Made by a program: the position numbers and the translations under genes. Under the pieces are notes generated by a model. The model worked only from the letters and a program-made list of their open reading frames with translations. It was not told the DNA's origin and did not search any database. This document shows positions 1-64,000 of a stretch of 64,000 nucleotides of DNA, one piece after another. The stretch is from IMG/VR virus record IMGVR_UViG_3300025276_000021; one strand, written 5' to 3'. The stretch comes from a virus. How positions within the stretch are numbered: position 1 is the stretch's first letter; each line of letters begins with the position of its first letter.

Positions 1-365
1 TCATAAGCAGGAAACAACTTTGCGTCTATTGCTCCAAAATTAGTAATAGTATGCGAATCCAAAGAAAGATCCATAAAAGAATCTGTCCAAGGCAACACTG
101 CGGCGAACGCCCGACCATCATCGTTCGCACCTCTATTTGTCCAAAAATCTATTGTAATAGAATCGTTTGTACTATCGAAATTTTCAAAAGGAGTGCCTAA
201 ATCTAATTGCTTCGATCCCAAAAAACGATATGAGAATGATGGGAATGTTGATAAGTCAAAATAACGATATATGCCAGATTTTGCGCCTGAAGCAATTACT
301 ACCTCATCGCCTTCTTTCGCAACTTGGTTAATCTCGCCAAAACTATCATGTATAAATGTCGCCAC
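1..365 (-). CDS. Virion structural protein, N-terminal part only (runs off the window edge; not in the ORF track)
   Basis: GTG start at 365 preceded by AAGGA. The frame is open to position 1 (MATFIHDSFGEINQ...SITIDFWTN...). It follows the giant fibre gene directly and is DS-rich. Confidence 0.7.
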   Translation of the reverse strand, partial: MATFIHDSFGEINQVAKEGDEVVIASGAKSGIYRYFDLSTFPSFSYRFLGSKQLDLGTPFENFDSTNDSITIDFWTNRGANDDGRAFAAVLPWTDSFMDLSLDSHTITNFGAIDAKLFPAY

Positions 366-389
366 TATATTATCCTTTTTGTGAGCAGA

Positions 390-3300
390 TTATTTTTCAG
401 TGAATAACCAGCCGTTCGCAGTATTATAATAAACTAAACCAAACGCTGCACGGTCAACATCAATCGTTAAATCTGAATCGCTTGCTTCAATCTTATGTCC
501 ATTTCTATTTATAGTGATATTATTAGTCGATGCATTTCCCGTTCCATCTATAATTCTAATTTCATCTCCCAATGTGGCAGTAACAGGAAGATTTACGACG
601 ATTGCTGTTGAAGTGTCAAGGATAAGTCTTTGTCCAGCTGTTACTGTGACTGTAGATGTTACTTCTGACCAACTATTTGGAGCTGATGTTCTGGCTGAAA
701 TATATGCACTATCGACAATTCCTACAACGTCTGCGCTATCAAATGCTGCTGGAATAACAACTCTTGCGTTGATGTATGCACTATCAATTAAACCTATGAC
801 CGAAGCACTATCAGTTCCAGATGATCCAGATGAAACTCTTGCGTTGATGTATGCACTATCAATTAAACTTACAACACTTGATGCTCCAGATGGATTTGCT
901 TTTACCCACTGCGAAGTTGCATTGTCGTCCGTATAGTAAACATATGTTTCTAGAGCTTCTGGATCAAACCACATCTGTCCTTCTTCTGGTGATGCTGGTG
1001 CAGTATCGGATACTGTTAATCCACCGCCCGAGGAGCCGCCTGCGATTTCAATAATGTCAGCACTATCCAGAATACTTGCGTCATATAACTCTGTTCCGTG
1101 TACAATAGCGTTAATGATTATTTCATCGCCAGAGTCTAAACCGTATGTTGTTGTGATAGTGTTCGTAGCTGTTACTGAATAGTCTGCTCCCAATACAAGT
1201 CTGATACCATTATTAAATACTTGAATTTTATCAGCATCGAATGAAGCATTAATCCCATTAACATCTGTACCAGTAAATACTGTTGAACCACTATCAGCTT
1301 CAAATTTGTAGTTAACAAATTTAGGTTTCGTATATGCGACTTGTGTTGTGGTGTTATAAACAACAGAGCCAGTAGCATTTTTGAAGCCCATAATCGTTAT
1401 TTCGTCAGTAGAGTCTGCGGCAGTATTCAGTGTTACCGTATCTGTACCAGTTCTAGTATAATCGTCATTAAATCTAAGCAAAGCACCGTTAAAATAAACT
1501 AGTGGAGAATTATTAGTTGCCAGAAATTCTAGCGCGATTCCATTTTCATCGTTACCTGTAAACACAGTTTGATTTTGTGTTGCAGTATATTTGTAAATAT
1601 CAAACCCAGTTGTTGTGCCAACACGCGCTTGAATGTATGCACTATCTACAGTATTTGCGACAGTTTCTTCCGATACAGTAACTCTTGCGCCTATATAAGC
1701 ACTATCAATAAGATTGACGATTGCTGCACTGTCAGTTCCAGCAGATACTCTCGCTTGGATATAAGCACTATCGACAAGATTACCAGCGACAAAGGAAGCA
1801 TCTGCACTATCAAATGCTGCTGGGATAACAACTCTTGCATTGACGTATGCACTATCGACAAGATTACCAGCGACGAAAGAAGCATCTGCACTATCAAATG
1901 CGGGTGGGATAACAACTCTTGCGTTGATGTATGCACTATCAATATCAGATGCATTAGCTAGTTGAATCCAATTACCAGCATGAGAATAATATGCTTTTTG
2001 TGTTCCATGAACATGTGCAAACATACCATGATATGTGCTGGCTGATGGAAGATCGCCTTCAGTAGAATAAACATTTGAATATAGAACTTTATTTGAACCA
2101 AGATTAAGGTCTCCAGTCAAAGTTCCGCCGGCTAATGGTAATTTATCAGCAATACTATTCGTTATTGTAGTCGAGAAATTAGAATCGTTTCCTAATGCAG
2201 ACGCTAATTCAACTAAAGTGTTTAATGCGTCTGGTGCAGCGCCAACAAGTCCGTTTACTGCACTATCAGCAATAGTGCGGACAAAATCTTCAGTCGGTAG
2301 TACATTCCATGAGCCGCCCTGTGCAACTCTTGGTTTGCCTGCTTGCATTGCAAACATACCTTCGTAAGTAGAAGGACTAGGCATACTTGCAATTGTAGGA
2401 TAATTGTTAGAGTATGCAATTTTATTTGCGCCGAAATCTATATCTGAAGTGCCTATTCCGATTGCAGTATTGATATATGCTGTTGTTACGACATTAGCAA
2501 TATCCGATGCACTGGCTGCTTCCTGTCTTGATTGGACATAAGCACTATCAACAAATATATTAGATATAGATGTAATATAAGCACTATCGATAACAGATTT
2601 TAAATCAGCACTTAAAATATAAGCACTATCTGCCACAGATTTTATCCATGTGATATTTGCTCTTGATTGAACATAAGCACTATCAATCATATTGCTGGCT
2701 GCGTTTGAATCTATACCTATTACTTTAGATGCAATGCCGTTTTCATCTGCAATACTAATTCCTGTGGGACTAGAAGATAGTGATATTCCGCCAAGGTTGA
2801 TTGTGTTTCCACTAAGATGTAAGTCTCTCCAAGCGCGAGTTGGCGATCCTAGATCGTATATTTCATGCGCTGCAGGTATTACATTATGTGCAGAATTTAA
2901 GACACTTTGAATATATCCTGAGTCAGCAGCACTTAAAATGTACGCTGAGTCTGCGGCACTTAAAATATATGCACTATCTGCTACTGTTTTTACATACGCT
3001 GAGTCTGCGGCACTTAAAATATATGCACTATCAATAACAGATTTTAAATCTGTACCCAGAACGTATGCACTATCAGCAGCACTTAAAATATATGCACTAT
3101 CAATAACAGATTTTAAATCTGTGCCTAGAACGTATGCTGAGTCTGCGGCACTTAAAATATATGCACTATCAATAACAGATTTTAAATCTGTACCTAGAAT
3201 GTATGCTGAGTCTGCAATAAATTTGATATGGTCACTATCAGCCGCAGAATGAATATAAGCACTATCAATTATCTCTTTCAGATAATTTTCGTTTACTATA

Positions 3301-6300
3301 GTCGAAATATGATCACTATCAGCCGCAGAATGAATATAATCACTATCCGCAAGTTCTCTGATCCATTCATAACTTGCTACTGTTTTGACATAATCACTAT
3401 CCAGAAGATCCACAATATTAACAGAATTTATGAATACACCATCATCTGCATTTATTTTGCCTGCAACGTCAAGTTCAAACGCGGGCGTAGTTTTGCCAAT
3501 GCCTAAGAATTTGGTATTGTCATATACTGTATATGTACTTCCTTCTTCAAACACATTTGTAATTTGTAATTTTTCGCCATTGATTTCAATGTGTCCATTC
3601 CAAATTTCAAGTGCAGCTTTTTCTACAAACCCTGCTGGATCTTGAGGACCAGATATTACAACTTTGCCGCCTACACCTAGTCCTGCATTCGAGGCGCCCG
3701 GCGTAGTTTTACCGAGGAAATCGATCAGTTCTGTGCCTTGTACAATAGTATTGCCTGAGATAAGAGTTACATCATAAGGTGATTTGCCGATGCCGACTTT
3801 AGTATTATATAAAGCCTCAAATGCGCTTGGATTTGTAAACTGAGTCCAACCTGTAGGAGTAATAGGATAATCATTACCAAACTTAGGTGATGGTCCATTA
3901 ACTCTAAACGCAATCATAGATGGATCAATTGCAGAATCGAGTCTTTCTTGCAAGTCCTCGAACGATGGCCATGGTGTTGTGTCTACACGATCATTAATAT
4001 AGTCAGCATCTATCATTTCAAATACTGCAACAGAATCATTTGCGTGAAGTGGATTTCCACCAAAGCTTGCGCGTTCATTGATGTAAGTACTATCAAACCA
4101 AAGAGTTGCAGATTCTTCACTTATGCTTATGGTATAAGCTTCCGTGACATGATTCAAATATACAGCGTCTTCCTGAACAAGAGGAAGAATAACATCGCCT
4201 TGATAAGTTAAGCCGTCGAGGTTTACATTTCCTTTAACGTCTAATTTATAAGGAATAGCTGGTTTGTAATCAAAGCCGTTTGGAGGATATCTCAGATAAT
4301 TTGGGTTATTATCAAAGCTAGATTTGTCTAGTCCTATTCCTACTGCACCTTGACCATTATAAAGTAGATCGCCTGTTGGTCCCGAATTATCGTTTTGGAA
4401 GAACATGTCATCAGTTTGAGTTTGTCTTAGATACTCTTTTGTGACTGCTGAATGGATATAATCACTGTCAGCAATAAATTTGATATGATCGCTATCAGAA
4501 GCAATTTGTCTAATATAATCATACAAACGCATGCCCTGGACAAAGAATTGATTATTTCTTCCTCCTACATCACCACAGACATTAATGTTACCATAGACTT
4601 CTAAGCCGATATCTGTATTACTCCAAGCGCCGTTAGAAGTTGTTACAGATTTTGTGCTACTATTTAATGTAGGACTTGAAGGAACAGTATTTACAACATC
4701 CTGACCTATGATAACTGTACCGCCCTGAATAGATAGTGTGTCTGGCGTGCTTGAAGTAACTTGAGTACTACCTAGACCAATCGAAACACTATTTGTTGCA
4801 GTTGCCGCCGTCGATACATTATGTCCTAGTGAAATAGTATTAAGTCCGTCAGCAGAAATATTTCTACCAATCGCGATTGCGTTATTTGCTGCAGTAATGT
4901 CGCGTCCAAATGCAATTGCGTTATTTGTTACTGTATTACTTCTACCAAATGCGATACCGTCTGATGCAGCATTATTTAATCTACCAAACGCGGATGAGAA
5001 ACTATTTGATGTTGATGCAGTGTTGTTATGACCGAATGCTATACCACCATCAGTAGTATTAGATTTACCAAATGCTTGACCAGAGTAACTTACTTGGTTG
5101 CTAGATCCAAATGCGATACCATTATAACCTGCTACAGTATTTGCACGCCCGTAAACCATTGACTCAAGATTATTGTTTGTTGAGCTTGTAGATGCAGTAT
5201 TGCTGTGTCCAAAAATAGTAACTCTATAATTTCCGGTGTTACTATTTCCGAAAATTTCAGATGAATTATTACCCGTATTAGAACGCCCAACTACATTAGT
5301 ATCAACATTTCCAGTATTATAAGTGCCAACTGTGTATTCATAATTACCAGAACTACTTGTCGAGTTTCCATGTCCTATAACTATATAGTTTGTGCCTACA
5401 GTATTACTTGATCCAACACCGGTTGAATTTGTACCTACTGTGTTGTTTCGTCCAACAGATACAGATAATCTGCCCGATGCTAGTGTTCTATAGCCGATTG
5501 CCGTAGATTGAGTTCCAGATGCAACACTTCCGTGTCCTGAAGCAAAGGCTGTGCCACCTGATGCCAGATTGTTCATGCCAATAGCAACGCCGCTGTTACC
5601 AGTTGTCTTATTTGATCTACCAATTGCAACACCGTTTGACGAAGCGGCAGAGTTTCCTTTACCTATACTTACAGCATTTGTGCCGTTAATTAATGAACCT
5701 TCGCCAATGACAACTCCAGAGTTGCCACTTTTAACTGATCTACCTAGTGCAAGACCATTTGCGCCATAAGCGTATACGTTTTGTCCAATTGCTAGTCCGC
5801 CGGAAGTTGCATAGAGCGAGTTACCTATAGCTGTACCGCCGCCCGCTGCATAAATTTGTCTACCGATGCCAGTCGCATTAGATGATCCCGTAACTTCAAC
5901 ATCATAGCCTATTGATGATCCATAATGCGAATTTACTTTTGAATTTCTACCAATAACAACGCCATGACTACCGCGCGTTTGGACTTCAACGTCTTTACCT
6001 ACAGCAACAGCTTGTGCAGAGTTTACAACAGCATTGTTACCTACAGCAACAGCATCAGACCTTGTACTTTTTGCCCCTGTGCCCACGACAACAGACCTTC
6101 TGGCACTAGTGGTAGTAGTTATATTATTTCTACCTATAGAGACAACTTCTGATCCTCTTTGTGACGAGAAATTGCTTGCACCTACAAAGACAGAGTTTGC
6201 AGCATTATCAATAGAAAAGTTTCTGCCCATAACTATAGAGCTTGCTGCATTATTAGTGGTTATCGTATGACCCATAATTGTTGAGTTTAATGCATTAGTA

Positions 6301-9300
6301 GTGTTTATCGTATATCCGATTGCTAGTGCAGTTTTAGAAATACTAACATCTTTACCTATAAGAATACTATTATCTGCATTTGTGGTAAGTGTAGTCAGAC
6401 CTTTACCAATAGATACAATATTAGCAGCGAGATTTGCTGTAGGTGTATTGATAGTAGCACCAATAGATAGATTATTTGCTCCGTAGCTGAATATCGTTTG
6501 ACCAATTGATACGATATTGTTTGTGGAAAATCTATGTACTGTGTTTACGTCTGTATTCGTAATTCCTTGACCGAGAGCAACAGAACCAAAATTTTCGTTA
6601 ATGATCGTTTGACCTATTGAAACTGCGTGTGTTCTATTTACTGAACCACTTACAGTCTCGTCAAATGTAACGCCTGCTTTCGTATCATTACCAAGAGCAG
6701 TAGAGTGATGTCCCGCTCTTGTATTACTACCTATTGCGATTGATTTGAAACCTACATTACTATCTTTCCAGAAATCTGCTGAAGTAGCATAATCCAGAGC
6801 ACCAATTCTTAATGCGCCTCTTGTGCCAAACCACATCATACTAGATGCTGAATTATAATTAGGAATTGAGCCTCTAATTGGATTATTTTGGTCAGCTTCT
6901 AAAATACTACTTAGGAATACAGCATTTCCAGAATCTACAATAAATTTTGTGAAATCGTCTGTTGCCAATAGTGTATTTTTAGGACCAATAATTACGGCGC
7001 CTTCTTCATCATAATAAATTTTCTTTTGACTTCCTGTCTGTTCGATATTCCAGGGAGTTTCAAGTCTAGTACCAATATAATCTGAATCTACAATTCTTGC
7101 GATATGATCATCTACATCAACTCTAAGAATTTTTCTGGTGCCGTCTGCATTTAATACATGATGTAGCTTTCCTGTCGGAGTAGTATACGCTTTACCACCA
7201 AAGACTGGAGAACCGTCAGATTCAATTTTATACATGACATTCTGAGCATCACCTTCAGTAGTAAAGAAGGTTTGATAATTTACGCTAGTCTCGAAGAATT
7301 TTTGGGCACGGACATGCTTCAATGTAGAATGATATTGATTATATGTATTAGGTGGGAATACTGTTTTTATGCCGGAGCCTGTTCCGTCAGACTCATGCTT
7401 GAAATAGTACATTGGGTTACTAACAAACACTGAGCCTTGCGAATCAACATCAATATCGTCTTTAAAGAACGACTTACCACCAACGTCTATGTTTCCGCCA
7501 GCTTTTATGTTTCCGCCGGCGTCTATAGAATCTTCTACTGTTAAAGTTCTATTGTAAACGCTATCGTGTATAGTTACTGGTAGACTCAATGTAAGTGTTG
7601 GAATGTCGTTAAGTGGTAGACTTTCGAGAACTCTGACAACATAAGAATCTAGCGTGGCTTGCTTACCTGTTACTGTAGTAACTACTGTTCTTCTAGGATT
7701 GCCCGCACTATCAGGATTTCTTGCTGCAATTGCAGGATCAGCGTTTGTAGGATCGTACCAAGGGCCTAATGTGCCATCGAATGTACCATCAGATTCAATT
7801 TTGCCTAATGAGTTGCCGATACCATCACTATCTTGTTTAAATGCTGAAGAACTAATATTTTGAATAGCGCCATAATACATGACGCCGTTAGGATCCATAG
7901 TTAACTGCTTAATTGTAGTATTAGCTGCCGCTGCCAAATTATCAATGATATGAGAGTCCATACCCTTAGCAAGATTGTATGATGAATCTATAGTACTAGC
8001 GGCAATAATATTGCTGTAGTGTCCGTATCCATCTTTTTCTGTTCTGAGATGAATGACGCCAGTAGGAGTTCCTTGAACAAAACTATTTGTTAAGTTAGGA
8101 CCACCGTCTGATTCAACTCTTCCTGATAGAGTACCAGAGCCATCAGATTCTTGCTTATCTTCAAGCACTGCGGGAACAATAGTTGAATTAGTAATAGTTT
8201 TAGATGGTCCAAAGAACCAAGTACTCTGAGAGTCAACGTGAACGTCTTGGAAAAACTCTAATGTGCCAGTTGCATTACTTTCAAATCTCATTCCGCCTTT
8301 AACAATAAAGCTATCGTGCGTAGTAAATCTAGAACCTATATGAGGATAGCCTGGTTTCGCAGCGGTTGCCATCGCTGCTGAGCCTAGAACAACTTCTCCG
8401 TAAAGATTTGTAGGTCCGAATATATTCGTTTCACTTGTTAGTTTAACTGAATAATCTTGAATGATAAATTTATCGCCGAGTTTAATTGTTCCTAGAGAAT
8501 CACTAACTGCGGCTGAATTGCCTCCCGGAAAAGGTTCTGAGGATAATCTTAAATCATCATAAATTTCAATATATTGATTATTGATGATTTTAAAATCTCT
8601 GTTATTATCATTAGTTAATTGACCTTTAAAATTACCTAAAGAATCTAACAACTTGACGATAGGATCATTAACTCCATGGAGAGAAATGCCAGCGTTTATA
8701 TCTAAAGAATCGCCGTTATCATCAATTAAATTTGAATCTTTGTCTTGCAAAACACCTGCATCGTCATATTTTTTAGCTGCTAATATGATCGTATTTCGAG
8801 TAGATGTTGTATCAGGATACATCCATCTGCTATTCGCTGTTGCAGAAATATCATTTGTAGCAAGAGCAGTTTCTAATACATATACTGTTTTTGAATAGTT
8901 AATATGCGTTTTTAGTGCATTATAAACTCCACCAATGCCATAGATAGCAGAATCAAATAATGCTGTATTTCCTAAAGAGTCGTAGTGAACGCCTTGTACT
9001 AATACAGATGAATTGCCATTGCTATCAACTCTTACAATTCTAGTATAACGATCATCAACGCTATCATTAAACAAAAACGAAACGTGTTGTTCGTCTGCAC
9101 CAGCATCGGGGTTGCCGATTTGCGTCTGAAGTTCAACAGTATTTAATGTTTTTGCTTGACGCAGGTTTAAATAACTGCTATCAAATGTAAATGTATATTC
9201 AGAATCTAATACGTTATCGTGACCTAATACAAGCAATCCACCTCTTAGGTGTGTGCTATCACCAACATATAATCCTTTAGTTCCTACTATTTTATTTTCG

Positions 9301-12300
9301 TTTGCACCTATATTATCTAAGCCAGAATATGATCCAACACTAAGCATATTTTCAAAATATACATCACCCTTTACTTCAAGATCACTGTCAAAATTACCAG
9401 AACCAAGAACGTCGAGATTGTGTGTTGCTTCACGACCCGTCTTATTGATTGCAATTTTTAGTTTACCATCATATCGGAAACTATTAGCTTCATCATCGCC
9501 TGTTACAGGGTGCGGCGCACCGATGTAAACTGCGTTAAAGCTATCGTGTTTCCAGTAATAATCAGAATCCCAAACACTAATAACAAATGCACTATCAATC
9601 TGGGCCTGAATCCAAGACGCTGTGATGCCGCCACCACCATCTTGCTTTATCCAATTAGTATCATCGTATGGTGTGTTAGGCACAAGCACATGTTGAATCC
9701 AAGCCGAATCTGCAGCACTTAAAATATACGAACTATCAATAAAAGACTTATATAATGCACTATCAAACTGCGCTCTAATATGAGTTTGATCAAGATAGTT
9801 TTCTTGAATCATCCATGACTTGCTAGGCCAACCTTCTCCATTAGCCATGATTGGGGGCGTACCACCGTTATATACGCCATTTTTGTACATAGCTTTATTC
9901 ATGTTAAAGGGATTAGTTCTTACATTTAGACGCCCTTGAACATCAAGACCTATAGAATCTCCAGTGCCACCACTCAAATTGCCTTTATTGAAAGATGTAC
10001 TTTGTTGGTATGCTGTTGTCTGAAAAGTACCTACATTAGTAGCGCCGTCTGCCATAGTTTTATATTGACCAGTCCAAGCTTGATCGTTTGATAAGCCTAT
10101 AGCAACAGCTTTTGGTTCATCGTTTGGATTATATACAAGTGCGTCTGGTAATACACGCCAGTTGTTTTCTGAATCAACTCTTTGTTGAACGTAGTCTGTA
10201 TCAAACATATCAAAAACAGCATTATAAATCGCGCTTCCTGGTCTAACAACAAAGCTGTCGAGAGACATAGGATTGCCTAATGCATTATAGCCAATATAAA
10301 AACTGTCATTATCTGTATCGTCTAACCAATGTACGCTACCCGCAACAGTAAGTTTACCTGTTATATAAACGCTGTCGCCAAATAAGGCTGTAGTTGCACC
10401 AGTAAGTGAGCCAGCAATAGTTAGATCGCCTCCGGCTGTAATACTATCACTAAACTCGCCAAATGTAGCACCAGTTAAAGAACCCCCAATAGTTAGATCG
10501 CCTCCGGCTGTAATACTATCACTAAACTCGCCAAATGTAGCACCAGTAAGTGAGCCAGCAATAGTTAGATCGCCTCCGGCTGTAATACTATCACTAAACT
10601 CGCCAAATGTAGCACCAGTAAGTGAGCCAGCAATAGTTAGATCGCCTCCGGCTGTAATGCTATCACCGAATTTACCATAAGAAGCTATATCTAGATAGTT
10701 ACCGCCTTTGATATATCCGCTAGTAACATCTAAATAATTACCGTTGACTATTACATCTTTAGCTACACTTAAAGAATCGCCTAGTGTTGTAGTTCCCTTA
10801 ACAATTAAGTCACTATCAATAATTACGCTATTTTTGAAACGTGAGGGCGCGACAGATATAACAGGCTTCGGTTGAAGTTTAAGATAAGCGCCGAACGGAA
10901 TGCTAGTGCCAGATACTGCACCCCAAAAAGATGGATCATAATTATCTGTTGCGGGATCGCCTGTATTATTAAGAGTTATGACACCCGCACTAAGCTTAGA
11001 TCGGCTAGTACCCTTGAGAGTACTAACATTAGTAGTGTCTGTAATGTCTCTGAGACTAAAACTATCTCCTTGAGGACCAATAGCTGAAATTGTGTAAATA
11101 GAGTCATTTAAGAATTGCCCTATTGTAGACACCGCCGGCAATTCAAATTGAATTGTTTTTCCGATAGTCAATAGACCATTAGTATTTTGAACAACGACAA
11201 CAGCAGGATTACTTTGTTCAATGTCTATTACAGTACTCAATGGCAATGCAACAGGCTCAGGAACTATTTCAATATCAACGGGTTCAATGCCAAAGATGTA
11301 ATCTCTAAGTTCTATATCATTAACATATATTGTTGCATCATAACTATCACCAGGAACAATGAGTGGTGTTCCGGAGACGCCAGTGCCATCAGTCATCACT
11401 CCACTCTTATATCCAAAGTGAATTGTACCACCAGAAACATCAAGCGCACCTCTAGCATATGATCTACCTATTGCAACTTTCGTATTATTGCTTTCGCCGA
11501 CGAGATTTGAACTTGTTGGATTACTCAAAACAATTTGATTTGCGTGTCCACCGGGAGGATTAGTTAGTGTTGTTTTCTGACCTAAAAGAAATACGGGCTT
11601 ACTTAATGTTGTTGCAATTCTATTATCTTTACCAATCACATATGCATTTTGCAGATTATGAGCAGCGGAATCTACAATATTGTCTCTACCGATAAAGAAA
11701 TTGCCTGATCTGGTGCCGGTTGTTCCGTTCAAAGACGATCTATCAGAATCTTTATTACCTTCGCCTATAAAGACTGAATATGATCCTTTAATATGATTCG
11801 AACCAGTGCCCATTGCTATCGATACACTGTTGGCTCCGATTATTTTTGTATTATTACCGCCTATAGATATTGATCTAGAGCCTGATATAGTGTGATTTGT
11901 ACCACCTATTGCAATTGCACGACTACCTTCAATAGTACCACTCGCATTTAATGCAGTTGCGTATGTGCCCGAAATCGTAGTACTGCCTTGTACATTAAAT
12001 GCTGCGGCGTAGTTAGCTTCTAATGTGACGGCTCCTGCACCACCGATAATTGTGTTTCTTTGTGATTTTATTCTGGATCCAGAAGCTGCAGATATCATAC
12101 TGGAATAATCTGAAGTACTGTCTATCTGCGAACTAACGCTGTTTAATATCATACTATATGATGGTTGAGAACTCTGACCTACACCACCTATATTAACACT
12201 TTGACCGCCAAGGATAATTGATTTTGTGCCATATATATTACCGTCAAACGCGCCTATGACAGTTGAATATGATCCTAGACTATCAACTTTCGATGTACTG

Positions 12301-15300
12301 AAAGCATTTGCTACCATAGAATAATCACCAGCAGCATGACTTGTATTACCGCCTAAGACTGTACTATAGTCTCCGATAACTTTATTTTTATAACCAATAC
12401 CAATAGAATGTGCGCCCATAGAATCGTTACTGTGTTGCGAGGCAATTATTTGTCCTGCTCTTAAAATACCACCTTCAGGATAATATGTGAATAAACTTGG
12501 AGCGGCATTTACACCACCTGCTGATCTGTATTGTGCAAAACTACTAGTGCCTGCAGCAGAATCAAAATGATCTACCAAATTTTTATAATTAGAGCTATAG
12601 TCACCTCTTACTAAAATATCGCCCGTTATTTCTAAAATATGATTTGGCGCGGGTGTATATACACCAAGATTTTTATTTGGTTCGCTATATGTAGTTTGAA
12701 TTCCATCGTCTATCCATGGATTTGTATTTTCTACACCATTTGGGCCGCGCTTGAAGAATGAACCTTCATAAATTAAATCGCCTTTAACAAGAAGGTTACC
12801 AACACCAACTGAAATACCAGCTTCTACAAGATCGGAATCACTACCGATAGTAACACTTCCTTCTTGGATAGACATAAAGTTATCCGCTGTAGTTGGTACC
12901 CATGTCTTAGAGCCTGTACCAACACCTAAGTTAAAGCCCACAGAGTTATCGCCGCGTATATCTAGATTTTTACCGAAAGCGAATGAGTTTGTGTTGCCTG
13001 TTGCAATTGTAGAGCCAGAGCCAAAAGCGAAACTGAGGTTTGCGCCGACATTATGCCCTTTACCCAGAACATAAGATGCATTTCCAGACACTACATTAGG
13101 TGTTCCTGCTTCACCGCCGATTGCGATAGATGCTGATCCTCCAACAATATTATAATTACCTATACCAATAGACAATTCTGCAACACTGTTATTTGAACCT
13201 ATTGCTATAGAGTTATTACTATCTGCTAAGTTTAATTTACCTATTGCGATACCAATGTCTGCATTTACGACATTTAGTTCACCAATCGCAATACCTGTTG
13301 TAGGATTTGTTGAATTAAAAGTCGGTTCCCAGTGATACGCTGCATAATTGCCAGGGCCCTGGAAATCAATTACTTCATTATCTTTACCAATAGCTATAGA
13401 ATATGCACCAGAGTTTGCTTGGAATGTACCAACTCTATTTGTTTTACCTACTGAAAAGCTGTGTGGAGCATATGCGCGTGATGTATCGCCCGCAGCAAAA
13501 GAAAATATGCTTGCGCGAGTATTTTTACCAAACGCTGCAGAGAAACCACCAAAAGCAGATGGTTCATTGCCCGCGATATCAGTAAAGTCAAAATAACCAG
13601 CTCTAAATCTAGCTTGTGTTGTATCAAAAAGAAGCCTTGACTTATCACTATCGTCAGAAACAGTTGGATATCCAAGGCTAGCTAAAATTTCGTTTTGTGC
13701 AGACGGCTGTAGAGGATATACAATTGGACCAGATGGAGTGGGGTTGAGTGCTGTTGAAGCAATCTGTGCTGAGAACGAAAATGTTTTGCCTGTAGCATCA
13801 ATATCGAATTTAGGATTGCTTTTACCAATCGCAACACGACTTCCAATTCCTGTCGGACCGTGTACCTTTGCCGGATCTGGAACATATTGTACATCTGCAA
13901 TATCACCAGCAGGACCAAACGGAGTCTTATCGAAAATGCCACCAGCAGTATACTTTTCTCCATCTTTGAAAAGATCGCCCGTCATATTTAAAGAGCCGTC
14001 TTTACGCAGTTCTAAAAGATTACTGTCCGCGTTACTTTTAATAGTGACTAAACTTATATCTTCGCCTGCAATTCGAGATGCTATTGCAGAATCTTTACTA
14101 ATGTCAGATTTAAATGTGTTATTTTGTAGAGTTGATGTAAAACTATCAAGTGTAGTTTCTATTCCATAAAAAGTGTGGGGTGTAATAACACCACGGTCTG
14201 TTCCGCTATAATTTCTTCCTAATGAAGAATCGCCAATTTTTAATGTTTCTGCAAATAAATTATTTGTTGTTAATGTACCGTCATTAGTTATGCGAGTATT
14301 ATACCATCCTGAATCTGCATCTGCCGCAAAACCTTCGCCACCGGCACCTGCATTACCAGCGACAATTTTTTTACCTATCTGAAGTCCAACGTCTGTTCCA
14401 TGATTAGCAGAAACACTACTACCGTATATTAAACCACTATCTTGAACTAATCTATTATTATTATCTGTAAAAATAAGTCGATGTTCATCTGCAAAATTCC
14501 AGAACATACTATCAACAAAGGTCTTATCTATGTAACCAAGATTATAATTTAATACGATGCCTTCATTCTGTGTAATAAATGCGCTGTCTGATGTAAATTG
14601 ACTTATAGTTCCAGAGTCGTAAATTACATGTGAGCCGCTTAATTTTGCAATTCTTCCACTATCTGCGTCGATAGTTGGTGTTATTATACCTACAGATGTA
14701 CGCCATTTATTTTCTGTTGCGTCCCAATAAATACTTGCTCTACCGTAAATACCCGCAGAAGGTTCTCCGTAAACTGTAATGCCAGCGCCGTCTGCGGCAG
14801 CATCATTTATTGCACTATCTGCAATGAGAATATTTTTGTCATTTGTAGAAACTACAGTTGAATTAACAATAGTTTGATCGCCATCAATTTGCAAATCGCC
14901 CTTGATTAAAACTTTGCCTGTGTTGTCGCCAATGCCAGAAGGATCGATTGTAATTGTAGAAGGACCCGTGATTAACGGCTGATAAGACGTATGAATTGTA
15001 GCGTATGTAATTTCTGCTGAGTCAGATGTAAGTTGTCCGATGTTAGCACTATCGATATCTGCGCGAGAAATATATGCACTATCAATATCAACTTGACTAA
15101 TGTCGGCACTGTCAATATTTGCATAATTAATTGTTGCATGATCAATGTGTGCGCTATCAACATCTAAGTTATCGACATGTGCGCTATCAATATCTGCATA
15201 TTTAACATAAGCAGAATCAATAGTTACATTATCAATATGCCCACTATCAAGATCCATAAATTTGACATAAGCAGAATCGATAGACACGTTATCAATATGG

Positions 15301-15818
15301 GCACTATCCACATCAGCATATCGAATATAAGCAGAGTCAATAGACACGTTATCAATATGGGCACTGTCAATATCGGCATATTGTATATAAGCACTATCAA
15401 CAGAAATATTATGAATATAGGCACTATCTGCTCCCAAATAAGTTATATGTGCTGAATCTGACATAAGGTTGTTAATGACTGCGCTATCAGCATCAAGAAA
15501 TCTAATGTAAGCAGAATCTATGCTTGCATTTGTAATTTCAGCACTATCTAATTTCAGATAGTCTAAGTTTCTGTCAGGTCCAAGTACAGCAACCATTCCC
15601 GCAGAAGCTATTCCTGGAGTAGAATTGAGTATTTCTGTAAATCTTTCTCCACCAATCACAGCTATTGCTGAGGCATCACCAGTAGAGTTAATTGCTGGAC
15701 CTATTCCAATATATAGTTGCTTTGAAGCGTCTGCATAAGAATATGCTAATTCACCAACTTTTAGTGATGCTGGAGTTAATAGATCGCCGGATCGTTTTAT
15801 TCGGATAATTGCTGGCAT
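390..15818 (-). CDS. Giant tail fibre/adhesin (5142 aa) with YadA-like head repeats and DSA repeats
   Basis: N-terminal IRIKRS...GELAYSY...LYIG attachment motif. Many (S/A)xAIG/xxAFG beta-roll repeats. Fibre motif APDALNTLVELASALGND. C-terminal LPVTATLGDEIRIID...NNITINRNG domain. Late promoter upstream. Confidence 0.85.
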   Translation of the reverse strand: MPAIIRIKRSGDLLTPASLKVGELAYSYADASKQLYIGIGPAINSTGDASAIAVIGGERFTEILNSTPGIASAGMVAVLGPDRNLDYLKLDSAEITNASIDSAYIRFLDADSAVINNLMSDSAHITYLGADSAYIHNISVDSAYIQYADIDSAHIDNVSIDSAYIRYADVDSAHIDNVSIDSAYVKFMDLDSGHIDNVTIDSAYVKYADIDSAHVDNLDVDSAHIDHATINYANIDSADISQVDIDSAYISRADIDSANIGQLTSDSAEITYATIHTSYQPLITGPSTITIDPSGIGDNTGKVLIKGDLQIDGDQTIVNSTVVSTNDKNILIADSAINDAAADGAGITVYGEPSAGIYGRASIYWDATENKWRTSVGIITPTIDADSGRIAKLSGSHVIYDSGTISQFTSDSAFITQNEGIVLNYNLGYIDKTFVDSMFWNFADEHRLIFTDNNNRLVQDSGLIYGSSVSANHGTDVGLQIGKKIVAGNAGAGGEGFAADADSGWYNTRITNDGTLTTNNLFAETLKIGDSSLGRNYSGTDRGVITPHTFYGIETTLDSFTSTLQNNTFKSDISKDSAIASRIAGEDISLVTIKSNADSNLLELRKDGSLNMTGDLFKDGEKYTAGGIFDKTPFGPAGDIADVQYVPDPAKVHGPTGIGSRVAIGKSNPKFDIDATGKTFSFSAQIASTALNPTPSGPIVYPLQPSAQNEILASLGYPTVSDDSDKSRLLFDTTQARFRAGYFDFTDIAGNEPSAFGGFSAAFGKNTRASIFSFAAGDTSRAYAPHSFSVGKTNRVGTFQANSGAYSIAIGKDNEVIDFQGPGNYAAYHWEPTFNSTNPTTGIAIGELNVVNADIGIAIGKLNLADSNNSIAIGSNNSVAELSIGIGNYNIVGGSASIAIGGEAGTPNVVSGNASYVLGKGHNVGANLSFAFGSGSTIATGNTNSFAFGKNLDIRGDNSVGFNLGVGTGSKTWVPTTADNFMSIQEGSVTIGSDSDLVEAGISVGVGNLLVKGDLIYEGSFFKRGPNGVENTNPWIDDGIQTTYSEPNKNLGVYTPAPNHILEITGDILVRGDYSSNYKNLVDHFDSAAGTSSFAQYRSAGGVNAAPSLFTYYPEGGILRAGQIIASQHSNDSMGAHSIGIGYKNKVIGDYSTVLGGNTSHAAGDYSMVANAFSTSKVDSLGSYSTVIGAFDGNIYGTKSIILGGQSVNIGGVGQSSQPSYSMILNSVSSQIDSTSDYSSMISAASGSRIKSQRNTIIGGAGAVTLEANYAAAFNVQGSTTISGTYATALNASGTIEGSRAIAIGGTNHTISGSRSISIGGNNTKIIGANSVSIAMGTGSNHIKGSYSVFIGEGNKDSDRSSLNGTTGTRSGNFFIGRDNIVDSAAHNLQNAYVIGKDNRIATTLSKPVFLLGQKTTLTNPPGGHANQIVLSNPTSSNLVGESNNTKVAIGRSYARGALDVSGGTIHFGYKSGVMTDGTGVSGTPLIVPGDSYDATIYVNDIELRDYIFGIEPVDIEIVPEPVALPLSTVIDIEQSNPAVVVVQNTNGLLTIGKTIQFELPAVSTIGQFLNDSIYTISAIGPQGDSFSLRDITDTTNVSTLKGTSRSKLSAGVITLNNTGDPATDNYDPSFWGAVSGTSIPFGAYLKLQPKPVISVAPSRFKNSVIIDSDLIVKGTTTLGDSLSVAKDVIVNGNYLDVTSGYIKGGNYLDIASYGKFGDSITAGGDLTIAGSLTGATFGEFSDSITAGGDLTIAGSLTGATFGEFSDSITAGGDLTIGGSLTGATFGEFSDSITAGGDLTIAGSLTGATTALFGDSVYITGKLTVAGSVHWLDDTDNDSFYIGYNALGNPMSLDSFVVRPGSAIYNAVFDMFDTDYVQQRVDSENNWRVLPDALVYNPNDEPKAVAIGLSNDQAWTGQYKTMADGATNVGTFQTTAYQQSTSFNKGNLSGGTGDSIGLDVQGRLNVRTNPFNMNKAMYKNGVYNGGTPPIMANGEGWPSKSWMIQENYLDQTHIRAQFDSALYKSFIDSSYILSAADSAWIQHVLVPNTPYDDTNWIKQDGGGGITASWIQAQIDSAFVISVWDSDYYWKHDSFNAVYIGAPHPVTGDDEANSFRYDGKLKIAINKTGREATHNLDVLGSGNFDSDLEVKGDVYFENMLSVGSYSGLDNIGANENKIVGTKGLYVGDSTHLRGGLLVLGHDNVLDSEYTFTFDSSYLNLRQAKTLNTVELQTQIGNPDAGADEQHVSFLFNDSVDDRYTRIVRVDSNGNSSVLVQGVHYDSLGNTALFDSAIYGIGGVYNALKTHINYSKTVYVLETALATNDISATANSRWMYPDTTSTRNTIILAAKKYDDAGVLQDKDSNLIDDNGDSLDINAGISLHGVNDPIVKLLDSLGNFKGQLTNDNNRDFKIINNQYIEIYDDLRLSSEPFPGGNSAAVSDSLGTIKLGDKFIIQDYSVKLTSETNIFGPTNLYGEVVLGSAAMATAAKPGYPHIGSRFTTHDSFIVKGGMRFESNATGTLEFFQDVHVDSQSTWFFGPSKTITNSTIVPAVLEDKQESDGSGTLSGRVESDGGPNLTNSFVQGTPTGVIHLRTEKDGYGHYSNIIAASTIDSSYNLAKGMDSHIIDNLAAAANTTIKQLTMDPNGVMYYGAIQNISSSAFKQDSDGIGNSLGKIESDGTFDGTLGPWYDPTNADPAIAARNPDSAGNPRRTVVTTVTGKQATLDSYVVRVLESLPLNDIPTLTLSLPVTIHDSVYNRTLTVEDSIDAGGNIKAGGNIDVGGKSFFKDDIDVDSQGSVFVSNPMYYFKHESDGTGSGIKTVFPPNTYNQYHSTLKHVRAQKFFETSVNYQTFFTTEGDAQNVMYKIESDGSPVFGGKAYTTPTGKLHHVLNADGTRKILRVDVDDHIARIVDSDYIGTRLETPWNIEQTGSQKKIYYDEEGAVIIGPKNTLLATDDFTKFIVDSGNAVFLSSILEADQNNPIRGSIPNYNSASSMMWFGTRGALRIGALDYATSADFWKDSNVGFKSIAIGSNTRAGHHSTALGNDTKAGVTFDETVSGSVNRTHAVSIGQTIINENFGSVALGQGITNTDVNTVHRFSTNNIVSIGQTIFSYGANNLSIGATINTPTANLAANIVSIGKGLTTLTTNADNSILIGKDVSISKTALAIGYTINTTNALNSTIMGHTITTNNAASSIVMGRNFSIDNAANSVFVGASNFSSQRGSEVVSIGRNNITTTTSARRSVVVGTGAKSTRSDAVAVGNNAVVNSAQAVAVGKDVEVQTRGSHGVVIGRNSKVNSHYGSSIGYDVEVTGSSNATGIGRQIYAAGGGTAIGNSLYATSGGLAIGQNVYAYGANGLALGRSVKSGNSGVVIGEGSLINGTNAVSIGKGNSAASSNGVAIGRSNKTTGNSGVAIGMNNLASGGTAFASGHGSVASGTQSTAIGYRTLASGRLSVSVGRNNTVGTNSTGVGSSNTVGTNYIVIGHGNSTSSSGNYEYTVGTYNTGNVDTNVVGRSNTGNNSSEIFGNSNTGNYRVTIFGHSNTASTSSTNNNLESMVYGRANTVAGYNGIAFGSSNQVSYSGQAFGKSNTTDGGIAFGHNNTASTSNSFSSAFGRLNNAASDGIAFGRSNTVTNNAIAFGRDITAANNAIAIGRNISADGLNTISLGHNVSTAATATNSVSIGLGSTQVTSSTPDTLSIQGGTVIIGQDVVNTVPSSPTLNSSTKSVTTSNGAWSNTDIGLEVYGNINVCGDVGGRNNQFFVQGMRLYDYIRQIASDSDHIKFIADSDYIHSAVTKEYLRQTQTDDMFFQNDNSGPTGDLLYNGQGAVGIGLDKSSFDNNPNYLRYPPNGFDYKPAIPYKLDVKGNVNLDGLTYQGDVILPLVQEDAVYLNHVTEAYTISISEESATLWFDSTYINERASFGGNPLHANDSVAVFEMIDADYINDRVDTTPWPSFEDLQERLDSAIDPSMIAFRVNGPSPKFGNDYPITPTGWTQFTNPSAFEALYNTKVGIGKSPYDVTLISGNTIVQGTELIDFLGKTTPGASNAGLGVGGKVVISGPQDPAGFVEKAALEIWNGHIEINGEKLQITNVFEEGSTYTVYDNTKFLGIGKTTPAFELDVAGKINADDGVFINSVNIVDLLDSDYVKTVASYEWIRELADSDYIHSAADSDHISTIVNENYLKEIIDSAYIHSAADSDHIKFIADSAYILGTDLKSVIDSAYILSAADSAYVLGTDLKSVIDSAYILSAADSAYVLGTDLKSVIDSAYILSAADSAYVKTVADSAYILSAADSAYILSAADSGYIQSVLNSAHNVIPAAHEIYDLGSPTRAWRDLHLSGNTINLGGISLSSSPTGISIADENGIASKVIGIDSNAASNMIDSAYVQSRANITWIKSVADSAYILSADLKSVIDSAYITSISNIFVDSAYVQSRQEAASASDIANVVTTAYINTAIGIGTSDIDFGANKIAYSNNYPTIASMPSPSTYEGMFAMQAGKPRVAQGGSWNVLPTEDFVRTIADSAVNGLVGAAPDALNTLVELASALGNDSNFSTTITNSIADKLPLAGGTLTGDLNLGSNKVLYSNVYSTEGDLPSASTYHGMFAHVHGTQKAYYSHAGNWIQLANASDIDSAYINARVVIPPAFDSADASFVAGNLVDSAYVNARVVIPAAFDSADASFVAGNLVDSAYIQARVSAGTDSAAIVNLIDSAYIGARVTVSEETVANTVDSAYIQARVGTTTGFDIYKYTATQNQTVFTGNDENGIALEFLATNNSPLVYFNGALLRFNDDYTRTGTDTVTLNTAADSTDEITIMGFKNATGSVVYNTTTQVAYTKPKFVNYKFEADSGSTVFTGTDVNGINASFDADKIQVFNNGIRLVLGADYSVTATNTITTTYGLDSGDEIIINAIVHGTELYDASILDSADIIEIAGGSSGGGLTVSDTAPASPEEGQMWFDPEALETYVYYTDDNATSQWVKANPSGASSVVSLIDSAYINARVSSGSSGTDSASVIGLIDSAYINARVVIPAAFDSADVVGIVDSAYISARTSAPNSWSEVTSTVTVTAGQRLILDTSTAIVVNLPVTATLGDEIRIIDGTGNASTNNITINRNGHKIEASDSDLTIDVDRAAFGLVYYNTANGWLFTEK
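2920..3350 (-). repeat. Intragenic tandem repeats (about 69-bp unit, DSAYILSAADSAYVLGTDLKSVI, plus shorter 27-bp subunits)
   Basis: Near-identical DNA copies of gcggcacttaaaatatatgcactatcaataacagattttaaatct. Confidence 0.85.
10396..10667 (-). repeat. About four tandem 72-bp repeats (DSITAGGDLTIAGSLTGATFGEFS)
   Basis: Almost exact DNA repeats of caatagttagatcgcctccggctgtaatactatcactaaactcgccaaatgtagcaccag. Confidence 0.9.
15010..15550 (-). repeat. Decapeptide repeats (xDSA[YH]Ixxxx) near the N-terminus of the giant fibre
   Basis: About 18 DSA/DSG units with 10-aa periodicity in the translation. Confidence 0.8.
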
Positions 15819-15849
15819 AAAAACTTTACCTTAAATTTAGATTCAATTG

Positions 15850-15857
15850 TATTTATA
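15850..15857 (-). promoter_or_regulatory. T4-type late promoter TATAAATA
   Basis: Exact TATAAATA on the minus strand, about 32 nt upstream of the giant fibre start. Confidence 0.75.
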
Positions 15858-15861
15858 CAAA

Positions 15862-16101
15862 CTAGAAGCCTTCTCCCGCATCAATGATCTGTTTATCCAA
15901 TAAAATACTGGCATCATATTGTCCAGATATTGGATTGTAAACCAATAGTTGACCATCCGCAGCGACATTGTTCGGTGCATTAACATTTTGCAATTCACCT
16001 AGGTCTGATACAACTCTAATTTGCGCGACCTGAGGAACAGGAGTGCCCACAACAACCCTTTTGATAATTGTGTTGGAACTTACTACTTTTACATTTGACA
16101 T
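15862..16101 (-). CDS. Small hypothetical virion protein
   Basis: 79-aa ORF with an RBS inside the structural operon. The LGELQNVN...DGQLLVYN motif is typical of fibre repeats. Confidence 0.65.
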   Translation of the reverse strand: MSNVKVVSSNTIIKRVVVGTPVPQVAQIRVVSDLGELQNVNAPNNVAADGQLLVYNPISGQYDASILLDKQIIDAGEGF

Positions 16102-16110
16102 TTTTTTCTC

Positions 16111-16497
16111 CTAAGATATGCCCGGCGTGACTGTGAGGGTGCCCTCTAATATCCTCTCCACTATATTAGAATTTGTCGCAGAATCAATACTTGTTATTTC
16201 AACGTCATAGACGTATCTACCGGGTTTCATAGTTTCTGTCTGAATATTAGTTAGCGATAGTTGTAAAATATTAGGATTATTCAAATCTAAAAATGAAGTA
16301 TTAAAAGAAACGAAAGTTGCAGAATCCGCTGTATAACTTTTCGCTACTTTACCCGAAGCAGTAAATGGAGCAATTGTTGCACCAGTATTAGGATCAAGTT
16401 TTTTAAATTTTTTCTCGCTGCCGTCTGTGTTGAAACACTCTAGGCTTATCATAATATCGCTACCTTGATCAACCATAATATCTTCCGATTGTGCCAT
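16111..16497 (-). CDS. Conserved T4-like virion structural protein (Ig-like adaptor)
   Basis: VDQGSD...PGRYVYDVEI...RILEGTLTVTPG pattern. AGGAGA RBS. Confidence 0.7.
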   Translation of the reverse strand: MAQSEDIMVDQGSDIMISLECFNTDGSEKKFKKLDPNTGATIAPFTASGKVAKSYTADSATFVSFNTSFLDLNNPNILQLSLTNIQTETMKPGRYVYDVEITSIDSATNSNIVERILEGTLTVTPGIS

Positions 16498-16507
16498 TTA
16501 TTATCTC

Positions 16508-17785
16508 CTATGTAAATGTTGGTGTGTCTGGATCAAGCCCTGATGATGGGGTAATATGAGGACCATAATCACCATCAAAAAACATAATTCTTACAAAAGC
16601 GTCACCACCAGACTCTGACGCATATGGACCATAATTAGCGTATTGGCCCTCGCCGCCAAAACCATATCCAGTAGCAAAGCCTGCTCTGCCCATAAATGCG
16701 TTAACGCCTTGCGACCGCCAATAACCGCCAGAAGGTTGAGTATTAGACCATAAACGAATTTTATTCACACTGTATATTTCATAACCTCTCCCGCGAAGTT
16801 TATTTGAGAGTTGATCACTCGCTAAAAACCCTGCCGCTGCGCCACCATAACCACCTTTGCTGTTAATTCCATAAGCAGATGTATTGCCTCCGACTACGAG
16901 ACGTCCCGTCCCGTAGTCCTCACGGTACGCATATGGAACATAACCCATACCGCCTTGTCCACCATTTAGCCATATATCAGAGCCATTAGTTCCATTACTT
17001 CCACTATTATTATCAGCAGATGGACTATATAAAGTTCTTGTGTTCCCTCCGAAATAATCCGCACCAACGTCATAGTCTGCTATTAATTTCGATTTCGATT
17101 GTGAAGCCAGTCCTCCAGGAACTCTCAACGCATAGGTCGTGTTCACTTTAACATAAGTCTCTGCGCCGTTATTATTATTTCCACCATTGCTGTACTGTGT
17201 TCCAAAAGTTCCTCTGGAACCAGCGATGGCGTTATTATCATAGACGCCGCCGGAGCTGGCACCACCTGCTCCGACTTGGATATTGATTACATCACCGCCC
17301 GAAACTTGCTGTTGAAATTTTATTGCATATGCGCCGCCATTACCACCAGTGGCTGCTGAACCACCAAAAGTGCTCTCTTGTTGACCACTACCCCAACCGC
17401 CGGGTGGACTAATTAGCGCCATACCAACTGTACCACTGCCACCAGAACCTTGAATGATTATTCTCATATGTTTATAGCCGCTATTTTGGGGTATCTGAAA
17501 ACTATGTGGCGTGGTGACCCCTACCGAAGAACAAAAAAAATGTTCATCCCAAAATGGCCGGACGCTAAAATTGCCTAAAGATATTTTTCCAGATTCTGGA
17601 ACACCATACTCATTACTTCCCAAAAGATATGCACCGTCTGAGTCTGATACAAGTCCACCGCCCTTGTAATAACTAGAAAGGCTTACAGGTGAACTTCCAC
17701 CAAAATGGGTCTGTAGTTCACTTAATCGTAAATCATCTCCAAATAAAGGATACTGATTATTGGGTATAAAACGTCTAGTTGCCAT
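16508..17785 (-). CDS. Glycine-rich fibre-tip/receptor-binding adhesin (gp38-like role)
   Basis: N-terminal LSELQTHFGGSSPVSLSSYY...VPESGKISLGNF motif and Gly-rich loops. It overlaps the S74-chaperone fibre gene. Confidence 0.6.
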   Translation of the reverse strand: MATRRFIPNNQYPLFGDDLRLSELQTHFGGSSPVSLSSYYKGGGLVSDSDGAYLLGSNEYGVPESGKISLGNFSVRPFWDEHFFCSSVGVTTPHSFQIPQNSGYKHMRIIIQGSGGSGTVGMALISPPGGWGSGQQESTFGGSAATGGNGGAYAIKFQQQVSGGDVINIQVGAGGASSGGVYDNNAIAGSRGTFGTQYSNGGNNNNGAETYVKVNTTYALRVPGGLASQSKSKLIADYDVGADYFGGNTRTLYSPSADNNSGSNGTNGSDIWLNGGQGGMGYVPYAYREDYGTGRLVVGGNTSAYGINSKGGYGGAAAGFLASDQLSNKLRGRGYEIYSVNKIRLWSNTQPSGGYWRSQGVNAFMGRAGFATGYGFGGEGQYANYGPYASESGGDAFVRIMFFDGDYGPHITPSSGLDPDTPTFT

Positions 17786-19001
17786 TTACTTTTTCTTTTA
17801 ATTCATTAATATCAGATTTTAAGTCTTTGATTGCTTCAATAATTAAACCCATCATGTTACCATAACGAACAGCTTTATATTCACCATCAAATTCATAAAC
17901 AACTTCTGGTAAAACAGATTCAACTTCATCTGCCATGACACCTGTCATTTTTTCTTCACGACCAATATAGTTAAATGTGTACCCAGAAAGAGTCATTACT
18001 TTGTCAATAGCATTGTCAATGACTTCTATATTTTCTTTGAGTTTTCTATCAGACGCACTATTGAACGCGGTAATATCACCATTAGATGTAATTGCACTAT
18101 CAGCATGTAATGTTGATGAGAGGGATAATGAAACACCATTATCACCTACGTCTGATCTTAAATATTTTGGATCAGTTAGAGTTGCAATCATTGTTGCAGA
18201 ATCTATTCCAGGAGGGGATCTTTCTATGATATAATCGCTATCAATTATAGCAACAACTCTACCGCCAGTAAAATAAAGATTTGTTCCTTCTGTTATAGCT
18301 GTAGTCGTTTGAGCAGGCATTGTAAAAGACATAATGCCAGTGCTGTTATCATAAGATAAACTACCAGTTGCGCTAATTGATGCTCTTGCCCTCGCTATAG
18401 TATGATAAAGATTAGTTGAACCTTCTGTAATTGTATCTGTATTGCCTTGTGTAAAAGATATAACACCAGTGCTGTTATTATAAAATAGACTGCCAGTTGC
18501 ACTAATTGCATTTTTAGCATCACTATCTGCCCTAGATGTTGTGTAATAGAGATTCGTACCCTCAACTAATTCGCCCGTGGACTCTACCACCGAGGGTGGA
18601 ACATAAGTGAACACTCCAGTGCCGCTATAACTTAAAGTGCTAGTAGGACCAGATGGTGCAGATTGAATTACAGAGATATCAGAAAATCTAGGGACATCTA
18701 AAATTCCATAACCATCCCTACTAGTCGGGGTAGTTGTTATAGACGAAAATGCTGGAGCTGTATTTGTTACAGATCCCACAGGCGAGCTATTGATTATATT
18801 AAAAATATACGAAGAGTCAACTAAAGCTGTAACCCCGGAGTCATTTAAAGCACCCACATTATTATAGAATGAGCTTAGTTCACCTAAGGCAACTCTCGCT
18901 GTTCCATGAGTTCCCACACTTACCCCACTCACAAGTACAAAATTTGAGTTTGAAGTTAAGTTTCCCGAAACTTCTGTTGGTAAATCGACTACTCTAACCA
19001 T
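17775..19001 (-). CDS. Tail fibre with C-terminal peptidase S74 intramolecular chaperone
   Basis: SDRKLKENI...GVMADEVESVLPEVV...VRYGNMMGLIIEAIKDL. EGxxNLYYT shaft repeats. Confidence 0.85.
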   Translation of the reverse strand: MVRVVDLPTEVSGNLTSNSNFVLVSGVSVGTHGTARVALGELSSFYNNVGALNDSGVTALVDSSYIFNIINSSPVGSVTNTAPAFSSITTTPTSRDGYGILDVPRFSDISVIQSAPSGPTSTLSYSGTGVFTYVPPSVVESTGELVEGTNLYYTTSRADSDAKNAISATGSLFYNNSTGVISFTQGNTDTITEGSTNLYHTIARARASISATGSLSYDNSTGIMSFTMPAQTTTAITEGTNLYFTGGRVVAIIDSDYIIERSPPGIDSATMIATLTDPKYLRSDVGDNGVSLSLSSTLHADSAITSNGDITAFNSASDRKLKENIEVIDNAIDKVMTLSGYTFNYIGREEKMTGVMADEVESVLPEVVYEFDGEYKAVRYGNMMGLIIEAIKDLKSDINELKEKVNGN

Positions 19002-19056
19002 CTGTTATCTTTCTTTTTTATCGTCTATATATTTTCGTAAGGCCAGTTTGCTTTAA

Positions 19057-21453
19057 TTAATCTCTTTCAATCTCGAAACTACCACTAATAGATACACCAC
19101 TTCCTAAAGTACAATCTTCTGTAGTTGTTTCTTTAGTAGCATGACTGTATGTTCCTCCTTGATATATTACTCTTGGAGTTGCACCATGCAGAGCTTCTAC
19201 ATAATAATTTGCTGTTGGGGTAATACTTTCTGTCATATTGTACATATCAGTTTGATTCTGTAGTGTTCCTAGCCAAGTTTTTACATCTGACCATGTCCAA
19301 TCTCTGTTTAATTCCAATATTGTAGCAATCAATCCTGTCGCTACAGGAGTTGCAGCACTAGTGCCGCTGAATCTTCCATCTCTACTTACCGCAGGCGAAC
19401 CAGTTTGTCCGTCACTCCAACTTGTACCACCACTTTTACTCGCATATGTGTTATCATATCTAGGGATATCAGTACCATAATATCCGGGAATTGCAGCCAA
19501 AGTTCCGTCAGCTGGTGCAAACAGGTCTATATTATTTCCCATATCGCTGTAATTTACTTTGCGCTCTTTTGTACCAGTAGCATACTGATCATCTAGACCG
19601 CCTACAATAATTACTGGACTTGTTCTATTTCCTGTCTGTACCTTTATAATACCCTGCATTGAGCTATGGGTGCCACAATTATAATAATACTGGTCACCAG
19701 TAAGAGTTGATTTCGTTCTCTGATTAGGTGTCCAACTACATGTACCGTACAGGGAGCCTTGTCCTGTTGCCGTGGGGTGATTTACTTGGTTTTGATGGCC
19801 AGTTCCACTATGATACTTGATATAAAAATTATTAGGGCTGGGGGCACTTACATTAAAATTTACAGTATCGCCTCGATTAATATAAACAGTAGGATTGGTT
19901 CCGCTTACAGATCCGTTTCTGTCTGTGCCATTTAATTGCCAAGTGTTACTGCTAACTGATACTGAAATATTAAATGTTTGTGGATCTCCCCAAGTTGATC
20001 CTGCCTGTTGTGGGAAACCTGGTCTGTTTATAGTTGGCATTGCAAGTGTGCCATTGGCTGTCACTTGACCGTCTCCAAAATGTCCTGAATTGGTGGAATG
20101 CCAATAGTTATCATAGTCTGGATGATCCCATTTGACTTGTTTTTGATTGCTATTTCCTGCGGCAACAGTTGTAATAACACCAGCATCTATCATTTCCTTT
20201 GCGCTAGTGACCATGGCACTATCGAAAAATTCACTTTTAATTCTACCTGAATCGCCGTAATTACCTATAAGGTTCATAAACGCTGGTGCGCCTGCTTTTG
20301 ATGTAAAGTATATTCCTGAAGATATTCTATGAAATGCGTATGCTGTAGTTGGATGCCACGCTCTATATCCCCAACTATTTGAAGATATTGTTGGATCTTT
20401 AGTTCCGTATTTTGGATTTATAGGTTTTGCTAGATGGAATATTTTTTGAATGTCCCATATTTTATCAATTCCTGCACTCCGAGAACTAAATGCGTCAAGG
20501 ACCCATTTGTTAGCATTATATGACCAGCCATGCGTTCTACCAAATAATTGACTTCCACACTGTGTACCATGTGTGGCATCATAGGGTAATGTGTTAAAAT
20601 CTCCTAGTGTATTCTCTCTTGTACAGAGACTAGTTATAGATACTGTTCCGTAACTAGCGAAGGCAGAACTTCTACTACCTGTACTACCCCACCAACTTAT
20701 AGCCGCAGCATTAGTTGGTACTGTAGTTCCGTCCCATCTGGTTTCTAGTCTAGTTCCTGGTGAAGCATTAAACCAATCTGGATCAATATAGTATGGACCA
20801 TCATGCACAAGAGATAATAAATCAGAAATGCCATCACCAGGCAATAAATTACCACCTACATAGTCTGTAGGCGACTCACCAGCTGGTCTATTATTGATAA
20901 ATTCTATATGTCCTGCCCATGTACCGTTATCTGCAACTACTATATCAACATCTTTTCCCGTGCCGTATTTTTCAATATTTGAGTTCGTAGTGGTCGTATC
21001 GCTTGTCCATATATCTCTTTTATTCTTAGGTCCATTTTCTCTTGTAGTTCTTAACAACTGGTATCCACATCTACGCAAATCCGCACTAGTAGGGCTTGAA
21101 GGATAGTCAGACGCACTTGAGAACCGATTCCTGTGTTTAACTGGCTCGTTATATCTCCACGTAGTTTCTATTGAACAATGTAATTCATCAGAAGGTGGCT
21201 GAGTAAACTCTTCCCTGTAGTTATCTGGGTTTTTGTGTATAAACGCAATCTGAGGATTTTGTTCTAACTCTGCAGCTTCTTCCTCACTTAACCAAAATAC
21301 ACCTCTTGTAGGGCTGTGTAGTATATCATCTGTTTGACTAACTGCTCTTGCTACATAAGTTGGATCATCAGCATCACGCAAACTAACATCTAATGCATCA
21401 TATTGTTCTTTTGTATGTGTACCTAATTGATAATGAAATTCTGACATAATCAA
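19057..21453 (-). CDS. Subtilisin-like (S8) serine protease with an inserted cupredoxin-like domain
   Basis: Catalytic motifs VDIVVADNG (Asp), HGTQCGS (His), AAGNS (oxyanion Asn) and SGTSAATP (Ser). Confidence 0.85.
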   Translation of the reverse strand: MIMSEFHYQLGTHTKEQYDALDVSLRDADDPTYVARAVSQTDDILHSPTRGVFWLSEEEAAELEQNPQIAFIHKNPDNYREEFTQPPSDELHCSIETTWRYNEPVKHRNRFSSASDYPSSPTSADLRRCGYQLLRTTRENGPKNKRDIWTSDTTTTNSNIEKYGTGKDVDIVVADNGTWAGHIEFINNRPAGESPTDYVGGNLLPGDGISDLLSLVHDGPYYIDPDWFNASPGTRLETRWDGTTVPTNAAAISWWGSTGSRSSAFASYGTVSITSLCTRENTLGDFNTLPYDATHGTQCGSQLFGRTHGWSYNANKWVLDAFSSRSAGIDKIWDIQKIFHLAKPINPKYGTKDPTISSNSWGYRAWHPTTAYAFHRISSGIYFTSKAGAPAFMNLIGNYGDSGRIKSEFFDSAMVTSAKEMIDAGVITTVAAGNSNQKQVKWDHPDYDNYWHSTNSGHFGDGQVTANGTLAMPTINRPGFPQQAGSTWGDPQTFNISVSVSSNTWQLNGTDRNGSVSGTNPTVYINRGDTVNFNVSAPSPNNFYIKYHSGTGHQNQVNHPTATGQGSLYGTCSWTPNQRTKSTLTGDQYYYNCGTHSSMQGIIKVQTGNRTSPVIIVGGLDDQYATGTKERKVNYSDMGNNIDLFAPADGTLAAIPGYYGTDIPRYDNTYASKSGGTSWSDGQTGSPAVSRDGRFSGTSAATPVATGLIATILELNRDWTWSDVKTWLGTLQNQTDMYNMTESITPTANYYVEALHGATPRVIYQGGTYSHATKETTTEDCTLGSGVSISGSFEIERD

Positions 21454-21456
21454 TCC

Positions 21457-23340
21457 TTAATTCAAATCTACCCAAGAGCCGTTTGCAAAGCCTTGGAATT
21501 TATTTGTTGTAGTATTGTATATCATGTCGCCAGTTGCTGCACTTAATGCATTTCTTTGAGTTGTTGTGAAACTGTGTAATTTTAGAGGAGTATTTGCAAT
21601 AGATGTTCTTGTCGTTGCTTGCAATGTAAGTGAAGTGGCACTTGTTAATACCGGAGAACCTGATTGACTACTAGCGAATGAGCCAGTTACTGTAACATTA
21701 TCATCTAGTGTAATTGTTGTTCCGCTACTTGAAATTGTACTTGCAGCTATAGTTAAGTCTCCTAAGCTGCCGCCGCCTGACGTAGCATCTGCCGCGGGTG
21801 ACCAACTACTACCATTATACTTTAATACTTGTCCGCTTGTTACACCACTTGTACTTACATCTGTTAATCCGTCTAATGATGTAGCCCCGCCGCTAATTCT
21901 TGACGAAACATATGCACTATCGACAATTCCTACAACGTCTGCGCTATCAAATGCTGCTGGGATAACAACTCTTGCGGCAACATATGCACTGTCTACAGTA
22001 GATGAAATATCATCAAAGTTTGCTAACTTTATCCAATTAGCAGCATGAGAATAATAAGCTTTTGTTGTACCATGAACGTGAGCAAACATACCATGATATG
22101 TTGACGCACTTGGAAGATCGCCTTCTGTTGAATATACATTTCCGTAAAGCATTTTTCCAGTAGTAGTAATATTATTACTACCCATCTCAAGCGCGCCTGA
22201 CATAGTGCCACCAGAAAGAGGTAATTTAGCTGCAATACTATTTGTTATAGTGGTAGAGAAGTTCGCATCGTCTCCAATAGCCGCCGCCAATTCATTTAAA
22301 GTATCTAATGTTGAGGGCGCAACATCAACTAATGCGGAAACTGCACTATCTGCAATTGCTCTAGCATCTGCACTATCAAATGCTGCTGGGATAACAACTC
22401 TTGCGTTGATGTATGCGCTATCGACAAGATTACCTGCGACAAAGGAAGCATCTGCACTATCAAATTCAAACGTGCCCTCGGCCTCGATAATTCCTATAAC
22501 GTCAGCACTATCAAATGTTGATGAACTAGTAACTCTTGCGTTGATGTATGCAGTATCGACAATTCCTACAACGTCTCCACTATCAAATGCTGCTGGAATT
22601 ACAACTCTTGCATTGACGTATGCAGTATCGACAATTCCTACAACGGACGCACTATCAAATGCTGCTGGGCTTCTTGCAGTAACATATGCGCTATCGACAA
22701 GATTACCAGCGACAAAAGAAGCATCTGCACTATCAAATGTAGATAAGACCTGAATCCTTGCAGCGACATATGCACTATCAACCATTCCTACAACGTCTGC
22801 GCTATCAAATGCTACTGGAATATCAAATCTTGCATCGACATATGCACTATCAACTATTCCTAAAACGAACGCACTATCAAGTCCTGATAGAAGATCAAAT
22901 TTTGCATTAACGTATGAGCTATCGACAAGATTACTTGGAACATATGTAAACGATCCATTGCCGTTATAACTTAACGTGCTAGTAGCGCCGCGTGGTGCAG
23001 ATTGAGTTACAGAGATATCTGAAAATCTAGGGACGTCTAAAATTCCATACCCATCCCTACTAGTTGGAGTACTTGTTATAGATGAAAATGCTGGGGCAAT
23101 ATTTGTTACAGATCCCACAGGAGAACTATTAATTATATTAAAGATATATGCAGAGTCAACTAAAGCCGTGACGCCAGAATCATTTAAAGCACCCACATTA
23201 TTATAGAATGAGCTTAGTTCACCCAACGCCACTCTCGCGGTGCCGTGGGTTCCCACACTTACTCCGCTCACAATCACAAAATTTGAGTTTGAAGTTAAGT
23301 TTCCTGAAACTTCTGTTGGTAAATCGACTACTCTAACCAT
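21457..23340 (-). CDS. Tail fibre protein with DSA repeats (N-terminal paralogue of 17775-19001)
   Basis: The first ~135 aa are nearly identical to the 408-aa fibre. It has the APSTLDTLNELAAAIGDD motif and C-terminal FTTTQRNAL...GDMIYNTTTNKFQGF. Confidence 0.8.
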   Translation of the reverse strand: MVRVVDLPTEVSGNLTSNSNFVIVSGVSVGTHGTARVALGELSSFYNNVGALNDSGVTALVDSAYIFNIINSSPVGSVTNIAPAFSSITSTPTSRDGYGILDVPRFSDISVTQSAPRGATSTLSYNGNGSFTYVPSNLVDSSYVNAKFDLLSGLDSAFVLGIVDSAYVDARFDIPVAFDSADVVGMVDSAYVAARIQVLSTFDSADASFVAGNLVDSAYVTARSPAAFDSASVVGIVDTAYVNARVVIPAAFDSGDVVGIVDTAYINARVTSSSTFDSADVIGIIEAEGTFEFDSADASFVAGNLVDSAYINARVVIPAAFDSADARAIADSAVSALVDVAPSTLDTLNELAAAIGDDANFSTTITNSIAAKLPLSGGTMSGALEMGSNNITTTGKMLYGNVYSTEGDLPSASTYHGMFAHVHGTTKAYYSHAANWIKLANFDDISSTVDSAYVAARVVIPAAFDSADVVGIVDSAYVSSRISGGATSLDGLTDVSTSGVTSGQVLKYNGSSWSPAADATSGGGSLGDLTIAASTISSSGTTITLDDNVTVTGSFASSQSGSPVLTSATSLTLQATTRTSIANTPLKLHSFTTTQRNALSAATGDMIYNTTTNKFQGFANGSWVDLN

Positions 23341-23359
23341 TTGCTATCTCTGTTATCTT

Positions 23360-25138
23360 TCATTTGCCGTGTACGTGATTTTTTGAACGCGGAAAAACTC
23401 CACCCGATACAGGTCTGTTTGCATAAACCCAGTTTGCTTTTGAGGGAAAGGCAATATCTTCTGTCGGTCTCTGATTGAACCATCGCAATATTAAATTTTT
23501 AGCGCCTTGCAAACTGCTCCGGTCATTAGGATCATCTGCGCCAGTGTCGTGCATCAAGTCGGATTCACCATATTCATTTAACCAAACTCTTGCTTCTGCA
23601 CAAGTCATATTTGGCCAGCTTTCAGCAAGACATGCCAACACACCGCAAACTTGAGGTGCTGCCATACTGGTACCGTTCATTTTAGTCATAAAATAACTAC
23701 TATTTCTTGGATCAGCTCCACCGGCTGAGCCATAAGTGTTAGAAGTAACTGAACCCTGAATATGCATACCCGCCGCAAATACATCTACTCTGTTGCCGAT
23801 ATTACTAAACCAACTCTGACCTTCATCTGTATCTGTTGACATTGCTCCAACTACAATAGGACTGTTGACTCCTTCACTAAACGGTTGACCACCACCTCTA
23901 TGAGAATGTAGCGCATATGCAGTTCCACTTATAGTAAATGTTGCAGTGTTATTATAATCTTGATCTGTAGAATCCACAATTTTCCAGCTTTGATTATCCG
24001 AGGAATTTGTCACAACAATACCAGCTTCTATCGCATCTTCCAGATCTGCAATACTTGCCGCACTCGAATAAGGTATTCTCAAAGCAGGGCTGCCGCCTGT
24101 TCGATGAACGCCATCTGGATAATACTGGGTAGGTACACCACGCTGGGCAAGACCAAGGGCGGTAAAACCTGTGCCAGACGTAACAGTACCTCTATAGTTC
24201 ATTGAAGTAATTGGTCCGACATTGCCGGAATCTATAGAAAAAGCGGAATTGAAACTACAATTAATAACTGTAGGATTTTTTCTGCCAGTTGCAGCATTGA
24301 TAGGCTTTTGAGTATGCCACACCCTTAAGTAGTCCCACATAAAAGATGAAATTGAACCAGAACCTGTGGTGGGATTTCCTGCAGTGCCGTCATTGGTAGC
24401 AATGCTAAATGGAGAGATATTATAGATATTTGCGTCTCTGGCCCAGCCTTGTGTATTACCAGCGACTGTAGATCCTACATGACAGCCATGATTGTTATTT
24501 GATGTATAAGTGGCAGTTACATAAGAACCGTTATCAGAATATGGATATGATGTACCAAAAGAGCCACCAGGATGAGTACCATGATTAAACCAATTCTCTT
24601 GTATAACACGACTGCCGCCAGTTCCGTCTGCATTTACAGCAAATTCGGGGTGTGCAGGATCAATGTGTCCATCTGCGATAACTACATCAACATTCTTGCC
24701 TGAGGCAGTTACCGTCAAATCTGCAGTTATCGATCTTGTGTCGCTTGGCTCTCCACCCCAAGTATTAATCTGCGCACCAGAAGCATGTCTTAATAATCCC
24801 CAATTTCTATGAGTAGATACATGAGTAACAGCGAAACCGTTTGCTGCGCTCCAACCTGTCTTATGATAGTTTTGGTTAGTCGTAGCCCATCCGCTAGGTT
24901 GTATCGACATTTCGTTAAGTTCTCTTAATGTTACATCCCAAACTCGTTCATCTTGTTTCAATGAATCTACTTCGGCATCGTCAAGCATGTAATGAGTATT
25001 ACGACTTATTTCCCGTCGATGTTCGACACCTACAGCTCTATCTGGAATATATAAATTTCCACCCGGCGTTTCCATATCTTCATAAAAAGTTTCCAAATCT
25101 TCTTTTCTATAAAGAGTAATTACCCATTCCCTAGTCAT
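23360..25138 (-). CDS. Subtilisin-like (S8) serine protease
   Basis: VDVVIADG, HGCHVGST, VDVFAAG and NGTSMAAPQVCG motifs. Confidence 0.88.
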   Translation of the reverse strand: MTREWVITLYRKEDLETFYEDMETPGGNLYIPDRAVGVEHRREISRNTHYMLDDAEVDSLKQDERVWDVTLRELNEMSIQPSGWATTNQNYHKTGWSAANGFAVTHVSTHRNWGLLRHASGAQINTWGGEPSDTRSITADLTVTASGKNVDVVIADGHIDPAHPEFAVNADGTGGSRVIQENWFNHGTHPGGSFGTSYPYSDNGSYVTATYTSNNNHGCHVGSTVAGNTQGWARDANIYNISPFSIATNDGTAGNPTTGSGSISSFMWDYLRVWHTQKPINAATGRKNPTVINCSFNSAFSIDSGNVGPITSMNYRGTVTSGTGFTALGLAQRGVPTQYYPDGVHRTGGSPALRIPYSSAASIADLEDAIEAGIVVTNSSDNQSWKIVDSTDQDYNNTATFTISGTAYALHSHRGGGQPFSEGVNSPIVVGAMSTDTDEGQSWFSNIGNRVDVFAAGMHIQGSVTSNTYGSAGGADPRNSSYFMTKMNGTSMAAPQVCGVLACLAESWPNMTCAEARVWLNEYGESDLMHDTGADDPNDRSSLQGAKNLILRWFNQRPTEDIAFPSKANWVYANRPVSGGVFPRSKNHVHGK

Positions 25139-25142
25139 ATCT

Positions 25143-26513
25143 CTACACCTCTAGTGGTAGATATTCTAAATCTACCGTAATAGTATTAGAGCCGCTCGTA
25201 GGAAGATTTTTGATTGCCATATAAATTGTTGTCTGAGAACCTTCGTTCCAAGCAGGTACTGCAGGTGCAAAATTAATATAGCCACTTGCTCCACCAGCAC
25301 TTGTTGGGTGCAAGATTTCTGCAATAACGCCTGAATTTGGCGCAGGATCAGTCAACTGTCCTCTAGAAGCATCAGCGGTTCTTGCAGCGCTGGATGTATA
25401 AATTCTTAGCCATGAAGTTGCAGATACTTGCGCCCGCAAGAGCATATATGCTTTAGGTGCACTCGTTATTTCAATGTTTAGGTTGGCACCGCTGGCAATT
25501 GAACCTGTTGTAATTGATGAAGTTGTTCTAGTACCCCCAGCACCACCACCACCGCCGCCGCCTGCTGCAGAAACAAGCTTAGTTACATTATATGGAGAAA
25601 CTAAAGTTTCTAATGTACTAGTTCCTGTTGCCCATACAGATGAATCTTGAATTGTTAATCTGCCGATATTAACTGCGCTATCACCAGCTAAGATTTTTGT
25701 TACATTAGTACTATCAAGAATATTTAAATTTGCGCCGCCAGAATCAATATGCCCTATTTTTGCCCATGCGGATCCAGAATCGCCTACATCATTTCGAATT
25801 TGTAAAAGATTTTTTGCATCGTCATACCAGAAAGTTCCGTTACTAAATGCAAGTGGAGCAGTAGAATCGACATAAATTTTGGGCAAGGTTAAACTCAGAA
25901 GTCCTTGTTCGTCTTGCAATTGACTTATATCTGTTGGTATAGGAACGTTGGTCTTGATCACCCCTGTCAGTTGCGAATATGCAATATTTGTACTGCCGCT
26001 TAAAGCACTCCTTGCCAATGAGTCTGTATAATATATGTTTGAAGTACCTTCAGGAACATCGTCAGAGACAAATCCTACTTGTGAATCTGCTAGTTGTCCA
26101 TTTAAATTTTGAATATGTGGAATACGTGCCTTGTTGAATACGCCACTAGTCGTTTTATTTGCTGAAAGGTTTGGTATTCTAGCCACAGGAAAAACACCGC
26201 TCGTAATAGCAGCGGTTGATAGTGGACCTAAATCTGATTGAGAAATTGTATTACAATTAAATTGCCAAGCACCGCTGTTAGAATCATATACAAGTGTTGT
26301 ATGACTTCCTGTGCCACCTGAAGCAAGAGTTTGTAATGACCTTATTGTAGATGTAGTCACTTGTGGAGCAATTTCATTTATAGCAGAAACGATATCAGAT
26401 TTGTTTGTAGTAAGCAATTGATCTGGCTCACCAACGTATGCGGACATAGAGTTGGTAGCTTGGCGCCAAGTTTCAATAGTATCTGTAAGATTAACTGAGA
26501 TTTTTCTTGTCAT
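25143..26513 (-). CDS. Tail fibre/virion protein, paralogue of 34719-35906
   Basis: N-terminal VNLTDTIETWRQATN...DIVSAINEI and 18-aa RIPxLxxxKxTSGVF repeats. Confidence 0.7.
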   Translation of the reverse strand: MTRKISVNLTDTIETWRQATNSMSAYVGEPDQLLTTNKSDIVSAINEIAPQVTTSTIRSLQTLASGGTGSHTTLVYDSNSGAWQFNCNTISQSDLGPLSTAAITSGVFPVARIPNLSANKTTSGVFNKARIPHIQNLNGQLADSQVGFVSDDVPEGTSNIYYTDSLARSALSGSTNIAYSQLTGVIKTNVPIPTDISQLQDEQGLLSLTLPKIYVDSTAPLAFSNGTFWYDDAKNLLQIRNDVGDSGSAWAKIGHIDSGGANLNILDSTNVTKILAGDSAVNIGRLTIQDSSVWATGTSTLETLVSPYNVTKLVSAAGGGGGGGAGGTRTTSSITTGSIASGANLNIEITSAPKAYMLLRAQVSATSWLRIYTSSAARTADASRGQLTDPAPNSGVIAEILHPTSAGGASGYINFAPAVPAWNEGSQTTIYMAIKNLPTSGSNTITVDLEYLPLEV

Positions 26514-26544
26514 TTTTTCATCTTTGCTATAAGTTGCTTATGTT

Positions 26545-26552
26545 TATTTATA
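26545..26552 (-). promoter_or_regulatory. T4-type late promoter TATAAATA restarting structural transcription after the radical SAM operon
   Basis: Exact motif overlapping the stop codon of the last cluster gene, about 32 nt upstream of 26513. Confidence 0.75.
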
Positions 26553-26955
26553 TCTTTTCTAGTGCCATTTTAAACTCGTCCTCATAATATTTTCTCACAT
26601 CTGGGACCATTCCAGTCATTTTTAGTGGAAATGTTATTTGCTTTATAATATTTTCGTATGTCTTTATGTCTAAACTATACTGTACAAAATGGGGATCATT
26701 ATCAGCTAATAGGTATTTATCATCTAATAACTCAAAGAAATTTTCATTAAAATCTTCAGATAGCCAAGACGCATAGCAGATCGCAACAAAATACGATTTT
26801 GCTGGATATACCCATTCGTCAATGTGTTCATTAAAATGCTTGACTGCCCATTTAACTGTATCGTCTGTCCAAGTAATATCTACTCTATTCAAATCATCTG
26901 TATGATGCTTATTAAGAAGATGATAAACTTGACTCGCTATTTTCCAATCTTCCAT
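26548..26955 (-). CDS. Hypothetical protein, last gene of the radical SAM cluster
   Basis: ORF track 26548-27009. The MEDWK start at 26955 was chosen to minimise overlap. Aromatic and acidic, with a YPAKSY motif. Confidence 0.7.
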   Translation of the reverse strand: MEDWKIASQVYHLLNKHHTDDLNRVDITWTDDTVKWAVKHFNEHIDEWVYPAKSYFVAICYASWLSEDFNENFFELLDDKYLLADNDPHFVQYSLDIKTYENIIKQITFPLKMTGMVPDVRKYYEDEFKMALEKI

Positions 26956-27838
26956 ACCAGTCCAATAATCCTTTATATCCGTTACAGCCATTATCCAAAT
27001 CCTTAACATATCTGTAATGTTCAGTTAAGCAGTTTCCAAAATATTCGCACGATGTACAGATTGGACTCATAGTTGCCTTTTCTTTTTTTGTCCAATCAAT
27101 ATAGTCTTCCCAACTATCTAACTCAAGAAAATATTCCCTATCTGCCTCATCAAATTCGAGTACACCAAATTTACCGTTTGGAGTAATGTATATATGATCG
27201 TCTGAGAATGCATTATATTTTTTATTATATGAATCTTCTATTCTATCCCAATTTATAAATTGAAACTTCATATGTTCTTCTAACTCTAACCATTTTATAA
27301 CAAAGTTCTCAAAATCTTTATGCGTCACAGTATGGGCGTTAGCTTGATTGATTGAATATGGTTTAATTTCAACAGATTTTATAGAAGAACATAGATTCAA
27401 CATATTGATCATTTCCATAACGTCTTTCTTTAGCACTTTTTCAGTAGCTAAAATTAGTACAGCTATTGGCCTAGTGCTTAACATCATATTTTGAAAAACT
27501 AGATCAGCTTTTTCTCTTGCTTCAAAATCATAAGATACTGCAAGATAAACGTCACTGTCTAAGAAACCTGGGTGCATCATAGAGTAATTTGTGTTGATAT
27601 AAATAGTACCAGAATAGTGCTTTTTAATAATTTCTTTAACTCCATAGAAATAAGATTTTTTCATTGCTCCAATTTCGCCACCATATAAATCAATGTGTTC
27701 AATGTTCTGTACTTGAGACAACAATTCGTCTAGTTTATTCAACGAAATCTGTTTCTGGTTACCTAATTCTTCAGGTGTTAGATAGCAAAAGTCGCATCTA
27801 AAGTTGCAGAAGTATGTTGGATTTACTGATACAATCAT
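26912..27838 (-). CDS. Radical SAM enzyme with C-terminal Cys cluster (rSAM 4)
   Basis: CNFRCDFC (CxxxCxxC), YGGE motif and C-terminal CTSCEYFGNC...C. Confidence 0.9.
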   Translation of the reverse strand: MIVSVNPTYFCNFRCDFCYLTPEELGNQKQISLNKLDELLSQVQNIEHIDLYGGEIGAMKKSYFYGVKEIIKKHYSGTIYINTNYSMMHPGFLDSDVYLAVSYDFEAREKADLVFQNMMLSTRPIAVLILATEKVLKKDVMEMINMLNLCSSIKSVEIKPYSINQANAHTVTHKDFENFVIKWLELEEHMKFQFINWDRIEDSYNKKYNAFSDDHIYITPNGKFGVLEFDEADREYFLELDSWEDYIDWTKKEKATMSPICTSCEYFGNCLTEHYRYVKDLDNGCNGYKGLLDWYGRLENSESSLSSS

Positions 27839-28446
27839 CGTATGTTAACAAGTTCTATGTCCATAGTAATTGTAAGTCTTTCATCATTACCGAAGTATGG
27901 AGTTACCTCATGCCAAACATGGGCAGGTATAATTACTATAGAATTTTTTTCTGTTTGTATTTCGTGTTGCGGATTTGTTCTGGCTCGCACTGTATTATTA
28001 AAAGAAGGATCGTGCAAAATTAGCTTGCCTCCATGCATATCATTATCTACAGAATCTAAGTAAAATACTGCAACCAATGCGTTACCTCTATGACAATGAA
28101 TTTGTTTATAGTCGCCCCTTTTCATAAACGGCATCTTGCCCATAGTTACTTGCATAGCATCATATACTTCCTCAAGTTCAGCACTCGGCTCATATTCTTG
28201 GAGAAGTTCTAAGAAAGAGACTGCAAAAAAATTATACAGTCTAGTCATAAAAGGATAAGTTTTTAGATTGAAATCTGAGAACACGGGAACATTCTCTAAT
28301 TCTCCAGCTTCCCTAAAACTTATTTTATTTTCAGCCATATATTGCATCATAAGAGCCTGACAAAAGGCTTTCAAAGATTCATTTTCATCATCTGTAAAAT
28401 CTATCTTCGATCTAAATATTTTTGTTGGAAATATAGTTTCAATCAT
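27835..28446 (-). CDS. Putative Fe(II)/2-oxoglutarate oxygenase (TIGR02466-like)
   Basis: IHCH, LVAVFYL, GKLILHDP and IIPAHVWHEVTP...R motifs of the DSBH fold. The MIETIFPT start is inferred. Confidence 0.8.
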   Translation of the reverse strand: MIETIFPTKIFRSKIDFTDDENESLKAFCQALMMQYMAENKISFREAGELENVPVFSDFNLKTYPFMTRLYNFFAVSFLELLQEYEPSAELEEVYDAMQVTMGKMPFMKRGDYKQIHCHRGNALVAVFYLDSVDNDMHGGKLILHDPSFNNTVRARTNPQHEIQTEKNSIVIIPAHVWHEVTPYFGNDERLTITMDIELVNIR

Positions 28447-29476
28447 AATATTCTCTTTCATATGGACTCACTTTAGCGTCAAGCCTATTTAGAGCAATAA
28501 TATCGCTTGCCATTGATTTCATGTGTTGACAATGATCTTCAACCATGTTATATTCTTTTAAGTCTTTTATAGTTTTTGAACACCCATTACATATCTCAAA
28601 CATAGGACAAGAAAAACACGCTTTTTTTAAACTCATTAAATTTATATCATTCTTTAATGGAGTTGTAAAGCCACCTTTCATTTCATAATCGAAATCAATA
28701 GCTTTGTCTAAATCGTCACCAAAAGCGCCACAAGAGTAGTAGTCACCTTCCGGCTGTATCGTGCGAATATGACTATCACAATCTCTGGCCTGCGGGCAGA
28801 TCGTTACGCCGCCGCGTAATCGTTTCAACATCTGTTGAGTGTTATGTTCCCAGTCAGATAATCCAGCTTTCCAAATTTCGATATATCTTTCATAAATCTT
28901 AGATAGTCGATATGGCGCTGATTGTGACCCTGAAGCCATAGCATAATTCACTTTGCAAACTACGTCCATTTTCTTTGCTAATTCTACGGTCTTGACTGCT
29001 GTATGTTCGTTTTCTTCAACAATTACTGCAATAAATGACGGTCTATATCCAACATGCTCTAACATTGCATCCGAACATTTCCAGAAATCTTCCTCTGTAA
29101 ACTCACTATAATCGCCTTTAAGTCTACCGCCGCCATATTGAAAAGATGTTGAAACACCAACTCTACGATGATTAAATAATTCTTTCCATTTCATCGGTTT
29201 CATCAAGAACGGATACAAATTAGATGTAAGTGATATCGTTGCCGGCATGTCATACTTATCAAGAAATTCTATGATTTTCCAATAGTAGTTAGGACGCATC
29301 ATAAGAGGATCGCCGCCATTAACAATGATTGTTTTTGTATCTGGGAATCTATGCAAAAACTTAAAAATCTTATTCAAATCAAGTATAGCCGTATTATCAT
29401 CTACGGTAATTTTAGATGAAGAACAAAAAGAACATTTAAAATTACAAAGTTCTGTTGGCTTGAGGATTAAGTCCAT
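28439..29476 (-). CDS. Radical SAM/SPASM enzyme (rSAM 3)
   Basis: KPTELCNFKCSFC, NGGDP, CPQARDC...YYSCG...CFSCPMFEICNGC. Confidence 0.92.
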   Translation of the reverse strand: MDLILKPTELCNFKCSFCSSSKITVDDNTAILDLNKIFKFLHRFPDTKTIIVNGGDPLMMRPNYYWKIIEFLDKYDMPATISLTSNLYPFLMKPMKWKELFNHRRVGVSTSFQYGGGRLKGDYSEFTEEDFWKCSDAMLEHVGYRPSFIAVIVEENEHTAVKTVELAKKMDVVCKVNYAMASGSQSAPYRLSKIYERYIEIWKAGLSDWEHNTQQMLKRLRGGVTICPQARDCDSHIRTIQPEGDYYSCGAFGDDLDKAIDFDYEMKGGFTTPLKNDINLMSLKKACFSCPMFEICNGCSKTIKDLKEYNMVEDHCQHMKSMASDIIALNRLDAKVSPYEREYYD

Positions 29477-30009
29477 GGAGAATTTTTAATGTTAAAGCCA
29501 AAATTCATAGTAATTCTTTCCACGCAGGGCGCTCGAAAATGTTCGACCCTATGTTCAAATTTTAAATCTTGACTTGCTAATATAACATCGTATTTTCTTG
29601 GCATGTGAAACGCTGTAATTCTTTTGTTTTCTTCCATATTTCTAAACATGATTTCTCCACCGTTATTAGGGTCCATGTCTGTAAAGTATAATAGAAAAAA
29701 TACATTAGCTCCTTCTAGTAGATCGTTATGCCAGTTACAAGAGGACTGCTCGGTGCCATTCCAAATAGAAGAATAGACTATTTTTCTTGCGTTCTCACTG
29801 CTATCATATTCTTGCAAGTATGTGTCGTAAAGTAGATTTGCAGTTTTAATCATTTTCTGTCGCATGCCTTGTAAGTAATAATTCCATGCGACACTAAAAG
29901 TTTTTTTGTCGCCATATCTCATATTAAACCATTTGAGTTTCGGAATAGTATCCTCAACATGGACAAACATATCTGATCTATTACTTAAAGTATATCCTTC
30001 ATCTCTCAT
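29467..30009 (-). CDS. Fe(II)/2OG-dependent oxygenase (prolyl-hydroxylase-like)
   Basis: WHND (HxD), FLLYF, GGEIMF, distal EHRV and the 2OG-binding Arg in ERITMNF. Confidence 0.8.
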   Translation of the reverse strand: MRDEGYTLSNRSDMFVHVEDTIPKLKWFNMRYGDKKTFSVAWNYYLQGMRQKMIKTANLLYDTYLQEYDSSENARKIVYSSIWNGTEQSSCNWHNDLLEGANVFFLLYFTDMDPNNGGEIMFRNMEENKRITAFHMPRKYDVILASQDLKFEHRVEHFRAPCVERITMNFGFNIKNSPWT

Positions 30010-30544
30010 TCGCTTCCCTCACCCAGTAATATTCGTTTCTCTCAAAACCCATTCGTTTCATTAGTCTGCAATCATAAGGACTATGTGGTATTCTGTAATA
30101 GTTCATAGTTGAGTATATATATTCAAGCATTAGACCCGAAGGACAAATTATTTTTTTGTTGCCTAACAATTTTATTATATCTTGCCACTGTTGCTTCAAA
30201 AATTGTTGAGCTTCACTTTTAGATTTTTTATTCATATAACCTACATTTCCAATTCTACCTATTATCACTTCATTTTTAAAAATATGTGCCATGCATATTG
30301 CCTTTTCGAGTTTTTTATCACTATCGCAATGAGGCATTGTAGGTTCACTTTTTTTAGAAATCATACAATCTTCGTATATCTCAGGATCACTTTCTTTTGT
30401 GCCATACCAAATAAAAAAGTGTGCTTGTCTAGGAGAAATTCTAACCACAAACGGATGCTGTATGGGTAAAATATCTAATTTAACATCAATGTAATTAGGC
30501 AGATCAATATCAAGAGATTGCGCTGGCTCTTTGTAATCGTACAT
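29999..30544 (-). CDS. Hypothetical protein in the radical SAM cluster
   Basis: ORF track 29999-30583. The MYDYK start at 30544 is inferred. It overlaps both neighbours. Confidence 0.7.
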   Translation of the reverse strand: MYDYKEPAQSLDIDLPNYIDVKLDILPIQHPFVVRISPRQAHFFIWYGTKESDPEIYEDCMISKKSEPTMPHCDSDKKLEKAICMAHIFKNEVIIGRIGNVGYMNKKSKSEAQQFLKQQWQDIIKLLGNKKIICPSGLMLEYIYSTMNYYRIPHSPYDCRLMKRMGFERNEYYWVREANER

Positions 30545-31565
30545 TGTCGATATATCTGTGCGTAATTTTGTAGACACATTCATCTAAAACTTCCTCTGCG
30601 TGTTTATAGTCATGCGACATAAAACAGCCTAGAGTACATCTTTGAAAATACTCACATGTAGAACAGTTATATTTTTCTACAAATGCCTTTTCTATAGGAG
30701 TATTATCCATAGGTTGTATATCTGTTTTATACATTGCTTTATCATCAGGCTCTTGAACTAAGTTTCCACATAGACACATAGTTCCATCTTCCAACACAAG
30801 TTTTGATGATCTGCAACTAATGCAGTTTTTTTCATTTTCAATCCAAGAACGAATAGGATCAATTTTAGGGTAGTTATCTATAAAGTGTTTGAATATATTC
30901 AGCATGTCTTGGTCTGATGGTGCGCTTCTTTTCGCTTGACAATCTGGCATATAATAGTCTGCGTATAGATAAATGCCATCGTCATATAGTTGACGTAAAA
31001 CTCCCTCTGTCTCTTTTAACCAAAATTTTATATTCGGCCTAGTGAGCAAAATACCAATACCATCTAACTCATCTTTAAAGTATTTGATATTTTCTAAGAA
31101 TATTGCTAAATTCGGTTTATTGAATCTGCCAGCAGGGTCGTATGAAGTAACAAGTTTACTTTTTATGCCATGAGAACGACAATATGAAAGCAAATCATTA
31201 ATTTGGTCTCTTTTACTTACCACTAAATTAGTGACCCAATTAATTCTTGTTTTTTTATTATATTTTTTTCCTAATTCTCCAATACCTTTGGCGAGATCCT
31301 TATAATCAGAGAATAGAGATGAATTGAATATCTCATCTGCAAAAATTTCTCCACCCATGATATTAAATACAACATTGATTCTATTTTCAGTTTTTAGAAA
31401 ATCTTCTATGGGAACAAGTTTATCTAATACAGTATCAATTCCTACAATGTTATCGTGATTTTGCCAGCAGAATGGACAAGATAGATTGCAAAATTCGAAT
31501 AGATGTATAGTGTATTCTTGCTGAGAGTCTCGCTTATCTCTTAATATAAAGTCACTCAGTTCCAT
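30510..31565 (-). CDS. Radical SAM enzyme with SPASM-like Cys cluster (rSAM 2)
   Basis: CNLSCPFC, MGGE, CISCR...CLCG...CSTCEYFQRCTLGC. Confidence 0.9.
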   Translation of the reverse strand: MELSDFILRDKRDSQQEYTIHLFEFCNLSCPFCWQNHDNIVGIDTVLDKLVPIEDFLKTENRINVVFNIMGGEIFADEIFNSSLFSDYKDLAKGIGELGKKYNKKTRINWVTNLVVSKRDQINDLLSYCRSHGIKSKLVTSYDPAGRFNKPNLAIFLENIKYFKDELDGIGILLTRPNIKFWLKETEGVLRQLYDDGIYLYADYYMPDCQAKRSAPSDQDMLNIFKHFIDNYPKIDPIRSWIENEKNCISCRSSKLVLEDGTMCLCGNLVQEPDDKAMYKTDIQPMDNTPIEKAFVEKYNCSTCEYFQRCTLGCFMSHDYKHAEEVLDECVYKITHRYIDNVRLQRASAIS

Positions 31566-32226
31566 TTAATGTGTCCGCTGAAATACCCCAAGTTAGTATG
31601 AACATGGGATTGTTTTCGTGCGCCCAGAAACTATACATGCCTTTTCCTCCAAACATATAGTCGTTAAAGTATTTTGAATAATATTTTAGATTATCAGTTT
31701 CTACAGAATTGTAATAGTAAAAAAATCTTTTGTTTTTGAGGAGACTGACGAAATTTATCCCTTTAATATCATCTGTAGGATCTTCAGGGTGATCAGTAAC
31801 AAATTTTTTCAAGTCATCGTCCTGTATGATATACATATTATATAAAGTTAGAGAATCTAGTTTAGACGTAAAATTTTTCAATTCTTCCCGATGATCTTCA
31901 ATAAACTTTGCAATACAAGGATAACATTGATCGACAATAACTGGAAGCTTTTTGTATATCAATAAAATGTCAATTAATACATTTTCCAAAACATCTATAT
32001 TTAATATCTGAGTAAATTTCAAATAGTGAGATGCCAATTCAAATAAATCGCTTTCTCCTATTTTAATATCGCAAGGTATTTCTAAATTGCTAAGGTATAC
32101 AAGTAAACTTTCGCCTTGCAATTTTGAATTTTCGTAGTCAATTAAAAATTTAGTTTCCTTGTCTGTAAAATATTTTTTTAAATCTTCAATACCCAAAGGG
32201 GCTGTTACCATAATAATTTCGCTCAT
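31552..32226 (-). CDS. Hypothetical protein directly downstream of the putative substrate gene
   Basis: The likely true start is MSEIIM at 32226, with an AGGAGA RBS. The longer track start overlaps the substrate gene. Confidence 0.75.
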   Translation of the reverse strand: MSEIIMVTAPLGIEDLKKYFTDKETKFLIDYENSKLQGESLLVYLSNLEIPCDIKIGESDLFELASHYLKFTQILNIDVLENVLIDILLIYKKLPVIVDQCYPCIAKFIEDHREELKNFTSKLDSLTLYNMYIIQDDDLKKFVTDHPEDPTDDIKGINFVSLLKNKRFFYYYNSVETDNLKYYSKYFNDYMFGGKGMYSFWAHENNPMFILTWGISADTLNGTE

Positions 32227-32233
32227 AATATAA

Positions 32234-33061
32234 TTATCTCCTACCTCTTGCCGAGTGACATGACGAGTGGCATGATGAATGACACACACTCTCACTAATG
32301 CTTATTCCACTTCCTAAATTAGCTACACTAAACCATGCATCATAAAAATTCTGAAAAAGTTCTTCTAATTTTTCGTCTGTCAGTAAATCGTTTTGTGCAA
32401 TTGGATTTGCAACATCAGAAGAATCGATTTCAAAACCATATTTATGATGTAAGATTGCAAAACCACTTGCTGTGACTGATGTATTTACACGCGCCGCACG
32501 GCGTAATTCTGTACTATATTTAATAGTTGCAATAGCGCAGTAATGTTGCAAAAATTCATGTGTTAAAGGAGAACCATCATCATCCACTGTTGGACCATAT
32601 ACGTTATGAGTAACTTTAAATGCTTCCCTAGCCACATCTGAGATAAAAACAACATCGCCTGTTCTTGCGCTGTTTGCGTCTGTAGTACATGCTATTTGCC
32701 AATCGCAAGCAAAATTTCTATTTAATAGTGCGGCTGCGGTCGCTGCTGGGCTTTTCGCTGGAAGAGAGATATTGCCGCCAGGGCCTTGAACAATTCTTGT
32801 AAAATTGATTTTTCTAACCCGTGTATATTGATTAACATCTTTCAGTAAAGCATTATAGATATCTTGAGCAGTTATTGGAGAATCTTTCAGATCTGGTATA
32901 GATGTTATTCCGGTAGTCGTACTACCATACAAGGATGGCAATAAGGTAGGTGCAGGTGATGTATTTTCTCCGTAGACGATATGATTATTTATTCTGTCTG
33001 TAACAAATTCTTTATATTTTGTTAGTGTCGGATTTTCTGTTGCTGGGTTACTGATTGCCAT
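32234..33061 (-). CDS. Putative precursor/substrate protein with a C-terminal (CHSS)-repeat core
   Basis: Ends in VCHSSCHSSCHSARGRR. It has a strong AGGAGA RBS, sits among the rSAM genes and has no enzyme motifs. Confidence 0.7.
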   Translation of the reverse strand: MAISNPATENPTLTKYKEFVTDRINNHIVYGENTSPAPTLLPSLYGSTTTGITSIPDLKDSPITAQDIYNALLKDVNQYTRVRKINFTRIVQGPGGNISLPAKSPAATAAALLNRNFACDWQIACTTDANSARTGDVVFISDVAREAFKVTHNVYGPTVDDDGSPLTHEFLQHYCAIATIKYSTELRRAARVNTSVTASGFAILHHKYGFEIDSSDVANPIAQNDLLTDEKLEELFQNFYDAWFSVANLGSGISISESVCHSSCHSSCHSARGRR

Positions 33062-33070
33062 TGTTATCTC

Positions 33071-34114
33071 CTAGACATTTTTTGCCAATTCCATCATTAA
33101 GCTCTTAGGAGCTCCACAAATATCTTTTTCCCATCCTAGCTGATGGCAATCGCCGCCACAAAATTTCGAAACTGGACAGGAATAGCATAATGGATTTCTC
33201 ATCTTTTCTTCAATAATATTTCGTATTCTCTTAGGACTATTTATAAGAGTTTGTATGCTATCATCTAAGTTACCGAATTGAAATTCTGGCGCACTGTTCG
33301 GACAACCACTAATTGTTCCATCACCATTTATAGTGAATAATTTTTCTTCACAATCACGACAAAACGTGCCGCATTTTGTCTGAGTCTTTTCAAACTTAGA
33401 ATACACATTTTCAAGAAAATCGTTGTCAAACCAATCTCTCGCACCATACTTTTCACTCTGCATATGCATTTTTAAAAAGTAGGCATCAAGTTCTTTGTTA
33501 GATGGAAATATCTCTGATGCATTTCTAGCATTGCCATTATTCGTAAGACGTTCTAAAGATACCTCTTGAACACCTAATCTACGGCACCATCTTAGCAATG
33601 TAATGGGATCTTTTTCAAGAGTATCTTTAGTCAAACTAATAAACAAACGTATAGTAATACCTTGACTTAATAATGTCTTGACATTTTTGTGCCATAAGCT
33701 ATATTGTTTATTATTATCGAAACGAATTTTACGATCCCAAGACGTGCCAAGTCTACTATTCAGAGGACCTTTGATAAAATCAATATGCTGATCTTTTAAT
33801 TTGAATACTAGATTAGTTGTTGCACCCCAACTCATACGATCCCAGAGACCATCACATGCATCATACACTTTACGCATTTGACCTACAGGTACAAGAAAAG
33901 GTTCACCTCCGTGAAACTCCATGTGTATGCTATCGTATGTCGCATCTCTTGGTCTATGAGATGCAAGGTGTGCTTCTTTTCTAAATCTATGAATCCAATC
34001 AATTATCTTATTTGGATTCCAATAGATTTTTGCACCATTACTACCGCTTGTAAAGCAGTGGGCACAATTCAGTTGACAGGTTTCTGTTGTTTTTAGGTAC
34101 ATTAACCAATTCAT
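33071..34114 (-). CDS. Radical SAM/SPASM peptide-maturase-like enzyme (rSAM 1)
   Basis: KTTETCQLNCAHC, FHGGEP, CGTFCRDC...GCPN...CYSCPVSKFCGGDC...C. Confidence 0.92.
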   Translation of the reverse strand: MNWLMYLKTTETCQLNCAHCFTSGSNGAKIYWNPNKIIDWIHRFRKEAHLASHRPRDATYDSIHMEFHGGEPFLVPVGQMRKVYDACDGLWDRMSWGATTNLVFKLKDQHIDFIKGPLNSRLGTSWDRKIRFDNNKQYSLWHKNVKTLLSQGITIRLFISLTKDTLEKDPITLLRWCRRLGVQEVSLERLTNNGNARNASEIFPSNKELDAYFLKMHMQSEKYGARDWFDNDFLENVYSKFEKTQTKCGTFCRDCEEKLFTINGDGTISGCPNSAPEFQFGNLDDSIQTLINSPKRIRNIIEEKMRNPLCYSCPVSKFCGGDCHQLGWEKDICGAPKSLMMELAKNV

Positions 34115-34587
34115 ATTATGTTTTCTATATAATCTTCAAGAGAAAAACTGAGAGTCAGGGCTTCACTATTATTAAATGCTTGGTGAAGAGTTCCTGAAGG
34201 AATATGAAAATACTCTCCTGAATTTATATCATGCATAATACCATTCATTTCAATAGTTTTAGTTCCCTCACAACAGTAAATAATAACATCAAAAGGATCT
34301 GTATGAGGCTTAAAAGAAGGAGATCCTTTTTTGGCGTAAAATAAATGACATGTTACTGGACCTTCTGTATGATTATATTTTTTAGCAAGAGCAAGACATT
34401 CCTCATTCATAGTCCGACTGAAATTTTCCATTCGTTCTATTTTTATAGTATTATTTGAATTTTTTAGAACTTCACTAAAGTTGTGTGCTTTGTGTTCTTT
34501 GCCATCAAAATCAACAAAAAATACAGCATTTTGGTCATATAAAAGTGAATTTTGTAATATAGATAAAACAGTAGTTAAAGTAAACAT
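34111..34587 (-). CDS. JmjC/cupin oxygenase (ribosomal-oxygenase YcfD/NO66-like cupin)
   Basis: CHLFY...SFKPHTDPFDVII...EGTK...IPSGTLHQA gives an HxD...H facial triad. Confidence 0.78.
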   Translation of the reverse strand: MFTLTTVLSILQNSLLYDQNAVFFVDFDGKEHKAHNFSEVLKNSNNTIKIERMENFSRTMNEECLALAKKYNHTEGPVTCHLFYAKKGSPSFKPHTDPFDVIIYCCEGTKTIEMNGIMHDINSGEYFHIPSGTLHQAFNNSEALTLSFSLEDYIENII

Positions 34588-34615
34588 TCACACCCTTTCA
34601 CATTATGTAAATACT

Positions 34616-34644
34616 ATTATATAGCATAAAAATATATTTGTCAA
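34616..34644 (-). promoter_or_regulatory. Perfect sigma70 consensus promoter driving the radical SAM operon
   Basis: TTGACA (34644-34639), 17-bp spacer, TATAAT (34621-34616). It lies about 29 nt upstream of the ATG at 34587. Confidence 0.85.
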
Positions 34645-34659
34645 CCATTATTTTAGGGG

Positions 34660-34687
34660 TTGACATTTCTGAAAATTCTGTTATAAT
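34660..34687 (+). promoter_or_regulatory. Divergent sigma70 consensus promoter (extended -10) pointing antisense into the structural operon
   Basis: TTGACA (34660-34665), 16-bp spacer, then TATAAT (34682-34687) preceded by TGn. Confidence 0.65.
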
Positions 34688-34718
34688 AAGATTCTTCTTA
34701 GTGAGAGGGCAGTATGTT

Positions 34719-35906
34719 TTAAAGTTTCAATACACATTCTACAAGCTTTTCTTCAATAGAAGTATTTGTTTCTAAAGCAACTCCTACAATAGCAGCGCCA
34801 TCATACTCTTTAGATGCACAACCATTATTGTGAGCATACAAAGTTTCACCTTTACTTACAGCACCAACAACTCTTACTGGAACACGACCTTTTAGCGCAA
34901 GAGCCTGACCTTCTGTATCTGCATTCATAAGAAATGCGGGTTTTAATGATATCACTCCTATAGGCAATCCAAATACATTACACTCATCAGTTTCAGCCTC
35001 ATCAGTCACAGACACTTTCATAACCGTGCCAACAGGATATTCTATATCAGTTGTATATTTTTCTGCGAGGTCAGCGAAGTTTGCAGACGTAGCTAAACCG
35101 TAAAATGTGTGAGCATATACGCCCTTAAGTTTAGCACCTGTTGAACCAATATCGTATAGATTATCGTTAGCTGATTGAATAGTCATATCAGCATTTATTT
35201 CCATACTATCATTTAAGCTAACAGGTCCGTTGAAAATAACTGTACCCGTGTTTGTAAAAGTGTTAGTGTTGCTCATTGTTCTAGATGCTGTTACATTAGC
35301 GGCTACATTTGACCTTTCAAAAACAGAAGGAATAACATCAGCAGGAATGTCTGTACCATCATCTGTTATCATGCTAGAAGGAATATTGGGTATTCTATCG
35401 ATTAAAAATATTCCTGATGTTATCTTACTAGTTGCAAGTGATGGTATTCTATCCTCGTGAAATTGTCCCATTGTAGTTTGGTTAGCATTTAAGTATGGTA
35501 ATCTAGCTATAGCTATAGTTCCTGTAGTAATGTTAGACGCATCAAAATTAGGAAGTAAAGCAGGATTAAAAGTACCGGTTGTAATTTTACCTGCATCTAA
35601 TGCAGGAATATCGCCCTGAGTCAGCGCCCTTCTTACAAAAGTAAAGACGCCTGTTGCTGCAGAATAACTTAGTTCGCAATACGTGCCGCCGCCAGATGTT
35701 GTCGCACTTAATTGATTTTTAGCAAGTTGAAGCGTAGATCCGCCAATATTAGTTTTAGTTTCTATAGAATTTATAGCACTAACTATACTTGAACTATCCG
35801 CTGTAGTAAGTGCGTCCAAATCTCCAATATATGTTCCTAAAAGATTCGTCTTTTCTCGCCAACCGTTAACTGTGCTTGAGAGGTCTACATTTACAATTCT
35901 GGGCAT
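34719..35906 (-). CDS. Tail fibre/appendage with C-terminal peptidase G2-like autocleaving chaperone
   Basis: ADLAEKY...IGVIS.KPAFLMN...ALKGRVPVRVVG. 18-aa IPxLxxxKITTG repeats. N-terminal WREKTN motif. Confidence 0.75.
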   Translation of the reverse strand: MPRIVNVDLSSTVNGWREKTNLLGTYIGDLDALTTADSSSIVSAINSIETKTNIGGSTLQLAKNQLSATTSGGGTYCELSYSAATGVFTFVRRALTQGDIPALDAGKITTGTFNPALLPNFDASNITTGTIAIARLPYLNANQTTMGQFHEDRIPSLATSKITSGIFLIDRIPNIPSSMITDDGTDIPADVIPSVFERSNVAANVTASRTMSNTNTFTNTGTVIFNGPVSLNDSMEINADMTIQSANDNLYDIGSTGAKLKGVYAHTFYGLATSANFADLAEKYTTDIEYPVGTVMKVSVTDEAETDECNVFGLPIGVISLKPAFLMNADTEGQALALKGRVPVRVVGAVSKGETLYAHNNGCASKEYDGAAIVGVALETNTSIEEKLVECVLKL

Positions 35907-36115
35907 TAGTCACCTAACTTTCTGGTTATTTCAACTAGCAGATTTTTAATATCTGATACTTCTGCCTTGAGTGATTGAAATTCTTGATTTTTAGCTCTTA
36001 TCATTTTTTTTCGTTCTTTAGATTTTTCAATTTCAGCAATATTTGTATTTATGATTGCACCAGTTTCCTCATCAACCATAAAATCGTTTTCACCTTGGAT
36101 TTTAGATAGTTGCAA
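35906..36115 (-). CDS. Small conserved T4-like hypothetical protein
   Basis: DEETGAIINTN motif followed by a coiled coil. It sits directly after the VrlC-like gene. Confidence 0.7.
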   Translation of the reverse strand: MQLSKIQGENDFMVDEETGAIINTNIAEIEKSKERKKMIRAKNQEFQSLKAEVSDIKNLLVEITRKLGD

Positions 36116-36116
36116 T

Positions 36117-39100
36117 TTAATCTCCCAAACTTATTGCTCTAAAGTCTCTTATCATAGGCACTTTAGATGAGTTGGAAGAAGTGAATACAATTTTTACTTT
36201 AAATCTATTAAACGTAGGTAATGTTCCCGTATCGCCACCTTCTGTGTAAATATACTCCCGGAAAGTTTCTCCATCATCATCCGAAGGCATTGCAATATCT
36301 AATGTTGCTTGTACCCAAGGCACAGAGTCAAAACTAACGCTATCCATGATTGCTTTATAATAAAGCTCAACATTAGCAGCCGAGGGTTTATTAACTGCCA
36401 TAAATATTTTTAATCCTGTCGCAGGAGATAGAAGCGAAATAGATTTTGTTATGTGTTTCGCTAAAGATGATCCTGAAAGGGCATCTGTATCTGCTTTGTA
36501 TGTAGAATATCCTTCATTACCAGCTACTGTATCGTCTACATCAAATACAACATTATTTGTCCCAGATGTAGATGAAGTAACTGGCTCAGGATTATCGATT
36601 ATATTTTCAAATATCGATACGCAACATCTTTGAAGATCGATAACAGGAGAAACAAAATTCGAACCCGATACAATATTGCCATGTACTAAAAGAGACGTAT
36701 CATTAACTAATTGATCTTCCCTAGTCGCATGTGCTATAATTCTAGGAAATTCAAAGTAATTATTTGCTTTGTTTCTTAATGGCTCTACTGCGTAATGTGC
36801 ATATGGGCTTTCTGATCCTGCATAAGATTTACCGCTAGTTCCTATCTGAGTGAAGTTTATAGAAGTATTTTTAGGACTTATGCTTTCAAGATTTGGGAAC
36901 ATGGAATTATATGCATATTGTTGCGTAATTTGAATTGCATTGCCGCCAGTTGTCAGCGGAACAGTTACTACTGGCAAACTGGATTGATTAAATGCAAAAG
37001 AATGACCATCAACTTCAGTTACGGTGTGTGCTGTTCCACCGTTGTTCAAGAATGTTGCGTATGTTGCATCTACAACACCTGAAAGAACTACGCTGTCTCC
37101 TACTATAAGTCCGTGGTTTTTAGCTTCAACTTTAACATTTTTTCTAGCAGTTGGTTTGGCAAATAGTGTGATCGCGTTGGGCTTTAAAAGTCTATTAGGA
37201 ACAGTAGCATTTTTAAACACTGCTTTGCCAGTCGTGCTTGTAAACGATGCTCTATGCAATTTAAATTTCATATCTTGCCACTGAGATGCTTCCCATGTCT
37301 TACTATTTTGAGATTTAAATAGTGATCCTAAGAATGGCTGTTTGTTGATCTTTTTATTTGTAGTTCCAAGAACAAATTTACCTACACTAGAAACATATAA
37401 TAAGTAATCTGTATTATCAGTAAGGCAAACTACGGCGTAGTCTGTGTAGCCCTTCAAATAAATAGGCTCATCGAATATAAAATCTGTTGCTAATGTAGCG
37501 TCAAGGCTTGTAGCGACTTGAGCAGACGTTAATAGTTTCTGAGAACCGGGTACAATAATATCTGAAGCAGGATAACCGTTAACCATAGGTCTAATCTGAA
37601 TCCAAACTGGCATAGTAGTACTTTTCGTTTTAAAATATAAAGAAACTTTTGTAATAAACGCTCCAGTCGATTCGTGGACAGTAAAGGACTGTGCTAAAGG
37701 ATCATTGTTTTCATTACGATCTTCATTGCCTTGATTGTCTTGTCGCTCGAATGTGGTTCTACCAGTTATAACTCTAGATGTATTTGTAGATGTTCTTCCT
37801 ACTACTTCCAACCAACGAGTTGACAAAATATCTTCCTGTCTTGTATCAAGAACCCCAGACGCACTATATACCGCGGAGCCGTAAGAAATTGCATTTTCTT
37901 CATTATCTGCCGTGATATCTATTAATTTAAACTCTGCAGAACCAGTTGGAAATCTTATAGCTGAAGTGCTAGGAACAAAGAAGGATCCTTGAACTATGCC
38001 ATTGCCGTCAGTGTACAAATCGCTTTTACCATTGGGATGACCGTTTGCGTTAAGCTGTGTGTTTCCAAATTCAGTACCCTTATGCGAATTATAAGATACA
38101 TATGTTTCTCTTTTAACCCAATCTGCAACATCAACACCATCAAAAAATGCAAACATTTTTGTATTTGGCTGAAAACCTTCTCCCCTAAAATAAACTAATC
38201 TAGAACGCATAAACGGAATAAATGCCCATTGAACTAACCTATCACCGATAACCTCGCGAATAGTTTCGCTTGATACAACAGTATTTACCGTAGTTTGAGT
38301 TGTTCTATTAACACCACTTGTGATTGTCCCACCTGTTCTACGGGTACCCGTCGTGTTTGTAAAACCACTCTCACTAAGAACTATAGACCTGCTGTTCGTT
38401 GATGATCCTACGTCTAGTCCGTTTAGATCAGAGCCAGACCAATTCCATTCATTTTCGTTCCACAAATGTGCAGCGTTTGTATTTAACCTTGTGCCACCAT
38501 CAATAACTTTTTGTCCGAGGTATTCAACTTCTTTCCAATCATCACTGGAGGGAGAAAGTTTGATATGACCTCGAAAGCCCATAACCATAAAGGGATTAAC
38601 ATTTTCCGTGTCTGAGGCTAAATCTTGACCTATGTAATCTGCGTGTGTATATGCAAGATAAACATTATCTCCTACTAAAACAGTATTTGTAGATAGTGCT
38701 TGGTCATAAATTAGACCTATATTATTTGATGAATATGAAGGACGGGCAAATTTCTCTTTAGGATCTATAGATGCATTATATTCAATATTATTAAAATCTG
38801 TATATGATTGGTCTGCAAAATTATCTGCAATAAAACCTGTCTTTGTTCTAGGCAATCCATTTTCATCAAGAACTTCAATATTTTTTGTGTCCATCTCTAA
38901 CAAAGATAGTGTTACCATTTCCTCAAAACGCTCAAGACGATTTTCTATTTTACCGATATCACGCATAGTATATCGTTTGTTTTCTATCATACTAAATGTC
39001 AAATCTTTAGAGTTTAAAGTATATGGGTTTACTTTTACTCTATATAATTCCATCGCAGTTTGCGGAATATCAGGAAATACTGGAGAAAATGCTGGGGTGC

Positions 39101-40421
39101 CTTCAATGTATTTCATTTGACCATCTTGTTCCAATACTAACTTATCGAATCTAGGCAGATAATATTCAACGTCAAATGTGAGTACTGACGCTTGTTTTGG
39201 AATTGGAATTGGAACAGCAGAATTATTAGAAAAGTTTCCTGTTGTGCCTTTTGACGGTCTTAAATCAATACAATCTTTTAAATCAACAACATCGCCGTTT
39301 TCCATAGTATATGTGGGAATATCGCCATAGTCGTATGTTAATCCTGAGCCTGAAGAATAAGAGTTAGGCGCATAATAATCTCCTTGTCCATGCTCATAAT
39401 ATGTGAAATTTACCCAAATTGTTGTCGTGCTTAATGCATGATTATTTTTCAATCTAAGTTTAGAAGTTTCATAATATGCATCTTTTGCGCCATTGTCAAG
39501 AACAAATTTATCCGTGATGATCTCGCCAGCAGAGTTATTATATCTTATCTCTGATATATTAACAACATCTAATTCTAACATATCAGTCACAACGTCTTGT
39601 TGCCCAGCAGTCCAAGCGACTGTATAACTTCTATTTCCTGTTTGCAATGTTTTAGACGCAAGACTTGCGACTGCCTTATATGTGTATGCTATAATAGTTA
39701 CTTCTTGGTCAAAAGTTTCAGCAGTAAAACCAGTTACAGTTGCGGAATTAGAGTTTAAACTACCTGAAGTAACAGTTATAGATTGAACTGTACCTGCAGC
39801 ATTTACAGCTATCCAGTCACTAATATCTACAAAAACTTCGCCTGTGCCGGCAGCTATCGTTGCTTGCACTGCACCCGCAGTGATTGTTGTTGTATATCTC
39901 TTTTGTTGATATAAAGAAAAATTAGATACTGATTTAGCTCTAGGTTTGGGTAAAGGAAAAATCAAACTTTTATTATTGGAATTGTGTATTACTGATCTAG
40001 CGTTTTCTCTAAAGATGTTTACATATTTGTCCAGCGCACCAACTGTAGCGCCAATACTAAATGCTGATACATCAAATTTATAACTTCCTGTCATTTCCAC
40101 ATCAAATATATACAATCTGTATGCAACGCCTGCAATATTATTTTCTTTCTCAATCGCTCTAACTCGGCAAGTTCCCACAGTAGCGCCAGTCCAATTGACG
40201 GCGTTTTTAATTGTAAGTGGCGCCATTAAAGAAATATCAGGAATGCCCAACAAGTCAGAGACTAGAATATAGTTGCCGTATCCTGTACCTACAGTTTCGT
40301 TAATAACTGCTTCGGTTGCAGTTGCTTTACTTACTGACAAGAATGTTGGTAAATTTTTTGAAATCTTATATCCATTTACATATGCTTTACCGGGGGATAC
40401 CCTCAGTTTGATATTTGCCAT
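36117..40421 (-). CDS. VrlC/DUF4815-like virion structural protein, C-terminal part
   Basis: VSPGKAYVNGY, YYLPRFDKL, RYTMRDIGKIENR, PLAQSF, LGSLFKSQN and final DFRAI motifs. Confidence 0.8.
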   Translation of the reverse strand: MANIKLRVSPGKAYVNGYKISKNLPTFLSVSKATATEAVINETVGTGYGNYILVSDLLGIPDISLMAPLTIKNAVNWTGATVGTCRVRAIEKENNIAGVAYRLYIFDVEMTGSYKFDVSAFSIGATVGALDKYVNIFRENARSVIHNSNNKSLIFPLPKPRAKSVSNFSLYQQKRYTTTITAGAVQATIAAGTGEVFVDISDWIAVNAAGTVQSITVTSGSLNSNSATVTGFTAETFDQEVTIIAYTYKAVASLASKTLQTGNRSYTVAWTAGQQDVVTDMLELDVVNISEIRYNNSAGEIITDKFVLDNGAKDAYYETSKLRLKNNHALSTTTIWVNFTYYEHGQGDYYAPNSYSSGSGLTYDYGDIPTYTMENGDVVDLKDCIDLRPSKGTTGNFSNNSAVPIPIPKQASVLTFDVEYYLPRFDKLVLEQDGQMKYIEGTPAFSPVFPDIPQTAMELYRVKVNPYTLNSKDLTFSMIENKRYTMRDIGKIENRLERFEEMVTLSLLEMDTKNIEVLDENGLPRTKTGFIADNFADQSYTDFNNIEYNASIDPKEKFARPSYSSNNIGLIYDQALSTNTVLVGDNVYLAYTHADYIGQDLASDTENVNPFMVMGFRGHIKLSPSSDDWKEVEYLGQKVIDGGTRLNTNAAHLWNENEWNWSGSDLNGLDVGSSTNSRSIVLSESGFTNTTGTRRTGGTITSGVNRTTQTTVNTVVSSETIREVIGDRLVQWAFIPFMRSRLVYFRGEGFQPNTKMFAFFDGVDVADWVKRETYVSYNSHKGTEFGNTQLNANGHPNGKSDLYTDGNGIVQGSFFVPSTSAIRFPTGSAEFKLIDITADNEENAISYGSAVYSASGVLDTRQEDILSTRWLEVVGRTSTNTSRVITGRTTFERQDNQGNEDRNENNDPLAQSFTVHESTGAFITKVSLYFKTKSTTMPVWIQIRPMVNGYPASDIIVPGSQKLLTSAQVATSLDATLATDFIFDEPIYLKGYTDYAVVCLTDNTDYLLYVSSVGKFVLGTTNKKINKQPFLGSLFKSQNSKTWEASQWQDMKFKLHRASFTSTTGKAVFKNATVPNRLLKPNAITLFAKPTARKNVKVEAKNHGLIVGDSVVLSGVVDATYATFLNNGGTAHTVTEVDGHSFAFNQSSLPVVTVPLTTGGNAIQITQQYAYNSMFPNLESISPKNTSINFTQIGTSGKSYAGSESPYAHYAVEPLRNKANNYFEFPRIIAHATREDQLVNDTSLLVHGNIVSGSNFVSPVIDLQRCCVSIFENIIDNPEPVTSSTSGTNNVVFDVDDTVAGNEGYSTYKADTDALSGSSLAKHITKSISLLSPATGLKIFMAVNKPSAANVELYYKAIMDSVSFDSVPWVQATLDIAMPSDDDGETFREYIYTEGGDTGTLPTFNRFKVKIVFTSSNSSKVPMIRDFRAISLGD

Positions 40422-41374
40422 TATGCGCTATCCTCGAATCTTATGAAAAATGGTGAAACGGTATAATCTCCGGACTCATCGTTTGTTCGTACTGCCATTA
40501 AATCGTTTATTTTGTTATATTGATCGTAACCTGTAACTCTTTCTGAAATAATAGAGTTAGTTACATTTGCAACATAAACAAATGTTCTATTACTTGGCAC
40601 TAATGCTTCTGTTGTAAGTGTTAGTTTAATTCTATATCTATCTGCTCCAGGAGCAGTTTGGTTTGGCAAACTTCCTTGATTGTCAAACAATGTCTCATCG
40701 TCTTCCGATGTTACAATATCTTGAGTCACTAAAAATCCTACAACAGCATCTACAGACGATGTATATTTTGAAATTATAAGCTCTTGCTGAGGAGCGTGAA
40801 CAAAAAATCCTTGAGTAAAAAAGTCAGCTTCGCCGACAGATATTTTTGTTCCAAAGCCAAACGCAGGATCTAGTTTGGTATTCGTTGTTTGTGTGATTAG
40901 TCGAGTACTGCCCTCACTTTGAACCAACTCTTCGCCAGGAGTAACGCTAATCGTTGATGTTCCTGAAGTCGCATTTAAAGTGCTTGTGTATTGAACATAA
41001 AGTGTTGCTGGATCTGAGCCTGCAGCTATGACAACCTCTATTACTTTTACAATCACTCCAGAAACTTGACCCACAAATGATGTTCCCACTAGTGAAGTGG
41101 GATCCGAAGGTAATGGATTAATTGCTGTGTTTAATTTAATAAATCTATAACCTCTATTAATTGATAAACCACCTGGCGAAACTGAGGCACCTTCTTTAAA
41201 TATATTCTTTCCGAATCTTTCGATTCCGGTTTGAATTATAGTCTGAAGTTGGGTTAATTCCCTAGCTTGCAATGCTCTGTTACTATTAAAGAGAACGCGC
41301 TGAAAACTTTTGTCCTCATCGTAATCATCTCTATAGACATCCGAGAATGTCGAGGTGGTATATGTCTTGACCAT
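40421..41374 (-). CDS. VrlC/DUF4815-like virion structural protein, N-terminal part
   Basis: YRDDYDEDKSFQRVLF...LQARELTQLQT, APGADRYRI and RTNDESGDYTV motifs. Confidence 0.8.
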   Translation of the reverse strand: MVKTYTTSTFSDVYRDDYDEDKSFQRVLFNSNRALQARELTQLQTIIQTGIERFGKNIFKEGASVSPGGLSINRGYRFIKLNTAINPLPSDPTSLVGTSFVGQVSGVIVKVIEVVIAAGSDPATLYVQYTSTLNATSGTSTISVTPGEELVQSEGSTRLITQTTNTKLDPAFGFGTKISVGEADFFTQGFFVHAPQQELIISKYTSSVDAVVGFLVTQDIVTSEDDETLFDNQGSLPNQTAPGADRYRIKLTLTTEALVPSNRTFVYVANVTNSIISERVTGYDQYNKINDLMAVRTNDESGDYTVSPFFIRFEDSA

Positions 41375-41385
41375 TAGTATTCTTT

Positions 41386-42753
41386 CTATGAACAGTTGTC
41401 AAGTTTTATGACAATTTTTATATCTTCGGTTTGATTAGGAACACGTTCAACAGCGGCTCTATTATCTATATACAAAATATCTCCAGATCTAGGATTAGCT
41501 TCTCCTATTATTTTAGGAAGTAAGATAACGCCCTCGCCAGCGCCGCCAGTTTCACTTATAGAATCGCCTGCAACAAATGGTACATATCCAGTTGAGTCGA
41601 ATTGGTGATAAAATATCGTATTCCCGACAACATGATCTACCCAAGCTTTTGCTCCACTTGTAGAGCCTACTATATCTCTGTCTGCACTAATTGCCACGGC
41701 TTGAGAGGACAATGTCATACTGTTGAGCGTTCTGCCTGTGTTTTGACTAAAGTTAGTAGAGGACGCAGAATCTTTAATATTTTTTATAATACATATCTGT
41801 CTAAAATCTTGTGATGTTATAAAGTCTGGTTCACTGCCTGTTATTTTGCTATTAATTAAAATCATCTGAGATTTTAGATCGGTAACTGCATTAGAACCAA
41901 AGCCTCTAGATGTTGAAAGTACAGGTCTAACAACCGCGCCGGTGCCAGTTGTATCGTCAATAGTTAAAATTGCACCATCTAGATTATGTTGAAAATGGAA
42001 TGTCGAAGAATCTGCTGCATATGATACTTTTGATATTTTACCAGCATTGATCGTTCGAATGATAAACGGATTATAAACTCCGTTAACTCTAAAATCGCAA
42101 GAGTCCACGTGATAATTACTACCACTATCTTCAATTATAAATGATGTAATCTGATCGCCACGTGCTGCATTTTGAACTGCCCATTGCTTATTTTCTGCGC
42201 CAGTAGAATTTGAATCTACACTTTCGATATAACGCACAGGCATATAGTTTTGTGTCATGTAATAATTAGCTTCTAATGCCGAAACAGTGTATAAAAATTT
42301 CCAAATATAACCATCTGAAGTTCCAAATGGATGTAGGTTTTCTAAAGCAGGTTTAATAGTGGAAGCTACCTTTGCTCCTGTTGTATCGCGACCTATTTGT
42401 AAACATATAAAGACTTGATTATTGTCGTTCATAACATAAAATGGCTTTGCTGTAGGATAATCACTTAGTATATTCTTATCATCATACTGCGAATAGAATG
42501 TACCGGAAGTCCAATCTTTTCTAGGAACAACATAAGACGCGCTATTAACTTTAATAACCGCTTGCAGTCCACGTCTAAAGCGATTTTCTTCGGAAATATC
42601 AGCTCTCGGAGCAGGCGCAGAATCATTTCCACCAGTCCAAGGATTGCTTCTAGACAAACCTATGTAGAAAGCAGGATCGGTTCCATTTTTAATATTAGTT
42701 AAAAGTGGTTTAACTAATTCTTGCTTTAGTGTTTCTGTTACAATTGATGCCAT
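41386..42753 (-). CDS. gp8: Baseplate wedge subunit
   Basis: VPRKDW, FYVMN...VFICL, DGYIWKFLY and SGDILYIDNR...QTEDIKIVI. Confidence 0.85.
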   Translation of the reverse strand: MASIVTETLKQELVKPLLTNIKNGTDPAFYIGLSRSNPWTGGNDSAPAPRADISEENRFRRGLQAVIKVNSASYVVPRKDWTSGTFYSQYDDKNILSDYPTAKPFYVMNDNNQVFICLQIGRDTTGAKVASTIKPALENLHPFGTSDGYIWKFLYTVSALEANYYMTQNYMPVRYIESVDSNSTGAENKQWAVQNAARGDQITSFIIEDSGSNYHVDSCDFRVNGVYNPFIIRTINAGKISKVSYAADSSTFHFQHNLDGAILTIDDTTGTGAVVRPVLSTSRGFGSNAVTDLKSQMILINSKITGSEPDFITSQDFRQICIIKNIKDSASSTNFSQNTGRTLNSMTLSSQAVAISADRDIVGSTSGAKAWVDHVVGNTIFYHQFDSTGYVPFVAGDSISETGGAGEGVILLPKIIGEANPRSGDILYIDNRAAVERVPNQTEDIKIVIKLDNCS

Positions 42754-42765
42754 ATCATTTCCTAC

Positions 42766-43974
42766 TTAAATTAAAGCGTCTTTCATTAACAACGCAGTTT
42801 TTCCTTTTACATCGTTTAAAATAACGCTTCTAATATCGTACTTAGTATTTATATAGTTTGAATCCATTTCTGAAGAATCACAATAAACGAATTCCATTAT
42901 TATTCTTTGTCTGTCTGCTCCACTAGCAGCTACTAACGAATTTCCGAAATAATCAAAAGAGTCTGCACTAGCTAAAGGAGCTTCAGAATGAAAACAAAAA
43001 TCTTGTGTTGATAGAGTTGACCAAGGGTCGTGTCTATCTGCAAGCGCATAAAAATACTCGTCTGTAACAGACTTAAGGGCTGTTAGATGCTTACTATTTA
43101 CTCGGTGTGTTGAGATAAGATTATGTTTTAACTCACCAGGAAGTAAACTCAGAGAGCCGTTGTAAGAAACTCCCCATTCTATTACATCGCCACTATCTAA
43201 TTCTATATTATTGCTTGAATCGTATCCGCTGCCCGTCAGTGTCGTTTCTAAAGTTGCCATGTTACCAGTATTCGCTAATTGAAAGCACCCCAACATATCT
43301 GTTTTTGCAGATAGATGAAATAAAGAACTATCAATATCTAAATCTGGATCGACATATGCTATAGGTTCAATTGATTGAATCGTTACATCTGCCTGGGTGT
43401 CTATCTGCATTTCTGCGGCAAGGTGAAAGCCTGACGGATGAACAAATTTTCTATAAAAATCTTCATATTTGCCCAAAGAAGTTTTTGACTTAATCAATAT
43501 CGAAAGAACTTGATACACTCCACCATCTTGCAAAATCTTAGTAGAATTTGGACCGATTATAGAGTAACTATCTCCAACCATAAATAGTTTACTTTTAGGA
43601 TACGTTATTTCTGCGGTATCATCACTATAGAATGATCTGAAAAATCCTTTCGCCGAATATAGAGAACCTTTAACTCTAAAAAATTTAGCAAAATTTCTAA
43701 GAACTTCCCGAGGCTCTGAGAAAAATTCTTGGCCCATACCTAAAGCAAACTCCTCAAACATGTTGTCAAGGTATGCTAATTTTGTTGTTCCGATATTTCG
43801 AATTTCGTATAAGTCATTAAGGTCAGCGCCAAACTGTCCATCCGAATCCATAAAATCGTAATATGTTTCTATAAAAGTAATGATATTTGGATAGTCTGTA
43901 GACCAAAATTCAGGAAGAACTTGTTTTACCAGGCTTTCCCTTATTGTTTTCTCTACTACTAGTTCATTTGTCAT
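42766..43974 (-). CDS. Compact baseplate wedge protein (gp7-like)
   Basis: LPEF...YP..ITFIETYYDFM, FFRVKGS and FVHPSGF motifs. It lies between gp6 and gp8. Confidence 0.7.
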   Translation of the reverse strand: MTNELVVEKTIRESLVKQVLPEFWSTDYPNIITFIETYYDFMDSDGQFGADLNDLYEIRNIGTTKLAYLDNMFEEFALGMGQEFFSEPREVLRNFAKFFRVKGSLYSAKGFFRSFYSDDTAEITYPKSKLFMVGDSYSIIGPNSTKILQDGGVYQVLSILIKSKTSLGKYEDFYRKFVHPSGFHLAAEMQIDTQADVTIQSIEPIAYVDPDLDIDSSLFHLSAKTDMLGCFQLANTGNMATLETTLTGSGYDSSNNIELDSGDVIEWGVSYNGSLSLLPGELKHNLISTHRVNSKHLTALKSVTDEYFYALADRHDPWSTLSTQDFCFHSEAPLASADSFDYFGNSLVAASGADRQRIIMEFVYCDSSEMDSNYINTKYDIRSVILNDVKGKTALLMKDALI

Positions 43975-45820
43975 TTTGCAGTACGATCTTTGTTTCTGTA
44001 TGTTCTATATTACCAAATGCTTTGTTTTCAGATTCATCTAAGACTAGGGTATAATTTCTTAAAGGCGAAATGACTGCTGGATCTAAAGGAACAGCAGATA
44101 CTTTTATATATGCTGATCCGCCAACTATCGCGCTAGGTTCAAATCCCACTAATGAAATTGTACCTGTCTTATAGTCGTATGTGCCTATATTTGCAGTCTG
44201 TACTTTTCCTGAACTTTCATTATAAATTTCAATATCTGCTGTGCCTAAAGTATTTCTGAGTGTGCATGTTGCTCCACCGACAGTGAATCTGGATGAGGTG
44301 ATAACATAAGTGTTTGTACTTGCTGAAGCTAATGCAACAGGAAAATATATGTCATATGCACTTGATATGCCCACACTAGGCAAAAATCTTTGTTGAAGTT
44401 TTATAGACATTTTTGAGGCTAAAATAGATTTATCAATATTATCAATTCCTGTTAAGATAGGAGACCTTCTAAATTTAGATTCAAATTTGCCTAAATTCTC
44501 ATTAAAATATGTAGAGATATAATTACGGACAAGAGTTTCCAAGTAAGAATTTGATTGAGATGTTAGACCATCATTATAATAGAAATTTGTTTGTATTTCC
44601 ATATGTGTTAAAGATGGTTCAATAAATTTATTATCGATAGACATTACAGCTAGATTATCACTGAAAAGATTTTTTATAGAATTTTCTGTCTCGGTCTTTA
44701 CAAATTGCGTAGTGTTTGTAGGGTATTTAATTGAAATGTAAACTTTACCATAATCTTTTGGCACGTTTTCTTCACCGCCCCAAACAGTAACATCTTCAAC
44801 TATTGGAAAATTAGACTGTATCATACCTTTATAATCTAGCGAAGTTACAAGTCTTTGTTGTGCTGAAAATTGAATCGGCGCAAGTTTTCTGATAGACTCA
44901 ATCGTTTCTTTTGGCATACCAGAATGAGATAGTATCTGAGTATTGACAGATATTGCATATGAGTTTCCATCAACACTTAGTTCATTTACAGCAGAAAAGC
45001 CGCTGGAGCTGTTTGCTAAAATAGAGTTGCAAGAATTATATGACACGACTATTTTATTACCAGGGTCAGGTGATTTACCAAAAGAAATACCGTCTCCAAA
45101 ATTCAATTCGTAGTAGCCGTTTGGTGCTTCTTTGATATCAAAATACTGTGTCGCAGCCGTTACAGTTATTGCATTTTCTAGGAATGTGTACGTTTCAAAT
45201 TTTTCGCTGGATGGACTTGGGTAAACTAAAACAGACATATCTTTTGTATCAATTGTTTCATCTGGAATTACATAGACTTGATTTTCTGTAACTGTTCCAG
45301 AATAAAAAGTTTTAGTTTTATTTTGACCTTCATGTACAACAACATTAGCTTCGCCGTTAGTGTCTAAAAATTCATAAATGCCATTGCCGCTATCTGTAGC
45401 AGAATATGAAACTCTTGTTCTAAATTTAAATTCGCCTTGTTCGTTTGATGCTGTAAATTCTGTACCTATAGGTAAAGTTATATTACTAGGTCTGCTTCCA
45501 CTACTAACAGCAGAAAGGTCTAAAGTTAGAGACAATGTAGATTTAGATGAGGATCGTGATCTTGGTCTATAACCCAAACCTTCTGCATGTGATACTACGG
45601 ACGATCTTAGTTGGGATGTATTAAGAAAAGATTCATTAGTTGCAAAATTTGCAATCAAACCGTTAAAGTGTGTATTATATGCTAACACATCCAAAATATT
45701 ATTTAATCCAGATGCCTCAAAATCATATCCGTTAAATTCTGATTTCTGTGCAAAATATGTCTTTAAAGAATTTTTTATATTCTCAAAATCTAATTCTGTT
45801 GATGTAATGTTTGTTGCCAT
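43964..45820 (-). CDS. gp6: Baseplate wedge subunit
   Basis: LDFENIKNSLK...YDFEASG...LAYNTH, FGDG..GK.P, QQRLVTSLDY and WGGEEN motifs. Confidence 0.92.
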   Translation of the reverse strand: MATNITSTELDFENIKNSLKTYFAQKSEFNGYDFEASGLNNILDVLAYNTHFNGLIANFATNESFLNTSQLRSSVVSHAEGLGYRPRSRSSSKSTLSLTLDLSAVSSGSRPSNITLPIGTEFTASNEQGEFKFRTRVSYSATDSGNGIYEFLDTNGEANVVVHEGQNKTKTFYSGTVTENQVYVIPDETIDTKDMSVLVYPSPSSEKFETYTFLENAITVTAATQYFDIKEAPNGYYELNFGDGISFGKSPDPGNKIVVSYNSCNSILANSSSGFSAVNELSVDGNSYAISVNTQILSHSGMPKETIESIRKLAPIQFSAQQRLVTSLDYKGMIQSNFPIVEDVTVWGGEENVPKDYGKVYISIKYPTNTTQFVKTETENSIKNLFSDNLAVMSIDNKFIEPSLTHMEIQTNFYYNDGLTSQSNSYLETLVRNYISTYFNENLGKFESKFRRSPILTGIDNIDKSILASKMSIKLQQRFLPSVGISSAYDIYFPVALASASTNTYVITSSRFTVGGATCTLRNTLGTADIEIYNESSGKVQTANIGTYDYKTGTISLVGFEPSAIVGGSAYIKVSAVPLDPAVISPLRNYTLVLDESENKAFGNIEHTETKIVLQNDK

Positions 45821-46279
45821 CTATCTTAACCTTGCTATATCGGTTTCTAATGTTGTAACCGTATTTGTGCTAATAACTTTGAATACAACTCTTGCTGTGC
45901 ATGAATTTGTATCTGGATCTATTGTTGCAAATATATTTAAAATTTCTACTCTAGGTTCAAATGTTTCAATTGCATATTTTATATCATCTTCGACCTCAGA
46001 TTCCGTTAGGTCGTCTGCTAATTCAAAAAATAAACGAGTTATGTTACCACCAAAATATGGATCAAACGGTTTTTCGAAATGGTTAGTAAGTAGCAAATTT
46101 TTTACCGATTGTTTTACTGCATCTGCGTCAGATTTTTTATAAACGTCTGTGGCTAAGCCAGAGCCGAAATTAGGCTTTGTAGTAAAAGCCAAGTCGAGAT
46201 CCGTGTAAGAGCTATTCCTCAGCGTAACGCTAGGAATAGTTCCTAAGTCTTTGTCTTCCATTGATAGTAATTTTGCCAT
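45821..46279 (-). CDS. gp25: Baseplate wedge subunit / sheath nucleator
   Basis: AVKQSVKNLLLTNHFEKPFDPYFG...FEPRV. Confidence 0.9.
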   Translation of the reverse strand: MAKLLSMEDKDLGTIPSVTLRNSSYTDLDLAFTTKPNFGSGLATDVYKKSDADAVKQSVKNLLLTNHFEKPFDPYFGGNITRLFFELADDLTESEVEDDIKYAIETFEPRVEILNIFATIDPDTNSCTARVVFKVISTNTVTTLETDIARLR

Positions 46280-46304
46280 CGAAATCTCTTTGTTTATTTA
46301 ACTA

Positions 46305-46312
46305 TATTTATA
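46305..46312 (-). promoter_or_regulatory. T4-type late promoter TATAAATA
   Basis: Exact motif upstream of gp25. Confidence 0.75.
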
Positions 46313-46322
46313 TAGATTTTCA

Positions 46323-48440
46323 CTATTGCCAGCCACCATTATATTGATTATCGTCAAGTGTATCGTTAAATTCTTCCTCATTGATAGAAGGAATTTCAAC
46401 TAAATCTCTGTTACTCAAAAGTTCATTATTCCAAAATGTATCAATTTTCATTTTGAAAAACGCTTGATAATTTACTGGAATTAAAGGAGTACTTATCACT
46501 ATTTGCGCGTGATGTTTTTCTTGTTTCGTATCAAATTTATCATAATAAAGAGATAATTTATCGTAGTGTGCGTTATCTTTTAAATAGACTGCAAGATCAA
46601 AAGTTTTATCCAAAGCAAGCTTGCCGGTTTGGACATCATACAATTCATAGACAATAGCCCTACCTTGCGTTTTTAAATCTGTAATACTATCTGCAACAAA
46701 TTCTTCCTTACTTCCGAGTTTATATAAACCTTCAACAACTTCTAAAGAATATCCGTTGAAATCTTCTAATGTTTTATATAACTCTAATATTTCCACATGA
46801 GGTAATAGATTTCTAGCGATAGCTTTTCTTTTTAAAGGACTATTAACATGATTTAGATTTATGGGATCGCCAAAAGTAGACACGAATTTAGATAAAGACT
46901 GATTTTGAGACAGTTTGGTAGACATACTAACATCTTCCATTTTACTTATATTATATACAGTTTCTGGCAATAAGGTGACTGTTTTAGATTTGGACGATGC
47001 TTGCGAAGGAATAAATCTTTTTGTACGCGAAACTCCTTCGCTATTACCTATACTTTTTGATCCTGTTGCTACGGTAAATTTTTCGCCTCTCACTCTTCCT
47101 ATACTATCTGGTGCTTTTGATTTATATTCTGCAGATAGAATCCCTTTACTAATTTGATTTAAAGTAAATTTGCCGTTATTAAAATTGTTTGTATTTTTTA
47201 ATTTTGAACGTACTTCAGATATTGTCAAATCTCTATCTGATATTCCATCATTATTTTCTGTCTGATCAATAGAATTTTTAATTCCATCGTCCTCGTCTAT
47301 TTTAACAATTCTATATCCTAAATTAGATTTTCTAAGATGCTCGTTCATATATTCTGCATCAGGCAATGCAGTTGCGCCACCGTTTTTACTAAAACTAGTT
47401 GATATTGCTGCATCTTTAGGATTTAAAGTTAATGAAGAAATTTTCGATATAGCTCCTTTTGCTCTTAGCGCATCTTGCGCTTTAGATGCTGTTCCGTCTA
47501 AATTGCCGTGGATCACACCCTTTACTTTAATATCATCTGAAGCACTAAGAGTTTTGGTATCTACGTTTTCGTTCGCATATATGTTTTTAGTGTAAATAAT
47601 CATATCTTTACCGCCCATGGTTCCGACTGCGCCGACGGCTGTCAAATTATCAGCGGCTAAATTCATATTTACAGTTGACATATCAATACCAGTCTCGGAT
47701 GTGAATTTTGCTACATCACTGTGAAAATAGTTACCTTTACCACGTACCATCTGTTTAAATGTTCCTTTGACTAAAGTATTTACCCCATCTAAAAATGTGT
47801 TAGTGACTTGCTGCAAAACAGTAGATGATTTTGATCCAATAATTTTTTCAGTCAAATGCTTAGTTATCGTCTTTCTATATGATCCTAAAACTTTCATAAT
47901 TTTGTTGCCGCCAACATTTACATTATAATCACCTTTTACATTTAAATTGTAATCTCCCGTTACTGTCATACTCAAATTACCATTATAAACAATATGACCG
48001 TCACCACCAACAGATAAAGAATAATTGCCCGAGCTTATTTCAACTCTGTTGCCCGTACTATTGACAAGTATCGTTCCGTCTGGTTGAATATCAACTCCTG
48101 CGCCACAGTTATGTTTTATCAATACTCTTTCGCCGCCTGGTGTATCGTTTATTTCTATGATATGACCTGAAGGAGATTCATCTGTCTGAACATGTGTGTA
48201 TTCGTAATTATCTACAGTATTGTAATTAACAGCTTTGCCAGGAATACCACTCTTGACTGCAAGATTATTAGGCTTTTCTCCACGACTTGATTTATTTACT
48301 GAGGATTGATTGTTATATTCTTTCGTTGGATACTTCAAATTGGGATCACTAAAACCCTTCTGGTTCTTTCCCTCATTTTCTGTATAGCTTTTGCCGAGGG
48401 CATCTTGTCTCTGCTGTAGGTCGTCATTTTCAGAAGTCAT
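46323..48440 (-). CDS. Baseplate hub spike: gp5 C-terminal beta-helix part plus a possibly degenerate peptidase M15-like domain
   Basis: ESPSGHIIEINDTPGGERV..KH and VxGDYNLxVxG repeats. Confidence 0.75.
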   Translation of the reverse strand: MTSENDDLQQRQDALGKSYTENEGKNQKGFSDPNLKYPTKEYNNQSSVNKSSRGEKPNNLAVKSGIPGKAVNYNTVDNYEYTHVQTDESPSGHIIEINDTPGGERVLIKHNCGAGVDIQPDGTILVNSTGNRVEISSGNYSLSVGGDGHIVYNGNLSMTVTGDYNLNVKGDYNVNVGGNKIMKVLGSYRKTITKHLTEKIIGSKSSTVLQQVTNTFLDGVNTLVKGTFKQMVRGKGNYFHSDVAKFTSETGIDMSTVNMNLAADNLTAVGAVGTMGGKDMIIYTKNIYANENVDTKTLSASDDIKVKGVIHGNLDGTASKAQDALRAKGAISKISSLTLNPKDAAISTSFSKNGGATALPDAEYMNEHLRKSNLGYRIVKIDEDDGIKNSIDQTENNDGISDRDLTISEVRSKLKNTNNFNNGKFTLNQISKGILSAEYKSKAPDSIGRVRGEKFTVATGSKSIGNSEGVSRTKRFIPSQASSKSKTVTLLPETVYNISKMEDVSMSTKLSQNQSLSKFVSTFGDPINLNHVNSPLKRKAIARNLLPHVEILELYKTLEDFNGYSLEVVEGLYKLGSKEEFVADSITDLKTQGRAIVYELYDVQTGKLALDKTFDLAVYLKDNAHYDKLSLYYDKFDTKQEKHHAQIVISTPLIPVNYQAFFKMKIDTFWNNELLSNRDLVEIPSINEEEFNDTLDDNQYNGGWQ

Positions 48441-48456
48441 TTTATATCCTCATTCA

Positions 48457-50367
48457 TCAATATACGGGCTGAGCGCCGGATTTGAAACCGATTTTTGCAA
48501 ATCTAGCCATAGCAGCTGGATCATCTAATGGTCCTACCGCAGTCCAAATATTTCGTTTTCCCGACCTTCTGGCTGGTATCACTTGTACTTCATAACGATC
48601 TATTTTTTTATACATTTCTGGAACTTCATATCCCTGATCTGCGTACCACTCTCTCATATCGCGGAAAAAGTCTAATGTTAATATCGTGCCAGCTTTATGT
48701 TTTTCTGCATCAACGTCAGATTGCATAATTGTAGTATCCTCATAATGAGTTGATCCTGATCCACTAGACGATTGCGTTTGTTGTGGCAAAGGATCTTTCC
48801 AAACTTCTGCTGGTTCTGGAGAAATTCCCTTTGTGGTAATATTTGAAGATAGTGGTGGTACAATACCAGACTTACTTATATTTTTTTTGTTGAAATTCTT
48901 TTTGACAAAATCTTGCATATCTATACCAGGGTCAATTTTATTGTTTGGATCAGTATCGCTATGACCCCAGACTTGACCTCCCGGATGTACTGAATAAAAT
49001 GCCTTTAAAAATTCTTTAAGTGTTGACCATTGAATAATCTCTATTGATTCCGAACTAACATAATCTTGTGGTCTAGATGTACCACTAGGACAATTATATC
49101 CACCAATCATGCAAATTCCTATACTATAGTTATTATGTCCGTTTGTTTTTGCGTGAGAACCAACTTTATTTATAGGTCTACCTCTTTGTAAGCTACCATC
49201 TCTCTTTATAACATAATGATATCCACAGCCAGAAAAACCTCTAGCCTGATGCCATTTGTGAATATCTTCTGAACCAATTTTACCCTGATCGATATAATTT
49301 GCGCTCCAGTGAACTACGACTTCGGTAATATCTCGGATAGCCGATCTGATATCGGAAACAATTTCTTCATATGAATTAACAAATGTAAATTTGTAAGCTT
49401 GATTTCCTACAACTGGCGTCTTTGAGCCTTGCCATTTTTCTTGGTTTTTAGAAGTTACTACTATATCTGTAGTGCGGGATCCAAAATTAATATTAGTATT
49501 AGGAGGTCTTAGCATATTTGAAATTGAAGGATCTAAATCAAATATGTCTGACTGTAAACTCTTTAAATCTACGTTAGGGAAAGCTTTTTCTACTTTGCCG
49601 CTTATCAAATCCATGACAGAGTTTTTATCGCCATCTAAGATGCCTTGAATTGCTACAACTTGATCTAGAGGTTCTAAGAGACCCCTTGAAAGTGCGGTAA
49701 CTTCATTCAGAATAACATCATTCGAATTTGCGATAAGCCTGTTTAAAATACCACCATTAAATCCACCTAGCGCAGTTTCAGCGCCGTTTGTAAGATTTCC
49801 AACAGCATCCGTAAACTTACTTTCTAATTCGCCGAGCTTAGATGTAATGCCGGTGCCTCCTATGCCACCAGCAACATCTTTGATCAAATCGTCAATGGCA
49901 GGTAAAGAAAATGCGCCTGCAATATCGCCTAGCATATCTGCTGACGGCAATGAACCTGTAGCAATCTCTAATGAACTAGCTATGGATTTGGGATTAGGAG
50001 AAGATATTATTTCACTTAAAGAAGCTGCTGCGGCAGAAGAAATTCCTGTTACATTTGTAAGTTTGTTTGGAACTGCGCTTGTCGTATTCAATAAGCTTTC
50101 AAAGCCCGGCACTTCTGACGTAAGTTGAGCGACACCCGATGTTAAATTTGTTGCTCCAATGTCAATAGCGTCAAATTCAGATACTAGACATTTTACGCCA
50201 CCAACAGTCTCTCCTACTTTTCCACCTAACAGACTTGAACTAACTGAAGAAAGGTCTGCGCCAACATTTTCTATAGTTGCTGCATGTTTTTTTACATTTG
50301 AAACTACTTTCAAATTAGAGACCATTTGTCCGACCTCTTCAAATCCTATCGCGTTTGTTAAACTCAT
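48457..50367 (-). CDS. Virion-associated N-acetylmuramoyl-L-alanine amidase (Amidase_2) with a long N-terminal extension
   Basis: VVVHWSA, GYHYVIKRDG..QRGRP, GSHA, SIGICMIGG and WGHSD...KIDPG. Confidence 0.82.
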   Translation of the reverse strand: MSLTNAIGFEEVGQMVSNLKVVSNVKKHAATIENVGADLSSVSSSLLGGKVGETVGGVKCLVSEFDAIDIGATNLTSGVAQLTSEVPGFESLLNTTSAVPNKLTNVTGISSAAAASLSEIISSPNPKSIASSLEIATGSLPSADMLGDIAGAFSLPAIDDLIKDVAGGIGGTGITSKLGELESKFTDAVGNLTNGAETALGGFNGGILNRLIANSNDVILNEVTALSRGLLEPLDQVVAIQGILDGDKNSVMDLISGKVEKAFPNVDLKSLQSDIFDLDPSISNMLRPPNTNINFGSRTTDIVVTSKNQEKWQGSKTPVVGNQAYKFTFVNSYEEIVSDIRSAIRDITEVVVHWSANYIDQGKIGSEDIHKWHQARGFSGCGYHYVIKRDGSLQRGRPINKVGSHAKTNGHNNYSIGICMIGGYNCPSGTSRPQDYVSSESIEIIQWSTLKEFLKAFYSVHPGGQVWGHSDTDPNNKIDPGIDMQDFVKKNFNKKNISKSGIVPPLSSNITTKGISPEPAEVWKDPLPQQTQSSSGSGSTHYEDTTIMQSDVDAEKHKAGTILTLDFFRDMREWYADQGYEVPEMYKKIDRYEVQVIPARRSGKRNIWTAVGPLDDPAAMARFAKIGFKSGAQPVY

Positions 50368-51194
50368 TGGGAATATCTTTCTAATATCTGTTGTGCAAAC
50401 GAAAATCTTTTACCGAATGTTCCTGGTTGAGGTCTTTCATAATATTTTTCTACGGCATGCGTTGATTCTCTCAAACTATTGGATGCCTTAATTTTGCTAA
50501 ATGCTCTTTTCTCTTTGTTTCTAAATTCGTGCATAGACCATAATAATTGTGCTTCCATAGTTCTATAATTCATATCATTTGCAGTTGAGAAGCTTTTAAG
50601 ACCTGCGCGTCTATCACCTCTCCACTGAGCTAAACCAAACGCAGGTTTACCTAGATCGTTAGGATTTAAAATATCAGGTTCTATATTAGATTCCGCAGCG
50701 AAGTTTCCCACTATACCAGCACTTTGGTTTGGAGTAAATTGGTTTGCTAAATAAAAATTATACGCTTTCTCTCCATTTGCACTACCTAAAAGTTCTACAT
50801 TTCCTGTACCTTCATACGCAACAGTAGAGCCAGATGGGTGTTCGATTAAAGAGTAGCTTTCATCTGTACTTTTATTACCTTCAGTTTCTATCTTTTCAGT
50901 TGTATGTATTGATCCTATAACTAAAGGTAATTGCGAATTTTCGCCGTCCATGAAAATGCCATAAACTTGCGCACCATTTTGAATTTTTGCCATTTTGCCT
51001 ATGCCAGAAATGCCACCCTCGGTTGAAGGTATAACGACTTGTGCCCATGGTAATGCGCTGAGTGGTATATCTGTTAAATTTCTCGAATGTATGCCTCGGA
51101 TTCTAACTTGCAATCTACCCAATTTTAGTGGATCTTTGTTGCTTTCGACTATGCCAAGAAACCACCTATGATTATCTCCATAATACTCAATCAT
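50364..51194 (-). CDS. gp5 N-terminal OB-fold fused to a phage tail lysozyme (Phage_lysozyme2-like)
   Basis: WFLGIVE..DPLKLGRLQVRIRGIH...LPWA...FMDG...P.VIGS, then AGIVGNF.AES...GLAQW...YERP. Confidence 0.82.
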   Translation of the reverse strand: MIEYYGDNHRWFLGIVESNKDPLKLGRLQVRIRGIHSRNLTDIPLSALPWAQVVIPSTEGGISGIGKMAKIQNGAQVYGIFMDGENSQLPLVIGSIHTTEKIETEGNKSTDESYSLIEHPSGSTVAYEGTGNVELLGSANGEKAYNFYLANQFTPNQSAGIVGNFAAESNIEPDILNPNDLGKPAFGLAQWRGDRRAGLKSFSTANDMNYRTMEAQLLWSMHEFRNKEKRAFSKIKASNSLRESTHAVEKYYERPQPGTFGKRFSFAQQILERYSQ

Positions 51195-51206
51195 TTCATA
51201 AGTTTC

Positions 51207-52607
51207 CTATCCATTGGGCGCCCGACCTTCAGCAAGTTTAACGCAAGATAAGGACGCATTATATTCACGACCGGAAAAAATATGTCTGCAAGCATATATC
51301 ATATATGTTCCACTCTTAGTGTAGTCTTTATATTTGGTATCATTAGGATTTTCATCACCCTCAGATTGATCTTTACTGTTAAAAAAGCTAATGTTAATAT
51401 TGTTTCCTACTGTGACGTTCACATCCTTATATAAAAAATTTCTGCCCGTGACTGCTATCTCTATTGATGATTTGTCTAAGAGACCTTTTATAGATTTTTG
51501 TTTAGCTTTTAGAATATGACTTTTTTCATTTGCAGATTCTTGATAGCTGTAAATATCATCAGAATAAATATTAGATGTTGTTACTTGACTAATGAGTTTG
51601 GTGTCAAATTCGTGTGGTAATTTATCATCAACGATAGTTGTATTATCAATAAGAAATTCTCTTTGTAAATGGTTGTTTGATAATAAATTCTTTTCCTTTA
51701 AGTCTTTATACATTTCATTTGCATTAAGTTTTTCTTCATATACTTCACCAGTTAAAGTATCGACAAAATTATAAGTTGACGCCAACAATCCTCGTTGAGC
51801 AAATTTTAACTGACCGCTGGTTCTACTAGGATACACTGCACCGATAGAATACGATTGTGTATGCTTATCGTGCATTGCTAAACCACTAGCGTATGCTGGG
51901 CTATATGTGTAATCTAAAGTATCGTTATTTAACGCTGGAGATTGTATTACTTTTTCTAAGTCGAGATATCTAATTTTATCGTCAGCCATAGTAGAAAACA
52001 AATAATACGGCATTCCGTTTGCAGTTATGCCTCTATCTTTTACCCAAGCGCAAGCTTGTAGGGGTGTCATATTTGGAACGATAACTCGCATATAACCGTC
52101 ACTATGTATAGTAGAACTAACGTCCTTTAATTCTCGCCTTAAATGTTCTGCTAGAATTTTTCTAATTATTTGATCTGGAGTACCATCGTATGCCTTTGAG
52201 ACTTTTTTGAGTCTAGATACATATCCTATATCTTCTATAAATTTTACGGACATTACCTGATTGTGCGTATTACTCTTTACAATATTTTCAATCTCTGTAA
52301 CGATAAATTGTTTTTTTATAGTCAGTGAAGGAATTAATTCGTCCGTCATTAACTCTATAGTTATTCTTTCAGAACCCACAAAACCTATTACTCCAAGCAA
52401 ATCGAAGTTATCTAGAAATATCATTGAGCCTGTAAGATATGGCTTTTCAATATGTTCAAATATATTTATTTCGATACCGACAAGTTTTAATTCTATAGAG
52501 TTTGTAGGATTTTGTATTCTCTCACTCGAAACAGTCAAGCCAACTAGCTTGTAATCTGTCGATCCTACAGCTTCAAATTTTGGTGATTCTGTATTAGCTA
52601 TAGGCAT
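51207..52607 (-). CDS. Baseplate hub / tail protein (gp27-like position)
   Basis: INIFEHIEKPYLTG, IVPNMTP and SGTYMIYACRH motifs. It lies between gp53 and gp5. Confidence 0.6.
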   Translation of the reverse strand: MPIANTESPKFEAVGSTDYKLVGLTVSSERIQNPTNSIELKLVGIEINIFEHIEKPYLTGSMIFLDNFDLLGVIGFVGSERITIELMTDELIPSLTIKKQFIVTEIENIVKSNTHNQVMSVKFIEDIGYVSRLKKVSKAYDGTPDQIIRKILAEHLRRELKDVSSTIHSDGYMRVIVPNMTPLQACAWVKDRGITANGMPYYLFSTMADDKIRYLDLEKVIQSPALNNDTLDYTYSPAYASGLAMHDKHTQSYSIGAVYPSRTSGQLKFAQRGLLASTYNFVDTLTGEVYEEKLNANEMYKDLKEKNLLSNNHLQREFLIDNTTIVDDKLPHEFDTKLISQVTTSNIYSDDIYSYQESANEKSHILKAKQKSIKGLLDKSSIEIAVTGRNFLYKDVNVTVGNNINISFFNSKDQSEGDENPNDTKYKDYTKSGTYMIYACRHIFSGREYNASLSCVKLAEGRAPNG

Positions 52608-53338
52608 TAGCTACTTACCAAAGATTGCTTGTATAGCGTAAATATCCGACTTATTGCGCCTGGTCGTATTACTCTAATTTCCCTGTTCTTTTTATTTACT
52701 GCACTATGGTGATCTAAATTTGTGACTATAGCATATGAACCTGCTTCTCCAACAGACGGATCAACGTCAACCTGATTACCAGAAGCATCTATATAATACC
52801 TCAACGCAAGATGTTCTGAACGGTCTGTGCTTGCTTCTACAGTTACATATTTTGTAGAATTTCCTTGCTTTTGAACAACTTCGCCTGCTGCTGTAAATGC
52901 TTTAGTTCCTTGTATTACTATTTGACCTAAATCTAGATTTCTGCTAACTACAGTACCCGTTGTTCCAGATGTTTGACCTAAGACAATTTCTCCTGGAAGA
53001 AACTTATCAAAAAACTGATTTTTTGTAGTTAATACAGTATTTGTATATTTCTTTTTTACCCATGCAGTAAGTTCGGTTTCTCTTAATGGGAATCCATGCT
53101 TTTTTATATTGTCGTTCATACAATAAAACGTCCAGTAAAATTCTTGAGAACCATACAATTTAGATGAAAGAACATCCGCTCTTTCTCCTTCAAGAATCTC
53201 ATATTTTTCATAGAATGATGCAGTGTCTTTTAATTTATCAATTATATCAACATATGCTGAAAGATTTTGAATTACTGTTCCTTCAACTTCATTTCCAAAT
53301 CTATAAAGTTCTAAAGGGAAGTTATTAAAAAAACTCAT
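52607..53338 (-). CDS. gp53: Baseplate wedge subunit
   Basis: YEILEGERADVLSSKLYG...YWTF..MND (LysM-like) and REIRVIRP. Confidence 0.85.
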   Translation of the reverse strand: MSFFNNFPLELYRFGNEVEGTVIQNLSAYVDIIDKLKDTASFYEKYEILEGERADVLSSKLYGSQEFYWTFYCMNDNIKKHGFPLRETELTAWVKKKYTNTVLTTKNQFFDKFLPGEIVLGQTSGTTGTVVSRNLDLGQIVIQGTKAFTAAGEVVQKQGNSTKYVTVEASTDRSEHLALRYYIDASGNQVDVDPSVGEAGSYAIVTNLDHHSAVNKKNREIRVIRPGAISRIFTLYKQSLVSS

Positions 53339-54387
53339 TAGACTGCTCCATATGTAGGATCATCTCTGAATCCATTTAACATTGCGCCATATGCTCCAGA
53401 GCTAACATCTTTTCTAGACAACGCACGGGTTTCGATAAAGGTCAATGTCATTTCCACTTCAGAGAAATTTCCGTCTGAATGAAAGCCCATACCAGAAGAA
53501 TTATATGTATGCGTAAAATTTTTCAAATACATATCTAAAAATTTTACAGCAGGTCTTAGATGTTCTAGTTCTTTTTTTCCATACATTATTTTTGCTCTGA
53601 ATATAGGTGGAAATTTAAAGCCTACTGGCACTTGACTTCCTGAAATCGTATCTAGAATTTCTTCTGGATATAAAAATTCTCTAAATGTTTGCACGATCAT
53701 TTCTATTTGTTTTGCTTCCTCAGCACTTTCTGGTACCATTTTAAAAGTCCAACTTGGCTCTCTTATATTTACGCCAGAGAAAATTGCTCTCATATTAGGA
53801 TTGGGCGCAACTTGCAAAGAATTAGTTACAGCACTACTGATTCCATCGCCTGCGCCTCTTGATAGTCTAGCTAGACCAACTTTTGCAACATCACTCGTAG
53901 CATCAAAGCTAGTAAAGGCGTTAGCTATCGATGCTCCTATAGCTTCCATAGCTGCTGGAATAGCGCCAGTGCCTGAGTTCATAGCTTGATTTATTACGCC
54001 GCCTACATATCCTAAAGACTGATTTTCAAATGTTACGGTATCGCTAATTTGAATTTGCTGCGGTAAAAAAAGCTTCACTCTTGCCATTGGAATATTGCTT
54101 ATATGCAATTTTGATGTAAGTGCATCATTTGCAAATTTTGCTCCAGCAGCGGCATTCTCTCTCGCCAGTCGTTCTGCTTTAGCCGCGGCAGAGGGTCCTC
54201 GCAATCCGTCATCAACAGGATTTGTAATTTCTACGGAATTATTATCTGTTGAACTTAGTGAATTTTTTGCTGCCTTAATTCGCGTAGTGTTCAGGCTTGG
54301 CGGCGTGACTTTGTGGACCGAAAAGATGATCCTCGCTTTATACTTATTTTCGTCTGATAGTGGATATTGAAAATTAAGTGGAGACAT
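53338..54387 (-). CDS. gp48: Baseplate tail-tube cap
   Basis: LFLP, NPNMRAIFSGV..R...TFKMVPES.EEA..I and MTLTFIE. Start reassigned to MSPLNF at 54387. Confidence 0.75.
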   Translation of the reverse strand: MSPLNFQYPLSDENKYKARIIFSVHKVTPPSLNTTRIKAAKNSLSSTDNNSVEITNPVDDGLRGPSAAAKAERLARENAAAGAKFANDALTSKLHISNIPMARVKLFLPQQIQISDTVTFENQSLGYVGGVINQAMNSGTGAIPAAMEAIGASIANAFTSFDATSDVAKVGLARLSRGAGDGISSAVTNSLQVAPNPNMRAIFSGVNIREPSWTFKMVPESAEEAKQIEMIVQTFREFLYPEEILDTISGSQVPVGFKFPPIFRAKIMYGKKELEHLRPAVKFLDMYLKNFTHTYNSSGMGFHSDGNFSEVEMTLTFIETRALSRKDVSSGAYGAMLNGFRDDPTYGAV

Positions 54388-54400
54388 GTGATAATACCTA

Positions 54401-54430
54401 GATAAATAAAAGAATACTTTATTATTTATA
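54401..54430. promoter_or_regulatory. Overlapping late promoters between the divergent genes gp48 and gp4
   Basis: TATAAATA on the minus strand at 54423-54430 and a variant GATAAATA on the plus strand at 54401-54408. Confidence 0.65.
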
Positions 54431-54438
54431 AGAGAAAC

Positions 54439-54939
54439 ATGAAAACACATCAGGGCAAATATAAAATAAAGAATCGGGCAAAGTACAAAGGCAATCCTGA
54501 TAATGTGATGTATCGGTCGGGATGGGAACTGTATGCGTTCATATGGTGTGATACACAAGATCGAATTTTAGAATGGTCGAGCGAGGAAGTTGTGATACCG
54601 TACTTTTATGATGTTGATAAAAGATACCATAGATACTTTATGGATTTAAAAATCAAAACTACTGATGGTGTTCTGTTGGTCGAGATAAAGCCTGCTGTTC
54701 AAACTGTTCCACCTAAATTCACAGGTAAGAAAACTAAAAGATATATCAACGAAGGAATGTCTTATGTGAAGAATATGAATAAATGGACAGCCGCAGAATC
54801 TTATGCAAAAGACCGTGGTTGGAAATTTGCTATATGGACAGAGAAAGAATTAACATCAATGGGAATTATGCCAAAACAACCAAAGAAGTTGAAACCTTTA
54901 AAGCCCTTGCCGAAGATGAAAAAAACTAAACGTCATTAA
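54439..54939 (+). CDS. gp4: Head completion nuclease
   Basis: KYKGNP..VMYRSGWE...WSSEEVVIPY...HRYFMD...VEIKP...KWTAA...WTEKEL. Confidence 0.9.
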   Translation: MKTHQGKYKIKNRAKYKGNPDNVMYRSGWELYAFIWCDTQDRILEWSSEEVVIPYFYDVDKRYHRYFMDLKIKTTDGVLLVEIKPAVQTVPPKFTGKKTKRYINEGMSYVKNMNKWTAAESYAKDRGWKFAIWTEKELTSMGIMPKQPKKLKPLKPLPKMKKTKRH

Positions 54940-54944
54940 ATTCA

Positions 54945-54952
54945 TATAAATA
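54945..54952 (+). promoter_or_regulatory. T4-type late promoter TATAAATA
   Basis: Exact motif upstream of gp2. Confidence 0.75.
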
Positions 54953-54979
54953 ATAGAATAAAATTGAAAGTATTATCGC

Positions 54980-55564
54980 ATGGCTAACTTATTTCAGAAC
55001 CTTCAAAAGCAAGCATTCCGCGCAGGCATCACGCCGCGGTCCAAGGAATCTGTTGCTTGGTTTCAAAATAAAATAAAAGATATGAAAACAGTCAACCGTA
55101 GAAAATTGATGAATGAAGATCCTGTAGAGTTGAGAAATAGACAAGCTTTAGGAAGTATGTATATGTATTTCTATGATCCTAAGCATAAAGAGACTCTGCC
55201 ATATTACGACAGTTTTCCGTTGACTATAATTGTTGGTAAAGCAAAAGGCGGATTTACAGGATTAAATTTACATTATTTGCCAATGACATTACGCGCAAAA
55301 TTTTTAGATGAATTGATGGGCATTACAAATAATAAGAAATATAATGACACTACAAGATTTCAAGCAAGTTATGAGTTGCTGAATAAAGCTGCTAGGTTTA
55401 AATATTTCAAGCCTTGCTTTAAAATGTATTTGGGAAAGCATGTACGGAGTAGATTTGCATATGTTCCTCCAAGTGAGTGGGAAATAGCGACTTTTCTACC
55501 AACACAAGATTTTCAAAAAGCATCTGCGCGAACTGTATATGCAGAATCAAGAAAGATGATATAA
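54980..55564 (+). CDS. gp2: DNA end protector protein
   Basis: MYMYFYDPKHKETLPYYDSFPL...GLNLHYLP...PCFKMYL. Confidence 0.9.
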   Translation: MANLFQNLQKQAFRAGITPRSKESVAWFQNKIKDMKTVNRRKLMNEDPVELRNRQALGSMYMYFYDPKHKETLPYYDSFPLTIIVGKAKGGFTGLNLHYLPMTLRAKFLDELMGITNNKKYNDTTRFQASYELLNKAARFKYFKPCFKMYLGKHVRSRFAYVPPSEWEIATFLPTQDFQKASARTVYAESRKMI

Positions 55565-56148
55565 TGCCACAATCTTATAATCTAGATCAATTTAAAGGCG
55601 CTATTCATAAGGGTATCGCTAGAACAAATCAGTGGCTAGTAGAACTTCCTAATATTCCAGGCAGTCCTGAAATGACTGCAAGTGATTTGAATTTGTTATG
55701 TAAAGGTGTCACACTCCCAGGACGTCAAATTATGAGTTTAGACCATACGATAGGACTAAAGACTGTTAAAATAGCAAATGGCTTTGCAAGTGAGGATGTG
55801 AATATAAGCTTTCATGTAACTAACGATTATGGCATAAAGAAATATTTTGAAGCATGGCAAAGCCTTGCCGTAAATAAAGACACATATGAATTAGGATATA
55901 AAAAGACATATGGAAAACAAGTTACAATAAAACAACTTGCGAGAGATCCTAAAAAGACATCCTATACAAATAACCCCTATCGTATAATTCCTGGAGGCTT
56001 TGACGCGAGTGACAATAAAGTGATCTATACTTGTGTGTTGGAACAAGCATTTCCAACCACATTAAATTCTATTGAATTGAATAACGATCTTGACGGATTA
56101 GTCGAGATTTCTTTACAATTATCATACAGTGACTGGAGAAGTATATAA
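55564..56148 (+). CDS. Tail tube initiator / tail tube-like protein (gp54/gp19 family)
   Basis: GIARTN, LLCKGVTLPGRQI, YFEAWQ and LEQAFPTT. Start reassigned to MPQSY at 55564, which overlaps the gp2 stop as TAATG. Confidence 0.75.
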   Translation: MPQSYNLDQFKGAIHKGIARTNQWLVELPNIPGSPEMTASDLNLLCKGVTLPGRQIMSLDHTIGLKTVKIANGFASEDVNISFHVTNDYGIKKYFEAWQSLAVNKDTYELGYKKTYGKQVTIKQLARDPKKTSYTNNPYRIIPGGFDASDNKVIYTCVLEQAFPTTLNSIELNNDLDGLVEISLQLSYSDWRSI

Positions 56149-56853
56149 ATGGCACTACCTAGATTAAACGATAAACCAAAATACGACCTTGTTATTCCAT
56201 CAACAGGACAGCAAGTGAGATTTAGACCGTATTTGGTAAAAGAAGAAAAAGTTCTTATGATGGCTATTGAATCAAAAGATCAGGCTCAGGCATTGAATGC
56301 CGTAGTAGATACGCTAGAGGCATGTATCGAAGATATCATTGATAAGAGCGTCTTAAAAGTATTTGATATCGAATATATGTTCCTTATGATCCGTTCGAAA
56401 TCAGTAGGCGAAACAAGCACCGTCACAGTAAAATGCAAAGACTGCGAAGCTGAAAACGAACTAGTGATTCCTTTAAGTGATATACCCGTACCAAAGATCG
56501 AACATGATGGTATGATTCAGATCGAAAGTGATATCACACTTAAAATGGGATATCCTGTTTGGACAGATATGCTGAATATGCAGGAAGAAGGTAAAAGTGA
56601 AACAGAGCAAACATTCGCTATGATAGCTGCTTGCTGTAATGTGCTTGAGACTGCTAAAGAACGATTCGATTTGAAAGATGAACCTTTATCTGAGATTGAA
56701 AATTTTATTGATTCGCTCTCATCCTCACAATTCGAAAAAATAAAAGATTTTGTGCAGAATATGCCTAGACTCGAAAAAGATGTAAGTTTTGATTGTCAAA
56801 GTTGTGCTGCAAAAAATGAAATGATGTTAAGGGGTCTTGATGATTTTTTTTAA
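56149..56853 (+). CDS. gp26: Baseplate hub assembly protein
   Basis: MALP...PKY.L.IPSTG..VRFRPYLVKEEKVL...DIEYMFL.IRSKSVGE, two CxxC motifs and a GLDDFF end. Confidence 0.9.
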   Translation: MALPRLNDKPKYDLVIPSTGQQVRFRPYLVKEEKVLMMAIESKDQAQALNAVVDTLEACIEDIIDKSVLKVFDIEYMFLMIRSKSVGETSTVTVKCKDCEAENELVIPLSDIPVPKIEHDGMIQIESDITLKMGYPVWTDMLNMQEEGKSETEQTFAMIAACCNVLETAKERFDLKDEPLSEIENFIDSLSSSQFEKIKDFVQNMPRLEKDVSFDCQSCAAKNEMMLRGLDDFF

Positions 56854-57038
56854 TAGCTCTTTCCCACGATAATCTTATAAATCATTATAGGATAAACTTT
56901 AGGCTAATGCACGAACACAAGTATTCGTTAACTGAAGTTGAACATATGATGCCCTGGGAAAGAGAAGTTTATATTTCGTTATTGGTACAATATATTGAGG
57001 AAGAAAATGAAAGAATGAAAAACCAACAAAGTAAATAG
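56850..57038 (+). CDS. gp51: Baseplate hub assembly chaperone gp51 (missed by the ORF track; probably reached by -1 frameshift from gp26)
   Basis: The frame reads LIALSHDNLINHYRINFRLMHEHKYSLTEVEHMMPWEREVYISLL. The first ATG is only at 56907. Confidence 0.8.
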   Translation, partial: LIALSHDNLINHYRINFRLMHEHKYSLTEVEHMMPWEREVYISLLVQYIEEENERMKNQQSK

Positions 57039-57047
57039 GATTATTAG

Positions 57048-59039
57048 ATGGCATTTGTAGACGTAGCAGCCGATCTTAGATTAAGACGCGATAATATTGA
57101 GGCGATTGAAAATGTAAAACAGTCGGTCGATAAGGGTATGAAAGAACTGTCCCGAGAAATCAAAGATTTGAAAATGACTGGTATAACTCTAGCAATGCCA
57201 GGTATCAATACATTGTCGAAGATGGTGAAAAATCTCGGATCGTTTATGTCCGGATTAATTATGAATAATCCTGTCTCTAATTTACTTGCTGGTTTTCGTG
57301 ATGCATTGCTTTCTCCATTTCTGTTAATTAAGTCTGCATTCACTAATGTTATCATGTCTATAAAGTCTGTAGGAACAGCAATAACAGATAGCGTAAAATC
57401 AGTATTCAGCACAATAGGTGGCATTCTTCTTTTTCCTTTCAGGGCAATAGCAGGATTGTTTACTAAAAAGACTGAATGGGATAAAATGATTGCTGTTTTA
57501 ATTCCACCACTTCAGTTGATGTTCAAGAATTTAGCAGACTCTATAAATGAAACACTTGTAATATTGTTTACTCAGGCTTTTGGCGGTAATCAGAATAGTT
57601 CATTAGACGATTTAGAGGCTGAGCGCGATAGAAGAAATGCATTAAGAGCAACGCCTAGCACTAGTCCCAGTACGACAGTTCCAACTTCTGGAAATAACTC
57701 AGGGTTACTTGGCATGCTGGGAGGATTACTAGGTGGAATCTTAAAGTTACCTTTAGTGGGTCTTGGTGTAGCTATTGCTGCTATGTTGACGGGTTGGGGA
57801 GACGAAATTCGGGCTGCTCTCACGGGAGTAATAGAAAATACATTAAAAACTATAAGGTGGATTATACGGGCGCCAGGTAGAGCGTTTGATGCAATGAAGC
57901 TTGCTATTTCTGCGGGGATTGCGAAATTTACACAAGGTCCTAGAATGCAAAAGATTGTAGGTTTTTTCTCCGATCTCGGTGGTAGAATTTCTGCATTGTT
58001 TCAGCGTGTAATGTCGCCCTTTAAAAAAGTAGGCGATGCTTTGAGATTTATGGGAGGTAAGATAAGAGGTCTACTCGCTATATTAGCAAAGCCTCTAGCA
58101 TTTTTAGGTAAACTAATGCGAATTTTAAGACTAAATCCAATTACTGGAGTTATTTTTACATTAATTGATTTTGTCGTTGGATTTTTTAATGGTTTTAAAA
58201 ACTCTGACGCTAACGCTACAATAGGCGAAAAGCTTATGAATGGCATCAAGGGCGGAATCATAGGTATTATTAAAGGACTTACCGCAATATTCGATCTTAT
58301 AGTATTTAAACTGCCTGGATGGATTCTAGGCTGGTTAGGCTTTGAAGATATGAAGAATTATTTAATGAACCTAGACTTATACGAAATTATTGCAGATACG
58401 TTTACTTGGATAGTTGACACTTTCAAAAAAATTCCAGAACTTGTAGACAATATGACTGCTTGGATGAAAGGTGCGTTTAACTACGCAGTAGATATTTTTA
58501 AATTTGCATATGACTTTATGGCTTTAAAATTTGAAATTCTGACCAACAACATAAAACTGGGCGCTCTGATAATAAAAAACGCAGTTATGAATATGTTCGA
58601 AACTATTGCAAATATATTCTTAAATCTTAAAGACAGAATACTTTTAGGTGCATATAAAAATCTGAAATTTAGCTTACCGAAAATTCAACTAAAAGTTCCA
58701 GATTGGGTGCCAGGCATTGGCGGATCAACTACTACTCTGCTATCAGGTGGATCATTTGGTCTTGATGGTACTGGTAGTAGAGCCGCTGCAGTTGAATCTC
58801 GTATGAGACAGAGAGGTTTTGCCGAGACCGGGAGACAAAATAGTAGAGCAGCGATGGAAGATAGACTACTTACAAAATTGAGTAAACAAAAAGGTGAATT
58901 GGAATCTATGAAAGGACCAACATTTGTAGTTGCGCCGACAAGTAACCAATCAACTTCGAATAGTAGTTCAACTATAATGAATACTCCATCCGTAGCGCGT
59001 TCAACAGACACTTCGGATGGAGCAGTTGTTGTACGCTAG
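57048..59039 (+). CDS. Tape-measure-like / gp29-like tail length determinant
   Basis: Long amphipathic, helical Gly/Ile/Phe-rich protein directly after gp26/gp51, with an S/T-rich C-terminus. Confidence 0.6.
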   Translation: MAFVDVAADLRLRRDNIEAIENVKQSVDKGMKELSREIKDLKMTGITLAMPGINTLSKMVKNLGSFMSGLIMNNPVSNLLAGFRDALLSPFLLIKSAFTNVIMSIKSVGTAITDSVKSVFSTIGGILLFPFRAIAGLFTKKTEWDKMIAVLIPPLQLMFKNLADSINETLVILFTQAFGGNQNSSLDDLEAERDRRNALRATPSTSPSTTVPTSGNNSGLLGMLGGLLGGILKLPLVGLGVAIAAMLTGWGDEIRAALTGVIENTLKTIRWIIRAPGRAFDAMKLAISAGIAKFTQGPRMQKIVGFFSDLGGRISALFQRVMSPFKKVGDALRFMGGKIRGLLAILAKPLAFLGKLMRILRLNPITGVIFTLIDFVVGFFNGFKNSDANATIGEKLMNGIKGGIIGIIKGLTAIFDLIVFKLPGWILGWLGFEDMKNYLMNLDLYEIIADTFTWIVDTFKKIPELVDNMTAWMKGAFNYAVDIFKFAYDFMALKFEILTNNIKLGALIIKNAVMNMFETIANIFLNLKDRILLGAYKNLKFSLPKIQLKVPDWVPGIGGSTTTLLSGGSFGLDGTGSRAAAVESRMRQRGFAETGRQNSRAAMEDRLLTKLSKQKGELESMKGPTFVVAPTSNQSTSNSSSTIMNTPSVARSTDTSDGAVVVR

Positions 59040-59933
59040 TTAATCGTCGTTTACTAAACTAGCGAAATAGTTCATGGTATCGTCACCACCATCATCTGTT
59101 GTAGCTGCAGTTACCGGCTCTGGTGCAGGTGTGCTACGCATAGTAGGAGCAGGAGCCTCTTCACCAAGGCTACGCTCTTGAGCTATCGTGGGCTGTGTAG
59201 TCGTACCTAAGACAGAGTGCATTTTAGATTCTAACTCAGCATAAGATTTATACTTTGTTGGATCCGTAAACTCGCCCAGATCATGCAAGTTGTTATAGAT
59301 GCTTTCTAGCTTTTCATCATCCTCAGACAAAGGACGAGGTGAAGAAAATTCAGATTTATCATAATTACGATAACCCTCAACGTCACGAATTTTCAGTTTA
59401 AAGTCTGCGCCTTCCCAGAAATCAAATGGGTTCATTGGAGTTTCATCTGCAAACTCTGGCTGCATAGCATCCATAACTTTGTCGAAGATTTTCTTTCCGA
59501 ATTGAAACATGAAAGTCTTGCCTTCGTTAGCTGGATTACCAGGGTCTGAAACTACCATGATATTTGAAACGTGATGCAACCGACGTTTTTGCCGACGTGC
59601 TGTTTCTTTGTCAGCTTCCATGCCAGAGTTCCAAAGTTTACTATTCATTTGACCTACAGGATCTTCACCATCAATAGAAGTCAAAGACTTTTCAATATAC
59701 CATTTACCTGTTGGACCCTTAAAAGCATGATCCCAGTATTTTGCCCACGGCAAATCAGAACCTTCATTAGCTGGGAGAAAGCGAATAACTGCATAGCCAT
59801 TATTCTGTTTATCGACAGTGGGTTTCCACATACGATCATCAACATAAGATTTTGTTGTTGATTGTGAAGCCTGCGCGGCTGCGGTTAGTTTATCAATCGT
59901 ATTACGACTGCGTTTTAGATTTGCAAAAGACAT
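59040..59933 (-). CDS. gp32: Single-stranded DNA-binding protein
   Basis: DDRMWKP.VDK..NGYAVIRFLP, GPTGKWYIE, FGKKIFDK, NPFDFWEGADFKLKIR...NYDKSEF and an acidic tail. Confidence 0.95.
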   Translation of the reverse strand: MSFANLKRSRNTIDKLTAAAQASQSTTKSYVDDRMWKPTVDKQNNGYAVIRFLPANEGSDLPWAKYWDHAFKGPTGKWYIEKSLTSIDGEDPVGQMNSKLWNSGMEADKETARRQKRRLHHVSNIMVVSDPGNPANEGKTFMFQFGKKIFDKVMDAMQPEFADETPMNPFDFWEGADFKLKIRDVEGYRNYDKSEFSSPRPLSEDDEKLESIYNNLHDLGEFTDPTKYKSYAELESKMHSVLGTTTQPTIAQERSLGEEAPAPTMRSTPAPEPVTAATTDDGGDDTMNYFASLVNDD

Positions 59934-59988
59934 GTATATGTTCCTTATATTTGCTGAATTATAACTGTATTATTTTTAGTATAACTGT

Positions 59989-60017
59989 ATTATAGCAGAT
60001 TTTGTGTTGTGTGTCAA
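59989..60017 (-). promoter_or_regulatory. Sigma70 consensus promoter for gp32
   Basis: TTGACA (60017-60012), 17-bp spacer, TATAAT (59994-59989). Confidence 0.8.
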
Positions 60018-60029
60018 TAGTATTATTTA

Positions 60030-60224
60030 TCACTTTCGTTGAAACATAATTGTTTCTTTACCTGTGTCTGGGTTTACAGATGGAATTGCAACATGACCTT
60101 CAGGCACAGATTGTGTTCCTACATACTGCCATGTATTGCCCGCTGCACTATTTGCAGGACCAGCAGCGAAAAACTCCTCATTATCATTCAGAAAGAGCAT
60201 TGTAATCATAATTAGTTCAAACAT
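60030..60224 (-). CDS. Small hypothetical protein with a hydrophobic N-terminus
   Basis: 64-aa ORF in the operon, with an AAGGGA RBS. Confidence 0.6.
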   Translation of the reverse strand: MFELIMITMLFLNDNEEFFAAGPANSAAGNTWQYVGTQSVPEGHVAIPSVNPDTGKETIMFQRK

Positions 60225-60225
60225 T

Positions 60226-60357
60226 CTATGTTCCCTTATTTGTTTTTATGTGCTTGTATAGTTGGTAGTAATAATCAAAAGATGCTGGGTAGTTGTCTGG
60301 GTCAGGCAATACTCCTTTAAACATTTTAATAAATTCTTGAATTTCTTTATCTGTCAT
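60226..60357 (-). CDS. Small hypothetical protein (43 aa, not in the ORF track)
   Basis: MTDKEIQEFIKMFKGVLPDPDNYPASFDYYYQLYKHIKTNKGT. Its start overlaps the gp33 stop (ATGA) and it fills the gap exactly. Confidence 0.65.
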   Translation of the reverse strand: MTDKEIQEFIKMFKGVLPDPDNYPASFDYYYQLYKHIKTNKGT

Positions 60358-60584
60358 TCAAAGACTAATTCGTTTTGGCGCGGCAGATAATTAAGTTTCA
60401 TTGCTTCAGCTTCAATTTTTTCTTTAATGACAGGAGATATAAATTTCTTTACATCTTCTGGATCCATATTGTTCATATCGCAGACCTCGACAACAGCATC
60501 AATCCATCCCATCTTTTTGTCTATTACTTGTTCTTCTACCATCTTGCTAAACTTAGCACGATTCATAAAATCTTTCTCTATCAT
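60354..60584 (-). CDS. gp33: Late transcription coactivator
   Basis: FSKMVEE.V...WIDAVV..C....DPE...KFIS..IKEKIEAEA..LNYLPR. Confidence 0.85.
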   Translation of the reverse strand: MIEKDFMNRAKFSKMVEEQVIDKKMGWIDAVVEVCDMNNMDPEDVKKFISPVIKEKIEAEAMKLNYLPRQNELVFE

Positions 60585-61690
60585 TTGTGCATGACCCTTA
60601 AAATTACAGTCTCTTTGTTAAGACGACCGTTTGCTCCGTTTGTTTTTGTAGTCAGATTTGACCACTCTTTATCGATTTGTTTTGCTGTTTTCTTCAACGC
60701 GATTGGCAAAAACACTTCTGGCTTTCTCAGTTTTGTAGAACGCGATAGTTCTACATCAAAGCCCTGCAACGTAGTACCCTTTACGGTAAAGCCGCTGGAA
60801 CGCTCACACACCAACTCAGTCAAGGCTTTATATTTAACATTAAACACTAAGACTCGCATTGCTCCTATGATGTTAGCAGGATCAATTGATGCAATTTTAA
60901 ATTCATTTGAATCTTTAAGATATTGCAATTTCTCTACTTGCTTATCAGCAGTTTTTGCTTTTGGCTTGCGAGTTTTACGAACTGCTTTTTTCGCAGTCAT
61001 AAATTTTTCTGCATCCGAAACGATCTGCTCTAAAAAGTTCATATATTGCTTTGGCTGCCGCTTTGACATATAAGAATATGCTTCAACCAAATCTTCTGTT
61101 TTGTCCACAATTAATTCGCGGAGTTCTGCAATCTGAGGTTTGTAATAATCACAAACAGCCTTAGCTGTATTATATGGCGCATCAATTTTTTTCAATTCAT
61201 CATATACAGAATATGATTTATCATCTATCATCGTATCCCAAGAGTCAACGACATTATCAATCTCAGCAATAAAATCTGAAGTGCGTTCTTTTACAATCTC
61301 TTGGATACTTTTACGAACAACAACGCCTTCTGTCGGCTCTTTTTCTTTTTCAGCCTGCCGCGCTGCACCGCGTTGAATCAATTCATCAGTATGTTTCTTG
61401 AATACTTTTTCTGCATCCCAGTAGCTAGGAAAATCACGACCGCTTTCTTTCCAAGCAATTGTAGAGGCGAGTAGAGGAACACCAGAGAATGCCCAGTCTG
61501 GAGCGTCTAGTGCTATCTTAGCATCTTCCTTAGAAAGTGTAGCTTTGAGATAAGTTTTAATTTTAGATACAACATCTTTTTTATCAACGTCTACTCGGAC
61601 ATAATCATTGAAGTCGCGGAAGTTGCCGATAGGAGCTGCCGCAAAACCTGTTCGTGCTTTACGAGTAAATGTTTTTCTTTTCTTAGCCAT
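60581..61690 (-). CDS. Conserved T4-like hypothetical protein
   Basis: SIDP..IIGA..V.VFNVKY..L, GFTVKGTTL, KLRKPE and NGRLN. It lies next to gp33. Confidence 0.75.
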   Translation of the reverse strand: MAKKRKTFTRKARTGFAAAPIGNFRDFNDYVRVDVDKKDVVSKIKTYLKATLSKEDAKIALDAPDWAFSGVPLLASTIAWKESGRDFPSYWDAEKVFKKHTDELIQRGAARQAEKEKEPTEGVVVRKSIQEIVKERTSDFIAEIDNVVDSWDTMIDDKSYSVYDELKKIDAPYNTAKAVCDYYKPQIAELRELIVDKTEDLVEAYSYMSKRQPKQYMNFLEQIVSDAEKFMTAKKAVRKTRKPKAKTADKQVEKLQYLKDSNEFKIASIDPANIIGAMRVLVFNVKYKALTELVCERSSGFTVKGTTLQGFDVELSRSTKLRKPEVFLPIALKKTAKQIDKEWSNLTTKTNGANGRLNKETVILRVMHK

Positions 61691-61720
61691 AACGATTCGC
61701 TTTCTATATTTGATAATAAC

Positions 61721-61749
61721 AGTATCGCATATTTAATCAGCTTTGTCAA
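61721..61749 (-). promoter_or_regulatory. Probable sigma70-type promoter
   Basis: TTGACA, 17-bp spacer, then GATACT preceded by TGn, upstream of 61690. Confidence 0.5.
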
Positions 61750-62026
61750 CCTTTAATTTAGCTAATTTAGCTAAAATAGTTACTTTCATTTCATCTTCTA
61801 GTTTTATCAATTCAATATCACCATCGTCATCCTCAACGGAAAGTAAATAGCCATCTTCGATCAATCTATCTACACAGTGATCAATAGCTGCTTCTACCAC
61901 CTCTTCCTGTCTTTCTTTTACAGAATCTTCTATAACTTTAAGAATTGTGTGCCTACCGTAATAATACGATAGACACATTACCGCAGTAGTGATAAAGCTA
62001 ACTGCATATAAATCAACGGAAATCAA
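61733..62026 (-). CDS. Hypothetical protein with an N-terminal transmembrane segment
   Basis: 97 aa with a hydrophobic N-terminus. It overlaps the upstream gene. Confidence 0.6.
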   Translation of the reverse strand: MISVDLYAVSFITTAVMCLSYYYGRHTILKVIEDSVKERQEEVVEAAIDHCVDRLIEDGYLLSVEDDDGDIELIKLEDEMKVTILAKLAKLKVDKAD

Positions 62027-62274
62027 CTCAGGCGCTCAAACGAAATGAGTGCTGACGGCTTAAATGCTCTCCAAGCGTCCTTATCAGTGCACCAAACAGA
62101 AACGCTATCTGTCTCTTTACTGCTATCTTTTTCGACAATAGGTTTGTCAGATACAGGCATCAATGAGGTCATAAGTGTGCAGGGCATTACCCGCTTGTCA
62201 CCGTTTACTTTAGTGAAGGTTACGTTATAAACTCCGGTCTGGAGTTGATCGATTAGTTCCGATTTACTTAGCAT
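62023..62274 (-). CDS. SH3-like beta-barrel (WYL_2/DUF2693-like) protein
   Basis: VTFTKVNGDKRVMPCTL...VWCTDKDAWRAFK. Confidence 0.72.
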   Translation of the reverse strand: MLSKSELIDQLQTGVYNVTFTKVNGDKRVMPCTLMTSLMPVSDKPIVEKDSSKETDSVSVWCTDKDAWRAFKPSALISFERLS

Positions 62275-62303
62275 GTGAATCCTTTCAAATTGCTATACGA
62301 ATC

Positions 62304-62332
62304 ATTATAGTCGATTTTTAAGGTAAAGTCAA
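62304..62332 (-). promoter_or_regulatory. Sigma70-type promoter
   Basis: TTGACT, 17-bp spacer, TATAAT, upstream of 62274. Confidence 0.7.
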
Positions 62333-62335
62333 GAA

Positions 62336-63247
62336 TTATTTCCAAGGATCCCCAGAAAATTTTAATGATGACGCAAGTTTTTGGGACTCCCACTTGGCTC
62401 GCATTTTCATTATTCTGTGCTGACCTGCTGAGATACCTACAGCATCATTGCCTTCTCTTGATAAGACAATATCATTAGTCGCGAGGTATGTCATTCTGCT
62501 ATTAGATAGGGGATCTTCTACCTTTGCACCGACGCGCATACCAGTGATTTTTACATACCGAGGATACGTTTCATTTGCATCCATCCAATCATCTAAAACA
62601 AAACTTAGCAAATCCTCTTGATTCATTTTAGATAATTTAGTGTAGAGTTTTTCACGGATTTCATTTAAAACTTTTTTACTATGGTGATCAATGCTATCCA
62701 CTATCGCAAATGAAAGTTGACCGCGCATCATAATTTCTTTTCGATCTTTTGTTTTCTCTGGCAGCGATTTATTATTCCTAAGCAATTCCTCTATACCTGC
62801 ATTGACACACTCTTTAAATTTAAGACCCAATCTCTTTTGTATAGTTCCTGCTCCGGGATTTTTAAATCCAATATCACTCATACGTTTTGTCGATTTAGCT
62901 GATAGCCCTAGAAATTCGCCACCTCGAAATTTAACTAATATATCAGTTGGATTTTTTCTACTATCAACAGGTCTACCAACAGCTTCAGCTAAAACTCCAG
63001 GTCTTGCTGTCCACCAGACTTTCTCTATTATTCCGGTGTAGCCGTTTGATCTTGACCACTTGAGTATTTCCTTGGACATTGCTTCCGCTTTAGCTGTCTG
63101 ATCGTCGTACACTGCTTGACCGACTTTAGCTAATTTTGTTTTAAGTTGTTTTTTAGCTTCCGCGCTAGATTTAAACTTAGCCCAATTATCACTCAAATAC
63201 CAACCTAGCTGTATTTCGTTTATGTCTGCAGCATCGGTATTAGACAT
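62336..63247 (-). CDS. Putative PD-(D/E)xK restriction-endonuclease-like protein
   Basis: N-terminal INE, then NPTDILVKF...GLSAK. Confidence 0.55.
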   Translation of the reverse strand: MSNTDAADINEIQLGWYLSDNWAKFKSSAEAKKQLKTKLAKVGQAVYDDQTAKAEAMSKEILKWSRSNGYTGIIEKVWWTARPGVLAEAVGRPVDSRKNPTDILVKFRGGEFLGLSAKSTKRMSDIGFKNPGAGTIQKRLGLKFKECVNAGIEELLRNNKSLPEKTKDRKEIMMRGQLSFAIVDSIDHHSKKVLNEIREKLYTKLSKMNQEDLLSFVLDDWMDANETYPRYVKITGMRVGAKVEDPLSNSRMTYLATNDIVLSREGNDAVGISAGQHRIMKMRAKWESQKLASSLKFSGDPWK

Positions 63248-63991
63248 TTAAAATACTACCACTTCACCCTTCGATGATTTTTTATCTGTCACGACTAATC
63301 TACCAGCACTATCTCCTCTAGATGGAGACTTACCGTAGATTTTCGGTGTATTATTCTTATCAGATGCCTCAGGGTCAAATCGCTGGTCTATTCTTCTAGC
63401 TCTGAGTCTGAAATAAAGATTTTTAGATTTTGCGTATTTTTTAGAATTTATACATTTTCCGTTGACTGTAAGTTTACCATTTTCAAATTTTCCAGTAACA
63501 TCCATTGGTCCGATGTACATATAATGTATAGGTCCGCCCATCGATTTGTTACCAACAACTAATAATAGCTTATCTTTATCATTCAAATCTCCGAATGTAT
63601 CAGGAACTTTATCTCCTAAATTTAGACCTTTTTTAATTAGATTGTCGTATGCAGCACGAAAAAATTTAGCACCGATACCGGGTATAATAGCTTCAATTCC
63701 TCTTAGTCCGCCACCAGCAAGTGATGGTGCACTAGGACCTTTCATAGAAAGATTTAGAATTTTGGTTGATGTTATGAGTTTAATATCTGTATAAGGCTCT
63801 GATCCAGACTCTTGGCGACCTTCAAATTTCTCAGCCTTTAATACATTCTTTATAGTCGCGTCTTTTGTTATCAATGTTATAGGTCTATCATCATTCATCT
63901 TAACAGAAGTATTTACCAATTCGACAAATGCAGTTTCTTGCCGTTCGGCTGAAAGTCCTGCTTCTGCTAAATGTGCCTTAAAACTTTTCAT
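63248..63991 (-). CDS. Putative PD-(D/E)xK nuclease-like protein with a capsid-targeting-like N-terminus
   Basis: MKSFKAHLAE start, then ERQE and EPYTDIKL...LSMKG. Confidence 0.55.
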   Translation of the reverse strand: MKSFKAHLAEAGLSAERQETAFVELVNTSVKMNDDRPITLITKDATIKNVLKAEKFEGRQESGSEPYTDIKLITSTKILNLSMKGPSAPSLAGGGLRGIEAIIPGIGAKFFRAAYDNLIKKGLNLGDKVPDTFGDLNDKDKLLLVVGNKSMGGPIHYMYIGPMDVTGKFENGKLTVNGKCINSKKYAKSKNLYFRLRARRIDQRFDPEASDKNNTPKIYGKSPSRGDSAGRLVVTDKKSSKGEVVVF

Positions 63992-64000
63992 TTTATAGTC

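Follow-up and report, generated by a model that had tools for sequence, protein, structure and literature searches.

The closest known analogue of the cassette described here is the bacterial HXS antiphage system, which consists of the effector HxsA, the radical SAM enzymes HxsB and HxsC and the small protein HxsD (Li et al., Nat Commun 2026, PMC13128918). HxsA holds five basic HxS repeats and gains +8 Da on the sequence SHRSS in a reaction requiring both the His and the Ser; once matured by the radical SAM enzymes, it binds the DNA of incoming phages in the periplasm and blocks DNA entry (PMC13128918). The enzyme anSME (TIGR03942; PDB 4K36-4K39) is a minimal SPASM protein of ~350-390 aa without a leader-binding domain, and its target on a full-size protein is a Cys or Ser residue within a short Arg-ending motif. 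We analyzed a cassette located in a 64,000-nucleotide stretch of viral DNA (IMG/VR record IMGVR_UViG_3300025276_000021, hereafter the window), in which a host-contact virion protein probably has its tail chemically modified by anSME-like enzymes; the cassette as a whole would be a self-contained kit dedicated to maturing that one protein. No literature explaining the cassette was found among the searchable papers, and the kit is widespread but unstudied.

Gene layout and enzyme families

The source phage is marine, uncultured and T4-like, and the cassette is situated between its tail-fibre genes, at 26548-34587 on the minus strand. The 11 packed minus-strand genes of the original prediction were recovered as ORFs at these coordinates, mostly overlapping or with a few bases between them, and encode four radical SAM enzymes, three Fe(II) oxygenases, three orphan proteins and a 275-aa protein, hereafter the tailed protein. 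Eight genes form a core (cupin, rSAM4, tailed protein, u247, rSAM3, rSAM2, rSAM1 and u153) and three are accessory (two 2OG oxygenases and u194).

The radical SAM enzymes, all on the minus strand, are rSAM1 (26912..27838, 308 aa), rSAM2 (28439..29476, 345 aa), which is better conserved than any other kit gene, rSAM3 (30510..31565, 351 aa), the fastest evolving among the four, and rSAM4 (33071..34114, 347 aa), which always adjoins the tailed protein. Both sequence signatures predicted for them proved invariant in family alignments, namely a CxxxCxxC motif near the N-terminus of all four and a set of C-terminal Cys residues. All four matched phrog_1802 (E-values from 1e-30 to 3e-58; 2e-57 for rSAM4). 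Using the PF04055 profile (radical SAM superfamily, Pfam cut-off 29.5 bits), rSAM2 scored 33.3 bits and rSAM1 and rSAM3 scored 26.6-26.7 bits, slightly below the cut-off, and rSAM4 had no match in the Pfam search; motif and profile matches taken together, we assign all four to the radical SAM superfamily as predicted members. SPASM domains (TIGR04085, cut-off 27 bits) were defined by the C-terminal 7-Cys pattern CX9-15GX4C ... CX2CX5CX3C ... C for two auxiliary clusters. Family alignments of rSAM4, rSAM2 and rSAM3 displayed the pattern CX9-15GX4C ... CX2CX5CX2-3C ... C, with scores of 35.5 bits for rSAM4, a minimal radical SAM/SPASM enzyme with the full 7-Cys pattern, and 22.4 bits for rSAM2, in which the pattern reads CX2CX5CX2C. 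We ruled out rSAM1 as a full SPASM member, as it holds only half of the pattern (CX2CX5CX3H...C).

The best full-length NCBIfam matches of rSAM4 were anSME, DynA, PapB and CbpB, none of which came near its cut-off, and its profile search against the PDB retrieved 8vpo, anSME, ChlB (9gm3) and CteB (5wgg). For rSAM2, DynA and anSME scored 51 and 35 bits respectively, both below cut-off, and the anSME structure 4k36 gave a profile match over the full length; SuiB was a further maturase among the best matches of the radical SAM enzymes. Matches to anSME, DynA and PapB span the full enzyme length, whereas those to MoaA, NrdG and viperin are limited to the N-terminal 80-100 residues, which are common to all radical SAM enzymes. 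The expectation that the four enzymes would resemble characterised maturases was thereby confirmed, their likeness being to anSME, DynA, PapB, CteB and ChlB and not to nucleotide or cofactor enzymes. With a length of ~345 aa they are too short to include a leader-binding domain, as in anSME.

Directly 5' of rSAM4 in all cases lies the core cupin, a small JmjC-like Fe(II) oxygenase (34111..34587, minus strand, 158 aa, HxD...H) found in all lineages, which scored 34.8 bits with Cupin_2 (PF07883) and 31.9 bits with JmjC_2 (PF08007), both above cut-off. The first accessory 2OG-Fe(II) oxygenase (27835..28461, minus strand, 208 aa), whose presence varies, scored 37.2 bits with PF13759 (cut-off 27) and matched phrog_81. 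Using a double-stranded beta-helix, an HxD/E...H iron triad and a Pfam score above cut-off as the definition, we assign these two proteins to the 2OG-Fe(II) oxygenase / cupin superfamily as predicted members. The second accessory gene encodes a 2OG-Fe(II) oxygenase-like protein (29467..30009, minus strand, 180 aa, HxD...H) that scored 24.8 bits with PF13640, below the cut-off of 27; its copy number is variable and it is missing from the distant lineage. The orphan accessory protein u194 (29999..30583, minus strand, 194 aa) has no family match in Pfam, PHROG or NCBIfam, and its only homologue is in the closest relative (L003). Both 2OG oxygenases and u194 are absent from loci L028-L040 and have no counterpart in phage Atu_ph07 by BLASTP. 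The view of three oxygenases serving one pathway stood for the cupin, which is core, but not for the two 2OG oxygenases, which are lineage-specific.

The core protein u247 (31552..32295, minus strand, probable start 32226) is always 3' of the tailed protein and matches phrog_20767; it has no Pfam or NCBIfam match, and its AF2 model (pLDDT 80) had a best structural Z of 4.4. The last gene of the kit, u153 (26548..27009, minus strand), encodes a small core protein kept in all lineages, which matches phrog_20737 and has no Pfam or NCBIfam match. Searches with Pfam, PHROG and NCBIfam detected no PqqD/RRE, peptidase or transporter domain in the cassette or its conserved relatives, and protease, exporter and immunity genes were absent in every lineage examined (Pfam, PHROG and locus comparison).

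The tailed protein across lineages and in virions

The tailed protein (32234..33061, minus strand, 275 aa), our proposed substrate and virion component, ends in CHSSCHSSCHSARGRR, a tail of 16 residues with the arrangement (C-H-x-S)x3-R-G-R-R encoded at 32237-32284. The Cys/His/Ser repeat noticed at this end in the single sequence is conserved far beyond chance: the exact C-terminal pattern C-H-x-S-C-H-x-[SN]-C-H-x-[SA]-R-x-R-R was found in 165 of the 177 retrieved family members, in which no C, H or R position varies and position 3 of the H-x-S unit is Ser in 155, 130 and 137 members for units 1, 2 and 3 respectively. The tail also holds three CXXX units, as a CXXX-repeat target would. Across the family, which comprises 810 representatives at 50% identity, the protein bodies diverge to ~25-35% identity. 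The AF2 model (pLDDT 75) has an alpha/beta body with a variable helical insert, and structural comparison returned no known fold. One homologue weakly matched the Cys-rich RiPP family TIGR04135, with an E-value of 0.045 (13.7 bits, cut-off 45).

Bacterial chromosomes and no fewer than four unrelated phage lineages have the 8-gene core, its phage carriers being marine T4-like phages, Atu_ph07, phiKZ-like Ralstonia/Burkholderia phages and Pseudomonas phage DT01. The order cupin-rSAM4-tail-u247-rSAM3-rSAM2-rSAM1-u153 is kept in the marine phages, in phage contigs of 240-276 kb and in Atu_ph07, RSF1 and DT01; four chromosomes of Bdellovibrio-like bacteria hold the same genes in a rearranged order. 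Considering the viral loci with downstream DNA present, the tailed protein directly follows rSAM4 in all 35, and it is never missing from homologous clusters across the phages examined. Together with the recurrence of the core, this bears out the original prediction of a single functional unit. Its location of the cassette in a tail module applies in part: fibre genes adjoin the phage kits, including the one in the window, but the RSF1 and DT01 kits are not among fibre genes. In two bacterial chromosomes the kit has as neighbour a fibre gene with a prepilin N-terminus and an S74 chaperone. The interior of the RSF1 cassette holds two dihydrofolate reductase (DHFR) genes adjoining an HNH endonuclease, in that lineage only.

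Identity of rSAM2 to its counterparts in Atu_ph07, RSF1 and DT01 is 53-61%. The median identity to relatives is 79-85% for rSAM1, rSAM2 and rSAM4 and 31% for rSAM3, and identity across the clade is 34% for the tailed-protein body, 46% for u247 and 48% for the cupin. This contrast of rates fits slowly evolving enzymes that would read the unchanging tail of a surface protein that itself evolves fast.

Just 5' of the cupin we predicted a sigma-70-type promoter (34616..34644, minus strand, TTGACA-17-TATAAT) matching 12/12 consensus positions, with matches of 10-12/12 at the same position in five relatives (L002, L005, L007, L009 and L022). A predicted T4-type late-promoter motif, TATAAATA, is located at 33238..33245 on the minus strand, 177 nt 5' of the tailed gene and within the 3' end of rSAM4. 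This motif precedes the tailed gene in 23/23 marine relatives, at -34, -41 or -184/-185, and occurs 10 times across the whole window for 10.1 expected, which is no enrichment. The motif at -184 sits in the coding sequence of a conserved enzyme.

The homologue of the tailed protein in the cultured phage Atu_ph07 is gp170, with the tail CHSSCHASCHNSRSRR and a computed mass of 31.89 kDa, equal to the published value. In the virion proteome it was represented by 8 unique peptides that cover 35% of it; gp164-169, gp171 and gp172 were not detected, nor was any of the enzymes (PMC6102473 Table S5). The virions were PEG-purified, not gradient-purified, and cytoplasmic proteins are listed as well, among them RNR and a RecA-like protein (PMC6102473). 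Gp170 was most abundant in gel slice 1 (top), where proteins of 75-139 kDa peak (PMC6102473), and is the sole protein below 40 kDa with more than 2 peptides to peak in this slice (PMC6102473 Table S5). Such migration could reflect an SDS-resistant oligomer instead of a covalent link. The detection of gp170 in particles and the late-promoter motif indirectly support the predicted destination in the virion rather than secretion.

A proposed maturation kit and alternative readings

In the mechanism that we propose, four anSME-like radical SAM enzymes without a leader-recognition domain would partner the JmjC-like cupin and two proteins of unknown fold. The target of this set would be the 275-aa protein, at its exposed and invariant C-terminus, (C-H-x-S)x3-R-x-R-R. 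The likeliest reactions would be cross-linking, through thioethers and/or His-Ser carbon-carbon bonds, or oxidation of Cys. Once matured, the protein would become part of the phage particle, probably of the fibre or baseplate apparatus that contacts the host, with the two 2OG oxygenases and u194 as optional tailoring extras. The enzymes are probably expressed from the host-type promoter, and the substrate may additionally be made late. A broader form of the proposal, to which we give less than even weight, is that a cell-attack apparatus shared by large phages and Bdellovibrio-like bacteria includes covalent radical SAM modification of the tail, as a cross-link or new residue. If true, this broader form would be the first case of a virus particle protein that enzymes modify by radical chemistry.

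Phage fibres hold His-coordinated metal ions (T4 gp37 and gp12), and three Cys and three His at invariant positions with i/i+4 spacing would suit a metal or iron-sulfur site, making the tailed protein a metal-stabilised structural protein or carrier, with the radical SAM enzymes acting on a fibre, another virion protein or a small molecule. We consider this unlikely, since it leaves unexplained both the near-invariant Ser/Asn and R-x-R-R positions and the inseparability of the tailed protein from four maturase-type enzymes across phages and bacteria, and since no other conserved candidate substrate accompanies the kit. Three H-x-S units, a basic R-x-R-R end, several radical SAM maturases and a protein on the particle could also describe an offensive counterpart or decoy of the HXS defence, for which DNA binding and the block of phage DNA entry by HxsA would speak, as would the kit in Bdellovibrio-like bacteria, whose relatives enter prey through the envelope. 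The two systems nevertheless lack homology beyond the superfamily and the repeat has an invariant Cys without equivalent in the HxsA motif, so that we regard this reading as improbable.

Radical SAM/SPASM enzymes and oxygenases beside a Cys-rich C-terminal core are the usual layout of a RiPP locus, and the weak TIGR04135 match of one homologue points the same way; the tail would then be cleaved off a body serving as leader and freed as a bioactive peptide (antibiotic, metallophore or signal). That is very unlikely given the lack of protease, exporter and immunity genes in any lineage, a fast 'leader' with an invariant 'core', which is the opposite of most RiPPs, the late-promoter motif 5' of the tailed gene, and a protein found in virions at 35% coverage and high apparent mass. 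The RiPP label of the original prediction was loose, there being no leader/core cleavage and the whole protein being kept. We give equally little credence to a role of the enzymes in producing or altering a nucleotide, DNA base or cofactor, with the tailed protein as an unrelated passenger: some homologues are annotated as MoaA or 'Fe-S oxidoreductase' in published records and two DHFR genes lie within the RSF1 cassette, but the MoaA, NrdG and viperin matches are N-terminal only, against full-length ones to anSME, DynA and PapB, the DHFR genes adjoin an HNH endonuclease in a single lineage, and the tailed protein is never absent.

Comparison with described systems

We compared the maturation kit with the families above and others using NCBIfam profiles. 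QhpD (for the gamma subunit of quinohemoprotein amine dehydrogenase), PapB and CteB are SPASM enzymes that install several Cys thioether cross-links on a Cys-rich target, and kit enzymes match them weakly over their full length; all matches are nevertheless far below cut-off, their Asp/Glu/Thr acceptor motifs are absent from the tail, and what they mature is an enzyme subunit or secreted peptides rather than virion proteins. Triceptide maturases (XyeB, GrrM/OscB, FxsB and ChlB) offer another parallel, as the H-x-S unit could, like the F-x-S of Fxs, be joined by a C-C bond between an aromatic residue and the residue two on, the FxS target is also C-terminal, and the ChlB structure 9gm3 is among the rSAM4 profile matches. 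Membership was rejected (XyeB TIGR04496, GrrM TIGR04261 and FxsB TIGR04269: 17-29 bits for cut-offs of 310-450), and those systems differ in modifying small secreted peptides using leader recognition. We also rejected the CXXX-repeat maturase (TIGR04115, >350 bits), which rSAM4 matches with 27.7 bits and only along its first 60 residues, and a classical RiPP system, with no leader-recognition element, leader protease or export found and the whole protein in virions.

Phage particles are stabilised by the isopeptide chainmail of the HK97 capsid or by His-coordinated metal ions in T4 fibres. As in these, a virion protein would be stabilised or finished post-translationally, and the high-mass migration of gp170 is reminiscent of cross-linked particle proteins, but the HK97 and T4 processes are autocatalytic or simple metal binding. 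Within the searchable literature, no dedicated radical enzyme set for a virus particle protein is known.

The kit enzymes share with anSME the minimal architecture given above and would share the type of target, and in full-length comparison rSAM4 and rSAM2 match anSME best or nearly best. Membership was rejected at 40 and 35 bits for a cut-off of 349, with no sulfatase present; the motif differs (C-H-x-[SA]-R instead of C/S-x-P/A-x-R), and there are four paralogues instead of one enzyme.

HXS matures a whole protein, not a small peptide, by more than one radical SAM enzyme, as the kit would. The proposed target of the kit, like that of HXS, consists of successive H-x-S units in basic surroundings, the tail having the tandem His-Xaa-Ser arrangement and HxsA having essential His and Ser; both include small partner proteins of unknown fold, and the biology of both touches phage entry. 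The cassette is not a member of this system: HxsB (TIGR03978) and HxsC (TIGR03977) gave 29.9 and 29.5 bits for cut-offs of 370 and 268 respectively, and HxsA (TIGR03979) and HxsD (TIGR03976) had no match in the tailed protein, u247 or u153. The kit differs in having four enzymes and a cupin, in its C-H-x-S unit with an invariant Cys, present in three copies at the extreme C-terminus and ending in R-x-R-R, and in a tailed protein that lacks both a signal peptide and a peptidoglycan-binding domain and is probably located on the virus particle. HXS is encoded by the defender and the kit by the attacker, and, if the broader form of our proposal is true, its tailed protein may be the counterpart, on the attacking side, of HxsA with its HxS repeats.

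Gene content of the cassette and affinities of its radical-SAM enzymes

The cassette at 26548-34587 consists of 11 ORFs, all on the minus strand and overlapping or abutting one another, as the original prediction had it. Four of them, rSAM1 (26912-27838), rSAM2 (28439-29476), rSAM3 (30510-31565) and rSAM4 (33071-34114), were confirmed as radical-SAM genes, each with an N-terminal CxxxCxxC motif and a match to phrog_1802. The three predicted oxygenases held up unevenly: the accessory 2OG oxygenase (27835-28461) scored above the PF13759 cut-off and the cupin (34111-34587) above those of both Cupin_2 and JmjC_2, while the 2OG oxygenase-like protein (29467-30009) carries an HxD...H motif and scored slightly below the PF13640 cut-off. 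The expected protein with a Cys/His/Ser end, hereafter the tailed protein, was found at 32234-33061 (275 aa) and terminates in CHSSCHSSCHSARGRR. No family could be assigned to u153 (26548-27009), u194 (29999-30583) or u247 (31552-32295); fold comparison of u247 gave a top Z of only 4.4 and no usable likeness, and the ESM Atlas was uninformative for both u247 and the tailed protein.

A separate alignment was built for each rSAM with its relatives at 9-13 other loci. In these alignments the two-cluster SPASM pattern is kept in rSAM2, rSAM3 and rSAM4, the last of which passes the SPASM model (35.5 bits, cut-off 27), and rSAM1 keeps only CX2CX5CX3H...C, half a SPASM. The four enzymes are distant paralogues (identity about 22-25%, hhalign probability 96-97%). 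Searches against NCBIfam yielded weak, full-length matches for rSAM4 (anSME at 40 bits, then DynA, PapB and CbpB) and rSAM2 (DynA at 51 bits, anSME at 35 bits), and profile searches of solved structures retrieved 8vpo, anSME, ChlB, CteB, YydG and SuiB; single-sequence PDB searches were empty or gave generic matches. Because every family match lies far below its cut-off, the four rSAMs are, as judged from their sequences, new families inside the SPASM maturase group, with anSME the nearest enzyme by architecture and the cassette rSAMs outside the anSME family.

The grouping with nucleotide or cofactor enzymes that the original prediction had allowed for was not observed, the full-length matches being to protein and peptide maturases. 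Likeness to MoaA, NrdG and viperin was discarded, as it is confined to the N-terminal 80-100 residues, a shared region; the radical-SAM match of the PADLOC viperin models is also N-terminal only. The radical-SAM cluster of RP12/RP31 (PMC5468394), with a 537-aa rSAM and MgoB, is another system.

Conservation of the core and the invariant tail in phages and bacteria

The window comes from an uncultured marine T4-like phage, and its DNA recurs in many marine metagenomes; among cultured phages, Agrobacterium jumbo phage Atu_ph07 is the closest in DNA sequence. Using rSAM4 as a query we collected 39 viral loci, 35 of which include downstream DNA, and in all 35 a Cys-His-tailed protein lies directly 3' of rSAM4, so that homologous clusters lacking this protein, the other outcome considered beforehand, were not encountered. 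The order cupin-rSAM4-tailed protein-u247-rSAM3-rSAM2-rSAM1-u153 is kept throughout the marine clade, in distant phage contigs of 240-276 kb, whose rSAM4 has diverged to about 39% identity, and in Atu_ph07 (gp172 to gp163), Ralstonia phage RSF1 (ORF069 to ORF085) and Pseudomonas phage DT01. With tblastn, rSAM2 and rSAM4 returned an identical set of 15 phage records. The same search with the tailed protein against cultured phages gave zero matches at 1e-3 because its body is too divergent, and its homologues were therefore located via synteny.

The single dedicated pathway originally proposed is thus real, with a core of 8 of the 11 genes: the two 2OG oxygenases vary in copy number and are missing from the distant phage contigs, and u194 is restricted to the closest relative, making these three accessory. 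The predicted tail-module setting holds in the window, where the surroundings comprise T4-type baseplate wedge proteins, fibres, DUF4815 proteins and a 5142-aa ORF, but it is lineage-specific rather than general. In RSF1 three genes, one for an HNH endonuclease and two for dihydrofolate reductases, break up the cassette (L041:7691-8980) in what looks like an insertion.

Several further features of the window's fibre genes were recorded. The two minus-strand fibre-like genes flanking the cassette (25143-26513 and 34719-35906) share their first ~150 residues at 34% identity and then diverge. Two proteins with a subtilase (Peptidase_S8) domain are encoded amid the fibre genes (19057-21453 and 23360-25138, minus strand), and a 408-aa fibre at 17775-19001 carries an S74 chaperone domain.

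A profile built from 27 members of the tailed-protein family detected 810 representatives at 50% identity, 512 of them below 1e-10. Exactly [VI]-C-H-x-S-C-H-x-[SN]-C-H-x-[SA]-R-[GS]-R-R ends 165 of 177 sequences, and every C, H and R is invariant in these 165, while body lengths span 95-453 aa (median 194) and body identity falls to about 25%. In the AF2 model (pLDDT 75) the body is small and alpha/beta, long forms carry a helical insert, and the C-terminal tail is exposed and of low confidence. Foldseek found no match for the tailed protein in the PDB, the BFVD viral models matched just its own uncharacterised family, and VIA gave a Z of at most 6.0, limited to the helical insert. Evolutionary rates were compared as median identity to the window gene in the marine clade, giving 85% for rSAM2, 83% for rSAM4, 79% for rSAM1, 48% for the cupin, 46% for u247, 34% for the tailed protein and 31% for rSAM3. 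From these values we infer that slowly evolving enzymes would see an unchanging tail borne by a fast-evolving, probably exposed protein. One 208-kb contig, filed as uncultured Gemella, encodes a variant tail, CHSSCHSNCHHR, that lacks R-x-R-R, with radical-SAM genes on either side (L043:9716-10306).

Among 185,579 species genomes the exact tail pattern occurs in just 3. By profile, the family was detected in 15 of 401 genomes from the phylum containing a Bdellovibrionaceae MAG, and among 401 genomes sampled from the phylum of a Rhodobacteraceae MAG, that MAG alone gave a match. Four Bdellovibrio-like loci, on contigs of 0.22-2.45 Mb, contain rSAM1-4, u247 and u153; the cupin was found by BLASTP in three (G138, G277 and G447), and the Cys-His tail ORF was read directly in G138, G370 and G447 and recovered as a family profile match in G277. 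Housekeeping genes flank the kit in G138, G370 and G277 (PilQ/PilM, CarAB, PyrB, a DinG-like helicase, SMC and acyl-CoA dehydrogenase), and the flanks tested in G447 encode a GT8-type glycosyltransferase and a DctP-type solute-binding protein. Two of these four loci (L052:3696-4742 and L056:15532-16725) have, next to the kit, an unusual pilin/phage-fibre hybrid, in which a prepilin N-terminus with its methylation motif is fused to a Peptidase_S74 chaperone fibre; this neighbour is reminiscent of the fibre genes beside the phage kits. In one Bdellovibrio-like genome an additional 575-aa protein is encoded immediately ahead of the tailed gene (L051:13153-14880), with weak matches to a B12-binding domain (25.1 bits, cut-off 32.1) and a radical-SAM domain (21 bits, cut-off 29.5). 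The Rhodobacteraceae MAG has three contigs, each bearing a tandem pair of small tailed paralogues (129-144 aa); on one of them (L045:614-10030) a 2859-aa fibre-like protein precedes the pair, and the remaining 1.8 kb contain no recognisable radical-SAM gene.

Putative expression signals and virion presence of a homologue

Directly upstream of the cupin, at 34644-34616, we found a 12/12 match to the sigma-70 consensus, and five diverged relatives match 10-12 of 12 at the same position. No such match precedes the cupin in the distant jumbo contigs, as expected if these are phiKZ-like with their own polymerases, like the cultured relatives RSF1/RSL2. The T4 late motif TATAAATA occurs upstream of the tailed gene in 23/23 marine loci at three positions, -34 (intergenic), -41 and -184/-185 (within the end of rSAM4), the window having the last type at 33238-33245. 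The motif also lies 26-32 nt ahead of three structural genes in the window and is not enriched across the window overall. Together these motif matches suggest that the enzymes would be expressed from a host-type promoter and the substrate boosted late. Two marine RNA libraries contain short exact contigs in a 2OG oxygenase, the tailed gene, u247, the cupin and neighbouring fibre genes, which show neither transcription nor timing because the libraries may contain DNA.

Another perfect match to the sigma-70 consensus (TTGACA-16-TATAAT, TG-extended) lies at 34660-34687 on the plus strand, opposite to the cassette promoter and antisense into the fibre gene at 34719-35906, with no plus-strand ORF of note downstream. 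The 5142-aa ORF (390-15818, minus strand) has TATAAATA 32 nt upstream; Atu_ph07 likewise has a giant protein of the virion, gp180, encoded close to its cassette.

Virion proteins of Atu_ph07 have been identified by ESI-MS/MS per gel slice, from PEG-purified virions and with some cytoplasmic proteins in the list (PMC6102473). The tailed-protein homologue is gp170, and the gene numbering matches ours, since its computed mass (31.89 kDa) equals the tabulated mass and those of gp176 and gp177 agree too. Eight unique peptides (35% coverage) of gp170 were recovered across slices 1 to 9 with a maximum in slice 1, where the other peaking proteins are of 75-139 kDa, bar two below 40 kDa with 1 and 2 peptides; gp164-169, gp171 and gp172 are all missing from the list (PMC6102473). 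From this slice profile and the absence of the enzymes, we conclude that gp170 is particle-associated and migrates at several times its monomer mass, the enzymes being left behind. A covalent link would account for such migration, and a heat-stable oligomer would look identical.

Relation to known systems

To our knowledge, the known targets of radical-SAM maturation are secreted peptides, a small number of enzymes and one bacterial defence effector, not virus particles. Our literature search found no paper explaining the cassette: the papers on Atu_ph07, FLC6, SURPRISE13, DT01, 332-Vera and AP-J-162 and a jumbo-phage survey merely list the genes or leave them unmentioned, and one genome paper terms their number 'highly unusual'.

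Overall, we consider it fairly probable that the cassette is a maturation kit for the tailed protein; the original interpretation was largely right, with its chemistry still putative and its extent and setting narrowed as described. The case stands out by the size of the family (810 sequence clusters at 50% identity) and by a 16-residue tail that is essentially invariant and always accompanied by four dedicated radical-SAM enzymes. If the tail is modified, this would represent new post-translational chemistry and a new virion-assembly step, and would open a way to study how the cell envelope is engaged by large phages and by Bdellovibrio-like bacteria. Modification is directly testable by mass spectrometry, as kit-bearing phages are already in laboratories: several phages that are in culture and tractable carry the kit (Atu_ph07, RSF1/RSL2, FLC6, SURPRISE13 and DT01), as do Bdellovibrio-like chromosomes.

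The nearest counterpart by analogy is the HXS antiphage system, in which the protein HxsA, carrying five basic H-x-S repeats, is matured by two radical-SAM enzymes together with a small partner; HxsA acquires +8 Da on SHRSS and blocks entry of phage DNA (PMC13128918). The phage tail likewise has H-x-S units in a basic context; however, the cassette proteins fail the Hxs family models, and the phage version adds invariant Cys residues, employs four enzymes and a cupin, and is carried by the attacker.

Follow-up and report, generated by a model that had tools for sequence, protein, structure and literature searches.

The stretch of viral DNA analysed here, a window of 64 kb, contains on its minus strand a tight block of genes, referred to below as the cassette, which lies between fibre-like and baseplate genes. 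The flanking genes code for DUF4815 proteins, a T4 gp8-like protein and a gp6-like wedge protein. The last of these is 38% identical to its counterpart in Phage C48C1 and 32–33% identical to those of Methylophilales phage Melnitz and Pelagibacter phage HTVC008M, and because of these identities we take the window to come from a marine T4-like myovirus. The features of the cassette, with the evidence by which they were assigned, are collected in Table 1.

Table 1. Genes, protein segments and transcription signals of the cassette (coordinates are those of the window)
Feature	Position	Strand	Evidence or remark
Putative sigma-70-type promoter, TTGACA-17-TATAAT	34616..34644	(-)	12/12 matches; the cupin gene begins 29 nt downstream
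Cupin/JmjC-like Fe(II) oxygenase, first cassette gene	34111..34587	(-)	Pfam Cupin_2 1.4e-8, JmjC_2 1.1e-7
rSAM-A, radical SAM/SPASM enzyme; its gene immediately precedes that of the tail protein	33071..34114	(-)	phrog_1802 1.9e-57
TATAAATA, putative T4-type late promoter box	33238..33245	(-)	within rSAM-A; 177 nt ahead of the tail-protein start
Tail protein ("CHS protein"), 275 aa	32234..33061	(-)	coordinates include the stop
Conserved C-terminal module of the tail protein (residues ~216–275; helix, strand, tail)	32237..32416	(-)	hhalign, A1 against A4
16-residue core, CHSS-CHSS-CHSA-RGRR	32237..32284	(-)	translation and homologue alignment
p224 (phrog_20767), conserved, follows the tail protein	31552..32226	(-)	phrog_20767 3.9e-56
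rSAM-B, radical SAM/SPASM paralogue	30510..31565	(-)	phrog_1802 8.3e-44
p194, unknown family, in a subset of cassettes	29999..30583	(-)	orthologues in 18 loci
2OG-Fe(II) oxygenase (a)	29467..30009	(-)	PF13640 4.5e-5; H94, D96, H153 conserved
rSAM-C, radical SAM/SPASM paralogue	28439..29476	(-)	PF04055 6.6e-8; phrog_1802 3.1e-58
2OG-Fe(II) oxygenase (b), TIGR02466-like	27835..28461	(-)	PF13759 3.9e-9; phrog_81 1e-19
p308, fourth radical SAM enzyme	26912..27838	(-)	PF04055 7.4e-6; orthologues in 57 loci
p153, unknown family, last conserved cassette gene	26548..27009	(-)	34 loci

Three of the four radical SAM enzymes, rSAM-A, rSAM-B and rSAM-C, each carry a CX3CX2C motif and seven or eight C-terminal Cys, among them the SPASM signature CX2CX5CX3C, as expected of the radical SAM/SPASM class, in alignments of 40–59 orthologues. 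The invariant Cys of rSAM-A are C13/C17/C20 together with C252, C255, C271, the series C310-x2-C313-x5-C319-x3-C323, and C333, and its SPASM domain scored 35.5 bits with model TIGR04085 against a cut-off of 27. This enzyme has no N-terminal recognition domain, its CxxxCxxC beginning at residue 13. The corresponding positions are C26/C30/C33 in rSAM-B, with seven conserved C-terminal Cys that include CX2CX5CX3C, and C11/C15/C18 in rSAM-C, again with conserved C-terminal Cys; p308 has C11/C15/C18 and a shorter four-Cys C-terminal motif (C261, C264, C270 and C285). In the three oxygenases the His/Asp iron ligands are conserved in orthologue alignments, those of the cupin being H95, D97 and H135 (58 orthologues). 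Since the Cys motifs and iron ligands are intact across orthologues, the cassette enzymes look active. Compared with the sequences of solved structures, the four radical SAM enzymes found a sole match, MoaA, at E 0.003, and PADLOC returned viperin-level radical SAM matches and generic 2OG matches only.

The gene that follows the tail protein, p224, begins with an ATG preceded at 9 nt by AGGAG and is present in 71 loci. Its AF2 model is of high predicted quality (pLDDT 92.1), yet Foldseek found no match for the fold, and VIA-align gave Z ≤ 4.8 over the first 57 residues only. Just three residues of p224 are invariant (P10, N47 and N158). Because of this, and since no solved analogue was found, we read p224 as a putative binding partner rather than an enzyme.

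Translation of the minus-strand ORF at 32234–33061 gave the 275-aa tail protein, the C-terminal end of which is VCHSSCHSSCHSARGRR; written up to the stop, the C-terminus reads ...ISESVCHSSCHSSCHSARGRR, and the terminal residues are ...SVCHSSCHSSCHSARGRR. The translation thus agrees with the first-pass annotation, which had described a 275-aa protein ending in three Cys-His units and RGRR, with codons that differ between the units. These codons are TGT CAT TCA TCA, TGC CAC TCG TCA and TGT CAC TCG GCA, respectively, and because they differ among the three units, the repeat appears to be maintained at the level of protein and not of DNA. In the six frames of the window, the tail protein is the sole real occurrence of a CHxxCH motif. 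With regard to length, the usual member of the family has ~185 aa; the additional length of the window protein arises from a ~90-residue helical insertion (residues ~94–190) which, by alignment and AF2 model, is limited to close marine relatives of the window protein.

The tail protein matched no Pfam or NCBIfam family, and its match to phrog_35144 was confined to residues 237–275. The AF2 model (pLDDT 79.6) predicts a folded alpha/beta body with the helical insertion and a disordered tail, residues 266–274 having pLDDT values below 50. A Foldseek comparison of the body with the PDB yielded no match at E ≤ 0.001, and VIA-align matched the helical insertion only, to generic helical hairpins (Z ≤ 6.4). 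Matches to the body in BFVD were members of the family itself, for example gp170 of Agrobacterium phage Atu_ph07, and the ESM Atlas gave no usable match to p224 or to a canonical member of the tail-protein family. A glycine-rich domain (Pfam Gly_rich_2) forms part of one homologue, P0067, as a fusion. Attachment of heme c through the CX3CH spacing was also considered. Heme-c attachment needs export of the protein; the tail protein has no export signal, and this candidate was rejected.

A word-indexed search recovered 35 homologues, most of them 172–222 aa in length and 25–35% identical in the body, all of which terminate in [V/I]CHxSCHS[S/N]CHxxRGRR. Mean column identity among 32 aligned homologues was 24%, the invariant positions being three Cys, three His and three Arg. 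We then used an all-against-all profile search of 1.84 billion representatives, with clustering at 50% identity, which gave 850 clusters at E ≤ 0.001 and 584 at E ≤ 1e-10. Tail statistics were taken from the best 150 of the 850 matches, 148 of which were new proteins: three C-terminal CHxx units were found in 141 of these 148, and the exact ending CHxxCHxxCHxxRxRR in 133. The 133 tails from these best 150 of 850 matches have the unit consensus C-H-x-[S>>N,A], in which position 3 is free and often Gly, and position 4 is Gly in none of the 133. By these alignments, conservation of the tail is far beyond chance when set against the ~25% identity of the bodies. The first-pass annotation had proposed that a motif not kept in homologues would speak against a substrate role; it is kept. 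As a separate observation, the tail is expanded to ~15 CHxx units in one locus (L086).

An invariant set of three Cys and three His could also be read differently, since these are classical metal ligands, and a tail that is predicted to be disordered on its own is often seen for metal-free sites. The tail of a virion protein might then bind Zn, Fe, Cu, Ni or an Fe-S cluster in unmodified form, with the radical SAM enzymes and oxygenases acting elsewhere, for example on another fibre protein or on a small molecule. The fibres of phage T4 use His-coordinated iron, which is a precedent of this kind. Marine T4-like genomes with a wealth of radical SAM genes have been interpreted simply as consumers of Fe-S (PMC5332604). 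Against such a site, the non-ligand Ser/Asn at position 4 and the three Arg are conserved equally well, and Gly is excluded at position 4. Adjacent Cys-His pairs with a period of 4 correspond to no known metal-site geometry. The genomic linkage described next, in which the tail is always accompanied by radical SAM genes, and by p224, even when it is carried by a second type of body, weighs in the same direction, and we consider an unmodified metal site unlikely.

Linkage was examined in 80 IMG/VR loci, which were fetched by the tail motif and are thus no test of the motif itself. We counted as radical SAM-like any ORF of at least 250 aa with an N-terminal CxxxCxxC within 8 kb of the tail gene. 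By this definition, 80 of the 80 loci have at least one such ORF, 72 at least two and 66 at least three, and the loci with a single one are mostly truncated. Among 185,579 prokaryote species, with one genome each, only three loci encode the tail-protein family, and these have six, seven and at least one radical SAM-like ORFs, respectively. Independence of the motif from radical SAM genes had been put forward as a second observation that would count against the substrate reading; instead, the tail was found with radical SAM genes in all 83 loci. Contigs of distant homologues (25–35% identity) have the genes in the order cupin, rSAM-A, tail protein, p224 and further radical SAM genes, an order that is seen in ~65 of the 80 IMG/VR loci. 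In fuller form, as cupin, rSAM-A, tail protein, p224, rSAM-B ... rSAM-C, p308, it recurs among marine T4-like phages and in the cultured jumbo phages RSL2, RSF1, FLC6, Atu_ph07, Phosso and DT01.

A tblastn search with the window protein and with P0018 against 50,697 phage records gave no match, and cultured isolates were reached only via matches to p224 and rSAM-A. In this manner the cassette was found in Ralstonia phages RSL2, RSF1 and relatives, Burkholderia phages FLC6, FLC8 and S13, Agrobacterium phage Atu_ph07, Sinorhizobium phage Phosso and Pseudomonas phage pPa_SNUABM_DT01, so that its range, judged by sequence comparison, takes in both marine T4-like phages and jumbo phages in culture. 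The tail proteins of RSL2 (ORF068) and Atu_ph07 (gp170) end in ...CHSSCHTSCHGSRGRR and ...CHSSCHASCHNSRSRR, respectively. The rSAM-A orthologues of these two phages are 46–49% identical to the window enzyme, which is far above the value for the tail-protein body.

In 15 loci the tail is borne by a different protein. These loci encode proteins of ~130 aa, in some cases a single one and more often two in tandem, which end in CH[T/A/N]SCH[S/T]SCH[S/T]SRGRR. This second body is unrelated to the first, and the part common to both is the last ~57 residues, comprising helix, strand and tail; the hhalign comparison of A1 with A4 gave a probability of 98.7 and E 1.6e-16 over 57 columns, at the C-terminus only. 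By HMMs, p224 homologues are present in most of the second-body loci. In one of them (L083), the ~130-aa proteins come after a 2355-aa protein and are followed by a p224-like ORF and five CxxxCxxC ORFs. Because the second body carries the same set, we take the mobile unit to consist of the C-terminal module, p224 and the radical SAM enzymes. The cupin and 2OG genes are not universal among loci with the tail. We looked for a link between these genes and the RGRR end and found none: RGRR is present without a cupin in the second body family, and a variant on a Gemella-labelled contig, which ends in CHSSCHSNCHHR and has six radical SAM-like ORFs, lacks both. The first-pass annotation had suggested that the ~260-aa N-terminal part, while unusually long for a leader, may be a folded virion domain. 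The folded domain is supported by our model; as for a leader, the conserved ~40 residues just before the tail are, on the alignments, a more likely candidate than the whole ~260-aa body.

That the body belongs to the virion, as had been suspected from the window sequence, is supported by its predicted fold and by published data on Atu_ph07. Supplementary Table S5 of the purified-virion proteome of this phage lists gp170 at 31.89 kDa, with 8 unique peptides and 35.16% coverage (PMC6102473), and the mass we computed for the Atu_ph07 tail-protein homologue is identical. The cassette enzymes and p224 of this phage (gp165, 168, 169, 171 and 172) are absent from the same table. In the gel used for that analysis, gp170 was detected in bands 1–9 with its peak in band 1, at the top of the gel; most other virion proteins of ~30 kDa peak in bands 7–8 and a few lower, and gp170 is the sole well-supported protein below 40 kDa with its peak in band 1 (PMC6102473, Table S5). 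The gel loading buffer as described contained no reducing agent (PMC6102473), so the high-mass form of gp170 could reflect plain disulfides or be otherwise covalent. In the RSL2 record, the neighbouring ORF065 is labelled as a virion protein and the tail protein, ORF068, does not have that label.

A larger role for the enzymes, beyond cyclization of the tail, can also be envisaged. Possibly, they use the Cys/His units to fasten the protein by covalent bonds to a different component of the virion, or to build a metal-bearing warhead at the tail or baseplate. Such a role would account for the peak of the 31.9-kDa Atu_ph07 homologue in the top band, and a riveted or metal-bearing tail could act in envelope penetration or against HXS-type DNA-entry defences. 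We give this a minor share of the probability. If it were true, the phage particle would contain an enzyme-installed covalent cross-link or cofactor.

The virion data bear also on the proposition that the modified C-terminal tail is cleaved and released as a small product or cofactor, in the manner of classical RiPPs among others, with the body as leader or scaffold. The cores of PqqA and MftA, the precursors in the PQQ and mycofactocin systems, are C-terminal; the cassette contains several tailoring enzymes; and an S8 subtilase gene lies nearby at 23360–25138, a second one, at 19057–21453, having been assigned in the first-pass annotation. Yet the body is conserved, predicted with fair confidence to be folded, and present in virions, a protease is absent from the conserved cassette across loci, and the invariant terminal R-x-R-R argues for a terminus that is retained and displayed. 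Release of the tail is in our judgement very unlikely.

Two types of transcription signal were recognized in the cassette. The sigma-70-type sequence ahead of the cupin gene is matched at all 12 positions in the closest relatives (L005/L009) and at 11 of the 12 in the L001 group, and is the probable early promoter of the whole cassette. The second signal, TATAAATA, lies near the end of the rSAM-A coding sequence. Of 25 distinct sequences that encode the [L/V]INSP motif, 24 use for it the fixed codons [C/G]TT ATA AAT AG[T/C], in which the box is contained, and the flanking codons show synonymous variation. The box occurs no more than 400 nt upstream of the tail gene in 45 of 68 loci, where ~2 would be expected from its density in the window. 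Three other genes of the window (starts at 15818, 26513 and 46279), among them a fibre-like gene and a 5142-aa ORF, have TATAAATA 26–32 nt before the start codon, a distance that is exceeded by the 177 nt found for the tail protein; the copy at 26545–26552, near p153, serves the fibre gene that follows. From these signals we infer that the enzymes would be made early and that the tail protein would be transcribed late as well.

To place the cassette among known maturation systems, we compared its products with NCBIfam models, in a scan that covered the tail protein, P0006, p224, p194 and others. Against the models for anSME, DynA, PapB, CbpB, HxsB/C, FxsB and the CXXX-repeat maturase, the enzymes scored 15–51 bits, and the curated cut-offs are 268–850. 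Because these scores are far below the cut-offs, the system belongs to none of these families. The full SPASM Cys sets, and the identity of the best weak matches (anSME, DynA, PapB and CbpB), nonetheless suggest enzymes of the peptide- or protein-maturase type. By analogy, the systems that the cassette most resembles in function seem to be HXS defence, the His-type triceptide synthases and the Cys-thioether maturases.

In the HXS system (Li et al. 2026, PMC13128918), as here, a full-length protein has tandem His-x-Ser units and basic residues, HxsA being matured by more than one radical SAM enzyme (HxsB/HxsC) with a small non-enzymatic partner, HxsD, and the modification maps to an S-H-x-S-type motif. 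The differences are that the phage array has a period of 4 with an invariant Cys, whereas that of HxsA has a period of 3 and no Cys; that the phage array is strictly C-terminal and ends in R-x-R-R; that it is phage-encoded and, in Atu_ph07, virion-borne, unlike a periplasmic bacterial defence effector; and that the window encodes four radical SAM enzymes and three Fe(II) oxygenases. The His-Xaa-Ser repeat model for HxsA (TIGR03979) matched neither the tail protein nor P0006. With the HxsB model (TIGR03978) rSAM-A scored 29.9 bits against a cut-off of 370, and with the HxsC model (TIGR03977) rSAM-C scored 29.5 bits against 267.9; the HxsD model (TIGR03976) had no match among p224, p194 and eight other proteins, p153 and p308 lying outside that scan. 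p224 may be an analogue, rather than a homologue, of HxsD.

From this likeness one could take the tail protein for the phage equivalent of the HXS effector, with a matured basic His-x-Ser array that binds DNA or acts at DNA entry, whether for the phage's own ejection, for exclusion of other phages or for countering HXS-type defence. HxsA has five HxS repeats, is rich in basic residues, is modified on SHRSS, binds DNA and needs two radical SAM enzymes and a small partner (PMC13128918), and in the cassette H-x-S units with RGRR, several radical SAM enzymes, p224 and a putative early promoter are found together. The tail protein, however, has no signal peptide or peptidoglycan-binding domain, its invariant Cys are foreign to HxsA, its homologue is a virion protein, and neither the four Hxs models nor PADLOC, with generic radical SAM matches only, gave support. 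A counterpart of this kind we hold to be highly improbable.

The triceptide synthases (HaaB, YhhB and HtkB, PMC11499958; FxsB, XyeB and GrrM) are likewise radical SAM/SPASM enzymes, acting on repeated aromatic-X-X units in which the third residue must have a C-beta, and the phage tail offers the type of site that they use: H-x-[S/N/A] occurs three times, with a third residue that bears a C-beta, Gly being found there in 0 of 133 tails. However, the triceptide substrates are short leader-core peptides, and the invariant Cys is not part of triceptide motifs. Scores with the XyeB, GrrM, FxsB, YhhB and AmcB maturase models were 15.7–28.9 bits against cut-offs of 310–450, and most of the triceptide-maturase alignments covered the N-terminal radical SAM core only.

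Periodic Cys in the core are a feature shared with ranthipeptides and sactipeptides and with QhpD substrates (PapB/freyrasin CX3D, SCIFF and QhpD/QhpC), which are acted upon by radical SAM/SPASM enzymes with two auxiliary clusters. The alignment of rSAM-A with PapB is full length (residues 7–325 of 347); the scores were 37.7 bits against 340 for PapB and 16.8 against 850 for AlbA. In contrast to those systems, the early position of CxxxCxxC in rSAM-A leaves no room for an N-terminal RRE, and the acceptor here would be Ser/Asn and not Asp/Thr/Glu. The best NCBIfam match of rSAM-A was anSME (TIGR03942; 2.2e-10, residues 9–325), which is also a minimal radical SAM/SPASM enzyme of ~350 aa without a recognition domain and acts on Cys/Ser in a full-length protein. 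In the last unit of the tail, C-H-x-[S/A]-R, Arg stands at +4, where the anSME motif C-x-P/A-x-R also places it. Position +2 of the tail, however, is S or G and not P/A, Arg at +4 is present in the last unit only, and the cassette has three units and four paralogous enzymes and lacks a sulfatase; the score was 40.1 bits, the equivalog cut-off being 349.45. The CXXX-repeat maturase model TIGR04115 aligned with residues 8–74 only (27.7 bits against 350).

In the aggregate, comparative genomics and one published virion proteome support well the status of the tail as a candidate substrate. We think it probable that the protein is a component of the phage particle and that its disordered (C-H-x-S)x3-RGRR tail is a substrate of the neighbouring radical SAM/SPASM enzymes. 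Since the tail is near-invariant and lies beside radical SAM genes, and since a homologue is present in virus particles, we are probably dealing with an undescribed enzymatic tailoring of a virion protein. That the tail is modified, and by what chemistry, we infer as follows. Early transcription of the cassette from a host-type promoter would ensure that the enzymes are present first, and the tail protein would additionally be transcribed late from the T4-type promoter embedded in the end of rSAM-A. The helix-strand module before the tail, with p224 as partner, would present the tail to enzymes that lack a recognition domain; the assignment of this role to p224 is a guess on our part. The radical SAM/SPASM enzymes would abstract a hydrogen from the side-chain carbon of unit position 4 (Ser, Asn or Ala), and small rings could be closed as a three-residue cyclophane between His-C2 and C-beta, as a Cys-S thioether, or as both. 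The Fe(II) oxygenases may contribute hydroxylation. The virion protein would thereby acquire a tip that is rigid and resistant to proteases and that possibly binds metal or is cross-linked covalently.

The occurrence of Ser, Asn and Ala, and never Gly, at position 4 fits a chemistry at C-beta, with His or Cys as the partner. The precedents that the first-pass annotation had named for such reactions are genuine: in HAA, HNR and HTK motifs, HaaB, YhhB and HtkB join His-C2 with the C-beta of X3, the third residue (PMC11499958), and in bacteria the target of the HXS system is an SHRSS motif (PMC13128918).

Radical SAM maturation is otherwise known for small peptides (RiPPs) and a few bacterial enzymes and, since 2026, for one bacterial antiphage effector (PMC13128918). 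We found in the literature no description of such maturation for a protein of a virus particle and no paper that describes the tail/radical SAM system; the motif string is absent from searchable papers, and the papers on FLC6 and S13 merely list the cassette genes as accessory genes. The cassette appears to be virus-specific, with a tail family of 850 clusters in which a near-invariant 16-residue tail accompanies several radical SAM enzymes, four of them in the window. Modification of the tail, if it takes place, would add a new step to virion maturation, probably with a new cross-link chemistry on the Cys-His-x-Ser unit, and would explain why a marine T4-like viral genome carries as many as 12 radical SAM genes, which were noted there without a substrate (PMC5332604). 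Since several carrier phages are in culture, one of them with virion proteomics, the system can be tested directly. With respect to further isolates, no record of RP12 or RP31 was among the phage records that match rSAM-A, p224 or RSL2 ORF068; the published virion table of phiRP31 includes ORF78, which lies near the radical SAM genes of that phage (PMC5468394).

We observed a T4-type late promoter box, TATAAATA, within the coding sequence of rSAM-A, one of the radical SAM (rSAM) genes of the cassette. Of 25 distinct rSAM-A orthologues, 24 keep the codons that make up the box, [C/G]TT ATA AAT AG[T/C], while neighboring codons drift, and this pattern of sequence conservation points to a DNA-level constraint inside the gene. 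The same box precedes a 5142-aa ORF, presumably encoding a giant fibre or structural protein. The 131-nt gap that precedes the cassette holds two back-to-back sigma-70-type promoters; one is directed at the cupin gene, and no credible gene follows the other, which faces the plus strand.

Coordinates of features in the window and in related loci (L-numbers)
Feature	Location	Strand	Remarks
5142-aa ORF	window 390-15818	(-)	single reading frame; TATAAATA 32 nt 5' of start
Candidate second subtilase (S8)	window 19057-21453	(-)	from first-pass annotation
Subtilase (S8)	window 23360-25138	(-)	Pfam match 5e-17
Late promoter box TATAAATA	window 33238-33245	(-)	within rSAM-A
Sigma-70-type promoter pair	window 34616-34687	opposite directions	both perfect, 12/12
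Additional genes, two or three	L001:9205-12039; L005:9538-13468		between p224 and 2OG-a orthologue; close relatives of window
~130-aa proteins	L083:7306-8069		one or two per locus, mostly tandem pairs; also in 14 other loci
Enlarged tail	L086:7344-8051		~15 CHxx units, NVPV spacers
Variant tail protein	L089:7716-8303		contig labelled uncultured Gemella sp.; ends in CHSSCHSNCHHR, without RGRR

The expanded tail of L086, carried by a member of the tail-protein family, still terminates in CHSNRGRR, and p224 (the conserved non-enzymatic partner) and the rSAM genes still come after it. The L089 locus may derive from a phage that infects a Gram-positive bacterium; it carries a p224 homologue together with six rSAM-like ORFs but lacks the cupin. 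In P0067 (453 aa), the N-terminus of the canonical tail-protein body is fused to a glycine-rich domain (PF21722). The ~130-aa proteins bear the C-terminal module of the tail protein, but their body is another one. At L083 they come after a 2355-aa protein and before a p224-like ORF and five CxxxCxxC ORFs, and they recur in L053, L058, L061, L064-066, L070, L074, L076, L081, L082, L084, L085 and L088.

Among the additional genes of L001 and L005 are a ~370-aa ORF that belongs to no family and a B12-binding rSAM of 556-561 aa. The window has no counterpart of either, rSAM-B coming straight after p224. Just downstream of the cassette, the subtilase gene and its candidate companion are reported to lie between fibre genes.
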